The position numbers and the translations under genes were made by a program. A model generated the notes under the pieces. That model did not search any database. It was given only the letters and a program-made list of their open reading frames with translations, and was not told the DNA's origin. A stretch of DNA of 64,000 nucleotides, taken from contig QPGO01000134.1 of the NCBI GenBank assembly GCA_008632985.1, forward strand, positions 124,001-188,000, read 5' to 3'. Positions 1 through 64,000 of the stretch are shown piece by piece (the stretch's first letter is position 1; every line of letters starts with the position of its first letter). The DNA is from Psammoneis japonica. Lineage: Eukaryota.

Positions 1-1466
1 TTTGTGGCTCTGGGCATCTCACGGTTGCTGCCTTCTTGGTTACAGTTCTTGGTAAAGTCCAAAGTCGACAGGTAAGGGAGAAGTTTGCAAAGAATCTCAT
101 TTGCAATCGTTGAAGTTCGTTGCTTACCCCTGCCACGCTCACCTTCAACAACAACAAAAAAAGACTCATGAAGTACGCATCCATGACGGTGCGAGATGTT
201 CAATATGCAGTATTGAAACTTGGCCTTTCCCAGCAAGACATTCTGAACAGCTGCCCGAAAGCTCCCTCTGGAACCGAAGACGACCCTGCCGTGCGGCGGC
301 TGCAGGCCGTTCTTACCCATCCCATTGGCGACTATGCAGTGCAGCCCAAAGAAGCAACAATGGGCGCCCATGGAGTAACCATGCAGCATTACATTGATGG
401 TGGATCATACACAGTCGGGGCAACGCAGAACATTTCGGTCCGCCTCACGAGTGTTGTTCGATCGTTTGGCGGAGATGTGCTGGTGGATTCAACTGTCCGA
501 GGTATCATTGTCGAGAACGGACGTGCTGTGGGAGTGCGTGTCAGTAATACATCTGCACTTAGCGAATGTCACACGGATGAGGAGAGGGCCAGGGTCCCAG
601 TCACTGAGCTCCGTGCCAAGAACATAGTTTGCGGCACTTCCGTCTACAACCTGTACAACAAGTTTCTCCCCAAGGACCTGCCGGTCGTTCAGCGGTTCCA
701 GGACCCTACCCAGCGAAGCGTGCGGCAAAGCAATGGCCACGTTTTTCTTTTCTGCAAGATTAAAGGAGATCCAGACGAACTGCGGCTTCCTCATCACAAC
801 CTTTGGTACTTCAATGGGTACGACATGGACAAAGCTTTTGATGAATACTTTGCAAATCCAACAGATGTCCGGCCACCGACGGCGTACATTGGCTTTCCTT
901 GCACCAAGGACACAACTTGGAAGAAGCGATTTCATGGAGTTTCCAACTGCATCCTCATCTCGGATGGTCTGTATGAATGGTTTGAAAAGTGGGCTGACAA
1001 GCCTGTACGTCATCGTGGAGACGACTACATGGCGTTCAAGGAAAAGTTAACCAAGCACCTTCTCGATATCCTCTACGAGTTTGTTCCGCAAGTAAAAGGC
1101 AAGGTGGAGTTTCATCACTTAGGGACTCCCCTATCCGAAGTTACCTATCTTGCATCCTTTCGCGGTGGCTCCTACGGTACCAAGTGCACTCCGGAAATGT
1201 TCGCTCCCATCAACAGAAACTGGACGACTACACCCCACACAGAAATCCCAGGGCTTTACGTTGCCGGGTCTGACGCCTTTCTTCCTTCTGTGGTAGGGGC
1301 AATGTATGGCGGATGTCTGGGTGCATGCGCAGTCTTGGGGCATCTTGGATCCATCCGTTTGGGTCACGCTATCCTTGGCCACCTAGCAACGAACCTTCAG
1401 GAGGAGAACCCAAAGCTTTCGCGTATTCAAGCCTATCGCGAGGCGATCAATAAGTTTATGAGTTAG
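1..1466 (+). CDS. FAD-dependent oxidoreductase, all-trans-retinol saturase / phytoene desaturase-like family (5'-partial; intron 72-163)
   Basis: Reading frame open from base 1 (FVALGISRLLP...KVDR); GTAAG donor at 72 and AG acceptor at 163 rejoin in frame. C-terminal motifs typical of the family: GTPLS...GGSYG and TEIPGLYVAGSD...SVVGAMYGG. Confidence 0.8.
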
Positions 1467-1689
1467 ACGTTGCACAAGGACGCGTTTGAATCAGGAATGC
1501 TGCATATATATTTCTATTCCATTTCCATTATTTAGAGACATAAACAGTATCAGTATGTTGTACGTGCTCATACCTGTTCTATTCAGTAGGTTTGGTCATT
1601 GCTCTGCTGCTGGGATCATCGAAGAGGAGCACTCTCTACTAGAGCAAGCGTTTCCTGTGCATCGGAACGTTCACGCACCACGCCATCTT

Positions 1690-2799
1690 CTAATCTTCAG
1701 CTTCGTCAGTGCCTGTTGACGAAACGGAAGTTTGGTCGGTTACAGAATCGGATGAAGCTTTCTCGTTCTTTTCTGCCTTCTGTTTCTTGTTCTTGTACGC
1801 TTTTCTGTAAAAATGCGTAAACAAAATAACCATACTCGACATTTCCAAAAACTGAATAGTCCAGGCCGTGTAATGATTCCACTGCGCTTTGCCCACCAAC
1901 TTGTACATGCTCACGCCCGTGTAGGCAATGACGGACATGAACTGAGCCAGTTGCGCTTGTGTCAGGTATCGTTTCCAAGGACAAGATATTTTGAGCAAGC
2001 TCAAAGTATAGTATGAATACATTAGAACATGAATCAAGGAATTCAAAAGCGCTCCAAAGTAAGCATCTCCGCCAGGCCAGCACACCATGGCAGCCCACCA
2101 AGCCCACGCAATCGATGTGTGATGGTAAATGTGAAGAAACGAAACCTAACAATTCCAAAGCAGCATGGGAGAGGCATGGGTAAGTTAAGAGAAAGATCAC
2201 TTCACAGACGCTTCTGGTCCTTCCTTTCGCTTGATACGATTACTAGAACTTTCTCTTACCTGATCCATTCGCCCTCTCAGAATCATAAAGTAGGTATCAA
2301 AGAACTCCAAGTACTTATCACAATAGTGCACCCAAACGGTGTACGTCGCCCCCGATGTCACATTGTATAGGTCTCCCACAACTGGATGTCCCCGAAACAT
2401 GACGGCTTGCACAAATCGGTAAACCATCCATGCGTTCAACACAACTTGTCCCGCATTGTACAGGACCATAGTTTCCTTCAAAAGCACCTTTGTATCCACC
2501 TGATCGCGAAGAAATTTGTCTGAAAACAGCTTCAACAGTGGTAAACTGATCAGATATCCCGCTGTAAAGAACAGAGGAACCTTGTAAGAATGCATGTCCG
2601 TGCCAACACCGGGACTTTGGGATTCATCCGCTACAAAAGTTTGTTTGAAAAATACGGCAAAGCACGCCACCAGCATGGAAGCGCACATATACCGTGCCAA
2701 CATGGAGGGAGGCTTCAAAACTGTATCGACTGGTGGTGGAACATCTGATCCCTCGGCCTTTGTATTAGACAACGCTGGTGCTGCTGTTACTCCGCACAT
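1690..2799 (-). CDS. Delta-5 (C20) polyunsaturated fatty acid elongase, ELO/GNS1 family (intron 2146-2259)
   Basis: Motifs KYLEFFDTYFMILRG, spliced QVSFLHIYHH, NSLIHVLMYSYY and TQAQLAQF. The MHSYKVP and VWVHYCDKY segments match diatom delta-5 elongases as I recall them. ATG at 2799. Confidence 0.92.
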
Positions 2800-3752
2800 G
2801 GTGCTTCTCATTGAAAATGGCAATGACAAGGAGCGGATTTACGGGAATGCGATGGCCGCAATGCGTGGCCTTTTTCGAAGGTTGCGAGAAAAAAAAGTGG
2901 CCACATCGTCGTCGAACTTCATCGGCGGGAAAGATACGATCGTGCTCAATTTTGAAATTCCGTATCTTGTTATGAGTTGTAGGATGAAACATGTATTTGT
3001 ACCATAAAATGTGAAGAGCAAATGGAATAAGGAATTTAGTTGATGTGCACTGATTGTTATGTTGTCCGCACCATAAATGACGTCGCTGCTGCTTACGCAT
3101 GATGGCAGCCGGCGATACGTCATCTATTCCGGGTTGGCAACCGACCATTCCTAGTACTGTAGTTCACAAATTCCAGCAAGCGACTAGACTACATCGGAAA
3201 TTCGATAAATCGGTTGTGATAGGCAATCTATGTATAGCTACTCTCTCAAGTAATAGAGAGTCTATTCCTGTTCGTCGGGAAATGCTTCGGAAAAACGAAA
3301 GACCAGTAAAAGGCTGTTTTTCTAGATGGTGTTCGTTTGATCGAGGTGCTTTCATTGCTTGCGCAACAACACTTGGTCCTTCGCTTCGATTGTATTGTAC
3401 TCTTCTTCTCCCCACTAGTTTACAAGCATGTAGCAAATCAACAGTCCTTCCTAAGCGTGCTATTATTATTGATGGTAATATCTTGGTCCTTTGCTTCGCG
3501 TGCAGCACAGTTTTCTATTCCCTTCAAGTTGAAAGAAGATCTCAACTAACTCATCTCGACTGTACAAAACTTCTATCCTTCTTAAAATGCTTCTCTAACT
3601 TAAGGGTAGAATATGCATACTGCACTGGAAACGCAAAATACCCGTGAATCGGTAGTCTGCAACGTCTTTGTGAATGAAATCCAAGGACCGAACTAGCCAG
3701 AAGCTGACTTTTTCACGTGCGTCCCCTGTTAAACAACTGCTCTGACATATCC

Positions 3753-4103
3753 TTAATATCGACAGTCGCTCGAGCGTATAGGATCGCAAATCTGACAAAA
3801 CTCGTCCATGCAGCACGTGTGATGCCTCCACACCCACTTGTTCTTTTCACACCCAGGAACGTTGCACTTGATGCCGCTAGTCTCAGAACGGCATGCAATG
3901 ATATGGTTGAGGAACCGCTTCTGTGCGAGACAGCGACGGCTCTTGACGCAAACTTGACCCGGGTGGCAGGTGCATCGCGACGCGTGATGTAGGTATTGAA
4001 GACGTCGCCGGTGTCGGCGAAGGTCCTCTTCTAAAGTCAGACTGTTCAGACTGCTCCCGCTGGAAGATATTTCGGTGCAATAAGTCTCAACGGCAGAAGT
4101 CAT
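3753..4103 (-). CDS. Small TAZ zinc-finger protein
   Basis: Three HCCC-type modules in 116 aa (LHHASRC..C...C, LNHIIAC...C.VPGC, WRHHTCC.DEFCQICDPIR), the ligand spacing of CBP/p300 TAZ domains. Confidence 0.7.
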   Translation of the reverse strand: MTSAVETYCTEISSSGSSLNSLTLEEDLRRHRRRLQYLHHASRCTCHPGQVCVKSRRCLAQKRFLNHIIACRSETSGIKCNVPGCEKNKWVWRHHTCCMDEFCQICDPIRSSDCRY

Positions 4104-4743
4104 TGGAATCTTCTATTGCTGTACCGTATTGTCGAGATGGTTCTCGGAAATGCGTTTTGTTATACTACTTGTAGCGGCATTGTATTGCTCATGCGTTGCT
4201 TGGCCTCTCAATCTTGATCTTGCGGAAGAATTTGGCGGGAAGCTTTTTTAAAAATTAATGATTGCCTCAATCTATGGATAAGTAATACGTAAACAAAATT
4301 TTACGTGAACAATTATTTAGGGGATTCGGAGGCCACAAAACGGACGGAGTATCGACTTTCTTGTGGTTCATATATTCTAATATTACTTATTTGCTTGAGA
4401 TTTTTAATTGGGAAGGTTTATACATACTCGGATATCTATTATCTGGTGGAAATTGGATTGAAACTTCGAGAAATCCTTTTTGTTTCCCTCACACTTTTCG
4501 ATCGAGTTTTTTTTTTCCGTGTCAACAGTAATCGTCCTATCATAGGACTCGGTTTGTTTAAAGGATGTATGTGTTACATTCTTTTCAGCGACTCACAGCG
4601 GAGCAATCCGTTGGAGCATTTTTTTGCGTGGGCAGCAGCGTGCATGCAGCAGCGTGTGCAGCAGCGAGAGCAACAGTTCACCGGGTACCAGTTCGAACGA
4701 AACGATTCCAATATTACAATTTACAATCGTCTTACAATTCAGC

Positions 4744-7385
4744 ATGTCTACTGGGAAGCAAAAGATGAAACGTGGTGATGGTGGCCTTTCGAGAGGAAGT
4801 GCATACGAGAGATACAAGAAAACAACTCGAGCCTTTCGAGATGGACTGAAAAAACTAGTACCCTCGAACATGAGTTTGGTCACTGTTTCAGACCTTGCGA
4901 AAGCAGCAGAGCATGTGTGGGGCTTGTCCAAGGAACGAAATCGATCGAAGAACAAAACGAAGCAGTTAAAACTCCTACCATCACTCCTTGATAATCTTAA
5001 AGAGACGATCGAGCTACGTGAATTGGTTGGTGCTACATACGCTGAAGACATGGATGACGGCCATCGTTACATGATTGAAATTCTCGAATACTGCCGCCAA
5101 TTGCTCCGTATCTCCGAAGATAATCTTGACGAGGAGAATTCTGATGGAAATGGAAATGATTCGGATTCGAAGCACAATGGCGGCAGTCGTTACGGTATCC
5201 TTGGAGGTGAAGACGACAGTGATACCGAACAAGAGTCCGTCGGTGGAGACGACGATGAATCTCACATTCGCCGCCCAACACCATCAAAAGATAAAGATTA
5301 CTCCATCGAGAAAGACCTTGTCATTGGCAGTTTGGCATTTCAAGCCAACTTATTCTTCCTTACGGTGGAAAACTTGTTTTCGATTGTAGCCGACGCATAC
5401 GAAACTCTCAAACGAAAAATGGACGAGTCTGAGAAAGAGAATCACCAGACGATGGTATACCTCTTGCAAGCAACCGCAACAGTGAATCTTGTCCTCAAGA
5501 ATGTGCGTTACCTCGAAAAATCATTCTTTGTGGAGTCGGAACATTTGGAAACTATAAATGAGCTGCTTGCCGTGATGTTTTTCCAGGATACAGTCAAAGA
5601 TATTGAGAGGATTGTAGGGGTTGACAGCGCAGAGAAGAGAAGAATGTGCCTCCAAATTGCCGGTAGCTGTGTGGAAATGGGCTTATATGGCCACATAAGT
5701 GATTCTGATTGGAATGAGGGTTTCGAATCCATCGTTGCAACACGGTTCCCAAAACACGGGAGGATGGCAAATCATCACTCTCCAGGGATCAGCTTGATCA
5801 GCTCAAAGAGATCGGTTTCCATATCTGTGTTGCAACTGATTTGGAAGAATATCTTGCTGAGGTTGAGAACAATAACTGGCATTGGTTCAAGGGATATGAG
5901 AAATTGGGTGGCCAGTCGGGTATCATGTATACACTATCTCGATTGGTTAAGTTCATGCTGGCATTGCGGAAGGGGGAGATCGAAGCAAGCAGCTACGATC
6001 ACTGGGGTCCAGCTCTCCCAACGACTAGGCATATTATGGACACAATCTTCCGTAACAGCATTCTCCCATGCTTGTGTGATCTTCCCGGAAGTGCTTTGAC
6101 TACGCTTTACTGCAGAGATACTGCGCCTTGCATTTGCGAGCTTCTTGAATTTCTGGTCAGTCCAATGCACCCCTGTGCGTTTTCCACCGTTTTTGCCATT
6201 CATTCGCTTCTGTACGGTATCTGCGTCCTTCAAGGCGACAGCAGGTCGAAACGACTCGCGGTAATATCGAAGCTTGCAGCATCGAAGTTCCATGAGCAAG
6301 TTGAGGGGGCTGCGAGTTCAGATTTCGGGTCGTTTGTAGAGAATGTGGCTTATGCCAATCCCCGTATGCATGGTTGCCTGAAAGAAGCTCTTGATGAGAA
6401 TAGTGCTTTGCACGGCTGTCAGACTCATTCGGGATCGAGCTTAATGGGCTTGTGGAATCCTTTGTTTGCTGGAAGTTTCCTGTTGAAGACAACATTTTCC
6501 TTGAACATGTCTATGTACTGTTGGAAGGATGCTTGCGGGCAGACTACTGTCGTACTCCATTTATATAATGCTTTGCGTCAAAGAAGCCTTATTGAATCCA
6601 TTGAGTTTCTTGAACTTCTCGACAGAGTCATGGGAAGGAAGGCTTGGCCCAATGGAAAGCCGAAACGGGACGAGCTTTTGAAAAGTTTCGGTAGAGCAAC
6701 CGGAGAAATGCGGCAGGTTGTGAAGGGCTTTATTGACTATATCAAAGATGATAATGATGTGGCTTCATTTGTCGATATTGGAAAACGTTGCTTGGGCGAG
6801 GATTTGCCAGCAGCGCACCTTGTAGCTGCTGCTCATCTCCACAAAATATTGCAGCTGCGAATTACTCTTGGTTTTCCTCCATTGCGAAAAAAAGTGAGCA
6901 ACTGTGACCATCTTAAAGTAAGCTCCGCCTGCAGGTGTATTTTCGAGAGTGATTTTGGTGGCATTGAGAGATGCGATAACGATCCGAAAGCAGCACTTGG
7001 AGAGACCTGCGACCGTCAAGCCTTGTATCTGCAGGAAAGGATTGACGAGGACCACGAACTTTTGTCATTGAATTGGTTTCAAGTTGGTCACCTTCTTGAA
7101 AATTTTGTCGAGAAGCTGTTTGATGATTGCTTGGAAATCTCCACGTTGAGGGAAGACCTCTTCCAAGTCTGGTTTGGCAAGGGTCTTCGCAAGAAGAAGA
7201 GCAGCACGATCGACAATACTAGGGACCTCCATAGTTTTGGCAACCTCTTCCTTATGGTTATGGTCTTTTCCGAACTACAATTTCAAGACAATGAGAACCA
7301 ATGCGTCGCCAGTAAGAAGGTATCGGAATTTATGACTGAATACTTTACTACAGTAGCAACGCGACAGACAGCGACCTTCTTTTGA
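4744..7385 (+). CDS. Large hypothetical protein with DUF6604-like N-terminus; one frameshift near 5745
   Basis: ORFs 4624-6099 and 5841-7385 overlap and join by one frameshift. YERYKKTT..F..GL, L.E.I.LR and DDGHRYMIEILEYC resemble DUF6604. Confidence 0.6.
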
Positions 7386-7557
7386 GGTACTGCGTATACG
7401 GTACGTCAAACGGATGCTCGATCGGTATGTGTGAAACTATAACGATAACTATAGAGTTTTGTTATCACTTATGCTGTAAATTTCCTCACAAAAGATTCGT
7501 TCTACAGCATTGGGAGTCGTTCACGCCGGTAATAAGAACGTTGAGATCATCTCAAAC

Positions 7558-8442
7558 TCAAATGCCACCGGCATGTGTTGGTTCCTTTCCAAACCAACCT
7601 CGGCCAATAAAAGAAAAGATGACGAGCCAAATTTCGGATGGAAACACTCTACCATGTACCCCTGCAGAATGCCACAGCAGGTTGATGGCATGTCGATCGC
7701 TAGTTGGAAACGACCAATGGATCTTCTTATTCCAGCTCTTTACATTTGCCATGGACGGATACAGCTCTTGAAGCACGGGCAACAAGTCTCTCTTGTAATT
7801 TATTATGGCCATGGCTCTATCACTCATTGTTGGTTTGTTGACTCCTGCTGCAGTCGTGAGCATACGTATACTCTTGACATCTTTTTTGAAAAAGGCACGT
7901 CGAAGAGCACGTGAAAAGCCGTCATTTCTAAAGAGGATGGAAACTTGTTGTGGTCGTCGTTCCAACAGCATTTCCAGTGCATCGTGCTTGCCGTTACGCA
8001 CACTAGCTACGACAGCATTTCCATGTCTACCATGGCTGTCTAGGGAACATCCAAGTTCCAAAAGGTATTCGGCAAGTCCGAGATAGCCATGATAGCATGC
8101 AAGCGCTAGAGCCGAATTGCCATTGTACAAGTCATTTGGATCGAGACCTCGTTCGACGACGACGCGAGCATATTCCAACAATAAGTGCTCTTGATCTCTA
8201 TAAGCAGTCACAGCTGATATTGCCATGGCGACAAACGAAGTTCTTGTAGAATCCTTGAGCTGAGAAATGTCGAGTTGTGACGCATTCCTCATGGTGTCAA
8301 TGCACTTTTTCAGTCGACAATGGTTCATATTGAGATAAAGACGTCTCCAAGTAGCAGTCAGATTAGACACATGAAGCCGTTCTTGTCGTTTTCCTGCATT
8401 GGATCGTCTGGAGCGACGCGGAGCTATTCCTGAGGTGCTCAT
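7558..8442 (-). CDS. Ankyrin-repeat protein
   Basis: Ankyrin motifs GNSALALACYHGYLGLAEYLLELGCS and GNAVVASVRNGKHDALEMLLE. First ATG at 8442. Confidence 0.8.
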   Translation of the reverse strand: MSTSGIAPRRSRRSNAGKRQERLHVSNLTATWRRLYLNMNHCRLKKCIDTMRNASQLDISQLKDSTRTSFVAMAISAVTAYRDQEHLLLEYARVVVERGLDPNDLYNGNSALALACYHGYLGLAEYLLELGCSLDSHGRHGNAVVASVRNGKHDALEMLLERRPQQVSILFRNDGFSRALRRAFFKKDVKSIRMLTTAAGVNKPTMSDRAMAIINYKRDLLPVLQELYPSMANVKSWNKKIHWSFPTSDRHAINLLWHSAGVHGRVFPSEIWLVIFSFIGRGWFGKEPTHAGGI

Positions 8443-8715
8443 TGTGGCGGCGCGGCCTTTGCCTTGGCCCCCCACGAAGAGACTGATTTAACAGCTCAAG
8501 TGCGACTAAGAACAAAGAATAAATCCTCCAAAAAACACTCCGTCAAAGATTCAAAATAACAAAGGAACAAAAGCAATCCTTCATCACAGCTTTTCTTCTC
8601 TCTTTGTCATCTTAGGTCATCCCGCACTCTGAGCCTGTCAGGGGCGGGCGGTGTGCGTGCAGGACAGCCAGACGGGCTTTGCTTAGCTGTGGGTCGGTGA
8701 ATGAAAGCGGGTGGC

Positions 8716-11700
8716 GGGCATCGACGAAAGCCCCCTACCGATGGAAGATGGACCAATCAGAACGCTTCATTCTAAGAATACACGTTGCAATACTTAGGGC
8801 TTTCTGAAAGAATACACATCATCATTACTTAACGATCAATGCAACACAGACACAGCCACCTCGGTTCATCCATCTCAGACGGATGCGCCACAGTCTGAGC
8901 ACTGGCGCTCTGACAAAGACACCACACACAAAATTCAAACTCCTCCCGTCTTTTTTCATCTCACTCATCATCAGCACCGACCTGTACAAGAGAGTTCTGA
9001 GAGAAGGAATTGCAGCAGAATGGAGAAGTGTTTCTCCCATAAGCTTCCCAGCACCATGGGTGTTCAGTCTCAGACTCGAAAGGCAGCCACGAAAAAAGCA
9101 AAGGAGAGCGAGCTTTTTCTGGAATCGCCAAGTTGTCGGGGAAAAACATGCCTCGGTTTACAACATCACCGGCGGCGGAGGCAGAATCACAAATTCTGAC
9201 TCTACCAAACAGTCACACTACTCAAGAAAAAGTTGTTGAGTGCAAAAGGTGCAAACAAGGGCCCTCCTGCAAAAAGGGTCATGACACGAGCTGCCCAAAA
9301 TCCATCTGCCATGGAAAGAATGTGAGTGCCGAGCGAAACGCGGCTATCCATCGCTTCATTGCTAGTAACGCAAGAAAGAACGCAAAAAAGCTACCAGGTT
9401 GTCAGGCCCCAACTAAGGAAGGTGTGGAGGCACTGCTCCACAATGGCACCAGGGCTTCAAAAAACAACAAGCCATCTGCAACGACCGTCTCGTCGCCGAC
9501 TGCTGCTGCCAACGCCACTGCCAACGCTACTGCTGCTACCATCAGCACCGTCACGTCGAACAGCATGGAGCATTCTGGCAACATTGTTGAAGAAGATCCT
9601 CTCTCTAGAGAGGTGCTCAAGAGAGAGATTCGGAAACGAATTGAAACATGTAAAAAAAAGAAGATTCCTTGTCCTGCACCCATTCAGGCTTTGATTTTGT
9701 ACCTTCTGGACTTGTGTCCATCTCGGTTTCATGCGGACTCGAATGAGATCATGGGCGGAGAGGTGAATGCCAAGAAACTAAATGGTGTCAGAAGAATTTT
9801 CCTTCCGGTGCCATGTCATTTACAGTGCCACGTGATGACACAACCAAAACTCCCGACAACCTCTACAGTGAGATTGAAGGCGTTACAATCCATTTGCTCC
9901 GCTGGGAATTGAACTTCATTGGCATGTTTTTGCCATGTGTCGATGGATGTGATGACGGCGAGATGACACATCAGCAGTTTGACATCAAGAAGGAGTGTTC
10001 ACCGACTCCAGTGTTGAAAGTTAGTGGCACCACTGATTGGACAAGCTCAATGCTCTACAAGTGCAACAAATGTGGCTGTGAATGCAAGGCGAACGATCCC
10101 AAGCTAATTAAGAAGCTGCCGAGGCCTCTACAAACAAGCTGTCCCATGGATCTACGACATGCAGCCGCGAATCTGTCTTTCACCTGTCGCTCGAAACGTC
10201 ACAACATGTGGACCATGCTGTGAAGAAGTGCAGCAATGGTGATGATGTGTCTGCTTTTCTTCATCAACAAAGAGGCGAGACTTTTGTTGATAAGAGGAGG
10301 GTTGCTGTTCTTTGTTAAAAGATGCTGGCGGAGGGAATGCGACGGGTTTGTCGGTGTTCAAGGATTGGGTCGGTCGCTGTGGACCCACTGGACAAAATGC
10401 AAGAGACATGTGTGATTTTGTCCGGCAATCAAACCTTGCCGAGACCGGAACAAGCGACAACATTCGGCACACGAGGGAAATGCAATCCGTTGGTTGTCGC
10501 ATCAGTGTTGCGTCCGACCACACTTTTGACCAAATGAAGAATTACAAAGACAACAACGGCAAGGGACTCTTCACCATGGCCACAGAGACTGGAGAGATTG
10601 GTGCAGCTGTGGCAGTGCCAACATTGGAAACAAAAGACTGTGCGCATGCAGCTGAACAGTTTGCGAGGCGTCCAAATGTCAAACCTCAAGTGCATTGCTC
10701 TGATGCTTGGCCCAACAAGGAAGAGTTTTGGAAGCAAATTTTTGGTCAGGACATTGCATGCAGGCTTGGTCTTTGGCACTGGACAAACCGCATCATTCGG
10801 ACTTTACGAGGCACTCACATTGATTGCTGTCGTGCGGTTCGTGATTTAAAGGATTGCGTCCGGCACAACGATGAATCCGACGAGGCAAAGGCAGTTGATG
10901 CTCTTGTCTTTGGGAAACTTGGCGGGAAGAAGAACACGACGGAAGAAATTGAGGAAATCAAGAACAGCAAGAAGTGGAGCAACTACAAGAAGTACATTCG
11001 AAGGTGGGCTTGCCCACTCGAAACACAGAACAAGCATCTGGAATCTTGGTTCGATCGGCATGAGTGCTCTGCATCTCCCAGCGCAGCAGAAGCTGGCGGA
11101 CGGTGTGACCCAGACTCTGGGAAGCCGCTTTTTACGGAAGATGCAAAGCCAGCGGTTGAAAACGCAAAATTGTCGGCTCGTGGACTCAATGAGCCGCTGC
11201 CACGTGAAGACTCACACAGAGTTGTCAAGCCTTCAAAATGGTCCAAGTGCAAGCTCGACACGTTTGTGACAACCACTGGCACGGAATCAAAGCTTGAAAA
11301 GTGTCACCATGTCGTCAAGCATTTTGGAAACACTGGTTCAAGATCCTCTCTGACAGATGCACTGTGCCTTGCAGGAACGTGTGAATGCAACATGTCAATG
11401 TGAGAGCGTGTCCGAACAGACGAACTGATGGCTGACGAGCGCGCCAAGATTCCGCACGCCTTTGAGGCGTTCCTGCTTTTCTCAACCACAGCAAGCTCGA
11501 CTGCATCAACAAGCTGGCAGAGAAAGCAGGAGCACCCCATCCTGTGCATGGGAATGTCGAAGAACTAAAAGAAGACAATGGTGAGCGGCATTTTTCAGCT
11601 TGCCCGGAGCAATTGGAACGCGTGAGAGAGCAGCTCGAAATGAGAAGTGCTGCAACCGGCGCAGCAGCAGCAGCATCCGGAAAAAAATCTGACAGATGCA

Positions 11701-12440
11701 TGTGCAACAAGTGTGGCACAAGAAACCCACATTCAACCCGTTCTAACCCAATGGCAAGTGTGGAGAATCCACACAAAAGAAAATCCATGTCTCAACAACC
11801 GCCGCCGTCTGAGGAGCCGCGCGCGAAAAAAGTGAAACCTTTGAATTTGCAAGAGGTCGTTCCACCAAGACAGCTGCCACCAGCGCCGATTGCACCATGC
11901 CCCGTTCCATGTTCTGTTCCATGTTGCACTCCGATTCAAGTTGATCCCTTTTGGAACAGTGTGCCAACAGTTTTGCCGCTGTTGCAGATGCCGCCGAATC
12001 TGCAGTCGGATCTGAACCAAAAATGCTGCTGTTGCCGAGCGAGGGAATTCCATCTTTCAAAAACAAACTTGTTGGGGGTGGCTGCTCGAGGAAGAGCACC
12101 ACACGATGAACAGTGTTCATCAAAGCAGTCTCTGAATGTAGATTCATTGCTTGCCTTTTGATTCTAGCCCATGGCTGCATCTCGAATTGGCGCCGAGACA
12201 GAAGATGGGAAATGGGGGGCGGTGGCGCCCAAATAAAATCAACCGTGGAAATTTTTTATGCGCGATGGGCTTGTGATCTGCATCTTCAACGCCACGAAAA
12301 TGCGACAACACAGTGCACCTTGCACTCACTTCCGCCATTGCTGCGTTCTTCTCCTCTCTTCCTTCCTTCTCTCTTGTTGTTGCAGCAGCAACGGGGTCGC
12401 TTCGCTCCCCCTCTCCCCCCCTCTTCTTCCGTCGGCACCC
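8716..12440 (+). mobile_element. DNA transposon copy 1 (DUF6729-associated, MULE/IS256-like DDE transposase), decayed
   Basis: About 3.73-kb unit repeated at 12451-16176. Imperfect terminal inverted repeats GGGCATCGACGAAAG ... CTTCCGTCGGCACCC. Contains a broken transposase. Confidence 0.8.
9020..12161 (+). pseudogene. Transposase pseudogene, copy 1 (about 1040 codons when repaired)
   Basis: Fragments 9133-9912, 9813-10223, 10312-11403 and 11544-12161. Motif order SDHTF..TETGEI..(Y)SD..RLGLWHWTNRI..GTESKLEK(Y)H. Frameshifts and a TGA at 11401 where copy 2 has CAA. Confidence 0.75.
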
Positions 12441-12450
12441 CCCCATTTTC

Positions 12451-15400
12451 GGGCATCGACGAAAGCCCCCTGCCGATGGAAGATTGGACCAATCAGAGCG
12501 CTTCATTCCAAGAATGCACGTTGCAATGCTCGGGGCTTTCTAAAAGAATGCACATCATCATCACTTGACGATCAATGCAACACAGACACAGCCACCTCGG
12601 TTCATCCATCTCAGACGGATGTGCCACAGTCTGAGCACTGGCACTCTGACAAAGACACCACACACAAAATTCAAACTCCTCCCGTCTTTTTTTCATCTCA
12701 CTCATCATCAGTGCCAACCTGCACAAGAGAGTTCTGAGAGAAGGAATTGCAGCAGAATGGAGAAGTGTTTCTCCCATGAGCTTCCCAGCACCATGGGTGT
12801 TCAGTCTCAGACTCGAAAGGCAGCCACGAAAAAAGCAAAGGAGCGAGCTTTTTCTGGAGTTGCTAAGTTGTCGGGGAAAAACACGCCTCGGTTTACAACA
12901 TCACCGGCGGCGGAGGCAGAATCGCAAATTCTGACTCTGCCAAACAGTCGTGCTACTCAAGAAAAGGTTGTTGAGTGCAAAAGGTGCAAACAAGGGCCCT
13001 CCTACAAAAAGGGTCATGACACGAGCTGCCCAAAATCCATCTGCTGTGGAAAGAATGTGAGCACCGAGCGAAACGCGGCTGTCCATCGCTTCATTGCTGG
13101 CAACGCAAGAAAGAACGCAAAAAAGCTGCCGGGTTGTCAGGCCCCAACTGAGGAAGGCATGGAGGCACTGTTCTGCAATGGCACCAGGGCTTCAAAAAAC
13201 AACAAGCCATCTGCAACGACCGTCTCGTCGCCGACTGCCACTGCCAACGCCACTGCCAACGCTGCTGCTGCTGCCATCAGCACCATCACGTCGAATGGCA
13301 TGGAGCATTCTGGCAACATTGTTGAAGAAGATCCTCTCTCAGAGAGGTGCTCAAGAGAGAGATTCGGAAACGAATTGAAACATGTAAAAAAAAGAAGATT
13401 CCTTGTCCTGCACCCATTCAGGCTTTGATTTTGTGCCTTCTGGACTTGTGTCCATCTCGGTTTCATGCGGACTCAAATGAGATCATGGGCGGAGAGGTGG
13501 GTGCCAAGAAACTTAAATGGCATCAGAAGAATTTTCCTTCCGGCACCATGTCATTTACAGTGCCACGTGATGACACAACCAAAACTCCCGACAACCTCTA
13601 CAGCGAGATTGAAGGCGTTACAATCCATTTGCTCCGCTGGGAATTGAACTTCATTGGCACATTTTTGCCATGTGTCGATGGATGTGATGACGGCGAGATG
13701 ATGCATCAGCAGTTTGACATCAAGAAGGAGCATTCGCCGACTCCAGCATTGAAAGTTAGTGGCACTGCTGATTGGACAAGCTCAATGCTCTACAAGTGCA
13801 ACAAATGTGGCTGCAAATGCAAGGCGAACGATCCCAAGCTAATTAAGAAGCTGCCGAGGCCTCCACAAACAAGCCATCCCGTGGATCTACGATGTGCAGC
13901 CGCGAATCCGTCTTTTCACCTGTCGCTCGAAACGTCACGACATGTGGACCATGCCATGAAGAAGTGCAGCAATGGTGATGACATGTCTGCTTTTCTTCAT
14001 CAACAAAGAGGCGAGACTTTTGTTGATAAAGAGGAAAATTACCATTCTTTGTTAAAAGATGCTGGCGGAGGGAATGCGACGGGTTTGTCGGTGTTCGAGG
14101 ATTGGGTCGGTCGCCATGGACCCACTGGACAAAATGTGAGAGATGTGTGTGATTTTGTCGGCAATCAAACCTTGCCGAGACCGGAATGAGCGACAACATT
14201 CGGCACACGAGGGAAATGCAATCCGTTGGTTGTCGCATCAGTGTTGCGTCCGACCACACTTTTGACCAATCAAAGAATTGCAAAGACAACAACGGCAAGG
14301 GACTCTTCACCATGGCCACAGAGACTGGAGAGATTGGCACAGCTGCAGCAGTGCCAACATTGGAAACAAAAGACCATGCGCGTGCAGCTGAACAGTTTGC
14401 GAGGCGTCCAAATGTCAAACCTCAAGTGCATTGCTCTGATGCTTGGCCTGACAAGGAAGAGTTTTGGAAGCAAATTTTTGGTCAGGACATTGCATGCAGG
14501 CTTGGTCTTTGGCACTGGACAAACCGCATCATTCGGACTTTACGAGGCACTCACATTGATTGCCATCGTGCGGTTTGTGATTTAAAGGATTGCGTCCGGT
14601 GCAACGATGAATCCGACGAGGCGAAGGTAGTTGATGCTCTCATCTTTGGGAAACTTGGCGGGAAGAAGAACACGATGGAAGAAATTGAGGAAATCAAGAA
14701 CAGCAAGAAGTGGAACAACTGCAAGAAGTGCATTCGAAGGTGGACTTACCCACTCGAAACACAGAACAAGCATCTGGAATCTTGGTTCGATCGGCACAAG
14801 TGCTCTGCATCTCCCGGCGCGGCAGAAGCTGGCGGACGGTGTGACCCAGACTCTGGGAAGCCGCTTTTTACGGAAGATACAAAGCCAGCGGTTGAAAACG
14901 CAAAATTGTCGGCTCGTGGACTCAATGAGCCGCTGCCACGTGAAGACTTGTGCAGAGTTGTCAAGCCTTCAAAATGGTCCAAGTGCAAGCTCGACACGTT
15001 TGTAACAACCACTGGCACGGAATCAAAGCTTGAAAAGTGTCACCACATCGTCAAGCATTTTGGAAACACTGGTTCAAGATCCTCTCTGACAGATGCACTG
15101 TGCCTTGCAGGAATGTGTGAACACAACATGTCAATGCAAGAGCGTGTCCGAATGGACGAACTGACGGCTGACGAGCGCGCCAAGATTCCGCACGCCTTTC
15201 GAGGCATTCCCACTTTTCTCAACCACAGCAAGCTCGACTGCATCAACAAGCTGGCAGAGAAAGCAGGAGTGCCCCATCCTGTGCACAGGAATGTCGAAGA
15301 ACTAAAAGAAGACAATGGTGAGCGGCATTTTTCAGCTTGCCCGGAGCAATTAGAGCGCGTGAGAGAGCAGCTCGAAATGAGAAGTGCTGCAACCGGCGCA

Positions 15401-16176
15401 GCAGCAGCAGCATCCGGAAAAAAATCTGACAGATGCATGTGCAACAAGTGTGGCACAAGAAACCCATGTTCAACCCGTTCTAACCCAACAGCAAGTGTGG
15501 AGAATCCACACAAAAGAAAATCCAAGTCTCAACAACCGCAGCCGTCTGAGGAGCCGCGCGTGAAAAAAGTGAAACCTTGAATTTGCAAGAGGTCGTTCCA
15601 CCAAGACAGCTGCCACCAGTGCCGATTGCACCACACCCCGTTCCATGTTCTGTTCCATGTTGTACTCCGATTCAAGTCAATCCCTTTTGGAACAGTGTGC
15701 CAACAGTTTTGCCACTGTTGCAGATGCCGCCGAATCTGCAGTCGGATCTGAACCAAAAATGCTGCTGTTGCCGAGCGAGGGAATTCCATCTTTCAAAAAC
15801 AAACTTGTTGGGGGTGGCTGCTCGAGGAAGAGCACCACACGATGAACAGTGTTCATCAAAGCAGTCTCTAAATGTAGATTCATTGCTCACCTTTTGATTC
15901 TAGCCCATGGTTGCATCTCGAATTGGCGCCGAGACGGAAGATGGGAAATGGGGGGCGGTGGCGCCTAAATAAAATCAACCGTGGAAATTTTTTATGCGCG
16001 ACAGGCTTGTGATCTGCATCTTCAACGCCACAAAAATGCGACAACACAACGCACCTTGCACTCACTTCCGCCATTGCTGCGTTCTTCTCCTCTCTTCCTT
16101 CCTTCTCTCTTGTTGTTACAGCAGCAACGGGGTCGCTTCGCTCCCCCTCTCCCCCCCTCTTCTTCCGTCGGCACCC
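12451..16176 (+). mobile_element. DNA transposon copy 2, decayed; flanked on both sides by CCCCATTTTC
   Basis: Collinear with 8716-12440 over its full length, with the same terminal inverted repeats. CCCCATTTTC lies at 12441-12450 and about 16178-16187. Confidence 0.8.
12757..15897 (+). pseudogene. Transposase pseudogene, copy 2
   Basis: Fragments 12565-13428, 13347-14189, 14186-15580 and 15577-15897. Frameshifts fall at different positions from copy 1. Confidence 0.75.
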
Positions 16177-16289
16177 CCCCCATTTTCGGCGGGGGGGGTC
16201 ACGAGGGCACAGGACAGTTGTCCAGCTGGGGCTTTGATTGCAAAACTGATGCTTTGCAGGCCAAATTGAGAAAGTGTGGTGGTGGCAGG

Positions 16290-16451
16290 TGCAGTGTCTC
16301 GCACCCCATTTTTCTGACACACAGTGTCAATGAATCCATTAGACACAACGGAAGCCGTTGCAACGGGCTTCGCTGAAAGCGACCCTTGTTGCCTCGGTCT
16401 TTTGCTCACAATTTTGTTGTCACTAAAGTCTTTATCTCGTTAGACCTTGCA
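16290..16451 (+). repeat. 5' LTR
   Basis: TGCAGTGTCTCGCACCCC...GTTAGACCTTGCA. By my alignment it has 12 substitutions and no indels versus the 3' LTR. Confidence 0.95.
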
Positions 16452-16480
16452 CTGTAATTACAGTCGATTCAAAGAACTGG

Positions 16481-16696
16481 ATGGAGACTGGGAACAACAC
16501 AAACAAATTGACTGAACGTGAGAAAAGAGAACTACGCGCAAGAGCAGCAGTTTGGGCCATTGAGCACCAGAAACAAGTGCAACAGCGTAAACGACACGAG
16601 CAGAATTTGGCGAGCCGAGTGCATCATTTGGAGTCAAAGGTGGAGTCCCTGGAAAGGACCATTGAACAATTGCATTCCCTTTTTCATGATGAGTGA
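16481..16696 (+). CDS. Small coiled-coil ORF upstream of gag
   Basis: ATG-initiated 71 aa with a heptad pattern (LASRVHHLESKVESLERTIEQLHSL); overlaps the gag start. Confidence 0.45.
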   Translation: METGNNTNKLTEREKRELRARAAVWAIEHQKQVQQRKRHEQNLASRVHHLESKVESLERTIEQLHSLFHDE

Positions 16697-17906
16697 ATCG
16701 TTGAAGGAGCCTTGCACCAGCTGTGAAGCCAAATTTGAGCATTCTGACTTGGAGGACGTGAAATTGACCCAATCGCATGATGACGGCAGCACTCGTACAA
16801 AAAAGTGTCCGCGTTTTGATGGCACTCATGGCATTGAAGCATTGTCATTCGTTGAGGATCGTTTTTGTAAAATTGCTGTGAAACTGGAGCACACTGCTGG
16901 CGAGGAGTTGTTCGAAAATTTCGAGGAAGTGCTCGCGGATGCGGCAGAGGACAAATGGGCGAATTTGACCAACGCAATTGACGATGCCGACAAAACTGTC
17001 GAGCGTTTTGATCAGGAAATCAATCGTTTTTACTTGTCTCATTGTGACAATGAAGCGCGCGATGCGATGATTGAACATTTGCCAACTTTGAAAAAACCAC
17101 TCAAATCTGAAGTGCAGGCGCACGCGGATTGCATGGAAACCTTGATTCGGCACTCCAACAAACTTCCGGGAAATGCTCCTCAAGTCAACGAAGCTCAGAA
17201 GAAAAAGATGACATTCGACAGCTTCCCTCGTCCGTGGCGTGAGATGTGTGCTCGAGCAGGACGAGCGACAGCGAACGATGCTCTCGCTGAGATCATCAGT
17301 CACATGAACAACGAGAAATCTTTTGCTGACAAGAGTGGCAACAAGAAGCAGGACAAGAAGAGGAAAGGCAACAGTGCTTCGTCTCAAGCTTCAAGATGCT
17401 CTCGTGGCAACAGCGGTGGAACGGATCCAGAATTTAGATGCCCGGTGCACACGAATCACAACCACAAGTGGAAGGATTGCATTTTGAATCCAGAAAGCCA
17501 AAACTGTCGGCCGAGGTCCGACCGTGGCGGTCGTGGCGGAGGCCGTGGTGGAGGCCGAGGAAACTGCCAAGGCAGAGGACCCCAAGGTCGAGGCGGTCGT
17601 GGCAACTTCCAAGGTCGAGGCCGTGGCAATTGTGGCAATCAAGGAGGACATGGAGGCCGAGGTTGCGGCAATTGTGACAACTCCCAGAATTCTCAAGGGA
17701 ATGGATCCCATTGTCAAAATCAAAACGGCACCCAAGTCAACGGTGATGCCCAAGGCTGTGGAAATCCGGCTGGAGCAGCTCCTCCTGGTGGCTGGCAAAT
17801 GGAGTCGCACCATTTTGATCAAGGAGGGCCTCGTGAGATGCGAGGTGGAAATGGATGCGATCAGAACGGTCGCACCCATCAAGGCCAACGAAGTTGGCGT
17901 AATTGA
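16686..17906 (+). pseudogene. Gag-like ORF of the Gypsy element
   Basis: Long ORF with a CPVH-x4-H-x4-C zinc knuckle and an RGG-rich tail, lying between the 5' LTR and pol. Confidence 0.8.
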
Positions 17907-20900
17907 CAAGGGACGGAAGCACCTGAGTCAGAGCGTGTCGCTCAATCTTTTTGTGTTTCGTGCGATTGTGAAGAAAATGTGTGTTTTAATGTTGATGACA
18001 ATGTGGGAGACCTGATGGAATCTCATGCTGTGAATGAAGAAAAATTGGGCGGCGTTTTGGAGTGCGCTGTGCCAACCCCTAAAACTGCGACTCCTGAACC
18101 ATTGAATGTGGTGCCAACGACGTTGATGGCGGCGCGCACCATTCAAAATCAAGAGAGCAAGCGAGTGTTGCGCGTGTTGTTGGATTCAGGAGGTGCTGAC
18201 ACTCTTGTTCATTCTTGAGTTTTGCCGAAGGGAGCGAATCCGACCATGAACGATGAAGGACGGTTGAGTTTTCAGACGGCAGCCGGACGACATGAATCCT
18301 CCCGATGCGTTGTCATGAAGGACTTGACATTGCCAGAATTTGACAAGTCAAAACAAGTCGATGGCATTGCGGCTCAAGTTTTTGATGCCCCATGCAAGTG
18401 TGACACAATTTTGGGACAAGACTTTTTGTTGAAGGCTGGAATCGTGCTTGATTTTCGATTTGGAACAACAAAGTGGTTGGGAACGTCGATCCCAATGAAG
18501 CAATCCAATCATTGGAACTCAGTTCAGAATTGGTTGGACACACTGGAAGACGACGGAGAGGACGAAGACGATGAGGAAGCCTTCGGACAATCTTTTATGA
18601 TGGACGCCAAATGCGAGAAAGTGTCATCTGTGAAAGTGGCGCAAGCTCAAACTCACTTGACTCAAGAACAACGTGATGAACTGCAGGCAGTGCTTGAAAA
18701 GCATGAAACCCTCTTTGATGGAATGCTTGGCAAACACCCGCATGAGACTGTTCACTTGGAAGTTGATCCCAACGCTGTCCCCTTCCATTCTAAGGCTTGC
18801 GAAGTGTCCAAGAGGGATGAAGCCGTTTTTAAGAAAGAATTGCAGCATTTGTGTGATGTTGGCGTGCTGGAACCAGTGGGACCAACTGAATGGGCAGCCG
18901 GAACTTTTGTGACTCCCAAAAAGGATGGACGAGTTCGACGGGCATCCGATTTTCGAGAGTTGAACAAAGTGCTCAAGCGAAAGGTCCATCCTCTGCCGAT
19001 CATTCAAGACGTTATTCACCGACGCTCGGGATGCAAGCATTTGACCAAATTGGACCTCACTGTGTTTTATTGTCATGTCGAACTTGACGAAGAATCCAAG
19101 GATTTGTGTGCCATCGTCACTCCGTTTGGAAAATTTCGATGCTGTCGATTGGCCATGGGTTTGAAACCCTCTCCCGACATTGCTCAAGCCATCATTGAAA
19201 AAGTGGCAAACGGAGTCGATGTTGAAACTTACATCGATGACATTGCTCAATTTGATGATTCGTTTGATGCTCACATGCATCGACTTGATGAGCTGTCATC
19301 CAGACTAGAAGAGAACAACTTGAAAATTAACCCACTCAAGTGCGAATGGTGTGTCCGAGACGGATTTTTTAGGCCATTGGCTCACGCCTGCAGGAGTCCA
19401 ACCATGGAAGAAGAAAGTGGAAGCGGTGCTACGAATGCAACCACCTAAAACTGTGACGCAACTACGATCGTTTGTCGGTGCGGTGACTTGTTGTCGCAAC
19501 ATGTGGCCTCGTCGCTCACACGTGCTCGCTCCACTCACGAAGTTAACAGGCAAGAGCAAGTTGGAATGGACCCCTGAATGTCAACGAGCCTTTGAAGACA
19601 TGAAAACCTTGATGCTGGACGACACCCTTTGGGTCTACCCGGATCATGACAAGCCATTCCACATTTGTGCTGACTCTTCGGACTGTCAGATGGGAGCCGC
19701 AATTGTGCAAGACGGGAAACCAGTGGCTTGCTGGTCCCGAAAACTCAGCGCAGCACAACAGAACTGCTCTGCGATTGAAAAGGAATTGTTGGCGGTGGCA
19801 ATGTGTTTCAAAGAATTTCGGAGCATGTTGTTTGGAGCTGACTGCACTGTTTTTACGGACCACAAAAATCTCACCTTTCATGCGCTCAATTCTCAACGAG
19901 TTCTTAGGTGGCGACTCTTCTTGGAAGATTTTGCCCCAACTTTCGAGTGCGTTGATGGCAAAGACAACCTCTTGGCGGATTGTTTTTCAAGATTGCCGCG
20001 TGTGGACCCTCCTGTGGAAGGGAAGTGTGCTCCTGACAAGGGCAAACTGATTGATTTTAAGGCGATCGACCCTGCCATGCTGCCGCATGAAGAAGAACTG
20101 GATGACCAAAACCGTGTGTCTCATTTTTCCTGTCGTCGTGAAGAACCATCTCCATTTTACTCTTCTGTCGTGGACGACCCCGAATTGTGTGAATCATTTT
20201 TGAACTGTCCTTCTCTCGAGGAAATGCAAAACCCCACAACTGTGCAACGAATTCAAGAACACCAATTCGTCGACGTGGAGCTGAACAATGTGCGACAACA
20301 ATGTCCAGAACGCTTCGTGGTGAAATGTGTGAATCAGCGTCCTGCAATTTGTTGTCGTGCTCGACCGAATGATCTTCCAACTGCGTGGAAAATTTGTGTT
20401 CCAACGGTGTTGCTGCATGACATCATACGATGGCATCACAGGATTTTGGGACATGCAGGAGTGCACCGAATGCATTCCACTGTTGGCGCACATTTCTGTC
20501 ATCCTGCCCTTCGTCAATCCTGTGAAGGATTTCATTGTGCTGATTGTCAATGTTTGAAAACTTCAGGCCCTGGATGTGGGGACCTGCCTGAACGAGAAGC
20601 GCCTTTGTCACCATGGACGGAAGTTGCGGTTGATCTCATCGGTCCCTGGAAGATTGAAATTCAAAACCATGAAATCGAGTTCAACGCTTTGACTTGTGTT
20701 GACACTGTTTCGAATGTGACTGAACTCATTCGCATCGAAAACAAAACCTCGTCTCACATTGCCCAACAATTTGAAAATTGTTGGTTGTCTCGTTGTCCTT
20801 GTCCCAACCGTTGCATCCATGACAATGGTGGAGAATTCGTTGGAGAGGACTTCCAATTGCTGTTGCAACAAGCGGGAGTGGAAGACACTCCGACTGCGTC

Positions 20901-21400
20901 ACGAAATCCACAAGCCAATGTGGCATGCGAGCGCATGCATCAAACTGTTGGAAATGTCTTGCGCACTTTGCTTCATGTTTGTCCTCCACAGAATGTTGAG
21001 CAGGCCAATCAACTGGCGAACAATGCATTGGCAACCGCCATGCATGCAATGCGATGTGCGGTTTCTCGTGCTCTCAAGATTTCACCCGGTGCCATGGTTT
21101 TTCAACGTGACATGATTCTTGACTTGCCGGTCCTAGCCGATCTTGCTGCCATTCAAGAACACCGACAAGCAATTGTTGATGCGAATCTCCATCGAGCCAA
21201 CGCTAAACGCCGATCCTGCGATTTTCAAGTTGGTGGACACGTTCTACTCAAGTCTGTCGATCCCACCAAGCTCAAAACCACGAGCTCACAGTCCATGTCC
21301 CATCATTCAAGTGCACGCTAACGGCACGATTACGGTCCAACGTGCACCTCATGTGACAGAACGATTGAATGTTCGTCGCGTCGCACCGCATCGTACCTGA
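17907..21400 (+). pseudogene. Pol (protease, RT, RNase H, integrase), disrupted
   Basis: LLDSG protease, DFRELNK and YIDD (RT), ADSSD..EKELLA..TDHKNL (RNase H), H..LGHAG and VDLIGP..HDNGGEF..NPQAN..ERMH (integrase). TGA at 18216; frameshifts near 19350 and 21280. Confidence 0.92.
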
Positions 21401-21501
21401 GGTTGAGGGTTTTCTCCCCAACATTTGGGTTTCCCTTCTATCCTCATCCATTGGAATTTGAAAATTTTTGAGTCCCGCATGATTCTCGACACTCGAATCA
21501 T

Positions 21502-21513
21502 GGAAGGGAAGAG
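21502..21513 (+). other. Polypurine tract
   Basis: GGAAGGGAAGAG immediately 5' of the 3' LTR. Confidence 0.85.
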
Positions 21514-21675
21514 TGCAGTGTCTCGCACCCCATTTTTCTGACACACAGTGTCAATGAATCTATTGGATGTAACGGAAGCCGTTGCAACGGGCTTCGCTGA
21601 AAGCGACCCTCGTCACCTCGGTCTTTCGCTCACAATTTTGTTGTCGCCAAAGTCTTTATCTTGTTAGACCTTGCA
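21514..21675 (+). repeat. 3' LTR
   Basis: Direct repeat of 16290-16451, followed by the TSD GCAGG. Confidence 0.95.
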
Positions 21676-21680
21676 GCAGG

Positions 21681-23700
21681 CAGTGCCACACTGGGAGGAG
21701 CAGGCTGATTTCCCCATGCCACAGAGGTGGAAAAAATTGAGCAGCCAGGGGGCGCTTGTCAGGGCGAGTGAGAAAGGCATGTGAGTGGAAGCAAATGTTG
21801 AGGAGAAAGACGTTCTGGAAGACCCAGTTGTCCAAGGGAGCTCAGAGGGCAATGACAGGACAGCTCCATTGGAAGTGCCAAGCAAAAATTGATGGGCAAA
21901 CCAACCAAGGGCAAAATGAGGCAGGTGATCAGCACGGGGGGTGTGAGAATCAGCAGGGTGCACACCTTCTGGCATGATGGCTGGGGTGGTCGGCAAGAAT
22001 GACAGAGCCAAATTGTGTGTCACAATTCCTGCACAACATTCTCTTGGCCTTCTTGTGGTGTGCCTCAGCAAGTGGGTTGGCAGAAGGGGCAGGCAAGCCA
22101 GGAGAGCAGGAAATGGATGGGGCCACCAGGGGGGTTGGCGGCTGGCAACATGTCGAGACAGCAAGAAGTGTGTGTGTGTGAGGTGCTGGGGGGGCTCCTG
22201 CAGAGGCAGCTGGAGTGAGCTGTGCACCAACACCAGCAGGGTGTGCTTGTGGGACAATGAGGGAGCAGGCTGGAGAGCTTTTTGTGGTGCGCAGGCTGTG
22301 GTGCACACCCAGCAAAGGAGTTGCTGCAGCAAATGCCAGAGAGATGGGCAACAGCAGTCTGTCAAAGGTTGGTGAAAAAGAGGCTGTCTTAGATGTCATT
22401 TTGAAAGCACAGACTTGTGTCTGATGGAGCAGCAGCAAAAAGAATGTTCCCCATGTTGGTTGGCTTGTCCCATGCAGAAGCACACTGCACCGATGTTGGC
22501 CAAGGGGGTCTTGGGTGGGAAGGCCCAGCTTGCACCACAACACGGAGCAAAAATGGGTCAGAGATTGGCTGTTGTCACTCAACAGAGCAAGCCAGAGAAT
22601 GAAGCAGATGGCTTGCAAGTGTGGCAACAGCAGAGGCTGCATCAGGGCTTCTTGAGCAATGTGCTGGGAGTGGTGAGAGTGCACCCTTTGCCAGAGTGTG
22701 CATGGGGGGGCAGGACAAAGGCAACAAGGAGCTGCCAACTCTGCCATGTGGCAGAACCTGCTGGACATTTTGGAGGTTTTTTGACATTTTCCTTTGCCGC
22801 ACACAGCACTCAAATGACATGAATGGAGCTGGCATGGCACAAAATGCATCTGACACTTGGCTCCTTTTAGATGACACCACAGGACACATTTCAGAACAAC
22901 AGTGGTGGCCAGGATGAGGAGGTTCAATGCCATCTTTTCTTTGGGCAGGGAGTTTTTGGGCAAATGAGCTGGCACCACACCCAGCACCTTGCAGTTTGAC
23001 AAGAAGTTGCTGTTGGTTGCTGGTTTCTCTGCACACACATTGGGGGCAATGAGACTGTGCCATCACATGCACAAAATGAAGCAATGAAGAACAGCAGGCA
23101 GCACCAGCAGCCAAGCTTTGCTTTGCTGGTGGCAGCTCTGACAAAAACTCCAAATCTTTTTCTCACCTCCTTTTGGATGCATTTGTTTTGCCTTCACCTC
23201 TTGAAGGGCAGCACAGAATGAGGCACGACTCTGCATGTGCAGTGAACTGGAGAAAGTGGCACCACAAGACAAGTGTTTGGGGGTGGGATCTGCCTGCTGG
23301 TTTTGTCAGCTCAGCAGACATGCTGCAAAAAGGTGACTTGTTCATGTCGTCTGCCGCAAAGTGGTGTGGATCTCCTGTCTCCTGCACGAAAACAGTGGCA
23401 CCCATGGCAGTTTTCTGGGTTGGTTGGGGTGTGACCACTGTTCCAAGCTTCTAGAATGTCTGACAGTTTTGCCCCCCTGAGGATGATTGGGTCTGGTAAA
23501 AAAGAGAAGATCATCATCCAACTTGCGCTACAATGATGCGCAATTCTTGAAACAACACGTGTGTGGCAGAAAGAGTGCTGCGCCAGGTGATGGAAACCAA
23601 TGACTTGCAAGCTTCTTGTCCAGAGCACCACCGGTGCAACAGCAACCTGTTGAGCTCCGGCGGCCAAAACACTGATAGTGCATCGACTTATTTTATCAAT
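21681..23700. other. Heavily decayed relic sequence (TpA- and CpG-depleted); probably continues at 16188-16289 on the other side of the Gypsy insertion
   Basis: Only two TA dinucleotides found by eye in 21681-23450, few CG, and Tyr-free spurious ORFs on both strands. No recognisable protein family. Confidence 0.6.
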
Positions 23701-23772
23701 CAATAATTTCATGGTTGTGTCCATGTCCGATTATGAATCTCTACGGAAAACTACATTGGAACTTCGAACTCG

Positions 23773-24828
23773 TCACCGCGATGTCGCATCCCGCTCACTT
23801 TTTTTTTCTGACTGAGGGTGTTGCCGTCCGCCTCCATGCTGAGCACGCTTCTCTCTCTGTAGTAAAAAGTCTGGAGGACAAGGAGCTCCTCCTCCCTCCT
23901 CGTTGGGTTCCCGTCGTTTTCGATTCCAACCGCCAACAGAGTCGGGCGAAATGATCGCCATGAGGGCTCGAGGAGGATTTTGTGATATGTGTTGGGCCAT
24001 GACTCGAGCGGCCTCTTGCTCGACTCGATGCAGCTCGGACTGAACAACCAGCGCATCGCTTTCACGGTGGAGTCTTTTCTTTTGCGAAACAACAAACTGA
24101 GACAAAATGAAAGATGAACATTGTCATGGTGAGGCTTCAAGCTATTGTGTTGTCTTGCGTACGACTATCTTGCACAGCAAACACCTTACCTTTCCAATTT
24201 CGTTCAAATCATGATTTGATATATGCTGTTTACTAGTCACACATACTTCTCCCCCCAGTTGCCGCGATAACCGACACGAACCCTCATCATTTGATTCTAG
24301 GCAAACAAATAAAAAGTGAGAAGCATTGCATAAGTTGGGCATACGAGCTACTTCAAAGGATATATTTGCTTACGCACCCATTATATGTAAACATGGCCAG
24401 CCGCTTATCAGTTCCTCGTCATCTTCTAATATTGCGCTGCCTCGTATAAAAATTCCAAACTTGAGACCCTGAACTCCAATCAACGGGAGAAGCGATGCAA
24501 TGGCAGCGCCTCGCCCAACTCCCAGTATTCCCGCAAATGGCATCGACTTCCACGTCTGTTGAAGATGTAATAATGATGCATCCAGACCGGTATATTGTTT
24601 CTCATTTTGTTCCCACCAAATTCGACGTGGCGGTCCGTTGTCGTCGTCTTGTTGTGGATGCTCCTCCTGTCGAATCAGGGGACTGTTGATGTATACCAAT
24701 TCCACGCCGTGTTTGTCATACAGTCGTTCATCGAGGACCTTGATTGACTGATGGAGCTCCAATGCGTTTGACTCCGAATCATGTAAACACAGGATGCGTA
24801 GCAATACATTGCCATTGACAGTCGCCAT
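23773..24828 (-). CDS. FSH1/OVCA2-like serine hydrolase family protein (three exons)
   Basis: LRILCLH, PFAGILGVGRGAAIA, LKFGIFIRG and PCLHIMG. Predicted splicing through a short exon near 24190-24298 to the 23773-24105 frame. The usual GFSQG serine is replaced (GVGRG). Confidence 0.65.
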
Positions 24829-25294
24829 GGTGAGCGTTACTTATTTTTTATTTTTTTGAGAAGCGCGAGAGCGGAGAGTGACACGACCTGGATCGCGCTC
24901 GCGCTTTCGCGAGATCCCGTCCGTCCATCCTCACGCGCCGCCAGGCGACTCCTCTGCTGGCAAGAAAACACTGATGCGGTATGTTTCGGACAAGACAACA
25001 AACGACCAAAATATTTTCGAAATGATTTATATACCGCCTTGAATAATTAGTCATTCAACTTACGTCACCTCGTTTCAAACTCGACAATCGTCAGCGAATG
25101 GAAACATCGGAGAAAGGAATCGTCGAGACTGACTATTTCAAATCATACGAAATAAATGTACCATTTTCACGTGAGAAAGCTTTTCGTATTCAAATCTGGA
25201 TTCCCTCTTTCGCCAACAAGGGCAAACGACGAGATGCAAGGCGGCGATCGATCGGCACTCGGGTGTCACAGTTGGAAAGAAAGAAAAGTCAACC

Positions 25295-26824
25295 ATGAAG
25301 GTCGCCAAAACCCTCCTCTTTGCCACGTTCTGTGCGAGCGCTGTGTCGTCGTTCGGCATTAATAGTGGAACGGCCAGCACTGTCAAGAGTATCGTGAACA
25401 AGGCGGCGTTCTCCAACAACAAGCCCATGGTTCAAGCCGTGGATGTGAACGGAAATCGCATGTCCTCGATTGTAAGTTTTTTCCTCGTCTTGGGTATCGG
25501 CGGCGTGTCCTTGTGTGATGGTGTTCGGTGATACCGCATCTGGTTTGTCTTGTGGGAGAGCAGAGGCGACGCATTATTCATCCCATCTTGGTCCATCCTT
25601 GATGTGGCGTGTCAACCAAGTGGAAGTGTTTTGCAGGAAAGATATGTATTTCAAGATTCCGTTATGTGCCGACATGGAACTGTCTTTCTACGTTGTCCAC
25701 GGAATTCTATGGACGTTTTCTCAGCCAATAGAAAGCGAGAGTTCTTGTTTGAACACATCCGGGTCCTCCCTTCGTTTTTGTCCTCACTTTTCTCCGCTCA
25801 CTTTTTCGTCGCAATGTAGTCTCTCAAGGAAACCGCTGGAGGCGAAGCTATGGAAAGCCGCGGAGGCGGTGTTGCAGACTCCATCAAGTCCTTGGATATT
25901 CCTCTCTTGTTGTACTTTCTCTTTTGGTATGTTGGAAACTACATGTACAACATTACGAACAAGTTGGCACTCAAGGCCGCCGGTGGCTCGGAGGGTTTCC
26001 CCATGGCCATTTCTTCCATGCAGCTTGCTGTTGGTTGCCTTTACGGTATCTTTTTGTGGGTCGCTCCTGACGCTCGCGCCAGTCCATCGGTCACTTTGGA
26101 CGATTTGGTAAAGATGCTCCCCGTTGCCTTTTGCTTTATGGGCGCCCACTCTGCCTCTGTCTTTGCCATGGGTGCCGGTGCCGTGTCCTTTGCCCAAATC
26201 GTCAAGGCCGCTGAGCCCGCCTTTGCCGCCGTCTTGGCTCAGTTTGTCTATGGCAAGAAGGTGTCCAAGGCCAAGTGGATGTGCCTTCCCATTATTATTG
26301 GAGGTGTCATTCTGGCCTCTGTGAAGGAGCTCGACTTTGCCGTGTCTGCTCTTGTTTCGGCGTGCATTGCCAACCTCTTTGCTGCCTTCAAGGGTAACGA
26401 GAACAAGAAGCTCATGGAGACGGAAGGTCTTAAGGAGCGCATCGGATCGGTCGGTAACCAGTTTGCCTTGACTTCCATCTTGGGTTTCCTCTTGAGTATT
26501 CCTCTCGTCGTTGCTAAGGAAGGTTCCAGGCTCGGAGAATTTTTCGACTTGGTCAAGACCAACAAGGCAGTGTGGTCCAATGTTGTTGCGTCCGGTCTCT
26601 GGTTCTACGGTTACAATGAGTTGGCTACCATGACCCTCAAGAAGACGGGTGCTGTTACCCAGAGTGTGGCCAACACGGCCAAGCGTGTCATTGTGATTGT
26701 CGGTGTCGCTCTTGTCTTGGGTGAGTCGCTTGACCCAATCAAGTTGCTCGGATGCAGTATCGGAATTGGAGGTGTCTTCCTCTATTCCATTATTGACAAC
26801 ATCGTCAAGCCTGAGGAGGATTAA
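25295..26824 (+). CDS. TPT: Plastid triose-phosphate/phosphate translocator (intron 25472-25819)
   Basis: Bipartite presequence (signal peptide ending AVSS-FG). TPT motifs GAVSFAQIVKAAEPAF and TQSVANTAKRVIVIV. In-frame splice. Confidence 0.92.
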
Positions 26825-27211
26825 AGTTTTATTATTATTTGTTGCAAGGCCTTTGTCGCTTATTCCCGTAATATAATATCTATCTAGTTTCGTTTTGTTG
26901 CTATGAATCCAATTGCTACTCCAGCTTTTGTATGAAAAGGGATAACGGCACATCGTAGGCCCCAGTCTTTAGTCTTCGCAGAACTAGGTCTAGATTGCGA
27001 GCAAAGTACGTAGGTTTTCCGAGACTTCCCAAACGTTCTAACGACAGTCCGCACTCATTGCCTATTCATCGGCCAGGGACATGGCATGCTGTGCAAGGGA
27101 AGGAGTAGGCAGAAAGTCTTACAGGTACTAGTATGGAAAGGAAGCGTTGTTCTAACTTGACACGTTTTCACTAAAATACGAGCAACAGCTACCAACAACA
27201 AGCATTCCCTT

Positions 27212-27999
27212 TTAAAATTCGTCATGCTCATCCATGTCGCCAAAATCGTCCTCGTCTTCTTCCTCGAGAACACCTCCTTTGCTCAAGAAAACAGCTCGGG
27301 TGTATTTGTAATCCCCATCCTCCTTGATTTTCTTGACATCTGCCTGGAAGGCCTTTTCCATTTTCTCGTACTGCGCTTGAAGATCCATAAGCTTGGATTC
27401 AAAGTCTCCTTCGGCGGCCTTGACCTTGGAATCAATCTCCTTGATGGTTGCTTGCAAGTCTTCGACGGATTTCTTTTCCAATTCTCCGATAAGCTTCTTC
27501 GTCGCCTTGTCACAGGCGTCTTGATTCTTGACGGAGCACACGGGTTTGGAGATGTTATCCTTGGCAAACGCATTCAAATCATCAAAGGACCGTCCGCCTT
27601 CGTAATTGTCCAAGTCACCACTGGGATCGCCGTGCAACAGGGTGGGGAAACCCTCAATGTTGAAGCGGCCGCAGAGTTCTGCTTCGTTGTCACAGTCGAC
27701 TTCGGCAACGAGACCCACCTCGTGACCCTCCCATTCGCCCGCGAGCTTTTCCCAGTCCGGAGCGAGTGCCTTGCAATGGCCGCACCTGAATATGACATAA
27801 AAAAGCGTGAGAGGCAGTCAGGTAGACTACAGCATGCACGATTGCACGTCAAAAACTCGAAACAGAACATACCATGGAGCAAAGAATTTAATAAATACAG
27901 TCTTTCCTGCAGTCTTTTCAGCAAAGTTTGCATCCGTCAGACTAAGGACACTAGCAGCAGAAGCCCCGAGGCAAGCATAGAGATCAAGGCAAGGCGCAT
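27212..27999 (-). CDS. ER thioredoxin/PDI-like protein with a single WCGHC domain and HDEF end (intron 27786-27872; apparent 1-bp deletion near 27970)
   Basis: Spliced FIKFFAPW-CGHCKAL, VAEVDC, GFPTL, coiled-coil tail, HDEF retention-like signal. Confidence 0.85.
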
Positions 28000-28488
28000 C
28001 ATTTTGTTATTGTATGGAAGAGGGTAACACAAAAAAGTGGAATTTTGGTTGTTGCTCAACGCTTTGTTTTGTGGTGGTTGCCACGCGTTGTGTTTTTCGA
28101 AAAATCTTTGATCTTCGCGTTCTCATGAAAATGACTTTGGACAGCAGAATGACTTATGGGCGCGCGAATGATACGCGCGCAAAAGTTGGCCTTTGGCACT
28201 TTGCCGCGTTTTTTGATCCTCTGCACTCTTGTGAGTCACTGCAGAAGCAACTCCGCCAACAAGACGATCAATACCATTCAGTTGACAATCCTCCTGGAAG
28301 GGCCGCAAGAGTAGAACAAGTTTGCACACAACATGGCGTCGATCGTCTCCCACTTGCAGAGACCAGTGTCGAGCTAGAGTGTAGTACGTTGATACACAGG
28401 TTTCTTGCGTTTTTCCTCTAGGTTATAAAGCTACTATATAGCTTCTTGCTGCTACTAAAAAATGGTTTGATTCCCAAGATGTCTGTAT

Positions 28489-29622
28489 TTACAGCTCGTC
28501 ATGTTCATCTTCGTCATCAACTTCCTCGATCACACCACCCTTCTTCAACAAAATGGCCTTTGTGAACTTGTAGTTGCCTTCTGCCTTAATGGCCTTGGTC
28601 TCAGCCGCATTGATGCTTTCGTACTTGGAGTACTCGGCTTGGATCTTGTTCAAGTGCTCTTCAAAGACATCATCGGAAGCCTTGATTTTCGCGTCCATAT
28701 CCTTGACTCGCTTGGTCAACTCCTCCACGCTAACCTTTTCGAGACTTGCCAAGAGTTCCTTGACTTCGTCACTGCACGAGTCGGGATTCTCCACGGTGCA
28801 TGGTGGCTTGTCAAGAGTATTCTTGGCAAAGGCCGACAACTCTTCAAAGGAGCGTCCTTCCTCGTACTTTTCCAACTCGCCCTGGGCGTTGCCGTACAGC
28901 ATGGTGGGGTATCCCTCGAGTCCGTATTTGCCGCACAATTCCTGTTCCTCGTCGCAGTTGATTTCCGCAACCAAACCGATTTCGTGGCCCTCCCACTCGG
29001 CAGCAAGCTTTTCCCAGTCGGGAGCGAGCTTTTTGCAGAATCCACACCAAGGAGCAAAGAACTTGATAAAGACAGTCTTTCCCTCGGTCATTTCATCAAA
29101 GTTCTCCGAAGTCAACTGAATGACTGCAGACTCCTCGTCGTCCTCAAAGGTCGTTTCATTGGCAGGCATGGCAATGTTGGCATTGGCAAACTTGGACAAG
29201 TGATCGTAGGTACGGTCGGCCTCGTACTTTTTGAGCTTGCCCTCGGGGTTACCGTACAACATGGTGGGGTATCCCTCCAAGTCATACTTCATACAAAGTT
29301 CCTGCTGCTCGTCGCAGTTCACTTCGGCAACGAGACCATTCTCGTGTCCATCGAATTCCTCGGCAAGCTTTTCCCAATCTCCAGCCATTTGCTTGCAAAA
29401 GCCGCACCTAATAAACAACAGCAACAGTACCAATGTAAGAAATGATAAAACACGTTGTAGTCACGATTCAAAAAGAACAACGACATACCAAGGAGCAAAG
29501 AATTTAATAAAGACATTCTTTCCGGCAGTCACTTCGTTGAAGTTCTTGTCGGTGAGAGAAATCACGCCGCCAGCAGAAGCCGCGGGGATGAGAGCAAGGA
29601 CAGTCAAGAAGGAGAAACGCAT
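28489..29622 (-). CDS. ER PDI-like protein with two WCGFC thioredoxin domains and HDEL (intron about 29408-29487)
   Basis: Signal peptide MRFSFLTVLALIPAASA, two FIKFFAPWCGFCK domains, C-terminal HDEL. Tandem paralog of 27212-27999. Confidence 0.9.
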
Positions 29623-29941
29623 CGTGTTGATTGCAAAAAGCAAGTAAGTTGAGATTGTGAGTAGCAGAAAATTGTGAGCGATTATTTCATCTTGCCTGCA
29701 GTGGTATTGGATCAATCGACTCGGCACTCGTTCTCACTTCTATTCTTCGTTTTCAGTTTGAAACCGAATTGCGTCTGAAAAAGTGCGGGGTTGCGATCCC
29801 GTGAAGAGTTTGAAGTTTCCCTCCGACAAAATCGCGCGTTTTTGGCGCTAAGACGATGCGGAAGATCTATCGCGCGACTTTGTGCGCGAATCACACAATC
29901 TTTTTTCTGCCGACAAAGAGAAGCATCAAACATCAATAACC

Positions 29942-30509
29942 ATGGCGCTCACACTCTTGAACTACTTTGTCTGGGATATCGAGGTACGACGGTGATCTCA
30001 TGTATCTTCATATTGTAAATTTGTGTAAAGTGTAGATTCTCTGGTTCAGAAGCAAAAGACAAGGAACTTGTTACTCTCGGAACAGGAGTGTCGCATCCTC
30101 ATTTGAATCCTGCGTAGAAATTCCGTATCCTTTCTACGTGAGAATCTTTTTGCTTCGGTCGTGTCTGATTTTCGATTTGTGTCTCTCAAAACACTTTTCT
30201 CTGCGTTGCCATTGTCTCTCCTACTTTCAGGAAGCTCGTGTTCCCTTTATGATTGCCGATGGGGTCGTCGTTGCGGCATTACACTTTATTGAAAGGGGTG
30301 TCAAATCCGAACGAGCAATGCAGGAAATGACTGCTGGGAAGAAAGCCGGCATTGCAAACGAACAGTACAAGCAGTCGGGTCGAGCGCTCAAGAAGCAGAA
30401 CTATGCTGATCAAAAGAGGAATATGAAGATGCAAAAATACAATGCAAACGGCATCAATAGGAATAATCAGGGGATTATTCAACAACCCAACAAGGGCAAG
30501 GCGAACTAA
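29942..30509 (+). CDS. Small hypothetical protein (exons 29942-29983 and 30231-30509)
   Basis: ATG exon MALTLLNYFVWDIE with a GTACG donor joins in phase to the TTTCAG acceptor and the open frame ending ...QQPNKGKAN. Confidence 0.5.
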
Positions 30510-30731
30510 CTTCTGTTTTGCCAGAGAGAGAGAGAGAGAGCCTTATTAGATGAGAGAAACAGAATCGGAGCTGCATTGTCGAGTTTGAAGAATATCATCT
30601 TCAAGCTTTTCAGCATGGTATGCCGTTATTGTTGATAAGAGGCATCGCGCTCGATTCGATTAGAGTGTATTGTTGCACTTGGAAGCATTGGGCTTTACAT
30701 AATTTTACTATAGGAACGCTATTGTTCACTC

Positions 30732-30943
30732 TAGCTCTAATGCTGAAACTAACTGTAGCTTATTGTAATTGATGCTGTGCCGCTTTGTATCAGCTTAGTC
30801 CGACACGCCTTGTTCGTTATCTTTGACAGCTTCGTGTGGTTAGCTTTAATACTGAAAGCAACTGTAGCTTATTGTAATCGATGCAGTTCCGCCTTTGTAC
30901 CAGCCTCATCTGACACGCCTTGCTCGTTATCTTTGACTGCTTC
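30732..30943. repeat. Two diverged tandem units (period about 109 bp), each containing a copy of the eEFSec 3' end
   Basis: Units 30732-30833 and 30841-30943. The minus strand of unit 2 reads EQGVSDEAGTKAELHRLQ-stop. Confidence 0.8.
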
Positions 30944-31039
30944 CTACGGTTGCTTCTTCAGCTCCAAAGCTGTCCATCTTTTCCCCTCTGTCGTTGGAGA
31001 TAACCTCTTCTTTCGAAGGCGTAGCAAACAATGGATTGA

Positions 31040-34000
31040 GGGCTCCTGAGGTCCCAGCCTGGACGAGGAGGATGCAGCATTTTCCTCTCTGTCTAGTCTA
31101 GTGTGATCCAGCTTTTGATTCCAAATTGCTTGACACAATGCCCACCATTGGCCTGCTTTTGGGCCAATGCAGCTCCCTTCACTGTGAAATTAAAAAAAAC
31201 CCTGCGAAGGGTGGAACATGACAATCAGCACAGCCAACTGGGAGAAAATTGAAATTTGGTGGAGCAGAAGAACGAGTGACAAAGACTGGCAAACTGTGAC
31301 ACGGCATGCCATGCTCACCCAGTGACAGTCAATGACGACCCTGCCCTCCCTGTCAGCAATGTGCGGTGGGTGCACGCCCAACCACCATCCAAACGAGTGA
31401 GTTGAGAAATTTGGTGGCACAAAGGAAAGACTGGGTGTTCTTGACAAGGCAAGCCATCTTGTCCAGTGGAGAAATTGTTGACGGTGCCTGTCCCTGCATC
31501 AAAACCTGTCTGTTGGAGGCCATCAAGTCTCCTGTAGAAACTTGACACTGGGTGGAGCTTTCATGCTCAAGCATTTGCGCAACTTTGCACCACTTTCTCC
31601 AAACCGTGCGCCTCTGACCGCATTGTGCACTGCAGCACTGCACCAAAGCTGGATTGAAATGATGCGCTGCAGGGCCAAATTGAAACTGAACACAGGCAGC
31701 AAATTTGTTGCCCAAGCTGGGAAGGGGGGGCAGGGAGGGGACACTCAATGGTTCCTGTGCATCAAGGCAAAAGCACATGAGACACACTGGTTCAAGGTGT
31801 TGGGGGCAATGTCTCTGCCAGTGAGTCACACAGGAGTGAGCACATTGCAAGTCACACAAATGGCTTCCACTCATGGGGTGGCATGCTGCACCCACCTGAT
31901 GATGCTTTGGGGGGGACAAAGTGCCCCCACCTTTTTGCACATGCCACCATGGTCGAAAACACAACAGAGAGAAGCAGGAGGTTCTGTCCTTTCATTCACT
32001 GTGGGTTGCTGGTTTTTAGGATTTGCAGCAGGTGCCCCTGTTCATTCAACAGGAGCACTGTGTTGAATTTGATGAAAAACAAAAATCAGATTCTTTGCCC
32101 AAATGACAAAAGGAGCACCGCTGTGGGGACAAACAACTCGCCCCAGCTCCAAAGGCACAACCTCACACTGCTGAGCTGGCTGCAGCAATGTTGATGCTCT
32201 TTTGTCAAGCACTGTGGTGTCTTGCACACATGCATTTTTGCATGACTTTGGTGGAATTTTGTGTCATTTTGCAGCACAATTGTTGGGAGATCCACTCAAC
32301 AACTTGTGACTTTTTTGTGCAAAGAAGTTCTTTGATGTTCCAAGGGTGGCCACCAGTCACCACTTTTTTGGCTTGAATTTGGCCAAATGGTGGCTCATGT
32401 TTTGCAGATTTTTCTGCACTTTACAGAGCTTGTCTGCCATGGGACTTGCATCAAAATTGTGTGCTCCCCCTTGCATGCCAAGTGATCAACATGAGATGTG
32501 ATTGTCCCATGGCAGAAGGCTGCATTTTTGAGAAACATCATGATTGCTGTCATTGTCATTCCTTGGCTGCGGTGACGGATGTTCTTGTTTTCATGCATGG
32601 TCAGGTGCAAATGTTGACAATTTCAATCTTGCCCTCTTTGTCAGTGGTGAGCAGTGCACATGAGTTGAGAAATGGTGTGATGGCTGCTCAGAAGAAAAAC
32701 TGGACATCTTTGACAAGCCAAGCCATCTTCTCCAGCAGAGAGACATTGTTGTTGGTGTTCCTGCCACCCCTGTGTCAAAACCTGTTCATCAAAGGCAGTT
32801 GCTCAATCTGCCAGAAAAGCCAAATGTTGGAAAACCAACACTGGAGCACTGAAGCTAAAACATTTGAGCTGTTTTCTCCATGCTGAAAAACATGCAACAC
32901 CCAGGCAAGCCAAGATGATTGTGGCACACATGGTGTGACAGCAGCCAAAGGGGGCTTTTGTCATGAGTGAGAGAGTGTGCGTGCATGTCTGACATCTGCA
33001 ACCCCCCTTGGGCACAACCCATGTTGGGATTTGCACCACAACTGCAGCTGAGAAGGTGCAATGTGATCCAATGTGTGGGGCACTGGAGACATTGGCTGCA
33101 CATGGCGCATGTGGCATTTCCCAAAAGTGCTGTGGCTGACCACCAGCCATGCCCAAAGCAATGGCTGCAATGCAAAGGGCCGTCAAGTGACCACACACCT
33201 CTGTGTGGCAGAGTGTTGCAAGAGACCTTCTGTGGCAACTGTCCCAAAGGCAGCTTTTGACAGACTTGATGCCACGGTTTGCATGTGCAACACATCAAAT
33301 TCATCACATGCCCTGCTCCCCAGATCTGTGACAAAGACATTTGCTTTGTGCTCAAAACCATGTTAAGAGTGCCCTGGGAAAGGCATCAGGTGCTCTGCTT
33401 TGAACCATGCTTCTCCCAAATGTTGTGAATGCATGACAGCTTTTGTCAAGAGGACATGGCAGGTGCATGGCTCACTTTCTTTGTTTCCCTTGTGCTTGCA
33501 AGTTGACATGGCCATCCCACCATCTCTGTGACTGCCCCCTTTGTGGTGCAAAAGGCCGTCCTGCCATCTCTGTGACTGCCCCCCATTGTGGTGCGAAAGG
33601 CTGCCTCTTGCAAAGTCAAAGGTCCTGACACCTGTCCGGGGATCAAGCCATGCAAAGGTGGCAAAAATTGCTGTGGGCACCAGCAAAAGTGGGAGTTGCT
33701 GCCCTTGTTTGTCAAGGTGCATGGGCTGAAGTTTCTGGGGCTGGATGCATCATGAGGCACAACACGCTGCCAACACATGATGTTGTGGCTCTCTTCCTCC
33801 TTTGTGAGATCGGGGTGGAAGGCATTGAGACTCGAAATGTGCCTCAGTGCATTGAGTTGGGCCACAAGCTTGTCCCAAAAACTCTTTGCACTTTCCTTGT
33901 CAGTCATGTGGATGTGAATCTTGTCATTGAGAGAACAGCAGATGAAAAACCATCATTTTTCAGGGCACAGTTCTTGCCCCTCAATCAGAAAAAGTGACGT

Positions 34001-34200
34001 CGAGCTTTGTGGGGTAGCTTGGGAGTCCCATGTGATTTTACAGAGTGGATTCAGATTGTATGCAGGAATGTCAAACCTGCTGCAAAGATGCATGGTGGGA
34101 TGCGCCTGCTACAGGAGCATTGGATACAACAAAATAAGCTTCTACATGTTTGTGCATTTTCAAAATTTTCAAAGGCCACATTGGGATGCGCCTTCCTGTA
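31040..34200. other. Second decayed relic island (TpA- and CpG-depleted)
   Basis: Near absence of TA and CG with excess TG/CA; Tyr-free, Cys/His-rich ORFs in all frames; internal tandem repeat of about 44 bp at 33520-33605. Confidence 0.65.
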
Positions 34201-34227
34201 CAAAATAACTCAGAACCTCCATGTCAT

Positions 34228-35196
34228 TTAATAGGATGAAGGAATTTCATGCCTGGCTTTGGCAAGTCTTGTATCATATGAGTCTGTTTTCATGAGCTTA
34301 TCAATGCGGTTGGGTCCCATGTTGAGGTGGTGAGCAGGAGAAATGTGATGCTTGATGTGATATTCCTTGCAACCTTTTAGCCACCCCTGGAGTGGAACTC
34401 TTGAATGACAAATGCAGTGCATGAAACTATAGATAATAGCGCATGCCTCATACGTTGCAAACGAAGTTGCAACTGTCGTGTCGGGGGCTCCAAGCAGACC
34501 GACAGACAGCCCAGAAATTCCCAAAACGACCAAGAACCAAACAACCGTCATCCTCATTGGTTCCACTGCAACGTGATAGTAGGGCAAGTCATGGTGCCAA
34601 TCATGGCTCCTGAACAAGCTTTGTGCCCTGTAATCATGGTTCCCATGAAACCAACGAGAATGAATTGCCCATTCCTGAGCCTCCCACAAGATTCTTGTTA
34701 CGATGACTGCAAAGAGGTCCTCCAATCCCAAAGGGGAACCAGACAGACAGAGGCGATAGCAGCACGTACTCAAAAATGTCATGGCGATGAATCCTCCCGA
34801 CCCATGGGTGAGGTATACTTTCGTGAGGCCAGCCATTGTCTTTGGGGGATCAAAACTGACATTGGCGCTGGTCTCCAGTAGGGAAAGAATCTCTGGGTCT
34901 TCCTCTTGTACTGACTGTACGGAGAACAACCCTCCTCTGCTGGGATACTTCTCTTGGATTTTGATGGCGACCTGTTCCATGCGAGTACGGAGCAATTCGG
35001 CCGTCATGCCAGATCCTGTTGTGCTCTCCTCGACAACAACGGAGGATGACGACAATGGCAGAATGCCAGCCCCGGAGCCAAACTTGACGTAAGACAGAGC
35101 GGGACCGAGAATTCTCGATGGGGGAGCGAAACCGGTTGCCAACGTGGTCGCCAGTGCAATGATCGCGAAGACTGGGGTAGGAGCGAATAGATTCAT
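34228..35196 (-). CDS. Plastid-targeted fatty acid hydroxylase / sterol desaturase superfamily protein
   Basis: Signal peptide with ATG-FAP cleavage motif; histidine boxes EWAIHSRWFH, HDWHH, HCICH and HIKHH; transmembrane segments. Confidence 0.75.
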   Translation of the reverse strand: MNLFAPTPVFAIIALATTLATGFAPPSRILGPALSYVKFGSGAGILPLSSSSVVVEESTTGSGMTAELLRTRMEQVAIKIQEKYPSRGGLFSVQSVQEEDPEILSLLETSANVSFDPPKTMAGLTKVYLTHGSGGFIAMTFLSTCCYRLCLSGSPLGLEDLFAVIVTRILWEAQEWAIHSRWFHGNHDYRAQSLFRSHDWHHDLPYYHVAVEPMRMTVVWFLVVLGISGLSVGLLGAPDTTVATSFATYEACAIIYSFMHCICHSRVPLQGWLKGCKEYHIKHHISPAHHLNMGPNRIDKLMKTDSYDTRLAKARHEIPSSY

Positions 35197-35617
35197 GCTG
35201 TAAATCTTTGTGTACGCATTGTGAGATGGGCTGATGTCGCGACCAGCTCCAAACATTCGCAACATGATGGGAGGTCACCCGAAAAAACTGTATGCAGCAT
35301 ACATGCGGAGCGCGGAGCGATAAGGTCGTATCGCGCGTACTAACAATTCTACCGGCACTGCTGCACGTACGAATATCGCCACAAAGAAGACAAGCCCCAG
35401 GAGATTTTTAACTCGAAAAACCGGTCGGTAGGACGACTCTACAGTTCGGAAATCCAAACAATGGATGTGATGTACTTTAGTCCAACAAATGGGATACCAC
35501 GGATTGTAGAGAGTCAGAGGGAGTCTTGCGATACTGTAGCTATACCGAGGAAGAACAGAATCATAGGAACGCTGTTGTTGACTCGCTAGCACTGTCCAAA
35601 GTTTCGGTGCCTTATTA

Positions 35618-37932
35618 TCATTGATGCAATTCTGCCTTGGTACCAGCATCGGCCGACACGCCTTGTTCAAAGGAAACTTTACACTTCCCAGCCTTTCCAA
35701 AAGGCCCAGCAATGACGCCTTCTTCCTTTGTAGAAGGCAGCACAACTTTCATTCCCTTCTTTTCGCGAATGTCAATCTCTGGAGTAAAGAAGCCACTTAC
35801 AATAGCCAAAGGGTGCTTGCCATTGCCAAGCACATCTCCTTTTAAGAGTGTGACCTCACCAGAGGCTATGACAGAAGATGCTTGATCTTCAGGTGTGGTA
35901 GTGGCTGCTTCTTTGGGACCGCCCTTCTTCTTTCCTTTTTCCTTATCCAACCGAGTGCCAGACCGTGCAGGTGGGAGCTCTATATCCTGATGCATTGCCT
36001 TTTCTGGATCGTTCGCATACCGCTTGAACTTAAGCAAGAGCGCATCCCCTTCTCGAGCCTGCGTTCCTGCCGGAAAGAAGACTCGAAACTTGCCAGTAGT
36101 GCCAAAGGAACTCTTAATGACGCCCACATCGCCCTGGGTCGTTACAAGCTTCATGCCAACAAAGAGCTTCATATTGGTTTCCTTTTTGAACAAGTCGCTT
36201 CCAAACACTTCGTATCGAACAATCTTTTGATCGTCTTCTCGCTTGTGGGCATCGCCCAAGCGCTTGATTACGCCGCGTCGTTCCTTGGGCGTGTACAATC
36301 GGACACGAGCCATGTCCTTGGCGGGATCCATTTTTTCCACCAGACGACCCGAAAAAGCCAACCGGCAAGAGGATGCATTGGTGTTATTTTTGTTTTCCAC
36401 AGTGTCCAATCGTGATCCAATCACGAGACTCTCCAGAGGACAATAGACCGGCGTTTGGAAGTCCAAAAGCGCCCAGTGGAGTAGCGGTTCAGTCTTACCG
36501 CTTTTTCTGTTGTTTTTTGTTTCCAAACTTTCCAGCAATTCATCTTGTTGCAAAAAGTCTTGACCAAAGTCAAAGTCAAGGCGAGGCAATCCAGCCATGT
36601 CGGCGTCGCCTCCCAAGGACGAGTGACCTCGGAGCTGCTCACTCTTCTTCGTCGACGGAGAGGACGACTCCACGGTGCTTTCTGTAACTCCGTTCCGAGT
36701 GCGTTCCGCCAATTCTTGGGCACCCCAAAATGTTACTGTCGCCATGATTGTCGTATGTCCTACGCTGATATGAAACTTGGCACCACAATGCAAGGTCCCA
36801 TGATAATACGGTACCTTTCTCACCAAGGCCAAGCATCCCTTTAACAAGTGCACGGCTCCCGGAGACGCCGCGACACCACGTTCCAAGAGCTTGGAATCAA
36901 AATTGGCAACGCAAATGCCTGCACGATCACCCTGTGAAATGGCCGTCACCTTGCGACGAAACATTTGCATGGACTTGATTTTGCGTTCCAAACCCAACGT
37001 GGGGAACTCCAGCATTTGATTGACGGCGGTCGATCCGTTTAATACCGTGCCAGTCAAGACGGTTCCCTGACCACGAATGGGAAAACAGTGATCAATGGAA
37101 AAGTAAAATGGGCCTGGACAGCGACAAGGCCGAAAAAGTGAGCGCCCGGGCTATCGAATGTCAAGACGACATGATTCAATAATCATCTCTTACCGTCCCG
37201 TGTTCGCTTTGGTGGTGGCAGTTCTTGTTGCAAGACATTCACTAGCGTATCAACATTATAAGTCTCGTTTGGACCACTTGATGTTGTAGTGGACGTTGCA
37301 GCGCCTGCTGAATCACTCCCCACAGCCGCCACCTTTTCTCCTCCGACACATGCCGAAACTCCCACCAGCTTTGCGTCGGCAAATCTAGTTTGGCTTAATC
37401 GCTCTCGTACATCCCGCTTTGCCTGTTCCAATCGTTCCTCCCGCTCCTCTGGTTCAAACATGTCAATCTTGTTGAGTGCAACTACCAAATGAGGACTTGT
37501 AAGTTCTGCCAATACCAAACACTCGGTCGTTTGCGCTTGCCAGCCCTTGTAGGCATCCACTACGAGCAACACCATGTCTATAATTTGAGCTCCACCAATT
37601 ATCGTTCGAATCAAACTTGCATGGCCCGGACAATCCACCAGGGTCATTTGCAACTTTTCGTGCTTGGCAAAAAAATCATCGTCACTTTGTTTAATGTGCT
37701 GTGGCATGTCGAGGAAAAAGCACGAAAATCCCAAATCCAACGTCATGCCTCGTTGACGACTCTGTTTGGACTTGTCGAGTGCTGCTGTCGATAAATAGGT
37801 ACTTAGAGTCTTGACGAGTGACGTTTTGCCCGAATCGACATGGCCCAAGACACCGACATTGACGTTGAGAATGGTCGATGGATCCAGTTGGGTTGGATCG
37901 TCAGCAGCAGAGGATGATTCTGTGGGCGCCAT
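35618..37932 (-). CDS. EEFSEC: Selenocysteine-specific elongation factor (intron 37114-37193)
   Basis: NVGVLGHVDSGKTSL, RGMTLDLGFS, VDCPGHASLIRTIIGGAQIID, NKID; spliced FSIDHCFPIRGQGTVLTGT; CRLAFSGR; FGTTGKFRV. Confidence 0.95.
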
Positions 37933-38316
37933 ATTTTGTTCTTTGAATTTTTGCCCTTTCAAAAGGTTATCAAAAGAAACAAAATCTACCCTATGACTCC
38001 TCTCTGATGAGAATGCAAGAGTAATGGGTATTTGGTAGAAGCTATAGATGATGAGCAACGGTTACATACACACAGCGTCCAGAGTTGTTGTGCTTATTCG
38101 GCCGCCGTGTGTCAGTCGCACCGCACGACGCGCAGTTCGCACCCGCACTAGGGCCTACGAACTCCGTGCGACAAGACAACAACGAAGATACCATAGGTCT
38201 ACACGGTAAAGGATGAGAAGAACATGCTATTGCGCTGCACTCCCGAAATGGTCTTGTTCTATTACTGTCCCTAAACTACACATTATTGTCCCTACTAGAG
38301 TATACTTGGCTCCACA

Positions 38317-40278
38317 TTACTCGTCATCGTGCATTCGTCGTGGTAAAATAGCAGGCAGGGCCGTCCAGGAGATGCCATGGTGAGAGGCAAGGGCAACGAA
38401 AATCGGGGCCAGGCGGATCAGCTCTAGGGCCAGCCCAATCTCCTCCTCAATACCCGCATAGTCAAGAATCATGTCGGCCACTCCGGAAGTGAGTTTCTGC
38501 TGCACCATCCACTTCTTCATTAAGATGCGATAGCTCAGCACATTGTCTGCATGATTCTTCTCATTCAACAAACGGACAGTTCCCCCAAACGTGCCAACAA
38601 CCCCTCCTTGGTCCTTTTCAATCTGCTCCTTTACGCCGGATACAACTGCCAGAAGCCGAGGTACCCAAATGGCAGGTAGCTCGGAAATGTGAAATCCCGG
38701 TGACTGAATGGCAGCTACAACAATGCCAGAATCCTCTTGTTGACCCGGCAAAACATGTGCAAGTGAACCACCCGGACTCTGGACCACCGCCATGGCAATT
38801 TCTCGTGTGCCCTTGAGACGATCCGAAGCGTACTTGACAGCCTGCCCATTGTTCTTGAGAGCTGCCAAGACTATATCAAAATTGTCACGCAGAGCTTCCG
38901 ATGCAAACTCGAGGACCGCACCACACGTTTGGACAGCAGCCAAGACAATTTCATGATTGGCACGCAGAGCTTCCGATGCAAACTCGAGGGCGGAACCACA
39001 CGTTTGGACTGCAGCCAAGACAATTTCGGAATTGGAACGCAACCCTTCCGGCGCAAAAGACAATTCGGGCTTGCCAACGTGATAGTCTTCGTCGAAATCA
39101 CTAAGCGCAGCAGAAGCTCTCATGCGTCCATCGTGGAGCTGGACGGCAGCCAAGACAAAGCCGTAATCCGACTTCAAGCGCTGATAGACATGGCGCAAGC
39201 TAAAGTCCTCGCGTTCAAGCACACATTGGGTAACTTCTGGGTCAGGCCAGAATGACGACTCAGGCCGAAGCACTCTGTGCAACAAAATATAGAAGTTTCT
39301 TCCCGGCGGAGCATTGCGCAACCCTGTCAAGACAAACTCACGGTCAGCCTTCAGGTCATCTCCCACACAATGCCAGCAATGAGGACCCTGTTTGATTGCG
39401 GCCAAGGCAATTTCAGGATCGGATTTGTAAGCATCATCTGCACAGGCAAGACAGTCTCCTTTGACTTGAACCAGCGCAAGAAGCAGATCTCGTCCAACAT
39501 ATTTGACGACATAATCATTTTTTGCCACAAGGCGTAACACACAGTCTGTATTCTTTTTTATTGCGTCAGATGCAAAGCAAAAATACTCGGGGTCATAGTC
39601 GACGGCCACTTCCACGACTTCTATATCGTCCCTGAGACGGTCCGAGGCATGCTCGAGAGAAAAGTAGGACCGTTTCAAAGCCATGATGACAAGCTCCTTG
39701 TCGTCCCGGAGTTTTTTGGACGCAATCAGGAGCGGGTACCCTTCTTTATGCATTGACAATTTGACCATCTCCTTGTCGCCGCGCCAGCGTCTGGAAGCGA
39801 ATTTCAGCGAGCGACCATTTTGTTGCAACGCAGCTTTGACAATAGTTTTATTGTCCTTGAGATGTTTTGGGGCATTGGCAAGTTGGCTGCCATCACACAT
39901 GACGGCTGCATAAACAATGAAAATATCAGTGATGCCTTCTTCCCGGAGAAAGTTAGGCGATTCTTTTAGACGGCTGCAGATGGTTTGAACAAAGTCATAA
40001 AACGGTTTTTTGTTCCCTTTTTTGATTTCCTCCAACATTGTGTTGTACTTTTCGGTGGTGGCCGTATTGCTTTTCTTGTCGTTCGTGGCATCATCATTGT
40101 CGTCCGCAACAGCGCCCTCCTCGCTGTTTGATTTTGCTGCTACCGTTGCAAGTCGCATCTTTTTAGCCGGAGGCTGACTGCTGCTGCTGCTCTTGTCGTC
40201 GTCGTTCTCATCTTTGGCTGCTGGTGCCACAACAGTTGATGGCTTTCGTTTTTCTGATGCTGCAGCTTCGGACATCAT
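38317..40278 (-). CDS. DUF4116 repeat-containing protein
   Basis: Repeated EIVLAAVQ..G.ALEFASEALR.N units, including near-identical 75-bp DNA repeats at about 38860-39050. Confidence 0.85.
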   Translation of the reverse strand: MMSEAAASEKRKPSTVVAPAAKDENDDDKSSSSSQPPAKKMRLATVAAKSNSEEGAVADDNDDATNDKKSNTATTEKYNTMLEEIKKGNKKPFYDFVQTICSRLKESPNFLREEGITDIFIVYAAVMCDGSQLANAPKHLKDNKTIVKAALQQNGRSLKFASRRWRGDKEMVKLSMHKEGYPLLIASKKLRDDKELVIMALKRSYFSLEHASDRLRDDIEVVEVAVDYDPEYFCFASDAIKKNTDCVLRLVAKNDYVVKYVGRDLLLALVQVKGDCLACADDAYKSDPEIALAAIKQGPHCWHCVGDDLKADREFVLTGLRNAPPGRNFYILLHRVLRPESSFWPDPEVTQCVLEREDFSLRHVYQRLKSDYGFVLAAVQLHDGRMRASAALSDFDEDYHVGKPELSFAPEGLRSNSEIVLAAVQTCGSALEFASEALRANHEIVLAAVQTCGAVLEFASEALRDNFDIVLAALKNNGQAVKYASDRLKGTREIAMAVVQSPGGSLAHVLPGQQEDSGIVVAAIQSPGFHISELPAIWVPRLLAVVSGVKEQIEKDQGGVVGTFGGTVRLLNEKNHADNVLSYRILMKKWMVQQKLTSGVADMILDYAGIEEEIGLALELIRLAPIFVALASHHGISWTALPAILPRRMHDDE

Positions 40279-40731
40279 ACAAGTAGCTTTCGGGGGATTG
40301 GCGGCGGCGCTATACGCTGTGGTCTATTCGTTTTAAGAAGAGAAAAAGAAGAAGCAACAGCAGGTGAGAATGGGGTCAGCGACGTATGCCCTCTTGCGTT
40401 CTTCTCGTCTTCTCGCCACATCACACTCAGCAGTGAGGTTACTTACCTTTATAAGGCGAAATGAAGCAACAAGGGGACAACTAAGCTCTACGCTACAGTA
40501 TGAGGCAGGAGAGCAGATCGTTGAAAGTCGCTGCGTGTTCACCAGTTTTGCGATGCGCGTTCTGCGAACCGCCCGCCGCCATATTATCGCGCTGTCGCTA
40601 TTGCGCAGTTTTTGACATTGGTCATCACATACTGTAGCACTTCAATGAGCTATCATAGACTCAAACCCTACTCGCTCTAGAGTAGAGAAATCAAGATGCT
40701 AGCTATTAGTACAGCATTAGTAAAAGCCACC

Positions 40732-42506
40732 TTACCTCACTTTTTTCAACTCATTTTCCTCGAGATTCAGTTGCCAATATGCCCTGGGATAAAGCTTTTC
40801 ATGCGGCAAGTGATCGGTATGGCTTGGATAGAATCGATGACTGGGCAGGTAGTGGGAGAAACTTTCGATTCTTGTTGTGTAAAGGTCGCATCCTTTAAAT
40901 AGCTCCAGGGAATACGCCGATGGATCTCCGAGGGAGCGAAAGATAGAACCAAAGTGCCGATTAAACAAATCACCTGTCTGTGCATATAACTCCATTCTGA
41001 CTTCCTCGAGAGCATCCAAAAGCTCCTGAAGCGCTGATACATTGCTGTCTCTGGGTTCAGTTTGGATGTCGTTTAGCAGAGTTTCGAGCCGAAACGCAGT
41101 CGTCAAGAACTCCTTGTACTCGGCTTTTTGCTGCACTTGGAACTCACTCTCCAACTCACGGATGATGGCCCCCGTGTACCACCCTCGTGTCCGTCTCGGC
41201 TCGACAAGGTCGGAGTGCAAATGATCACCAAAATACAACACATTCCTATCGCTCCAGTCAGCCAAATTCGAAAGGCGCTCCACACTCCCTCCCACCAAGA
41301 CTCTGTCCAGATCCGCTTCTGTCACCGGATGCCACATGGCAAAAGAGGATTCCTGCTCATGATTCAAGCATCGAAAAGGAGTATCTTGTGTAAAGAATCT
41401 CGGCTTGTCGGCCGCTGTAATGACAATGTCAAACAGATCTCGCCAATTCTCGTCGCCGACAATATAGCTCATTCCAGCGTGAACAAAGGGAAACGACGAG
41501 TTTGTGAGCAGAAACAGCTGCTTTCCGGCCTCTCGCCACGTTTGCAACAATGGCTTGAGCGCTGGATTGGCGTGTAAGAAGGCATCTGGATTGCGTGCGA
41601 CAGCGTTCCTCATGATTCCCGACACGTGCACATGAGAAATGGCCTTTTGCACGTCTTGCTGAAGTGCAAACGGATCAAAGTCAATGGCCTCGTCCAAGGC
41701 CAGTTGCACCACGTCTGACAAGAGGCATGCTTCGGAGAGACTGAACAAATCATTCACCCAGACGCAGTGTTTATCCATGTAGGGACGTGACATGTGAAGG
41801 TTGGCGCCATAGGCTCGGACAAGCTCCTCATGCGACACTCGTCGTCGTCCCAAATACGCTCGACCAATAGTGACGCGCTGAAAGAAGCTCAGCTTCAATC
41901 TATTTAAAAAGAAAAATGAAATCGTTGTGCTTGTGAAACTACATCGTCTACACACACCTGAACAAATTCGCATCATCATCCATGAAATCATAAAGATGTG
42001 TAATGTACTCACAAAATGCCGGTCCGTCGATCGAATGTGAGTCCTCGTACAGCAAAGTCCTTTTCAAACACGAGATCCGCCAGTTGTTGTGGATAACCGC
42101 CTTTTTCTACCAGATATTGTTTTGCCTCGTCATAAATAAAGTGCTGCAATGCTGTCTTATAGGACGCAATCGTGTAATCATAATCGGCGCCAATGGCGGA
42201 AATCTTGCCCATGTCTAGTTCTCGATTCGAAAAGATGAACCCAGTCGTCGGTGCCGCAGTAGTAGAACTAGTAACAGTAGACGCAGTAGGGACTACTTTT
42301 TGTTGTCGCTGTTCTCGAAAAGCCTTCTGGACCATATCAAGTACTCGAGGGGACACAGAAGTAGCTAGTCTCTCGATGGTTCCCTGATTCTTTAGAAAGG
42401 CATCAGCAGCATCCGTGGCGAAGAAACGCTGCCGAAACGACGTCGACTTGAGTGGCGGAAGACAACGAATTCCAAAGCCACTGACTGGGCGTATTACAAC
42501 AGACAT
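40732..42506 (-). CDS. HAD-family 5'-nucleotidase (NT5C2/NT5DC-like; intron 41900-42012)
   Basis: HAD motif I GADYDYT, FAVRGL, FLLTNS, ADKPRFF, VLYFGDHLHSDL, GWYTGAIIREL, FNRHFGSIFR. Confidence 0.9.
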
Positions 42507-42984
42507 TATGAAAAAAGAAACGATAGAGATTGAAGGATATACCGGTAGCAAACGATGGATGTCGAGCGGCAAAACACAAGACCTATGTCATCGCCGATCT
42601 TGAATTTGTGATTTGTGCGATGCGTCGGATGTTTTTTCATTCGGCTGTTTTTGTCACGGATGACGGGGGGACGGCGATCCAGCAACGGTTTCAAAAATTC
42701 AAAAATCGTGCAAGACTGCTCGGGCAGGAAGAATCCACCAGAAGCACTTGAAGCTGGACGACGAACCGTTCTGTTGTTCATTGTACAACTGCTGCACATT
42801 CACTACTCTTCCATGAACAGCAGAGAAGTTATTCAAGGATGTTCGGGCGATAGAGACAATGACAAGCAGAAGAAATGCACTTGCGAGACTTGCATTTCTT
42901 TGTGCAGTTGATCGTCCCACAAAACCGTTGAAAGCCTCCATAAAGCCTCCAAAAAGCTCCTCCAATACCTTGAAAGTATCAATC

Positions 42985-43484
42985 ATGGTCAAGGCTCACA
43001 TTGAACGCGTCGTGGATGTCCCCATGGACCGTAGTTGGGAGATCCTTGGAGACTTTCAACACGTCCAAAAGATCCACCCCCTGGTGGAAACTGTGGATCA
43101 GGTGACTCCCGATAAGAATCGTCAAGTTGGCGCCGTTCGGACTTGCAGCTTGTACGATGGCAACAAGGCAACCGAGCGCATTGAATCATGGGATGAGTCG
43201 AACCACATGTACAAGTTGACTGTTTTGAAAAGCACACTTCCCATGAAGTCGATCAATGTCATTTTAAAAGTCCAAGACGTCGGAGCCGGAAAGAGCAAGT
43301 TGGTGGCCGACATGGATCTCAAGGCCCGTATGGAGTGCTGGGGAAACTTATGGAGCGCTTGGTGATTAAACCTCAATTGGGAGGAGCCATTGGAAATTTG
43401 TTTGCTGGTGTCGAAAGCTACGACAAGAATGGCGTGGAAATTCAAAAGGGCTTCAAGGCAAAGACTCCGGCGTTGGTGGTTTGA
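42985..43484 (+). CDS. SRPBCC / polyketide cyclase-dehydrase family protein (frameshift near 43330)
   Basis: WEILGDF..V.KIHP.V, VGAVRTC and ERIESWDE; the shifted frame continues YGVLGKLMERLVIKPQL. Confidence 0.75.
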
Positions 43485-44200
43485 AGTAGTCAGACTGAGA
43501 CCCCGCCCCATTATGACGGACGACTTACTTGGCTCTTGGCTGGCGGTGGAATGCTGCGACAACCCTGTCTTAGCGATACTGTAAGTACTTAGTTGACATA
43601 TGCGAAGAGGACTCTTCCTACTAGCTCTGCACCGCAACTTGTGGCAAAGAACAATCTCCACAATATTCCGCATCTAGCTGGTCCCTTGTTCAATGCGCCT
43701 CTAGAAAAGCATCTAGAAGAGTGAATGAGATGATAGCATTATTTACGATATTTAGAATGGCTACAGACTTGCAGTTGTACTTTGTCGTACCCTTGCATTT
43801 GCATGTGTCTTGTTTCGTTCAGTCATGGCCATCCTATTGTGGCAACGGAGGTTGCGTCCCTCTTTAATTGATTTAGATTGTGCCCATAGCTTTTTGGTGT
43901 AGCGTCGTTCCACCAAGAGGACTGTTCCGACTATTAGCTCAGTACAACAATGTACTCCTACCGGTATGCTTTTTATGAGAAAACTTCGAAATTTCGGATA
44001 TGAAGTCGCGAGTTCGTTCATGTTCATTTTGCCTAGTAGTCTCTGAAGAAAGTGGATGAGGTGCAGATATTATCTCTATAATGGCGACAGAAGATTTGCT
44101 GGTTTTGTCGCAGGTTATTATTTTCATGCCGGGCTTGATGTTCCGTTGAGCCATGGCCGTCGAATGTTTGTACCTATCGTCTTCTAGGTTGTTCCCCTCT

Positions 44201-44857
44201 TTATTGCTTTGATAGAATATCTGGTTTTTGGTATTGCGTCGTTCCGGTCTTTTCATTGAAATAGTACGTTTCTCCATTTCCTAAATTGGTCACGGACGAC
44301 CATTCCGACGGCTTGCCGCTCTTGGGTGGGGTGGTGCTGGCCAAATTTTTAAAGGGCAACTTTGGAATGAGCGGGGACGCGACCCGCACCGTGGCCACAC
44401 CCGCCTTGTCGGCGGCAATGTCGACATCCAAATGAGTCCCAATGGCACCATTGACATCAAATTCCAAATGCCCGCCCGTCGCAACCGCCTTGACAGCCGA
44501 TACCTTGTCCTTGGGAGATGTAATTGTGACGGATGGTTTGGCAACCGACTCGTCGGGGACTTTGGTGTAGGTACCCGACAAGAGATTTCCAAGGACGGGA
44601 AGGTCGCTAATGGCGAGTTTTACCGTGGTGGGTGGGAGTGTATCCAACGAGATTTGAGCCGCTGTGCTGCTCGACTCGGCGTGAACGGGCGACGTGTTGA
44701 GTGCCAATGCAAGAAATGCAGTGGCGGCAACCTTTCCAGCGGTGGCACCAACTTTTTCAGCAAGCGGCTGTTGGATCAACGATTTGGTACGATGATTCGA
44801 AGGAGTATACGCCGAAACAACCGCAATAATGCTAAGGAACGACAACAGACGCATCAT
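44201..44857 (-). CDS. Putative plastid/thylakoid-lumen-targeted protein with a C-terminal WW-like domain
   Basis: Signal peptide (VVSA-YTP), second hydrophobic segment ending PVHA, C-terminal EWSSV...GETYYFNEKTGTTQYQKP. Confidence 0.7.
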   Translation of the reverse strand: MMRLLSFLSIIAVVSAYTPSNHRTKSLIQQPLAEKVGATAGKVAATAFLALALNTSPVHAESSSTAAQISLDTLPPTTVKLAISDLPVLGNLLSGTYTKVPDESVAKPSVTITSPKDKVSAVKAVATGGHLEFDVNGAIGTHLDVDIAADKAGVATVRVASPLIPKLPFKNLASTTPPKSGKPSEWSSVTNLGNGETYYFNEKTGTTQYQKPDILSKQ

Positions 44858-45102
44858 GGTGAATAATTCAAAAACTGCCTTGCCGAATGGCGATCTTTGT
44901 GTTGAAGAGAGAACTGAATCGGAATGCAAAAGCTCCCTCCGACGGACGTTTCCATCTCGCGCGAAACACGTCATCGCGTCTTTTATGATTTAGGCGCATG
45001 AGACCTTTCTTCTGACTCATTCGATCGATCTTTCGCGCGAGTACCCGCGCGCTCACACAGTTGGCAGGTGCCTTGTGCCTTTCTGCAAAAACAATTCTCA
45101 CC

Positions 45103-46261
45103 ATGGCCGATGCAACGGAGCAGGAGGAGAACAAGTCAGAAGAGGCCTCGTCGTCCAAGGGAGTTGCTTCACTGGTGGCAGGCTTGTTGGGTGGAGTTAC
45201 AAGTACGGTACTGTTGTATCCATTGGATTTAGTCAAGGTCCGACTCCAAGTGAATGAAGAGCCGCGTCGTCGACGAACAAAAGGATCGTCGCTGAACGCA
45301 GCAGGATCCAATCATAGGCCGCCATCGGCATTACGAGTCCTTCGTGGAGTGGTTCGTCATGAGGGATTGAGTGGCTTGTATCAGGGTCTTGTACCTGCCA
45401 TGATGGGCTCTTCCATATCATGGGGTGGTTACTTTTTCTTTTACGATGGAATCAAACGAGAAATGATCAAGCACAAAAAGCAGCACCATAAAGTTGTTGT
45501 TCTCGGTCCCATGGAAAATTTCTCGGCAGCTTGCGCCGCAGGAGCCATCATGGTGCTCTTTACCAATCCACTATGGCTCATCAAGACTCGAATGCAATTG
45601 CAAATGACACAGACAGCCAAGACAATGAAGAACAGCAAGGCGCCTTATGCAAACCTTTGGGATGCCGCTCGGACCATTGTACGAGAAGAAGGGCCACTGG
45701 CGCTGTACAAGGGATCCGTACCGGCGCTTATGCTTGTGTCGCATGGAGGAGTTCAATTTGTAGCCTATGAGTTTTTGAGACACGAATTTCATATATCGGT
45801 CAACCAAAACACGGCGTCCATGCAGAGACAAAAGCATCTTTCGATTACGGAGCGATTCCGCATGTCACTTGGTATCTCACGATTGGAGCGCTTTCCAAAA
45901 TGTAAGTACGTCGTGATTTTCGTTCTTGAATGTTGTTCTCTTGTTTACCTTTGTAGACTCAAACCCTTCTTCCCTCTTGTATTCATGACAAAATAGCATT
46001 GCCACTACAGCCACATATCCCATTCAGGTTGTCAAGTCTCGATTGCAACAACGATCGGAATCACTAGAGTTGACGTCTTCGGGAAGTGTACGAGTCGTCA
46101 AACGAGAATATTCCGGCGTCATCAATTGTGTACAGCGGATATGGCTCAAGGAGGGAGTCTTTGGTTTTTTCAAGGGATGCATTCCCAATGCTATTCGTGT
46201 CGCGCCGGGGTCGGCAGTCACCTTTGTCGTGTACGAATCCGTCATGGATGCGCTTTCCTAG
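45103..46261 (+). CDS. Mitochondrial carrier, folate/FAD transporter (SLC25A32-like; intron 45902-45996; apparent 1-bp deletion near 45872)
   Basis: Three carrier signatures YPLDLVKVRLQ, NPLWLIKTRMQ and YPIQVVKSRLQ; SWGGYFFFY; VSHGGVQFVAYE. Confidence 0.9.
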
Positions 46262-46412
46262 AGAGTAACAATAGAATTCAAATAATAGAGAGTGATACTA
46301 TAGTGATCTAAATGCATTTATCGTTGTGTAAACATGCATATGTATTGAGTATATTGCCATCCTTCCGACTCTAGTTCGTGCTTGTGTATTGAATATTGCC
46401 ATCCTTCCGACT

Positions 46413-48262
46413 CTAGTTCACCTTGGCCAAGGCTTGCTCCAAATCGTCAATGATATCATCCACACTCTCTAGCCCAATGCTGAGACGCACCAATTCGGGT
46501 AGCACTCCTGCCGCAAGCTGCTGTTCCTTGTGCAACTGGGAATGCGTCGTGGTGGCTGGATGAATGGCAAGGGACCGTGCATCTCCCACGTTTGCCACGT
46601 GCGAAAATAAACCGAGAGAGTCGATAAACTCTTGTCCGGCCTTGTGGGCATCTTCCGACTTGATCCCAAACACAACCATGGCACCACCCTTGCCGTTGAG
46701 GTACTTTTGGGCCTTTTCGAACTGCGAGTCGGTTTTCAATCCGGGATAGCGAACCCAAGAAACCTTGGGGTGGTTGTTTAGATACTCGGCAACCGTGTGG
46801 GCCGATTCGCAGTGGCGTTCCATTCGGAGGCTCAAGGTTTCAATTCCCTGAACAATCATCCACGCATTGTCGGGCGACATGCATCCACCTAGGTTCCTCA
46901 ATGGAACAGTCAGAGCCCGGAGCTTGAAGGCGAGAGGCGCCAGTTCGGGTGGCAAGTCGTGCCCCCAGCGTAGCCCATTCTCTCCGCCGTACGAAGTATC
47001 CGGAATATCGTAGAGAGGATGCTTTCCGCCCTTCCAATTAAATCCTCCCTTGTCCACAATGATACCACCAACACAACTACCGTGTCCTCCAATCCACTTG
47101 GTACACGAGTTGGCTAGAATATCCGCTCCATGATCAAAAGGGCGACAGAGGTAGGGAGTAGAAAATGTCGAGTCGGCAATCAGAGGCAGTCCCAAGGCGT
47201 GGGCATTGTTAGCAATCTCTTCAATGTCAAAGATCTCGAGCGACGGATTCGACACGGATTCACAAAAGAAAGCACGAGTCTTTTCATCAGCCGCCTTGGA
47301 AAAGTTTTTTGGATCACTTCCGTCGACAAAGCGCACTTCAATGCCCATGTCTGGAAGAATGTCGTTAAACATGCTGCGTAAAAAGATGAGGACAGAGCGG
47401 TCAGAGAAGTTAGCGTAGCTCCGGAAGTATACAGAGCAAAAGGATCCAACACGCGATAACGATAGTATACTTACGTATAGGTACCACCATAGAGAGCCGA
47501 AGCCGAAACAATATTGTCACCCTTGGAAGCAAGATTGATGACGGAATAAAAGATTGCGTTGGTGCCCGAAGCAACAGCCAGTCCAGAAAGAGGATGACCA
47601 CCCTCCAGCTGAGCATAACGCGACTCCAAGACATGGTTGGTAGGGTTCATGATGCGTGAATAAATATTTCCAAGCTCCTTGAGCGCAAACAAGTTGGCAG
47701 CGTGCTGGGTATCTTTAAAGACAAAAGGTGTCGTGCGGTACACGGGAACGCCCCTTGGAGCACCCTTTCCCAAGCCCAATGGTACATTTGGATCTGGCTC
47801 GTATCCTCCGTGCAAGGCAATCGTATCAAAGCCTTTCTTCTTTGCGACAATTGCGGTTTCGTTCTCCTCCTTTTTCTCCTCGACAATTGCGGTTTCGTTC
47901 TCTTTTTTCTTTTCTTCAGAATGCTCCTTTTCTTGCGTGTGCTTCTTCTTCTTTAAGTGTTTCTTGTTCTTCCTAGCAACAGCATCGGAGCTCTTGGATT
48001 TGGTTTTCGTAATGGGTTGCTTTGTTTTTTGAGAGATTGAGATTTGTGCAACAAGCTGTGGCGAGTCGTCCATCACCATTTCATTCTCTTCCTTCTTTTC
48101 TTCAGAATGATCAGTTTCTTTCGTGGGAAAGGCGGGTGGTTTATCGTCAAAGGCGTCGCGAGGATCTTCCTGTAGAGCAGTACCGAGGCCGCAGCCAAGT
48201 TTCTTTGAGAGTTTCTTGTACTTCATAGCAACAGTATCGGAGCTCTTGGATTCGGTCTTCAT
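46413..48262 (-). CDS. MET17: O-acetylhomoserine (thiol)-lyase / homocysteine synthase (intron 47374-47474)
   Basis: [29 protein letters not shown] lysine motif [41 protein letters not shown]. Start codon uncertain. Confidence 0.93.
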
Positions 48263-48592
48263 GATGAGATGTTTTTTGTTTTTGTGAGATTTCGAGATTT
48301 GTGAGATGAGTTGTGGAGAAACGTGATGAGATCGCGCGAAAAATGCTTTGACACCGATTGATGAGCTCAGTAGTAAGCCACGTAGAATCCTACGGGACCT
48401 TCGGAACACCCAAGAAAAGGGTGATTAAGAAATCCTTCACAATGCACATCACTCGTATCGAAACGGATCTGTTGAAAAACTGTCGTTGATTCTTCGTGGC
48501 AGAGATGACTCCAACCACAAAAAGTAGACCACAATATGAGCTCGGAGCCTCTTGTTTATTTCTTAAAGTTAACTTGTTACAAGATGTAGTTC

Positions 48593-50122
48593 TTAATCGG
48601 CTTTGCCCTTTTTCTTTCTCTTGTCACGGGATGCCGGGGCGGCCTCCTTCGTTTTGGCCTTCTTCTTGTCATTTGACAGTTTGTCACGAACCGCGTTGCT
48701 TGCAAATTGTGCAATGCTTCCAATAATGAGCAGCGGTACAAACATGGCCAACTTATCAAAGTACGTTGAACCAAGATTGACATCAAACTTTTCAATCAAC
48801 AAATCGTGGACACTACAAACAAACTGAGGAAGCTTCCCACCAAATGGGAGGGCCACAAAGGGCAAAATGATGCGTCGGGTGGGACTCAATGGTACGAAAA
48901 AGACGTGCTTTTGCGCAATATACGTGTCGTAGTCCGTGCCCGGAGGCAGAAACGCGTGAAGGGACGTACTGTCGAGACGGTGTATCTGATCATTGTCCCG
49001 ATCGTGGACTGTATTGTGGTGAACGACCGCCAGTCCCTTTCGTGGAGCTACCTTGACTGGATCTCCGTTGGAAATGGAGGGATACACAATCTCTGGACCA
49101 CCGTCTTGTAGAAAAATGGTGACTGTGGCCATCATGGAATGCTTTGGATGAGAATCATAGTGCGGTCCCCAACTGGATTTGGCATCAAACTTTGAAATAA
49201 CAAAGTCGCTGTAGTGATCTACTGGAAATCCAGTCACTTGTTCAATACGTTCATCCACTTCCTTGTTGCTACGGGTTTTCAATGCTCCCTTCCACAAGAG
49301 GACTCGTTCGACATTTGTAGCCTTGGTCCCGTCTTCCAATAGCTGCAACAAGTCGGGATCTTCCACCGGTGATACCTTTGATTTGGCTGTATTAACTAGT
49401 TGATCACATTCTTCTTCACTCAGCAGGTTATGAATAAGGTAGAGCGTAGGGTCGGCAGGCTCGACATCTTCAAAAAACGGCCTGTCCTGAGTCGCATACA
49501 TGCGCAAACGTTCCGGCATGCCATTATTGACAATCTCGGACGGTTTCATATCGGGCGTGACGGTTGCGGTTGTTAATACATTGGCAGAATTTAAGGAAAT
49601 CATCACAACGGGAATGTCAATGACATCTGTATCTGCATCGGCGGGTAGACTAAAAATGTCGTCGGGATGATCCTCGTCAATATTCACCACACAGAGAGCA
49701 GCCGCACCACTTTTCTTGGCAAGTCTCGCCATTTCGGCACCCGTCAAGCCTTCAGATGACTTGAATGTCATGACTGCCATGTTTCCATGAATTTCATCTG
49801 CATTTTCCAACTCCTCCACCGCTTCTCCGGTTTCCTTGTCTTGACCGTTCAGTGGTGATGCCAATACGGGCTGACACTCCACTTCCATGAGAGCTGCTTG
49901 AGACGACTGAGGTCCAAATTGAGCCACAGATGCATCCAGAGCCGATATAATTGCGGAATGACCCCATTCCAAAACGGCTGCTTCCTCCGACGTTCGGCGA
50001 GGATAGACGCGGTATTCCAAGTCGTTTAAATTCGTTGTGCTTTTTGCAGCAGTCGCCGCCTCTACAGAGAGTAACAATAACATGACGGCTATCGCCCACA
50101 TGAAGTCGAATAAGACACCCAT
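48593..50122 (-). CDS. PA-domain plus prolyl 4-hydroxylase-like ER membrane protein
   Basis: Signal peptide; PA-like segment (AKKSGAAALCVVN..IDIPVVMIS); P4H-like PTLYLIHNLLSEEECDQL, PHYD, VAPRKGLAV and SLHA; C-terminal TM segment and dilysine tail. Confidence 0.75.
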   Translation of the reverse strand: MGVLFDFMWAIAVMLLLLSVEAATAAKSTTNLNDLEYRVYPRRTSEEAAVLEWGHSAIISALDASVAQFGPQSSQAALMEVECQPVLASPLNGQDKETGEAVEELENADEIHGNMAVMTFKSSEGLTGAEMARLAKKSGAAALCVVNIDEDHPDDIFSLPADADTDVIDIPVVMISLNSANVLTTATVTPDMKPSEIVNNGMPERLRMYATQDRPFFEDVEPADPTLYLIHNLLSEEECDQLVNTAKSKVSPVEDPDLLQLLEDGTKATNVERVLLWKGALKTRSNKEVDERIEQVTGFPVDHYSDFVISKFDAKSSWGPHYDSHPKHSMMATVTIFLQDGGPEIVYPSISNGDPVKVAPRKGLAVVHHNTVHDRDNDQIHRLDSTSLHAFLPPGTDYDTYIAQKHVFFVPLSPTRRIILPFVALPFGGKLPQFVCSVHDLLIEKFDVNLGSTYFDKLAMFVPLLIIGSIAQFASNAVRDKLSNDKKKAKTKEAAPASRDKRKKKGKAD

Positions 50123-50606
50123 CCTGTCTTAATCTTGTTGTTTAGAAAGAGAGAGGACCCCAGGATGGTGTGATGGCAACGTCAAGCACAAGTAGTCTAC
50201 AGGACCTTGCTGCTGCTTCCTTCGCATCTGCAGATAAAAAGTGAGGCGGATGAGGGAGGTGCGTGATGCCTGTAGCTTTTACGGGAAATTTGTACTGCAC
50301 CGAAATCTCCCTCCAGGTGGCAGGAGGTTGTTCCTTGAGGTTCCAACGGACCGCAGGCAGAACGGAGGCGGAGGAGTGAGTCCGATTTTGAACATCCTCT
50401 ACTTTGTAGCTACATTACTCTCTACTACTACTACTCTAGCTACTAGCTTAGAGAGAGTAGAGGAAGTCTACTAACTACTTTCAAACTTTATGACTGCAGT
50501 TGGCTTTCTCTCTGTAGAGTAAAGTAAAGTAAATGGCGAAAAAGCTACACGGTACCTTTTCGTCGTCAAAGGTAAGCGACATCCTTTTGAGGCTCACACC
50601 CATGTC

Positions 50607-51960
50607 TCAAAAGAAATTGAACGAACCTCCATCGCTTTCTTCTACAGCAATGGGAAGGACAGTCACATGGGCGGTTGGAATGGCAGAAACATCAAAGTCC
50701 TCAATTCGCAATTGCTTTCTTCCAGGGGTGTCGTTGTTGTATCGAGAGCCAAGACCCGTCGATTTCAAACCAGGCGACGAAGTCTTGGGTGCCACCTTTT
50801 TCTTGTCCTTTGCAAAACCAAGATAGGGAATATGAAATCGATCAAACAGACTTTCGTCATCACCGTCGTCATTATTTTTGTTGTGTCGCCAGGCATTGAA
50901 AGAAAAAGAAGAAGAAGAAGATTCTGGGCCACGAGTGTACTCTCTCACAGCTTCTCCAGGAGGTGGAGGCGGGGGTGGAGGTGGATTTGACTGTCGAAAG
51001 ATATCGTCTCTGTCAACAGATTCCGATGGACTGGCCAAAGACAAAAGATTGTCTAGGCCCGGAGACGACGCTCGCCTTTTCAAAGCAGGAGGCGACGACC
51101 TCTGTCGCCAGTCTTCCTCTGGAACCAATTCCGCATCTGTACTACCCACCAAGGATGGTGAAGGAACACTAACCAACGAGTCACTGACAGTAGATGCATC
51201 GCCCTGATTGATTTCAAACGGATCAAACTCGGTTTGAATCGATTGATGACTTGTCGTCGTTTCAAATGGATCAATTGGAGGCTGGCTCTGACTTGTTGTC
51301 TCGTATGGAACAAACTCTGGCTGAAAAATGTGAGGCTGGCTCTGACTTGTTGTCTCGTATGGATCAAACTCTGGCTGAATGTGAGACTGGCTCTGACTTG
51401 TCGTCGTCTCGTATGGATCAAACTCTGGCTGAACACGAGGCTTGCTCCGACTTGTCGTCGTCGTTTCATGGCCCGAAACCAAATCAGAAGAAGCCTTTAC
51501 AGAATATAGATATCGCTGAGAAGAAACAGGAGACCAAACCGATGTATCATCGTCGTACCGCAGAGAAGGCGGCAAAAGACGTGCATTTCGAGAGGAAAAC
51601 CTCTTGCTAAGCCCACGCTTCAACTCCACGCTTTCTCCTTCTTCTTCCACCGTCGCTTTAGAAGCAAGTGTACCAGTCCGAAGGGTCGTGTCGGAATCGG
51701 ATGAAAAAGACATACCAATGTCATGGGACGGTATGGGCGCCATGGATAGGTTTTGCCTTCTTTGATCAATTCGCTGTGGAAAAGAGTCGTGTTCCTCAAA
51801 ATGAGGAACATACACAGCGGCTCTCCATCGCTGATCCTCATCCTCGTGACATTGACCTCCCATTTCCACTTCACACGATCCGTCATTGGTCGTTACGGAA
51901 AAACAAGAAGTGCTCGTCTGCGGTTGCAATGGTCTCGGTTGATGACGACGACGCATTTCG
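50607..51960 (-). CDS. Low-complexity Ser/Thr/Pro-rich hypothetical protein, or tail of the upstream thioesterase
   Basis: Long open frame with tandem QPEFDPYETT repeats and a polyproline run. Start not resolved. Confidence 0.5.
51210..51465 (-). repeat. Coding minisatellite, about five units of 39-54 bp (QPEFDP(Y/F)ETTS)
   Basis: Repeated GACTTGT(C/T)GTCTCGTATGGATCAAACTCTGGCTGAA on the plus strand. Confidence 0.85.
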
Positions 51961-53078
51961 GAGGAGGATGCTCTCCAATGCAACAAACCTTCCGAAATGA
52001 CACGACCTCCGTGTGGTTCCGACATGGTACGTGCGAGAAGCACCACACGAGTCTTGACGTAAAACTCATTGCAATTCAACACCTTGGCTCGAATCACAAC
52101 CGACGGTGTCGATGGAGACATGTTGGTAATGCTAATGGATTCGAGTTCCACGGTATAGCTGCCAAGGCATCCTTGGCAGTCTGTTCACCGACCAATTCCA
52201 TGAGTATGGCTTGGCAACCGCCCTGTGTATGTTGTTGTTGATCCGCACAAAAACAAGAAAGGTGAGCACATGTTTTCTTCAGAGCGATAGGAAAATCACC
52301 GCAACTTGAGGTGTTCGAAATACGTACGTGAAGATCTCTTCCATAACCGGCATGCGCAGGAGAAGCTACAAAGGTGGCTTGATGGAAACTCTGAAACTTC
52401 ACATTCTCAAACAATTCCCCGAGGGAATAGGTCTGTGGCGCGGGTTCGGATCCTGCAAACCTGGAATACAATCGTTGAAATGGTCGTGCTCCTCTATTCC
52501 ATAGGCTGGACCACAATCCCATTTTGAGGTATTTGACATGACCCCCAAAGGCCACGACGGTTTGATTTTGTTGCACCACTTTGGCCTTGACGAAACCGAG
52601 ATTTCGTCCTGTATTTTCGACCGTGGCAATGATATCACACGGCACGCCCGCTTGTATTTTGGGAGTCGACGTTCCAATCGCATTTCCCCATTCGGCGTGT
52701 AGATTGAGTGAGATACCAGGGCGCTTTTTGCCATGTGCCATCAAGGCCCACGTTGTGACTTCATCCAAGACGGCCAAGTAGGTTCCGAGAGACACCGATT
52801 CGCCGCCATGATCCAAACAAAGCCCCGGTGGTGGTACGTGATGAAAATCAATCGCTTGTGTCGTTTGCTCCGTGAATGGAAAAATGCTCCGGTAACAGAC
52901 GATCATAATTCAAAAAGAGGGCATGACTAAAGCCGGGAGATCGTTCGAAGAATTGATCTTGGGTGTGCAGGTAATCGAGCAACCGCAAAACGCGTCTGCT
53001 GTTGTGTTTTTTCTTCAAGAGCTTTTTCGTTTTGCGTTCGTCCTGTTGTAGAGGGACTATTGCTGTATGGTTATTCAT
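51961..53078 (-). CDS. Double hot-dog fold acyl-CoA thioesterase-like protein (intron near 52240-52326; frameshifts)
   Basis: LAVLDEVTTWAL, RPGISLNL, GRNLGF, VAFGGHVKY; second fold LH-GGCQAILME ... LESISIT ... VISEGLL. Confidence 0.65.
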
Positions 53079-53619
53079 CTGTTATACTTGTTGATATTAT
53101 AGTTGCTTGTCTTCATGTGAGTGCTTGTCGTGTTGTTTTGTTGCTCAAATAGATAGTTGTCTGTTGTTGTTATGAAAAGAAATGGAGCAATCCCGGAAGG
53201 TGTATTCTGGAACATGGTGCAAGTTGCAACCACGATGCGAAGCGCGGGGAACGAACAGCTCAGGTCTTGCCAAAAAGGCCCTTTCTGGCGAGCGGGGTGA
53301 ACATTTTTAATTATGGATAGTCATTGGTCGTTATGTGAGATAGAAAGTTTTATTTAATGATCCTTCTCTTCGTTCACGATCGGAGTCTTCACTTACTTAA
53401 CAAACAATGACCCGCCACTTCATTTCTCCGAAATCCGTATCATCCGCGAAAAAATAAACGCGATATCATCCGAGCTCCCGATTGTGCTGACGCAAGCACA
53501 CGGGAGCTTGACACCGTTGCAAATACCCGGATATAATCTGGTACTGATCTACGTAGAACTCACGTACCCGCCAAGCTCAATGACGACCGCACAAATAAAA
53601 ATTCAAGAGATTCTCCACC

Positions 53620-54446
53620 ATGGCTTCCCATCCCGATACGCTAGTTGACTGTTCCAAAGTGTACGTCAAGAAATCCAACTTTTCCAATGAGGAAACTGGA
53701 GATTTTGCCGGTGCTTTTGCGGCTGTGCCAATCAAGGAAGGTGAGAACAAAAATAGTTTTTGTCATACGTGCTTGCCCGTGTTGGAGGAGTTTGGAGAGA
53801 TTCCTAGAAACAACTGTGTTGCTGGCGAAAACACTGGGGCAAAAAGAAGAAGACCGTATGAAGTTTCTATGGTTGTGTATGAAAAAGTGACTTGTGATGG
53901 TGATACATGTTGTTTTGAGTCATGGAAACGAGGTGAAACCACGTCTTTCTCGTATGTATCGGCATGTTTTCTCGATATCTACTTTGCAATCAAGACTGTG
54001 AAATCATTCGAGTCGTGCGAATAGAATTGATTGACCTGCATGGAAGTTATGAATGGTTGTTTCATCATAACATGTTTTTCACTCACACCTTTCCTCATGA
54101 TGCTTCTTCTCTCGTTGTTTCTCCAGGAGAGTTGGTAGAAAAGGGCGTCATGCGCCGCTTGCCGGACGGCTTTGATGGCAACACGTGTCCTTATATTTTC
54201 ACGTGGTCCACGGAACGGCCCAACAAGACGTGGGGTATGGGTTCGGGATGTGCTCCCTTTTACAACACGTGCAAGGAGGGTACGGCCAATACCAAAATGG
54301 TGCGCTACTTTGACGAGGACCGATTCGAGATTTTTGCCACGCGAGACATTGCCAAGGACGAAGAGCTCTTGCACACGTATATTAGTCTCAAGTGGCGCAC
54401 GTGCTTTTCGGAACTTAATGAGATTGTTCACAAGGATGACAAGTAA
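53620..54446 (+). CDS. Small SET-domain protein (intron 53741-54126)
   Basis: GAFAAVPIKEG spliced to GELVE; G..PFYNT, FATRDIAKDEELLHTY. Confidence 0.85.
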
Positions 54447-54701
54447 AATACATACTGAATCCTTCTATGGAGCATACTGTAGTAGCGTAGCGTTAAGTTC
54501 TCGAATCCTGTTCTACTAGAGGTAGAGTCTAGATAGAGATTTGCTGTTTCCGCAAGACCTATTCAATCCTAATAGATGCATCATGAAGATGCGTTACAAC
54601 TGAGTTGTGATCGATATCCTTATACTTGAGTTATAAAGTAAAGCGCAGGCCCCATCTGCAAAACACTTAGCTGGGAGAGAGATTCATTCCTACAAGACCG
54701 T

Positions 54702-56228
54702 CTACGACTGGAATACATTCTCGCAGTTGGTTCGACAATAACCAGCCAGCCGCTTTCTTATCACCTCTCGGTCCGAGATCTCGTCGTCAGCAATGTCAAT
54801 CAGCTCCAACACACCATCTGGACAAGTGAGTTCCACAGCCGTGTAAAACTCGTTTTTGGCCGGTTCTCGCAGCGCATCCGCCTTGACAAAGTCACAATCG
54901 TCGCACTCCCACCACTTGTTGTTTCCCCACGGAGGGAACGGAACACAACTGACGTAGCGGCAATTCGGACACGGACTCGAGTCCTCATCCATGCCACCCA
55001 ACACGGCCGTTGTTACAATAATGAGAACGACACTCACAATCAAGCCGAAAAACTTGATAAAGAGATTCTTGAATTTGCCGCACCGTCCGGTATGAAGTCC
55101 GAAAAAGCCCAAGGACAAGCGTTCCATGGTGCTGACACCGCAGAGGAAACCATAAATCATACCGCCCAAATGAGTAAAATTGTCCACAAAGGGAGTAAGG
55201 CCGATCAATACATTGATAATGATATCAAATAACAGCCATCCCAGGACAGCCCACATGCGATGGTGTGTTCTGTTTCCATTCTCATCCTTGATAAAGAGCA
55301 AATTCCAATTGAGCGAGATATCGGCAATGCAGGCTCCAATCAACCCAAAGATACCTCCCGAAGCCCCAACACTAATGTACTGTGGCAAGAAAATCGCACT
55401 CAGAATGGTACCCCCAATGGCGGGAATAATGAAAATGATGGCAGTGCTCAAGAATCCATGACTGGTTTCCACGGCACCACCGATAAACCAAAGCGCAATC
55501 GAATTCAAAAGGTAATGAATAATACCAGCGTGCAACACCATTGGCGAGATGATTCGAAACCACTCATCCTCCGAGACAATCAAGGACGTCTGCTTGGCCC
55601 CCATCTTGATCAAGGTCTCTGCGCTCGGTCCAATCATGGGATTCACCGACGCCGGTTCCACCTTCCAGCCATTGACTCCAATCGATACAATCAACAACAC
55701 GGTGCATATGAAAAGCATCGTGTACGTAAAAAACGGCCGATTGACTCCCTTATCTCTTGACTTGTCAAAGTCATTCCAACTCAAATAGGGTTCATTGTGT
55801 TGTCTCCTCCACGCCGCATCCTCGGCCCATTCCAAATCGATTCGAATCGTGGCTAAAAAGTCATAAAGTCCCAAAATCCCCCACGGACGTTCATTGCCAT
55901 ACTTTTCTCGTCGCTTTTGTTGGGCAAACCGAAAATCACGAATGCGGCGTTCCAATGCGGGATGAATGTTGTGATTGTCTGTCAAATTGCCACGAGAGAC
56001 AACCTCGAGCAATTCGGCAATCGATTTGGCCTTGATTTCAGCAGTGGTTGTCGTTGCCTCGACCACTTCGAATTCGACACCGTTCCAATCGGAGCATTCA
56101 CTTGTATTGTCCGTTTCATCCTTAATGTCATATGCTTCATCCAAGGAAGCTGATTCGTTGATGGCTTGTTCATGGAGAGTGTCTCCGTTCTCCTTCCAAG
56201 CTTCCTCCTGGGGTTGCCACAAACTCAT
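54702..56228 (-). CDS. Rhomboid family intramembrane serine protease
   Basis: NPMIGPS, EWFRII, LHAGIIH..N, SVGASGGIFG (catalytic Ser), DNFTHLGG (catalytic His); Cys-rich C-terminus. Confidence 0.92.
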   Translation of the reverse strand: MSLWQPQEEAWKENGDTLHEQAINESASLDEAYDIKDETDNTSECSDWNGVEFEVVEATTTTAEIKAKSIAELLEVVSRGNLTDNHNIHPALERRIRDFRFAQQKRREKYGNERPWGILGLYDFLATIRIDLEWAEDAAWRRQHNEPYLSWNDFDKSRDKGVNRPFFTYTMLFICTVLLIVSIGVNGWKVEPASVNPMIGPSAETLIKMGAKQTSLIVSEDEWFRIISPMVLHAGIIHYLLNSIALWFIGGAVETSHGFLSTAIIFIIPAIGGTILSAIFLPQYISVGASGGIFGLIGACIADISLNWNLLFIKDENGNRTHHRMWAVLGWLLFDIIINVLIGLTPFVDNFTHLGGMIYGFLCGVSTMERLSLGFFGLHTGRCGKFKNLFIKFFGLIVSVVLIIVTTAVLGGMDEDSSPCPNCRYVSCVPFPPWGNNKWWECDDCDFVKADALREPAKNEFYTAVELTCPDGVLELIDIADDEISDREVIRKRLAGYCRTNCENVFQS

Positions 56229-58014
56229 TCTGAAAATTTCAAGTTTTTAGAAAACTATGGGATCAATCTGAAAACGACTGTTCCTTCAAGGATGGAATAA
56301 TCTAGTGCTTCTGTAACACACAGAGACAATGATTAGATGGCTGTTACACACAAGTCGGTCCAGCAGTGAGGTAATAGCGAGCTTGATATTGTATGGTCGT
56401 TGTGGACAACCACGTTCTCTCAACCGTTCGCAACGTGTTTTGGAGTTTTGCACAAAAAGTCGAAAAATGGAGTGGAGTTGTCCCCGCGCGTTTCCAACCG
56501 AAAACAGAATCGCTCATTCGGTTTTGTATTCCGACATATTCGATACTTAAAGCTTTCAATGATCAAAAATGTAATATTCGGTCTCGTAGTTAAAACATAT
56601 AGTTGTTTTGAAATTTTCTGTCCCACGTGACAATAGTGGGACTAAATAATGGGTTGGATCATAACTCACAATCTGAATAAATATATAAATACCTTAGATA
56701 AATAAGAATCTAAGTGAATTTCTTATCCTCAGAGCGAGAGTTACATGTATCATAAAACGCAAGCGTTAAGTTTGAACGAAGCTTCTTCAAATACGAAGTA
56801 TTCAATAAAGTTCCAACGCGTGATGGCACGTCTGACTGCACGAACCTCACAAAATCAACACTCTTTGCATGGTATGGTGCCCTATGAGGCTACGACTAGC
56901 ACAATGTGCAAAATAGGCCATAACGAACTGAATATTTTGTATTTAAATATATAGTTAATGTCTGGATGATCGGTATGTAAAATGACTGCACATGACTCCT
57001 GCTGTAGAATTTGTACCAGTCTACGTAATTAGGGCTCTACGAACTGAAGTCATACAGAAATGTCTGGTGTTAAGTAAATTCAAATGTCGGAGCCGCCAAA
57101 ATGGACCGAAACGCCGGCCACGTCTTTTAATAAAACATCCGAACTTGTTTATTGATTATGAAGCAGTCGGAGTTGAAAAAGTAATATCAAAATTTGAGTT
57201 TCAATTTGAATAGGAAACATTCAAAATCTTCTAATTGTGTTGCGAGTATCGATGTTTGAGTACAAATTGTATGGGTTACATCTGTAAAAATGCCCTAAAT
57301 ACTTGCTAAAAACCGTTATCGTTAAATATCGATGTACAAAAAAAGCTATACGGGTGTTCGGGACGTTTTTTACAGTTCACATTGTGCTAGTCGTAACTCC
57401 ATAGGCCCTATCCGACAATGATGCGCAAGGCGAAAAAGGACCGCCACGATTGAGGATTGAATATCTTTGAAAGAACAATCAAAATTGCGAGAGACGTTTA
57501 TGCCAGTTTCTTCAGCACAATGAGGTTTGTGTGGCGTGCTGAGAGCCACAAACAGTCTTTTGCTCAACACGGCTCTCGCAGAGTTGTGCAAGCATGAGAA
57601 GCCAACGTGAATTGTCACGAGAGAAAGTGATGTCTCGCATCGCCTCGCTCTGAAATCTTCTCGTTGCCGCCCATCATGCTGTACCTTCCGGTGAAAGAGG
57701 CAACGGGCATGTTGCGCGGCAGAGGTGCAAAATCCCGCGCAAACTTCGCCGGCACAAGAACAAGCAATGCAAGATTCCGTCGAATTATGAAGAGCTGCGT
57801 ATGATGTACGTTCAACTAGGCATTCAGGTCGGATAAGCGCATCTCTGTGCAGGAACGAAAAAGAACAAAAGCGGCGTCGCCTCACGCATCTCATTTTGCC
57901 TGCACATCCGAGTGCCGAAGAGAAGAATAAGTCGAAGCTCCAATCATAGAACGAACAACCTACTTTAGCACCACACCGATAGCACTTGACTCTACTCTAA
58001 GTCTGACTGACATT

Positions 58015-61000
58015 ATGAGTACTACGAGTGACGAGGATCTATTAGCGGATGATATGGATCGAATCATGAAACTGCATGGTGACAATCACGACGATATTCC
58101 CTCCATGGTTGATACATCGGAATCAACCGAATTTAGTGACAATCACCTGCTCCCACCACCTTCTAGATTTCCAAAGCGACCAGACTTGCCTCACCACCGC
58201 TCAAAGCGCCGATCCGGTATTCAAAGCATTCGTACAATCTCGACTCAGGAACGCGAGTATGGGAAAAAGAGTGTGATTCAGGGTGGTGCCAATTTCGCGG
58301 TGCAGAGTATACGGAGGGGATCTCAAGAGTGGAGGCAGTTAGTAAAGCCCTTTGTTGCCGATCTGGCATTTTACTCTCTGCAGTCTCGAAAGTTTGCAAG
58401 ACGCCCCCTCTTTGTGCCATACACATGCCATGCCGCAGTGCTTTTTGTAGACATTTCGGGTTACAGCAAGATTGCTTCTGCCCTTTCCCACAAGGGTGCA
58501 CACGCCTTATCGACAGCTGTAAATTCATATCTTTCGAGATTGTTGCGTATTATCCATCAGTATGGGGGTGATGTCGTCAAGTTTGCCGGAGACGCTGTCC
58601 TCTGCGTCTGGCAGGGGCAGATGGATAAGATTCAAATTAATGTTCTTTGCGCCGCGCAATGCGCCTTGGAACTGCAGGAGAAAGCGGGCACCCATCCGGT
58701 CGAAGGCACGGAACATGAATTCAAGATTCATATTGGTCTTTGTTGTGGCGGTATCGAGTCGGAAGTCTTTTGTGCCCCGACGTATACACAAATGCAACGC
58801 ATGTATCATCTGGTGGGTGGATCCGCCATTGAAGAAATCGGGGACCTTGTTGATTTGGCGAAATCGGGCGAAGTCTGTGTGAGCGATGCGTGTTTGGAGC
58901 AACTCCAAGAATACAATCCCTCTGCTACGGACATTCCGGATGTCTTTGATGCCAAGCTTCTGACAGGGTTGCAGGTGGACTTCACCGCCTCTGAGGAGAT
59001 TGAAGCTCACGTCGAAACCGAAATGTTGGACCGACTAGAGCGCCGCGATTTGAGCATTGAAGAAGACTTTATTCATCCTACCGTATTGGATCTCTTGAGT
59101 CACGGAGGGCTCTCTCCCACACAGATTGCCCAAATGCGAGACCTGGTGGTGCTCTTTATTGCCCAAACCTCCCGTGCGAGCCCTGTAAATTGGTTGCTCG
59201 AGGTCCAGGCCGTTCTGGATCGACACCAGTGTCCTCTCCTTCAAATTGTCGCAGACGACAAGGGCGTGCATGCCATTGCCGCTGTCAATGGCGTCAATTC
59301 CGTTCCAGAGTCAAGATTGTTGGGGTTAGAAATTTGTCGAGTACTGGTCCAGAAAAAGATTGGCATTGCCGTTGGGATGGCGGCTGGCCCGACCTTTTGT
59401 GGTGTGACGGGGTCCAGCTCGGTTGCTTGCCGGTGGGATATCACAGGTGGACCGCCGGTTCGTAGTGCGCGGCTTATGCAGTATGCGCTCAAGCACAATT
59501 TGGAACTTGCCATTGATGAGTCCGTGTATGTGGGGTCGACTGTTCCAGCGCGCATGGCTCTCTTACGGGAAAACGTTCCAATCAAGGGATCGCCTGAACC
59601 CATTCGTGTCTTTACCCTCTCGGAAGCAACCGAGTTTGCCGCCATGAAGCTACTCGAAACGGTTCACGGAGAAATCCACAATGAGCAGGCATACGAGATC
59701 ACCAAGCACATTACGGGACTTCGAAATCGATGTGCTGTTGTTGTAACCGGCCCCACACTGGCGGGGAAGAAGATTGTCTGCCAACGCGCGGCAGGCTTTG
59801 CCGACATGGTACCTTTTCTTCACGTTGCGGACGAGTCGTACGGGTTGCTGCAGCTGGCCCGCACTATTGCGACGTGGTTCAAGTACGTTCCTAGTGAAGA
59901 AATCAGGAAAAAAGTCTGCGCCGTGCTATCCTCTCTGGACAAAAATCAACTCAGTTGCGCCCACGACGAGTGTGTCATGTTGGTGGACATGGCCATCGAG
60001 GCGGGTTCGTGTCTTGCTTCATTGTGGACCGTGTCGAGTTCCTAGACGAGTACAGCTTCTCGTTGATGAGAGAGTGTCTCCACGGGCGCTTCCGTATGAC
60101 TCGATCATCCTTGTTTAAGTCGATGGAATCTATCACAGGAGGAGAAAACGCAGGGAGAATAGCATTCTTATGTGTGCACGTTCCTCTCTACAACTCGCCG
60201 AGCGCAAAATCCGTCGTGGAAGATATTACCAGGTCTCACAAGAATCTCACAGTTCCAATTATCGAGGTCGCCGAGGCGACGTTGCAGCAGTTTCGGGATT
60301 TTGGAAACACAATGTCGGGAGACCAAGTTCGGTTGAAGAAGCAAGCAGAATTGGGTATGGACAACCGGCTCTTGTATGTTGCAAGTGCCTCCGCTGGGCA
60401 CTGTGTTGGATATTTCATTGAGCGAATCGCTGCCATTTCTCAGATGCAGCCTGGTCGCGTCGCAAACGGACAGAAACTCTTGGTTCACATGACGGAAGAC
60501 TTGACGTACCGTATCCCCTCCGGCTGCTTACGAGAGTACCGCACAATCCCAGTTATGGAAATTGGTTCTGCGATTGCTATGCGTTACGCACACGTTTATG
60601 ACGACCTTCCGCCTATGATGCAGGTGTTTTGCAAGGTACTCGCTGTGGTGAGCCAAACTGGATTCTGGTGGGCACCACGTGAACGAATTTGGGAGGTGTT
60701 AAATGACTTGATTGCCGAGGGAGTGGACGATGACGTAATGTCGGTACTGCTGGAAGAAATGGCTGAACTCTATCTCATTAAAGTATGGAAGGAAGATGAT
60801 GTAGAGTTTGTCAAGTTTCAGTGCCCGGCTTTGTCAGACATAGCGTTGGATGTATGCACGCCAATTCAAGTGCAAAGTATTGCGTCGGCTTGGCTTGAAC
60901 GATTGAAAGGCCCTGGACAACACGGCAGCTATCGAGTGCCACTTGTTCGTGCTTGGCTGCATATCATGATGAACAATGACGTTGAAACAGCGAAGCAGTT

Positions 61001-61938
61001 GTGGCGTGAAGGGTATGCTATAGTTGTTGAAATGAGCGAGAGGGAGAATTGGAGTCAGTCTCGTCGGGATCGCTGGAAGGAATTGATAGCGTCCGAGATT
61101 GAAGCAGGAGGAGCGGATGTCAATGAAACGTTGGGTCCAAGTTTTTCATATGGCTGCTGCAACATGAAGTCAGTCGATTTGAATTTCTTTGGAGCTTGGG
61201 CTACCGCGGACCGATTGCTTTGGGGCCGATCGGAAATACCTTGTCGGTAATAACGCATCTCGTGTTCAAAGAGTTGCTGTTGTTCTCTGAACACGCGTGC
61301 CCTGAGGAGCAAGAGCTGTCGAAAAGTACTTCGCCAGCGCCTCCAAGCGTTACATGGTAGAAACCAAGATGGTGGAAGAACTGCTGTCTACACATGGACT
61401 CGGAATAGACCCAGAACTGCTCCAAAAGGAAGAGGAATGTATGCTCAGGATTGCATCCCCGGCAACAAGTAAAGAAGCCGTTTACGAGAAAGCTAACGTT
61501 GCGTTGAACACATTCATTCCCAAATTTGTCGGTGCCCGTTTGCAGCGCCTTCATACCCTTACTCAAAAGCTGGATTCTCAACCTCCTCCTGACTTTGTCG
61601 CCAAGGTGAAATGCCGACCTATCCGTGAGGCTTATCGAATAATGTTTGAGCAATGGGGTTGCAAGTGCCTGACACTAGCAAATGAAGTGGATAGCGCTCA
61701 ACACGCGCTCATGGTGCTTGCAACACTGGGATGGAAACCACGGCCAACGCCTGAGCCACTCCGCCATTTGGCTCATCAAACAGTAGCTCGTCTACGGAAT
61801 GCTGTTGTAAGAAAGCTCAGTCCTGGTCAGTTGCATTTTCAGAAGCACCAACAGAGTGCAGTGGATCTCAAAGCGTTCTTGGTAACTACCGCACTTCTCA
61901 TTACGCTGCAGACTCCAAGACCGTCAATGGGGAAATGA
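58015..61938 (+). CDS. Soluble adenylate cyclase-like protein (tandem class III cyclase domains plus P-loop region), with several frameshifts
   Basis: VLFVDISGYSK, YGGDVVKFAGDA, KIHIGL, DDKG, GPTFCGVTG..RWDITG..ARLM, VTGPTLAGK. Overlapping ORFs join near 60005, 61190 and 61330. Confidence 0.8.
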
Positions 61939-62199
61939 ACTGAATATTTGTAAGATTGTTTAGCTCTCGTCGTACTTGTAAGCTGACAAAGCGTTTCGTA
62001 GCTTCCTCTAGTAGGAGCTACGGACTCTAGCCCTCTTCTCCGAAATCAGACAATATGCGAAACCGGACTATGGCCGGACGTTGGAAGTACCCACGTCATT
62101 TTCGAAAAAAATAGCTACATCATCATCGAATCGGCTCTGCAAGCGACGAAAACTTCCATCCGACAATGATGAACACGGCGGCAACTTGAAAGGGCAAAA

Positions 62200-63122
62200 A
62201 TGTTGAGACTTTTACTTTTGCCTTCATGCTGTGCCATTTAGCGTCTGCTCTGGCTGCAAAGGTGATACTGCTGATAGTTTATCGTTTCGCTTAGGCCACC
62301 ACGAGCTGGAGCCACAGGAACTTCCTCCCTTCCTCCACGCATATCATTCGCAGGCACTAAACCTGACTAGCCAGGCGTTGTTGGATGAGTCGCTAGACTA
62401 TATTCCGAATGTGTCTTATGGATCCGATTCCCACCAGAAACTCGACGTTTGGAAACGCAAGGACGCTCCCCGGGAGGACCGATTGTCGTGTTTGTGCACG
62501 GAGGCGGTTGGGATTGGGGGTACCGAGAATGGGCTGCTTCCCAGCAAAGCATATTGCAAAATGGACAAGTCACCCATTTTTGTAACGCCATCGTATGCTA
62601 TTGGGAAGGGCGAACGACAAATGTGGCCTGATGCAAGAAACGATATGGTTGCGGTGCTGGAATGGATCAAATCATCAGCCGAGAAATACGGGGGAATCCC
62701 AGTCACGTCTTCCTGGCTGGTCACTCGGCTGGTGGCCACCTAGCTGCAAGTGTAGCAATGAATCCGATCTCTTACGAGAGAAGAATATTGATCCTTCCAC
62801 ATTAGAGGTTGTTTCTCATCAGCGCGCCGCTGGGACTCCGTGCCCAAGACTTCTTTCCTTCCCGTCTTTGGGACTACGCTTCATTACAAGACCATTTCTC
62901 AAGCTGTTGTATCGGGGAGTCTTCTTGAAAGTGCTTAGTCCCGTGCTTGGAAAGAGAACCGAAAACGCCAAACGCTTCGAAACTGCAAAAGAAGCTTCCC
63001 CTCTATTCTTGTTGGAACGTATGAAGGAAGGAAACTCAAAGGATCTAAGGGACATCTTCCTGATTCGATTCATTACTCTTTTGGCGAGTCTGGCGATTTT
63101 CCCATTTGTAAACCACAACTAA
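62200..63122 (+). CDS. Alpha/beta hydrolase (HSL / BD-FAE / arylformamidase-like), multiply frameshifted; 3' end uncertain
   Basis: NVSYGSDSHQKLDVW, PIVVFVHGGGWDWG, YGG.P and FLAGHSAGGHLAAS, read across alternating frames. Confidence 0.65.
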
Positions 63123-64000
63123 CCGTTTGGTAGACATTCTTGGTGACAAAAACCATGTCCAGTCGCTTGAAATTCCTGTTGATTCTCACTTTGATACGCA
63201 CTTCTCTTTAGCAGAAGGAGGTCGCAATGGTACACGGATCTTGGAGAAGCAATGAGTAAATGTTCGTCAGGAGTGTTGAAATGAGCAAATTCGACACTGG
63301 CACGAATGATTGAAGATTTGGAATGATCCAGAGGAGGCGAGATCGGTTTGCAGATGGGCTCGTATATGACCCATCCAGCAATTGACTTCTCCTCCATTTG
63401 CTAGCCTACGGAGCAAAATGTATAAATAGAAATGAATTGGTTTCTGTTATATCGTTAAATCTCGAAGACAAACAAAGTATCAACTTAGCCATAAAAACAA
63501 CACTCGGTTGCCATGGTCCATCCTGGCTCCTGGCCGTCACGACCTCCAGACCAAATACATCGAGAGCCTTCTTGATCAAAGCGTCAGACTCTTCTTTGTT
63601 GACGAGTAACGCGTCAATTTCCGCCAAAGAGACACCCTGACACGAATCGACCCGTCCAGAGCCAAAGCGTTTTCCTCTACTTGCAGAAGCAGCTCAGCGT
63701 TCTCCGCGCCTTCGCCGTGTCCATAGTAGGCTTTCATCACAAGACCGTGTCCGCACCAAGAACTCTGTCAAAGGCTTCATTTGCTGCCTTTGGAATTTCC
63801 AAAAAGTTGACAGGAAAAATTGAATCAAACTTTCCCCACGGCTTGGCCTCGTCACAGCTGACGAGAATGCGTGTCTCTCGCTTGGAATACTTTGCAATCG
63901 GTTCCGGTAACTGGGTGCTATCATTGCCGTCACCTCCTTTGTCATTCTTCAAGCTTTCCGCTGGAATGGCACGAGCTGCCATCGAAGCAAGCGACCCATC

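Follow-up and report, generated by a model that had tools for sequence, protein, structure and literature searches.

Why should transposons in a chromosome lose nearly every TpA dinucleotide while the host genes beside them use it normally? We address this question in a single 64-kb stretch of DNA (hereafter, the window), from whose sequence we infer the mutational process. An earlier note had claimed that TpA is nearly gone over positions 8716..23460 and normal in the flanks, and the counts bear this out: TpA O/E ranges from 0.04 to 0.28 per 1-kb window at 9001-23001 and from 0.35 to 0.76 in host windows, with zero overlap between island (n = 16, maximum 0.28) and host (n = 45, minimum 0.35) values (Mann-Whitney p = 1.9e-9). 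By region (Table 1), the dinucleotide O/E (rhoTA) was 0.127 in the Gypsy element (16289-21675), as against 0.61, 0.52 and 0.55 in three host blocks. The loss of TpA in the islands is thereby confirmed as real and strong. From host to island DNA, only four of the 16 dinucleotides shift by >12% (TA x0.23, CG x0.66, TG x1.37 and CA x1.26). Island GC (0.49-0.53) exceeds that of host DNA (0.46-0.48). The island borders are sharp on the right side (<=250 bp) and form an edge gradient on the left. The host genes of the window are intron-poor.

Table 1. Features of the TpA-poor islands (positions in the window; rho, dinucleotide O/E by region).
Feature	Position	Strand	Evidence or property
DNA transposon copy 1, 3.74 kb	8716..12455	+	tandem repeat; DDE transposase; rhoTA 0.20
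DNA transposon copy 2	12456..16210	+	tandem repeat; rhoTA 0.16
Transposase remnant ORF, 464 aa (copy 2)	14186-15580	+	homologues and fold
Target-site duplication GCAGG, 5 bp, left	16285..16289		read in sequence
Gypsy 5' LTR, TG...CA ends	16290..16451	+	LTR repeat
gag-like ORF, RGG-rich tail, Tyr 0.43%	16518..17906	+	ORF
Protease/reverse-transcriptase ORF	18222..19448	+	Pfam RVT_1, E 2.8e-18
RNase H-integrase ORF, 656 aa, 2 Tyr	19351..21321	+	Pfam RT_RNaseH_2, RT_RNaseH, rve, Integrase_H2C2
Gypsy 3' LTR, polypurine tract before	21514..21675	+	LTR repeat
Target-site duplication GCAGG, right	21676..21680		read in sequence
Island with TpA and CpG both lost	21750..23500		rhoTA 0.041 (4 TA left), rhoCG 0.128
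Second island	31050..34000 (about)		rhoTA 0.042 (8 TA), rhoCG 0.167

The direction of the change can be read from tyrosine codons, for which a conversion of conserved Tyr to Cys or His had been proposed. Across three ORFs of two unrelated elements, 35 columns in which relatives conserve Tyr hold Cys (20), His (7), other residues (5) or Tyr (3) in the window. At 12 Tyr columns conserved at 80% or more in 29 relatives (window: Cys 8, His 2, Phe 1, Tyr 1), 11/12 are replaced, versus 24/266 conserved non-Tyr columns (Fisher p = 2.9e-10). In the protease/reverse-transcriptase ORF, relatives conserve Tyr at 11 columns, of which six hold Cys, three His and two Tyr in the window. In the 464-aa transposase ORF all nine (9/9) are replaced, leaving 0.2% Tyr against 2.7-6.6% in relatives. 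A separate set of related proteins (n = 120) has a median of 3.6% Tyr, versus 0.3-0.5% in the window. The peptide motifs cited in the earlier note (KVHPLP, SGCKHLTKLD, FGKFRCCRL, DSSDCQMG, PVACWSRKL, QQNCSAIEKE and WLSRCPCP) were all found, and its Tyr count for the RNase H-integrase ORF was correct. At Thr>Ala, Asn>Asp and Ile>Val changes, the preceding base is T in 4/4, 1/1 and 2/3 cases, respectively, as in TA>TG changes spanning two codons. As read from these columns, the direction of change is TA>TG/CA, and both outcomes are seen in the window. The split between Cys and His by preceding base (13:2 vs 7:5) was not significant (p = 0.19).

The first of the two elements is present as a tandem pair, to which a DDE family tblastn match extends over 9873-15550 (+). 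The 464-aa ORF of copy 2 has 14 homologues, with no Pfam domain; the structure most similar to its AlphaFold model (pLDDT 75.3) is that of the ISCth4 transposase (Z 12.2 over 227 aligned residues). The 3.7-kb element is thus predicted to encode a DDE transposase fold, closest to IS256/Mutator-like enzymes, in line with the claim that a retrotransposon and a DNA transposon were both hit. The two copies differ at 190 positions, 182 of them transitions, and 167 of the 190 lie within aligned TA/CG/TG/CA (YpR) dinucleotides (TA/TG 26, TA/CA 9, CA/TG doublets 49, CA/CG 20, CG/TG 12, CG/TA 1), while the 1982 positions outside YpR dinucleotides hold just 23. Each of the 49 CA/TG doublets points to one ancestral TA that took different routes in the two copies, one ending as TG and the other as CA; less than one doublet is expected from CpG, since CG/CG pairs number 161 and CG/x pairs 32. 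The pair counts would put roughly 150-200 TAs in their common ancestor, and the aligned sister copies demonstrably mutated independently. The CG<->TG/CA differences between the copies are not polarisable, and a weaker A>G change at CpA is compatible with them. Within the first 1000 columns, copy 1 (outer, adjoining host DNA) keeps 23 TA versus 6 in copy 2 (inner).

The Gypsy element, whose 5-bp target-site duplication is intact on both sides, allows the comparison of two LTRs from one insertion: they have 12 differences, 12/12 of which fall in TA/CG/TG/CA dinucleotides. Its gag-like ORF gave no Pfam match. Other copies in the genome number ~55 for the Gypsy element and ~10 for the transposon, and the 40 listed of ~1400 variant rows over these copies were uninformative. 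Differences between LTRs and between tandem copies keep to these dinucleotides, a DDE fold is predicted, and relatives bear Tyr and are normal in TpA; on these three grounds, we concur with the proposal of a chromosomal mutator that would turn A:T into G:C at TpA on both strands, after insertion.

Could the elements instead have been TpA-poor on arrival (through horizontal transfer from a TpA-poor donor, or because UpA in RNA was selected against), without a mutator at work in this genome? TpA is indeed mildly low throughout (host rho 0.55), yet Gypsy relatives at 80 oriented metagenome loci have a median rhoTA of 0.74 and a minimum of 0.45, against which the window Gypsy stands far lower, and the destruction of catalytically conserved Tyr residues argues for an absence of purifying selection. 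As the sister copies and LTRs also diverged at TA sites after their separation in this genome, and the tandem ancestor appears to have been well supplied with TAs, we assign this account an almost negligible probability. Transposon transcripts hyperedited A-to-I (by an ADAR-like enzyme, or by ADAT acting on dsRNA) and written back into the genome through reverse transcription would agree with the 5' U favoured by A-to-I editors (bioRxiv 10.64898/2026.01.13.699255) and with the excess of sense-strand A>G over T>C at Tyr codons (20 : 7). Still, this RNA-level origin is hardly credible: the DDE DNA transposon is equally depleted without an RNA intermediate, antisense-strand (CA) outcomes are common (the CA/TG doublets included), TpA-derived sites have diverged between the paired LTRs of one insertion, TA>TG changes are neither all LTR-shared nor sense-only, the most depleted region is a single-copy, non-coding island, and intensity drops toward the island edge, a positional effect.

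The earlier note had further described the loss as repeat-restricted, and this part is not borne out, because one island is single-copy: the depth of 21616-25000 in run X1 (54.6) equals that of its flanks. Together with the less-mutated outer 1 kb of the tandem pair, this suggests a chromatin domain or foreign DNA as the target, and not RIP-like homology sensing. No Pfam or other homology was found for island 21750-23500, and the sole homology hint for the second island (TG and CA about 1.8-1.9) is a Copia-gag match (E 0.016). This second island, as well as the strong CpG loss in both, had been omitted from the earlier note. A base-calling artefact, in which a true TA with a modified base is misread, has only a slim chance of being right: k-mer contigs (unique depth ~55) recover the single-copy island together with its flanks on either side, differing at 0 and 2 positions, one run X1 contig covering 21616-25000 with 2, although run X1 is not independent, its sample being the same as the assembly's likely source. 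An artefact would, moreover, need the opposite G/C choice at homologous tandem-copy sites 49 times, and a context-dependent sparing of TAs.

This context dependence shows in the counts. A/G differences per purine site are most frequent where the preceding base is T (0.053), followed by C (0.034), A (0.009) and G (0.002), and a 5' pyrimidine precedes 110/140 of the surviving TAs versus 698/1757 in host DNA (p = 2e-19). Relative to the family baseline, TA survival in the Gypsy element is 0.32 for YTAR, 0.19 for YTAY, 0.08 for RTAR and 0.04 for RTAY. Hardly any TA in ATA/TAT remains, and YTAR loses the least. The values for YTAY and RTAR amount to a strand asymmetry. One of the agents suggested earlier, error-prone patch resynthesis of Pol-eta type (WA motif) in the repair of deaminated 5mC, fits poorly, and we regard it, along with GC-biased gene conversion between repeats, as very unlikely. 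Either can drive A:T to G:C, and the disappearance of CpG from two islands makes methylation of the transposable elements probable, but Pol eta makes transversions too, whereas nearly all differences between the tandem copies are transitions, and an A that follows another A hardly changes. Furthermore, about 83% of the TpA of the Gypsy element is gone, yet its CpG stands at the family level (rhoCG 0.92 vs 0.97 in its relatives), which indicates a process independent of CpG repair. Gene conversion would homogenise copies and lacks TpA specificity, and one of the islands is single-copy.

We thus consider a DNA-level, post-insertion, TpA-specific and island-confined mutational process very probable; its direction, its TpA specificity, its action on both strands and after insertion, and its sharp confinement to islands are established at the level of sequence comparison. 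After insertion, T:A pairs of TpA would be converted to C:G, with the affected strand deciding between TpG and CpA, only in the chromosomal DNA of transposon or foreign-DNA islands, at a rate there roughly a hundred times that of the local background; targeting would follow a mark of silent chromatin or of foreign DNA, not repeat homology. A second, slower process, CpG>TpG/CpA decay (presumably 5mC deamination), probably ran alongside, and would be complete only in the two CpG-poor islands (21750-23500 and 31050-34000), which are presumably older. This decay, familiar from methylated transposons (rho 0.13-0.17 in the two islands, ~0.77 in the DDE transposon), is unable to remove TpA, and the window Gypsy lost TpA but kept CpG.

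As for the agent, our leading guess, a tentative one, is a DNA adenine deaminase that may prefer the A of 5'-TA(Y)-3', the resulting hypoxanthine being read as G. ADAR/ADAT A-to-I editing is alike in that A is read as G with U/T as 5' neighbour (the target of tRNA A34 deaminases follows U33), and unlike in that the known roles of these enzymes are on RNA, whereas the change in the window is in DNA. We know of no established natural, locus-targeted DNA adenine deaminase. For amphioxus and trypanosomes, an activity of ADAT2 on DNA is reported (cited in bioRxiv 10.64898/2026.01.13.699255).

An unlikely alternative, differing in agent only and leaving the DNA-level, island-confined process the same, is thymine modification, whereby a TET/JBP-type dioxygenase would turn the T of TpA in silenced DNA to 5hmU (perhaps oxidised on to 5-formyl-U), and mispairing with G or misrepair would give T>C. 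Because TpA is self-complementary, the TG/CA outcomes are the same, and indistinguishable in sequence from those of adenine deamination. In favour of this agent, a dedicated enzyme in dinoflagellates makes 5hmU and thereby silences transposons (according to the available part of PMC11572971). Dinoflagellate 5hmU may also prefer TpA; a text search of PMC11071213 found neither 'TpA' nor 'dinucleotide'. Against it, 5hmU:A pairs are not strongly mutagenic; in this organism, both 5hmU and its enzyme are hypothetical, and adenine deamination is favoured by the authors of work on Bigelowiella natans (bioRxiv 10.64898/2026.01.13.699255).

Among other known systems, fungal RIP resembles the process proposed here in producing only transitions, in a dinucleotide context, on both strands of integrated DNA, and in inactivating transposons whose sister copies mutate independently. 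It differs in that its C>T changes at CpA create TpA and turn DNA AT-rich, while the window loses TpA and gains GC, and in that it requires duplication, whereas one of the islands hit here is single-copy. APOBEC3 editing of cDNA is likewise a deaminase-driven hypermutation (the deaminase of the window being putative) by which retroelements are inactivated, again within a dinucleotide context; its C>U changes fall on the minus strand of cDNA that is not yet integrated, giving strand-biased G>A in retroelements only, unlike the A:T>G:C changes seen here on both strands, after integration, and in a DNA transposon too.

The closest precedent comes from B. natans, where integrated NCLDV and virophage DNA is hypermutated: of 231 mutations that mutation-accumulation lines gained in the two viral regions, 230 were A>G or T>C changes, on TpA according to the text (Mettrop et al., bioRxiv 10.64898/2026.01.13.699255). 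By analogy, the process in the window appears to be of the same kind. Going by the available part of that preprint, both share nearly exclusive A>G/T>C change at TpA only (TpG or CpA by strand), restriction to foreign DNA with normal neighbours, an affected single-copy region, and the TpA-poor, CpA+TpG-rich clusters left behind, with RT and DDE Pfams enriched in TpA-poor CDS. They differ in that mutations were measured there and are deduced from sequence here, in the targets (viral insertions versus Gypsy, DDE transposon and two further islands), in depth (rho 0.45 in the NCLDV region versus 0.04-0.20), and in the CpG loss of two islands. The flank dependence (ATA/TAT lost, YTAR spared) and edge gradient are seen in the window and go unmentioned in the preprint's abstract, Results and Discussion. 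The organism is also another one (the best database match of a window gene is 81% identical, and no match carried the name B. natans). The earlier note knew of no description in diatoms, and our literature search found none there either; in view of this preprint, though, the process can no longer be called undescribed overall. The interpretation in the earlier note is, as a whole, partly supported. The mutation pattern has so far been reported only once before, in an unrelated alga, and the window looks like a second, deeper case, with transposons as the targets.

TpA is nearly absent from 8716-23500, as the earlier note had claimed: in 1-kb windows its observed/expected ratio ranges from 0.04 to 0.28 within this island, versus 0.35-0.76 in host DNA, and the two sets do not overlap (16 island windows, maximum 0.28; 45 host windows, minimum 0.35; Mann-Whitney p = 1.9e-9). 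Among the 16 dinucleotides, a deviation of more than 12% from the host is seen only for TA (x0.23), CG (x0.66), TG (x1.37) and CA (x1.26). The loss stays within integrated DNA of foreign or mobile origin, its boundaries coinciding with element ends and the host flanks being normal, and it recurs in a second island outside the finding of the earlier note (8 TA and 30 CG in 2951 bases; TG and CA at approximately 1.8-1.9 times expectation). The peptide motifs quoted in that note were all recovered from the window, together with the 656-aa ORF that holds 2 Tyr. GC content is higher in the islands than in the host, and a process that erases TpA raises local GC. Stop codons are affected as well (TAA 3.0 and TAG 2.2 per kb in the islands vs 7.9 and 7.5 per kb in host DNA); their removal leaves dead elements with numerous long reading frames in both orientations (7000-25000 overlaps 24 ORFs of at least 150 aa), so that gene finders will call spurious genes.

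Coordinates of the features discussed, with observed/expected TpA and CpG for the compared blocks
Feature	Position	Strand	TpA obs/exp	CpG obs/exp
Transposon copy 1	8716-12455		0.20	~0.77
Transposon copy 2	12456-16210		0.16	~0.77
Gypsy	16289-21675		0.127	0.92
TpA-poor island part	21750-23500		0.041	0.13
Second island	31050-34000		0.042	0.17
Three host blocks			0.61, 0.52, 0.55	0.94-0.99
Tandem pair of the 3.74-kb element	8716-16210
DDE-family similarity	9873-15550	+
Transposase ORF (464 aa)	14186-15580
Ty3/Gypsy element	16290-21675
FSH1-type serine hydrolase gene	23707-24846	-
Segments skipped by the X2 contig	24097-24189, 24297-24377
Diverged direct repeats	27561-29587
Thioredoxin-domain ORF	28492-29460	-
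Copia-gag hint	33446-33952	-
Selenocysteine-specific elongation factor	35618-38061	-
GTP_EFTU	37186-38061
Domains III/IV	35618-37015

The island begins with two head-to-tail copies (~95% identical) of a 3.74-kb element, the ends of which appear by eye to be only imperfectly inverted (no inverted repeat pair of at least 60 nt was detected). None of the 14 metagenome homologues of its transposase ORF (P0222-P0235) carries a Pfam domain. In a wide VIA-align search, the AlphaFold model of this ORF (pLDDT 75.3) was best matched by the transposase of ISCth4 (IS256-family; Z 12.2, rmsd 3.8, 227 residues aligned), followed by retroviral integrases and the Hermes and P-element transposases at Z ~8-9, while Foldseek returned no PDB match at E <= 0.001 (weak matches only, E 5e-3). 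The predicted structure has an RNase H-like catalytic fold in which D85, D144 and E283 show little or no variation. Judging by this ISCth4-like fold, the element is a DDE DNA transposon from an as yet unannotated family, which looks to be a Mutator-like lineage of eukaryotes. The adjoining Ty3/Gypsy element has 162-nt LTRs with TG..CA ends, a polypurine tract, an intact 5-bp target-site duplication (GCAGG) and the pol domain order RT-RNaseH-integrase (Pfam); it has 642 relatives at E <= 0.001 (best identity 64%), with more distant ones (46% identity) in Nitzschia inconspicua, on which the tentative assignment of the window to a diatom would be based. Contig depth in the sequencing run X1 (~55 for unique sequence) reaches ~500-750 over the transposon and ~2500-3600 over the Gypsy, equivalent to ~10 and ~55 copies.

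No recognisable coding homology was found by Pfam, HMMER or tblastn in the rightmost island part or in the second island. Even at E <= 5, the only Pfam hints in the two were a hAT dimerisation domain (E 0.44) and, in the second island, a Copia gag (E 0.016); a full HMMER search with the 370-aa island ORF retrieved a single low-complexity protein, and 40 Gypsy and DDE relatives used as tblastn queries gave no match in either. We rejected the assignment of either island to a DNA transposon or a virus.

The direction of change was read from alignments of the window ORFs with 29 relatives of RNase H-integrase, 27 of RT and 13 of the transposase, in columns where Tyr is at least 60% conserved. Out of 35 such columns, 20 hold Cys, 7 His and 5 another residue, and only 3 keep Tyr (in the same order: 9, 3, 2 and 1 of 15 for RNase H-integrase; 6, 3, 0 and 2 of 11 for RT; 5, 1, 3 and 0 of 9 for the transposase). 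At an 80% threshold, RNase H-integrase has replaced 11 of 12 Tyr columns vs 24 of 266 other conserved columns (p = 2.9e-10). The Thr>Ala, Asn>Asp and Ile>Val replacements fit TpA across the codon boundary, as T precedes them in 4/4, 1/1 and 2/3 cases; one GTA>GCA change was also seen. An intrinsically TpA-poor composition is excluded by relatives with normal TpA: 80 oriented metagenome relatives of the Gypsy have a median TpA ratio of 0.74 (minimum 0.45; CpG 0.97), and 120 related proteins have a median Tyr content of 3.6%. With no inherent shortage of TpA in the family, the change ran from TA to TG and to CA, and in the Gypsy it took place without loss of CpG. Among the 120 proteins, a single Gypsy pol relative from a Logan assembly (P0026) is low in Tyr (1.48%) and raised in both Cys (3.6%) and His (4.1%), and may represent partial hypermutation of a copy from a different data set.

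Two pairs of sister sequences allowed the process to be followed after insertion. The LTRs of the Gypsy, flanked by the target-site duplication, differ at 12 positions, all of them in dinucleotides that interconvert among TA, CG, TG and CA. The tandem transposon copies show 190 differences (182 transitions), 167 of which lie in these four dinucleotides, the other 1982 aligned positions holding just 23. By type, we counted 26 TA/TG, 9 TA/CA, 20 CA/CG, 12 CG/TG and 1 CG/TA pairs, along with 49 doublets (CA in one copy facing TG in the other), each of which is a single ancestral TA (or CG) sent opposite ways in the two copies. Considering the 161 CG/CG vs 32 CG/x pairs, CpG would account for less than one doublet, from which we infer that almost all derive from TA. 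The 22 TA/TA, 35 TA/x and ~48 doublet pairs, with a comparable number of same-outcome pairs, then indicate ~150-200 TAs at copy separation, i.e., a normal TpA content. Approximately three quarters of the TAs were thus lost per copy against ~0.6% background divergence per copy, which would place the rate, as a rough estimate that varies with how many same-outcome pairs are assumed, ~100-fold above background. Read as internal clocks, the LTR and tandem pairs prove that the process acts on DNA in place and independently in sister copies. Together with the Tyr to Cys/His replacements, these differences bear out the proposal of a DNA-level A:T>G:C mutator that hits mobile elements at TpA; LTR-divergence dating of such hypermutated elements will be badly inflated. 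For a base-calling artefact, the choice between G and C would need to fall out differently in the two copies at 49 homologous sites; the X1 contigs, although drawn from the same sample as the likely assembly source, also contradict it. Error-prone resynthesis of the Pol-eta type also fits poorly, as 96% of the changes in the tandem pair are transitions, ApA is unaffected and the Gypsy lost TpA without CpG.

As to targeting, the right island boundary is sharp (within 250 bp), and on the left a gradient is apparent: the outermost 1 kb of transposon copy 1, adjoining the host, holds 23 TAs, and the corresponding stretch of copy 2, which lies inside the island, holds 6. The explanation that RNA editing of transposon transcripts was fixed by retrotransposition fails on this gradient, and equally because the DNA transposon is affected too, antisense-strand outcomes are abundant and the two LTRs of one Gypsy differ. 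The stretch 21616-25000 is single-copy in X1 at >=80% identity, and one contig covers it whole with 2 differences (one of them at position 22293, where the assembly has CA and the sole X1 contig CG). The proposed restriction to repeats is therefore not upheld: the edge gradient and the single-copy island favour a cue from the chromatin domain or from foreign DNA over RIP-like repeat sensing, although 21616-25000 could conceivably be a very old repeat, diverged past 80% identity. Fungal RIP targets duplicated sequence only, which would suit the multicopy Gypsy and DDE element but not this stretch, unless old copies have diverged further; its C>T changes at CpA also generate TpA and make the DNA AT-rich, the opposite of the direction seen here.

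The TAs that survive in the islands (n = 140) are biased in their flanks: 110 have a 5' pyrimidine and 10 a 3' T, vs 698 and 539 of 1757 host TAs (5'-base contrast, p = 2e-19). As a fraction of their density in the host, ATAT, GTAT and ATAG stand at 0 and ATA and TAT overall at 0.05, while TTAG, TTAC and TTAA reach 0.5-0.6 and CTAA 1.04. Measured against a family-specific baseline, TA survival in the Gypsy falls from YTAR (0.32) through YTAY (0.19) and RTAR (0.08) to RTAY (0.04). In the tandem pair a 5' pyrimidine accompanies 18 of 21 retained TA/TA pairs, and doublets have a 5' purine in 30/46 and a 3' pyrimidine in 34/48 cases, a contrast which shows that TA sites differ strongly in mutability. 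The outcomes at Tyr codons favour Cys over His (20:7, p = 0.019), at 13:2 after a pyrimidine and 7:5 after a purine (contrast not significant, p = 0.19); on the strength of the 13:2 ratio, RTA was rejected as the target motif in favour of TAY. The simplest reading of these contexts is that the edited base would be the A of 5'-TA(Y)-3' on either strand, with the YTAY/RTAR asymmetry and the non-significant contrast speaking against certainty. A/G differences per purine site are most frequent after T (0.053), followed by C (0.034), A (0.009) and G (0.002); the value after C stems from CpG decay or else from a weaker action on CpA, the CpG-linked changes being unpolarised. For strand assignment, trinucleotide gains were too confounded by CpG loss, and the 40 variants listed among ~1400 (22 of them outside TA, CG, TG and CA) are too selected for a spectrum. 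This flanking-base dependence provides a biochemical fingerprint against which candidate enzymes can be tested.

The host genes in the window have long, nearly intron-free ORFs, and Pfam annotated 27 further host ORFs as ordinary eukaryotic genes, including a triose-phosphate translocator. The 5'-nucleotidase gene has relatives at 75-81% identity, and none of its named database matches is from Bigelowiella natans; on this evidence and that of the ORFs, the window does not derive from B. natans. Over the FSH1-type serine hydrolase gene, a contig of the sequencing run X2 skips segments of 93 and 81 nt, which look like two short introns; being spliced across them, X2 looks like RNA, though not recorded so. 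Almost no X2 contigs fall on the islands, from which we draw no conclusion on expression. The selenocysteine-specific elongation factor extends over two ORFs, probably separated by an intron, and the organism presumably makes selenoproteins. The diverged direct repeats (three 226-nt and three 105-nt units, 63-75% identical) overlap the thioredoxin-domain ORF and are probably repeated protein domains.

Full-text literature searches returned no report of TpA hypermutation in diatoms. The claim that the phenomenon is undescribed nevertheless has to be given up, as a preprint on B. natans shows TpA hypermutation (Mettrop et al., bioRxiv 10.64898/2026.01.13.699255). There, 231 of 302 nuclear mutations in mutation-accumulation lines fell in integrated NCLDV and virophage sequences, 230 of the 231 being A>G or T>C and stated to fall on TpA; the de novo rate was ~1000x background, in only some lines; RT and DDE Pfams were over-represented among TpA-poor CDS; and the proposed agent is an ADAT2 homologue (bioRxiv 10.64898/2026.01.13.699255). 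The preprint mentions neither diatoms nor other species.

The window resembles B. natans in its A:T>G:C transitions (182/190 in the tandem pair; Cys or His in 20 and 7 of 35 Tyr columns), in the restriction of change to TpA>TpG/CpA (with the caveat that unpolarised CpG-linked changes are also present) and in a loss confined to mobile or foreign DNA amid normal host flanks. The rates differ in kind, as ~1000x was measured in culture and our ~100x would follow only indirectly from the tandem pair. Hence, the window is best filed as a further case of the process just described in B. natans, to which it adds transposons as clear targets, in-place and copy-independent action (from the LTR and tandem pairs), the flanking-base hierarchy, the edge gradient and the separation from CpG decay.

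With regard to the agent, modification of thymine (5hmU/5fU) is inseparable from adenine deamination by sequence alone; PMC11071213, searched for a TpA preference of 5hmU, yielded no passage on it. We raise, as a tentative and rather unlikely proposition, that TpA-directed DNA editing might be an ancient genome-defence arm of SAR-group protists (Rhizaria and the plastid-bearing, diatom-like lineage) that silences transposons and integrated viruses, run by a candidate ADAT/TadA-type tRNA-adenosine-deaminase paralogue recruited to silent chromatin. If the ADAT/TadA reading were true, the 5'-T-A-(Y) preference would reflect the U33-A34 geometry of the ancestral tRNA substrate. A mutator that erases TpA works opposite to all classical defence and decay processes (RIP, 5mC deamination, APOBEC), and has been reported once, in 2026, from one chlorarachniophyte. 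A second case, in another genome and directed at transposons, suggests that the process is widespread and not a curiosity.

What the first reader, a model, noticed from the sequence alone, without database searches (positions are those of the whole stretch)
16290..21675. LTR pair dates the mutations to after integration: all 12 differences are YpR transitions
LTRs are identical at insertion. My alignment of the two 162-bp LTRs gives 12 substitutions, no indels and no transversions. Every one lies in a TA/CA/TG/CG dinucleotide: 4 sites TA versus CA or TG, 4 sites CG versus TG or CA, and 2 sites CA versus TG (two independent hits). Example: CATTAGACACAAC versus TATTGGATGTAAC, which implies ancestral TATTAGATATAAC. 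This argues against editing of the RNA or cDNA and means LTR-divergence dating would overestimate age here.
Basis: partly seen in the sequence, partly recalled or inferred. Interest (0 to 1): 0.72.

Follow-up and report, generated by a model that had tools for sequence, protein, structure and literature searches.

The report
TpA-erasing mutation breaks retrotransposon dating
The two end-repeats of a jumping gene in a diatom differ almost only where T-A steps were rewritten to T-G or C-A after it inserted; this locally aimed mutation process, so far described in one unrelated alga, makes the usual end-repeat age estimate unusable here.

Summary
Confirmed: the 162-bp LTRs of a gypsy element differ by 12 transitions, all at TA/CA/TG/CG steps. 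The genome is a diatom. In 14 copies the interior kept 500 of 2461 TA sites, hit on both strands and independently per copy, about 290 times background. Whether an LTR is hit follows its host flank (16 of 19 versus 2 of 22), which RNA or cDNA editing cannot produce. LTR divergence (0-22) is unrelated to background divergence and overstates this copy's age 8- to 90-fold. Closest known: TpA hypermutation of viral insertions in Bigelowiella natans (2026 preprint). Enzyme unknown; DNA adenine deamination in silent chromatin is my best guess. The scan reported the same process many times on other pieces of this genome. Added here: the flank test, a retrotransposon-rich contig that largely escapes, and the same Tyr>Cys/His signature in 3 of 120 outside homologues.

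The parts
16285..16289 (+). 5' target-site duplication GCAGG
16290..16451 (+). 5' LTR (162 bp, TG...CA); 12 of 15 family TA sites converted, 2 CpG decays
   Evidence: L001
16512..17906 (+). gag-position open frame (464 aa stop to stop, no Pfam match); 15 of 17 codons that are Tyr in the TA-rich sister copy read Cys or His here
18219..19448 (+). reverse transcriptase frame (RVT_1, E 2.8e-18); 10 of 12 Tyr codons read Cys or His
19324..21321 (+). RNase H - integrase frame (RT_RNaseH, Integrase_H2C2, rve): RT-RH-IN order, i.e. Ty3/gypsy; Cys/His at 10 of 11 columns that are Tyr in outside homologues
21502..21513 (+). polypurine tract next to the 3' LTR
   Evidence: read directly from the sequence
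21514..21675 (+). 3' LTR (162 bp); 11 of 15 family TA sites plus one subfamily TA site converted, 1 CpG decay, 1 CpA>CpG gain
   Evidence: (L002)
21676..21680 (+). 3' target-site duplication GCAGG
8715..16189 (.). left part of the same TpA-erased domain: two tandem units of a 3.74-kb dispersed repeat with no reverse transcriptase match (DUF6729-like long frame in sister copies); 166 of 183 differences between the units are YpR transitions
21681..23500 (.). right part of the domain: older relic with both TpA and CpG almost gone, essentially single-copy today

Best explanation
SHOWN (about 0.93): the element is a young Ty3/gypsy retrotransposon of a diatom. After insertion, chromosomal DNA in its neighbourhood was hit by a mutation process that turns TpA into TpG or CpA (A:T>G:C on either strand), about 290 times faster than background, independently in each copy, favouring TAC/TAT and sparing TTAA/CTAG. 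A slower CpG>TpG/CpA decay runs alongside; CA and TG are a stable sink. The process acts on stretches of chromosome, not on sequences: an LTR next to other TpA-erased DNA is hit, an LTR next to ordinary DNA is usually spared together with a margin of about 225-350 bp. This copy sits inside a 15-kb erased domain, so both LTRs were hit. INFERRED (about 0.55): an enzyme recruited to silent, transposon-marked chromatin deaminates the adenine of TpA in DNA to hypoxanthine, read as G at replication, acting as a genome defence that wrecks Tyr codons; the CpG decay is deamination of 5-methylcytosine laid by DNMT5-type enzymes. The confidence given is for the whole statement including the chemistry.
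For: Direction: 197 sites show TA+CA+TG without CG against 7 with all four states; 592 sites invariant CA or TG against 10 invariant TA (16 copies); CA/TG>TA 15 and >CG 41 of 9630 site-copies; outside homologues have Tyr where this copy has Cys 9, His 1, Tyr 1, while Trp 8/8, Phe 13/13, His 10/10 are kept. Independence: CA/TG outcome agreement between copies 0.654 against 0.632 expected from site bias, maximum 0.78 of 105 pairs, 0.64-0.72 within this copy's subfamily. Both strands: TG share 0.548 against 0.527 expected from context, no runs in 14 of 15 copies. In place on the chromosome: flank TA o/e under 0.3 for 16 of 19 hit and 2 of 22 spared LTRs, Fisher P=1.2e-6; one sister copy has a TA/CA difference between its two target duplications (L032); a repeat without reverse transcriptase shows the same spectrum. 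Specificity: rare A>G at AA, CA, GA 3.7, 6.8, 2.7 per 1000 against a hazard of 0.8 per base at TA. Precedent: same TpA-only signature measured de novo in B. natans (10.64898/2026.01.13.699255). Candidate enzymes exist (TadA/ADAT-like and two A_deamin loci; cytosine methylase domains); no alkyladenine glycosylase match, control positive in 4 of 14 genomes.
Against: Sequence cannot tell a lesion on A from a lesion on the T of the other strand; no enzyme was tied to the process, ADAT-type deaminases are universal tRNA enzymes, and endonuclease V is present. A plain 'margin next to ordinary DNA' rule has exceptions: L052 is hit with a normal flank, L021 keeps 12 of 15 TA although it abuts another copy, L014's 500-bp flank is low. 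One copy (L039) lost only 11 of 204 TA sites with as many private background changes (11) and similar CpG loss (16 of 298) as the rest, and its whole 139-kb retrotransposon-rich contig mostly keeps TA: being a transposon, or CpG-decaying, is not sufficient. In this pair 8 of 10 doubly hit sites agree (about 5.5 expected), six in a row at LTR positions 18-39, so a short conversion or inheritance from a pre-mutated donor cannot be excluded for those hidden hits. No methylation, chromatin or de novo mutation data were available.
Confidence: 0.55

Rival explanations
1. Same timing and targeting, other chemistry: a modified base at TpA (a modified thymine, or N6-methyladenine and its decay) mispairs and gives T>C / A>G.
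For: TA is its own reverse complement, so A>G and T>C are indistinguishable; the strict dinucleotide and domain limits fit an epigenetic mark laid on silent DNA.
Against: No Tet/JBP match in the genome, but the control was also blank, so this is inconclusive; N6-adenine methylases were not searched; known eukaryotic 6mA context is ApT (recalled).
Confidence: 0.2
2. Error-prone repair synthesis (polymerase eta-like, WA>WG) triggered by repair of deaminated 5-methylcytosine in methylated transposons.
For: CpG decay and TA loss co-occur; copies with most TA loss have somewhat more CpG loss (0.088-0.105 against 0.05-0.09); LTR differences correlate weakly with CpG loss (rho 0.52, P=0.049).
Against: AA>AG (3.7 per 1000) is no higher than CA>CG (6.8) or GA>GG (2.7), unlike the WA signature (recalled); TA hits outnumber CpG decays about tenfold; L039 has CpG decay without TA loss; transversions at TA are only 9 of 7335 against 40 of 70965 elsewhere.
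Confidence: 0.12
3. A RIP-like process triggered by pairing of homologous repeats, with reversed chemistry.
For: Repeats are the targets; a tandem duplication is hit; diatoms encode RID-related DNMT4 (PMC9998398); a RIP-mutated fungal element with spared identical LTRs has been reported (PMC4522978).
Against: The LTRs are the most repeated part (41 copies, direct repeats 5.2 kb apart) yet 22 of 41 are spared, according to their flank; host-gene duplicates at 96-97% identity, one pair 1.1 kb apart, keep an ordinary spectrum; nested repeats on C196 largely escape; the B. natans target is single-copy.
Confidence: 0.07
4. Editing before integration: ADAR-type editing of the RNA or deamination of single-stranded cDNA, with ends spared by the order of reverse transcription.
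For: Interior hit with ends spared resembles gradients of cDNA editing (recalled); slight excess of A>G on the sense strand (1074 against 887).
Against: Known cDNA editing is more than 10-fold strand-biased and absent from DNA transposons (PMC4866542); here the strand share matches context expectation, the two LTRs take opposite-strand outcomes at the same site, LTR state follows the host flank, a target duplication is mutated and a non-RT repeat is hit.
Confidence: 0.02
5. Ordinary mutation spectrum, selection against TA, copy-to-copy conversion or assembly error.
For: TA is under-represented in all DNA of the window (o/e 0.35-0.76 outside the domains); only 4 of 12 differences were individually seen in read-derived contigs.
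Against: Host duplicates show 119 of 390 YpR transitions and many transversions; conserved Tyr codons are destroyed; no copy shares another's outcome pattern; no indels in the pair.
Confidence: 0.02

Closest known systems
TpA-restricted A:T>G:C hypermutation of integrated NCLDV and virophage DNA in Bigelowiella natans (Mettrop et al., bioRxiv 10.64898/2026.01.13.699255; read parts 1-4 of 5 of the text, supplements not available)
   Same: TpA>TpG/CpA on both strands, confined to regions, silent foreign DNA, hundreds-fold above background, not dependent on copy number, patchy (only some lines there; one escaping copy and contig here).
   Different: Rhizarian versus diatom; viral insertions with TA largely left (rho 0.45) versus retrotransposons near saturation (o/e 0.13); measured de novo there, inferred from copies here; the preprint has no occurrence of 'diatom' or 'LTR' and does not describe spared element ends, flank dependence, wider sequence context or the effect on dating.
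Repeat-induced point mutation (RIP) of ascomycete fungi
   Same: Post-integration, both strands, dinucleotide-specific transitions that ruin transposons; known to inflate LTR ages, with one report of an element whose identical LTRs escaped (PMC4522978, passages).
   Different: RIP is C:G>T:A, mostly at CpA, and creates TpA (abstract start of PMC2621366); here TpA is destroyed and CA/TG is the sink; near-identical host duplicates and many LTRs are spared.
APOBEC editing of LTR retrotransposon cDNA (PMC4866542, passages)
   Same: Deamination-type hypermutation of LTR elements as host defence.
   Different: G>A on the sense strand only, before integration, absent from DNA transposons; here A:T>G:C, both strands, after integration, flank-dependent.
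CpG decay of DNMT5-methylated transposons in diatoms (PMC9998398, passages)
   Same: Accounts for the 3 CpG>TpG/CpA differences and the 5-10% CpG loss per copy.
   Different: Cannot produce TA>TG/CA, which is most of the signal; methylation was not measured here.
Ty3/gypsy (Metaviridae) LTR retrotransposons of diatoms
   Same: LTRs TG...CA, 5-bp target duplication, polypurine tract, RT-RNase H-integrase order; named homologues from Nitzschia inconspicua and Cyclotella.
   Different: Nothing unusual in architecture; Tyr content 0.3% against a median 3.6% in homologues.

Membership tests
B. natans-type TpA hypermutation | A:T>G:C transitions restricted to TpA | tested here: met
   Hazard 0.8 per base at TA against 0.003-0.007 at other adenines; direction fixed.
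B. natans-type TpA hypermutation | Both strands (TpG and CpA outcomes) | tested here: met
   1074 TG and 887 CA; 0.548 against 0.527 expected from context.
B. natans-type TpA hypermutation | Confined to regions of foreign or silent DNA, host genes spared | tested here: met
   TA o/e 0.04-0.27 at 9001-24000 against 0.35-0.76 in gene-rich parts; host duplicates ordinary; flank test. Silence itself was not measured.
B. natans-type TpA hypermutation | De novo rate about 1000-fold above background, active in only some lines | not testable with these tools
   Only a cumulative ratio of about 290 and patchy escape can be inferred from one assembly.
B. natans-type TpA hypermutation | Same enzyme (ADAT2-like deaminase is only a hypothesis in the preprint) | tested here: inconclusive
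   Deaminase genes are present but none is tied to the process.
Fungal RIP | C:G>T:A transitions that raise TpA | tested here: not met
   CA/TG>TA 15 of 9630 site-copies; TpA is lost.
Fungal RIP | Triggered by sequence duplication as such | tested here: not met
   22 of 41 LTRs spared by position; 96-97% host duplicates spared.
Fungal RIP | Premeiotic timing, RID dependence | not testable with these tools
   Cytosine methylase domains found but not classified to family.
APOBEC/ADAR editing of retroelement intermediates | Strand-biased, pre-integration, limited to reverse-transcribed elements | tested here: not met
   target duplication; flank; strand; repeat without RT match.
Ty3/gypsy LTR retrotransposon | LTRs, target duplication, polypurine tract, RT-RNase H-integrase order | tested here: met
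Ty3/gypsy LTR retrotransposon | Primer-binding site | not tested
   No comparison with tRNA ends was run.

The most novel reading that the evidence does not exclude
A chromatin-guided DNA adenine mutator is a general genome defence across protists (a 'reverse RIP' that needs no homology), shared by rhizarians and diatoms and by further unnamed organisms whose gypsy proteins show the same Tyr>Cys/His erosion; it works in bursts inside silent domains, stops about two nucleosomes short of active DNA, leaves refuge clusters where transposons survive, and invalidates LTR and consensus-distance dating in these lineages.
Probability: 0.3. Interest if true: 0.88.

Novelty: new variant of a known kind. 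Interest (0 to 1): 0.62.

Why it matters
It gives an internal before-and-after record for a mutation process known from one preprint in one distant alga, and moves it from viral insertions to ordinary transposons in a second supergroup lineage. The flank test says the target is a chromosomal state and not sequence likeness, which separates it from RIP and makes the targeting testable. Practically, diatom LTR ages are computed from identity and a constant Phaeodactylum rate (10.1101/2025.10.24.684338, passages); where this process acts such ages are 8- to 90-fold too old for hit copies and blind for spared ones. A natural enzyme acting on adenine in double-stranded DNA at TpA would also be of interest in itself.

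Tried and rejected
Looked for an empty allele of the insertion site: the C225 tandem and the C61 single copy of the left-hand repeat have other flanks and the right flank has only short weak matches elsewhere, so none was found. L040 was dropped from pair counts (N gap; its 29 'transversions' are an alignment artefact); its two LTR loci (L018, L055) stay in the 41-LTR flank test, both among the spared. Run X1 is kept as contigs only; most pieces were not displayed and it may be the assembly's source. A scan of metagenome contigs with P0073 did not return its own contig; the 5 loci found have ordinary TA o/e 0.59-0.80, so the outside signature rests on protein sequence only. Tet/JBP search was uninformative. 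Atlas search of a deaminase-dioxygenase frame gave only dioxygenase hits at 0.78 and the deaminase review passages did not mention that fusion. PDB search did not fix the taxon; the silicon transporter family did. Idea that C196 is a centromere or mating-type region: not tested beyond a paper listing. Literature searches that found no description of TpA hypermutation in diatoms: (listings only), and term look-ups in 10.64898/2026.07.24.739820 and PMC9099904; the library lacks most subscription papers, and preprint supplements could not be seen.
Full report
Observation. The element runs from 16290 to 21675, with 162-bp LTRs ending TG...CA, a 5-bp target duplication and a polypurine tract. Its frames match reverse transcriptase, RNase H and integrase in that order, so it is a Ty3/gypsy retrotransposon. 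About half of LTR positions lie in such steps, so the pattern has P=2e-4 given transitions and 6.5e-7 at the share seen in host-gene duplicates. The genome has 24 matches to the silicon transporter family and 82 to light-harvesting proteins, and named homologues of the element come from Nitzschia and Cyclotella: it is a diatom. Contigs of one public run show no other letter in either LTR and individually confirm 4 of the 12 differences; this run may be the assembly's own source.

Family. A search with the LTR gave 41 matches, 16 two-LTR elements including this one. In 15 usable pairs 147 of 162 substitutions are YpR transitions: 97 TA-type sites, 20 CG-type, 14 CA-versus-TG, 1 TA-versus-CG (L040 dropped). 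Across 16 aligned copies 197 sites show TA, CA and TG but never CG, 7 show all four; 592 sites are invariant CA or TG and only 10 invariant TA. One copy, L039, has 255 TA against 42-102 in the others; at its TA sites the other 15 copies read TA 1017, CA 1241, TG 1472, CG 8. Back-changes from CA/TG are rare: 15 to TA and 41 to CG in 9630 site-copies. Outside homologues agree: at 11 columns where at least 60% of 120 proteins have Tyr, this copy has Cys 9, His 1, Tyr 1, while Trp, Phe and His columns are intact; 40 of 46 Tyr codons of the TA-rich copy read Cys or His here. The direction is TA to TG or CA.

The 12 differences, polarised with 31 LTRs: 8 are TA hits (LTR positions 48, 52, 55/56 twice, 57, 101/102 twice, 135), 3 are CpG decays (98, 114, 149) and 1 is a CpA>CpG gain (133; 30 of 31 LTRs have CA). 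Eight more TA sites were hit with the same outcome in both LTRs and are invisible to a pairwise count. Eight agreements in ten double hits is above the 5.5 or so expected, with six in a row at positions 18-39; in the two other doubly hit copies agreement is 7 of 13 and 3 of 10, so chance is adequate, but a short conversion is not excluded.

Timing and substrate. Copies do not inherit each other's hits: outcome agreement is 0.654 against 0.632 expected from site bias, at most 0.78 in 105 pairs, and no higher within this copy's subfamily. Both strands are hit: TG share 0.548 against 0.527 expected from context, with no runs in 14 of 15 copies. The decisive result is positional. Interiors are erased in 14 of 15 copies (500 of 2461 interior TA sites kept), but LTRs are either hit or spared, and this follows the host DNA next to them: the 500-bp flank has TA o/e under 0.3 for 16 of 19 hit and 2 of 22 spared LTRs (P=1.2e-6; rho -0.71 for 1.5-kb flanks). 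I found this before reading similar notes. Erased flanks are mostly other retroelements (RT or integrase matches in 3 of the 5 hit flanks whose frames were scanned). The spared zone reaches 224-787 bp in from 5' ends and 270-349 bp from 3' ends, beyond the 162-bp LTR. One sister copy has a TA/CA difference between its target duplications. The 3.74-kb repeat to the left, with no reverse transcriptase match, differs between its tandem units by 166 YpR transitions, 14 other transitions and 3 transversions. RNA or cDNA editing cannot depend on the insertion site, and known cDNA editing is strongly strand-biased (PMC4866542, passages). Homology alone is not the trigger either: host-gene duplicates at 96-97% identity have ordinary spectra rich in transversions.

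Dating. LTR differences run from 0 to 22 (dispersion P=1.4e-8) and do not correlate with private background changes (rho 0.02). By number of hit LTRs: none 0-7, one 10-19, both 12-22. Two copies have identical LTRs with over 70% of variable TA sites lost. For this copy the background clocks predict 1.45 (own non-YpR changes), 0.88 (family mean) or 0.13-0.43 (transversions only) differences against 12 seen: an overestimate of 8 to about 90 times. These clocks are rough, since private changes include reverse-transcription errors. Cumulative hazards are about 290 times background at TA and 14 times at CpG.

Mechanism. The motif is TpA, with TAC and TAT hit at 0.9-2.2 and TAA/TAG at 0.1-1.1 per strand; TTAA and CTAG survive best. 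Adenines after A, C or G change at 3-7 per 1000, which argues against a polymerase eta-like WA signature (recalled). My best account is adenine deamination in DNA of silent domains, as the B. natans authors also propose; this is inference. TadA/ADAT-like and A_deamin genes are present, endonuclease V is present, no alkyladenine glycosylase was found; none of this identifies the enzyme, and a modified thymine or adenine fits the sequence data equally. Against a simple domain rule: L052 is hit with a normal flank, L021 is mostly spared though it abuts another copy, and L039 escaped despite a full load of background changes and CpG decay. L039 is nested in another gypsy frame on a 139-kb contig dense in gypsy and copia copies whose TA o/e is mostly 0.4-1.0; young duplicates there still differ most often at TA sites, so the process is weak there rather than absent. 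I have no explanation for this refuge.

Comparison. The closest known case is TpA-restricted hypermutation of viral insertions in Bigelowiella natans (10.64898/2026.01.13.699255; parts 1-4 of 5 read; no occurrence of 'diatom' or 'LTR'; supplements not seen). It works like RIP as a post-integration defence but fails RIP's defining tests of direction and trigger. That hypermutation inflates LTR ages is known for RIP (PMC4522978, passages). Searches found no description in diatoms. Three of 120 outside homologues (P0073, P0117, P0003) show Cys/His at 9 of 10, 5 of 11 and 3 of 10 Tyr columns; P0073's best match in this genome is 51-56% identical, so it probably comes from another organism, but its DNA was not retrieved and the other two were not checked against this genome.

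Verdict. Real, correctly observed, and a strong supporting record of a little-known process that this scan has already noted many times in this genome. New variant of a known kind; interest 0.62.

Noticed in passing
G000:C196 (L128, L129, L144-L155, L039): A 139-kb contig dense in nested gypsy and copia elements largely keeps its TA steps (o/e mostly 0.4-1.0), a refuge from the process; cause unknown.
   Followed up: partly
L034/L035 (G000:C42:61974-72750): Two copies of the family sit tail to tail, 5 bp apart, with the same target sequence on all three sides; one inner LTR is hit (13 of 15), the other mostly spared (3 of 15, the three nearest the junction).
   Followed up: partly
L121:313-1785 (-): One open frame joins a TadA/AID-like deaminase domain to a 2OG-Fe(II) dioxygenase (DIOX_N, 2OG-FeII_Oxy); gene structure not verified; a candidate worth a look.
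   Followed up: partly
window 8715-16189: Tandem pair of a 3.74-kb dispersed repeat, also tandem on C225 and single on C61, with a 1100-1200 aa frame resembling DUF6729 proteins (weaker Mutator-like hits); no LTR or RT match; possibly an unclassified DNA transposon.
   Followed up: partly
window 21681-23500 and about 31250-34000: Stretches with both TpA and CpG nearly absent (CA/TG o/e up to 1.9): likely the end state in old elements.
   Followed up: partly
window 16452-16463: A perfect 12-bp palindrome directly follows the 5' LTR where a primer-binding site is expected.
   Followed up: no
P0073, P0117, P0003: Outside gypsy proteins with Tyr at 0.3-1.5% and Cys/His at conserved Tyr columns, suggesting the process in other organisms.
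   Followed up: partly
window 22293: A single-copy-depth contig of run X1 reads G where the window has A (CpA context): strain difference, new mutation or assembly error.
   Followed up: no
L040 / L055 and L032 / L011: Two elements on different contigs share the same 3' flank start; L040 has an N gap in its 3' LTR, so a scaffolding join or segmental duplication is possible.
   Followed up: no
G000:C38:226311-230342: Three silicon transporter units in one 1511-aa open frame.
   Followed up: no
family alignment: Rare non-TA A>G changes are enriched before T (72 of 156), and private non-YpR changes are 101 transitions to 9 transversions, also in the TA-rich copy; probably reverse-transcription bias.
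   Followed up: no
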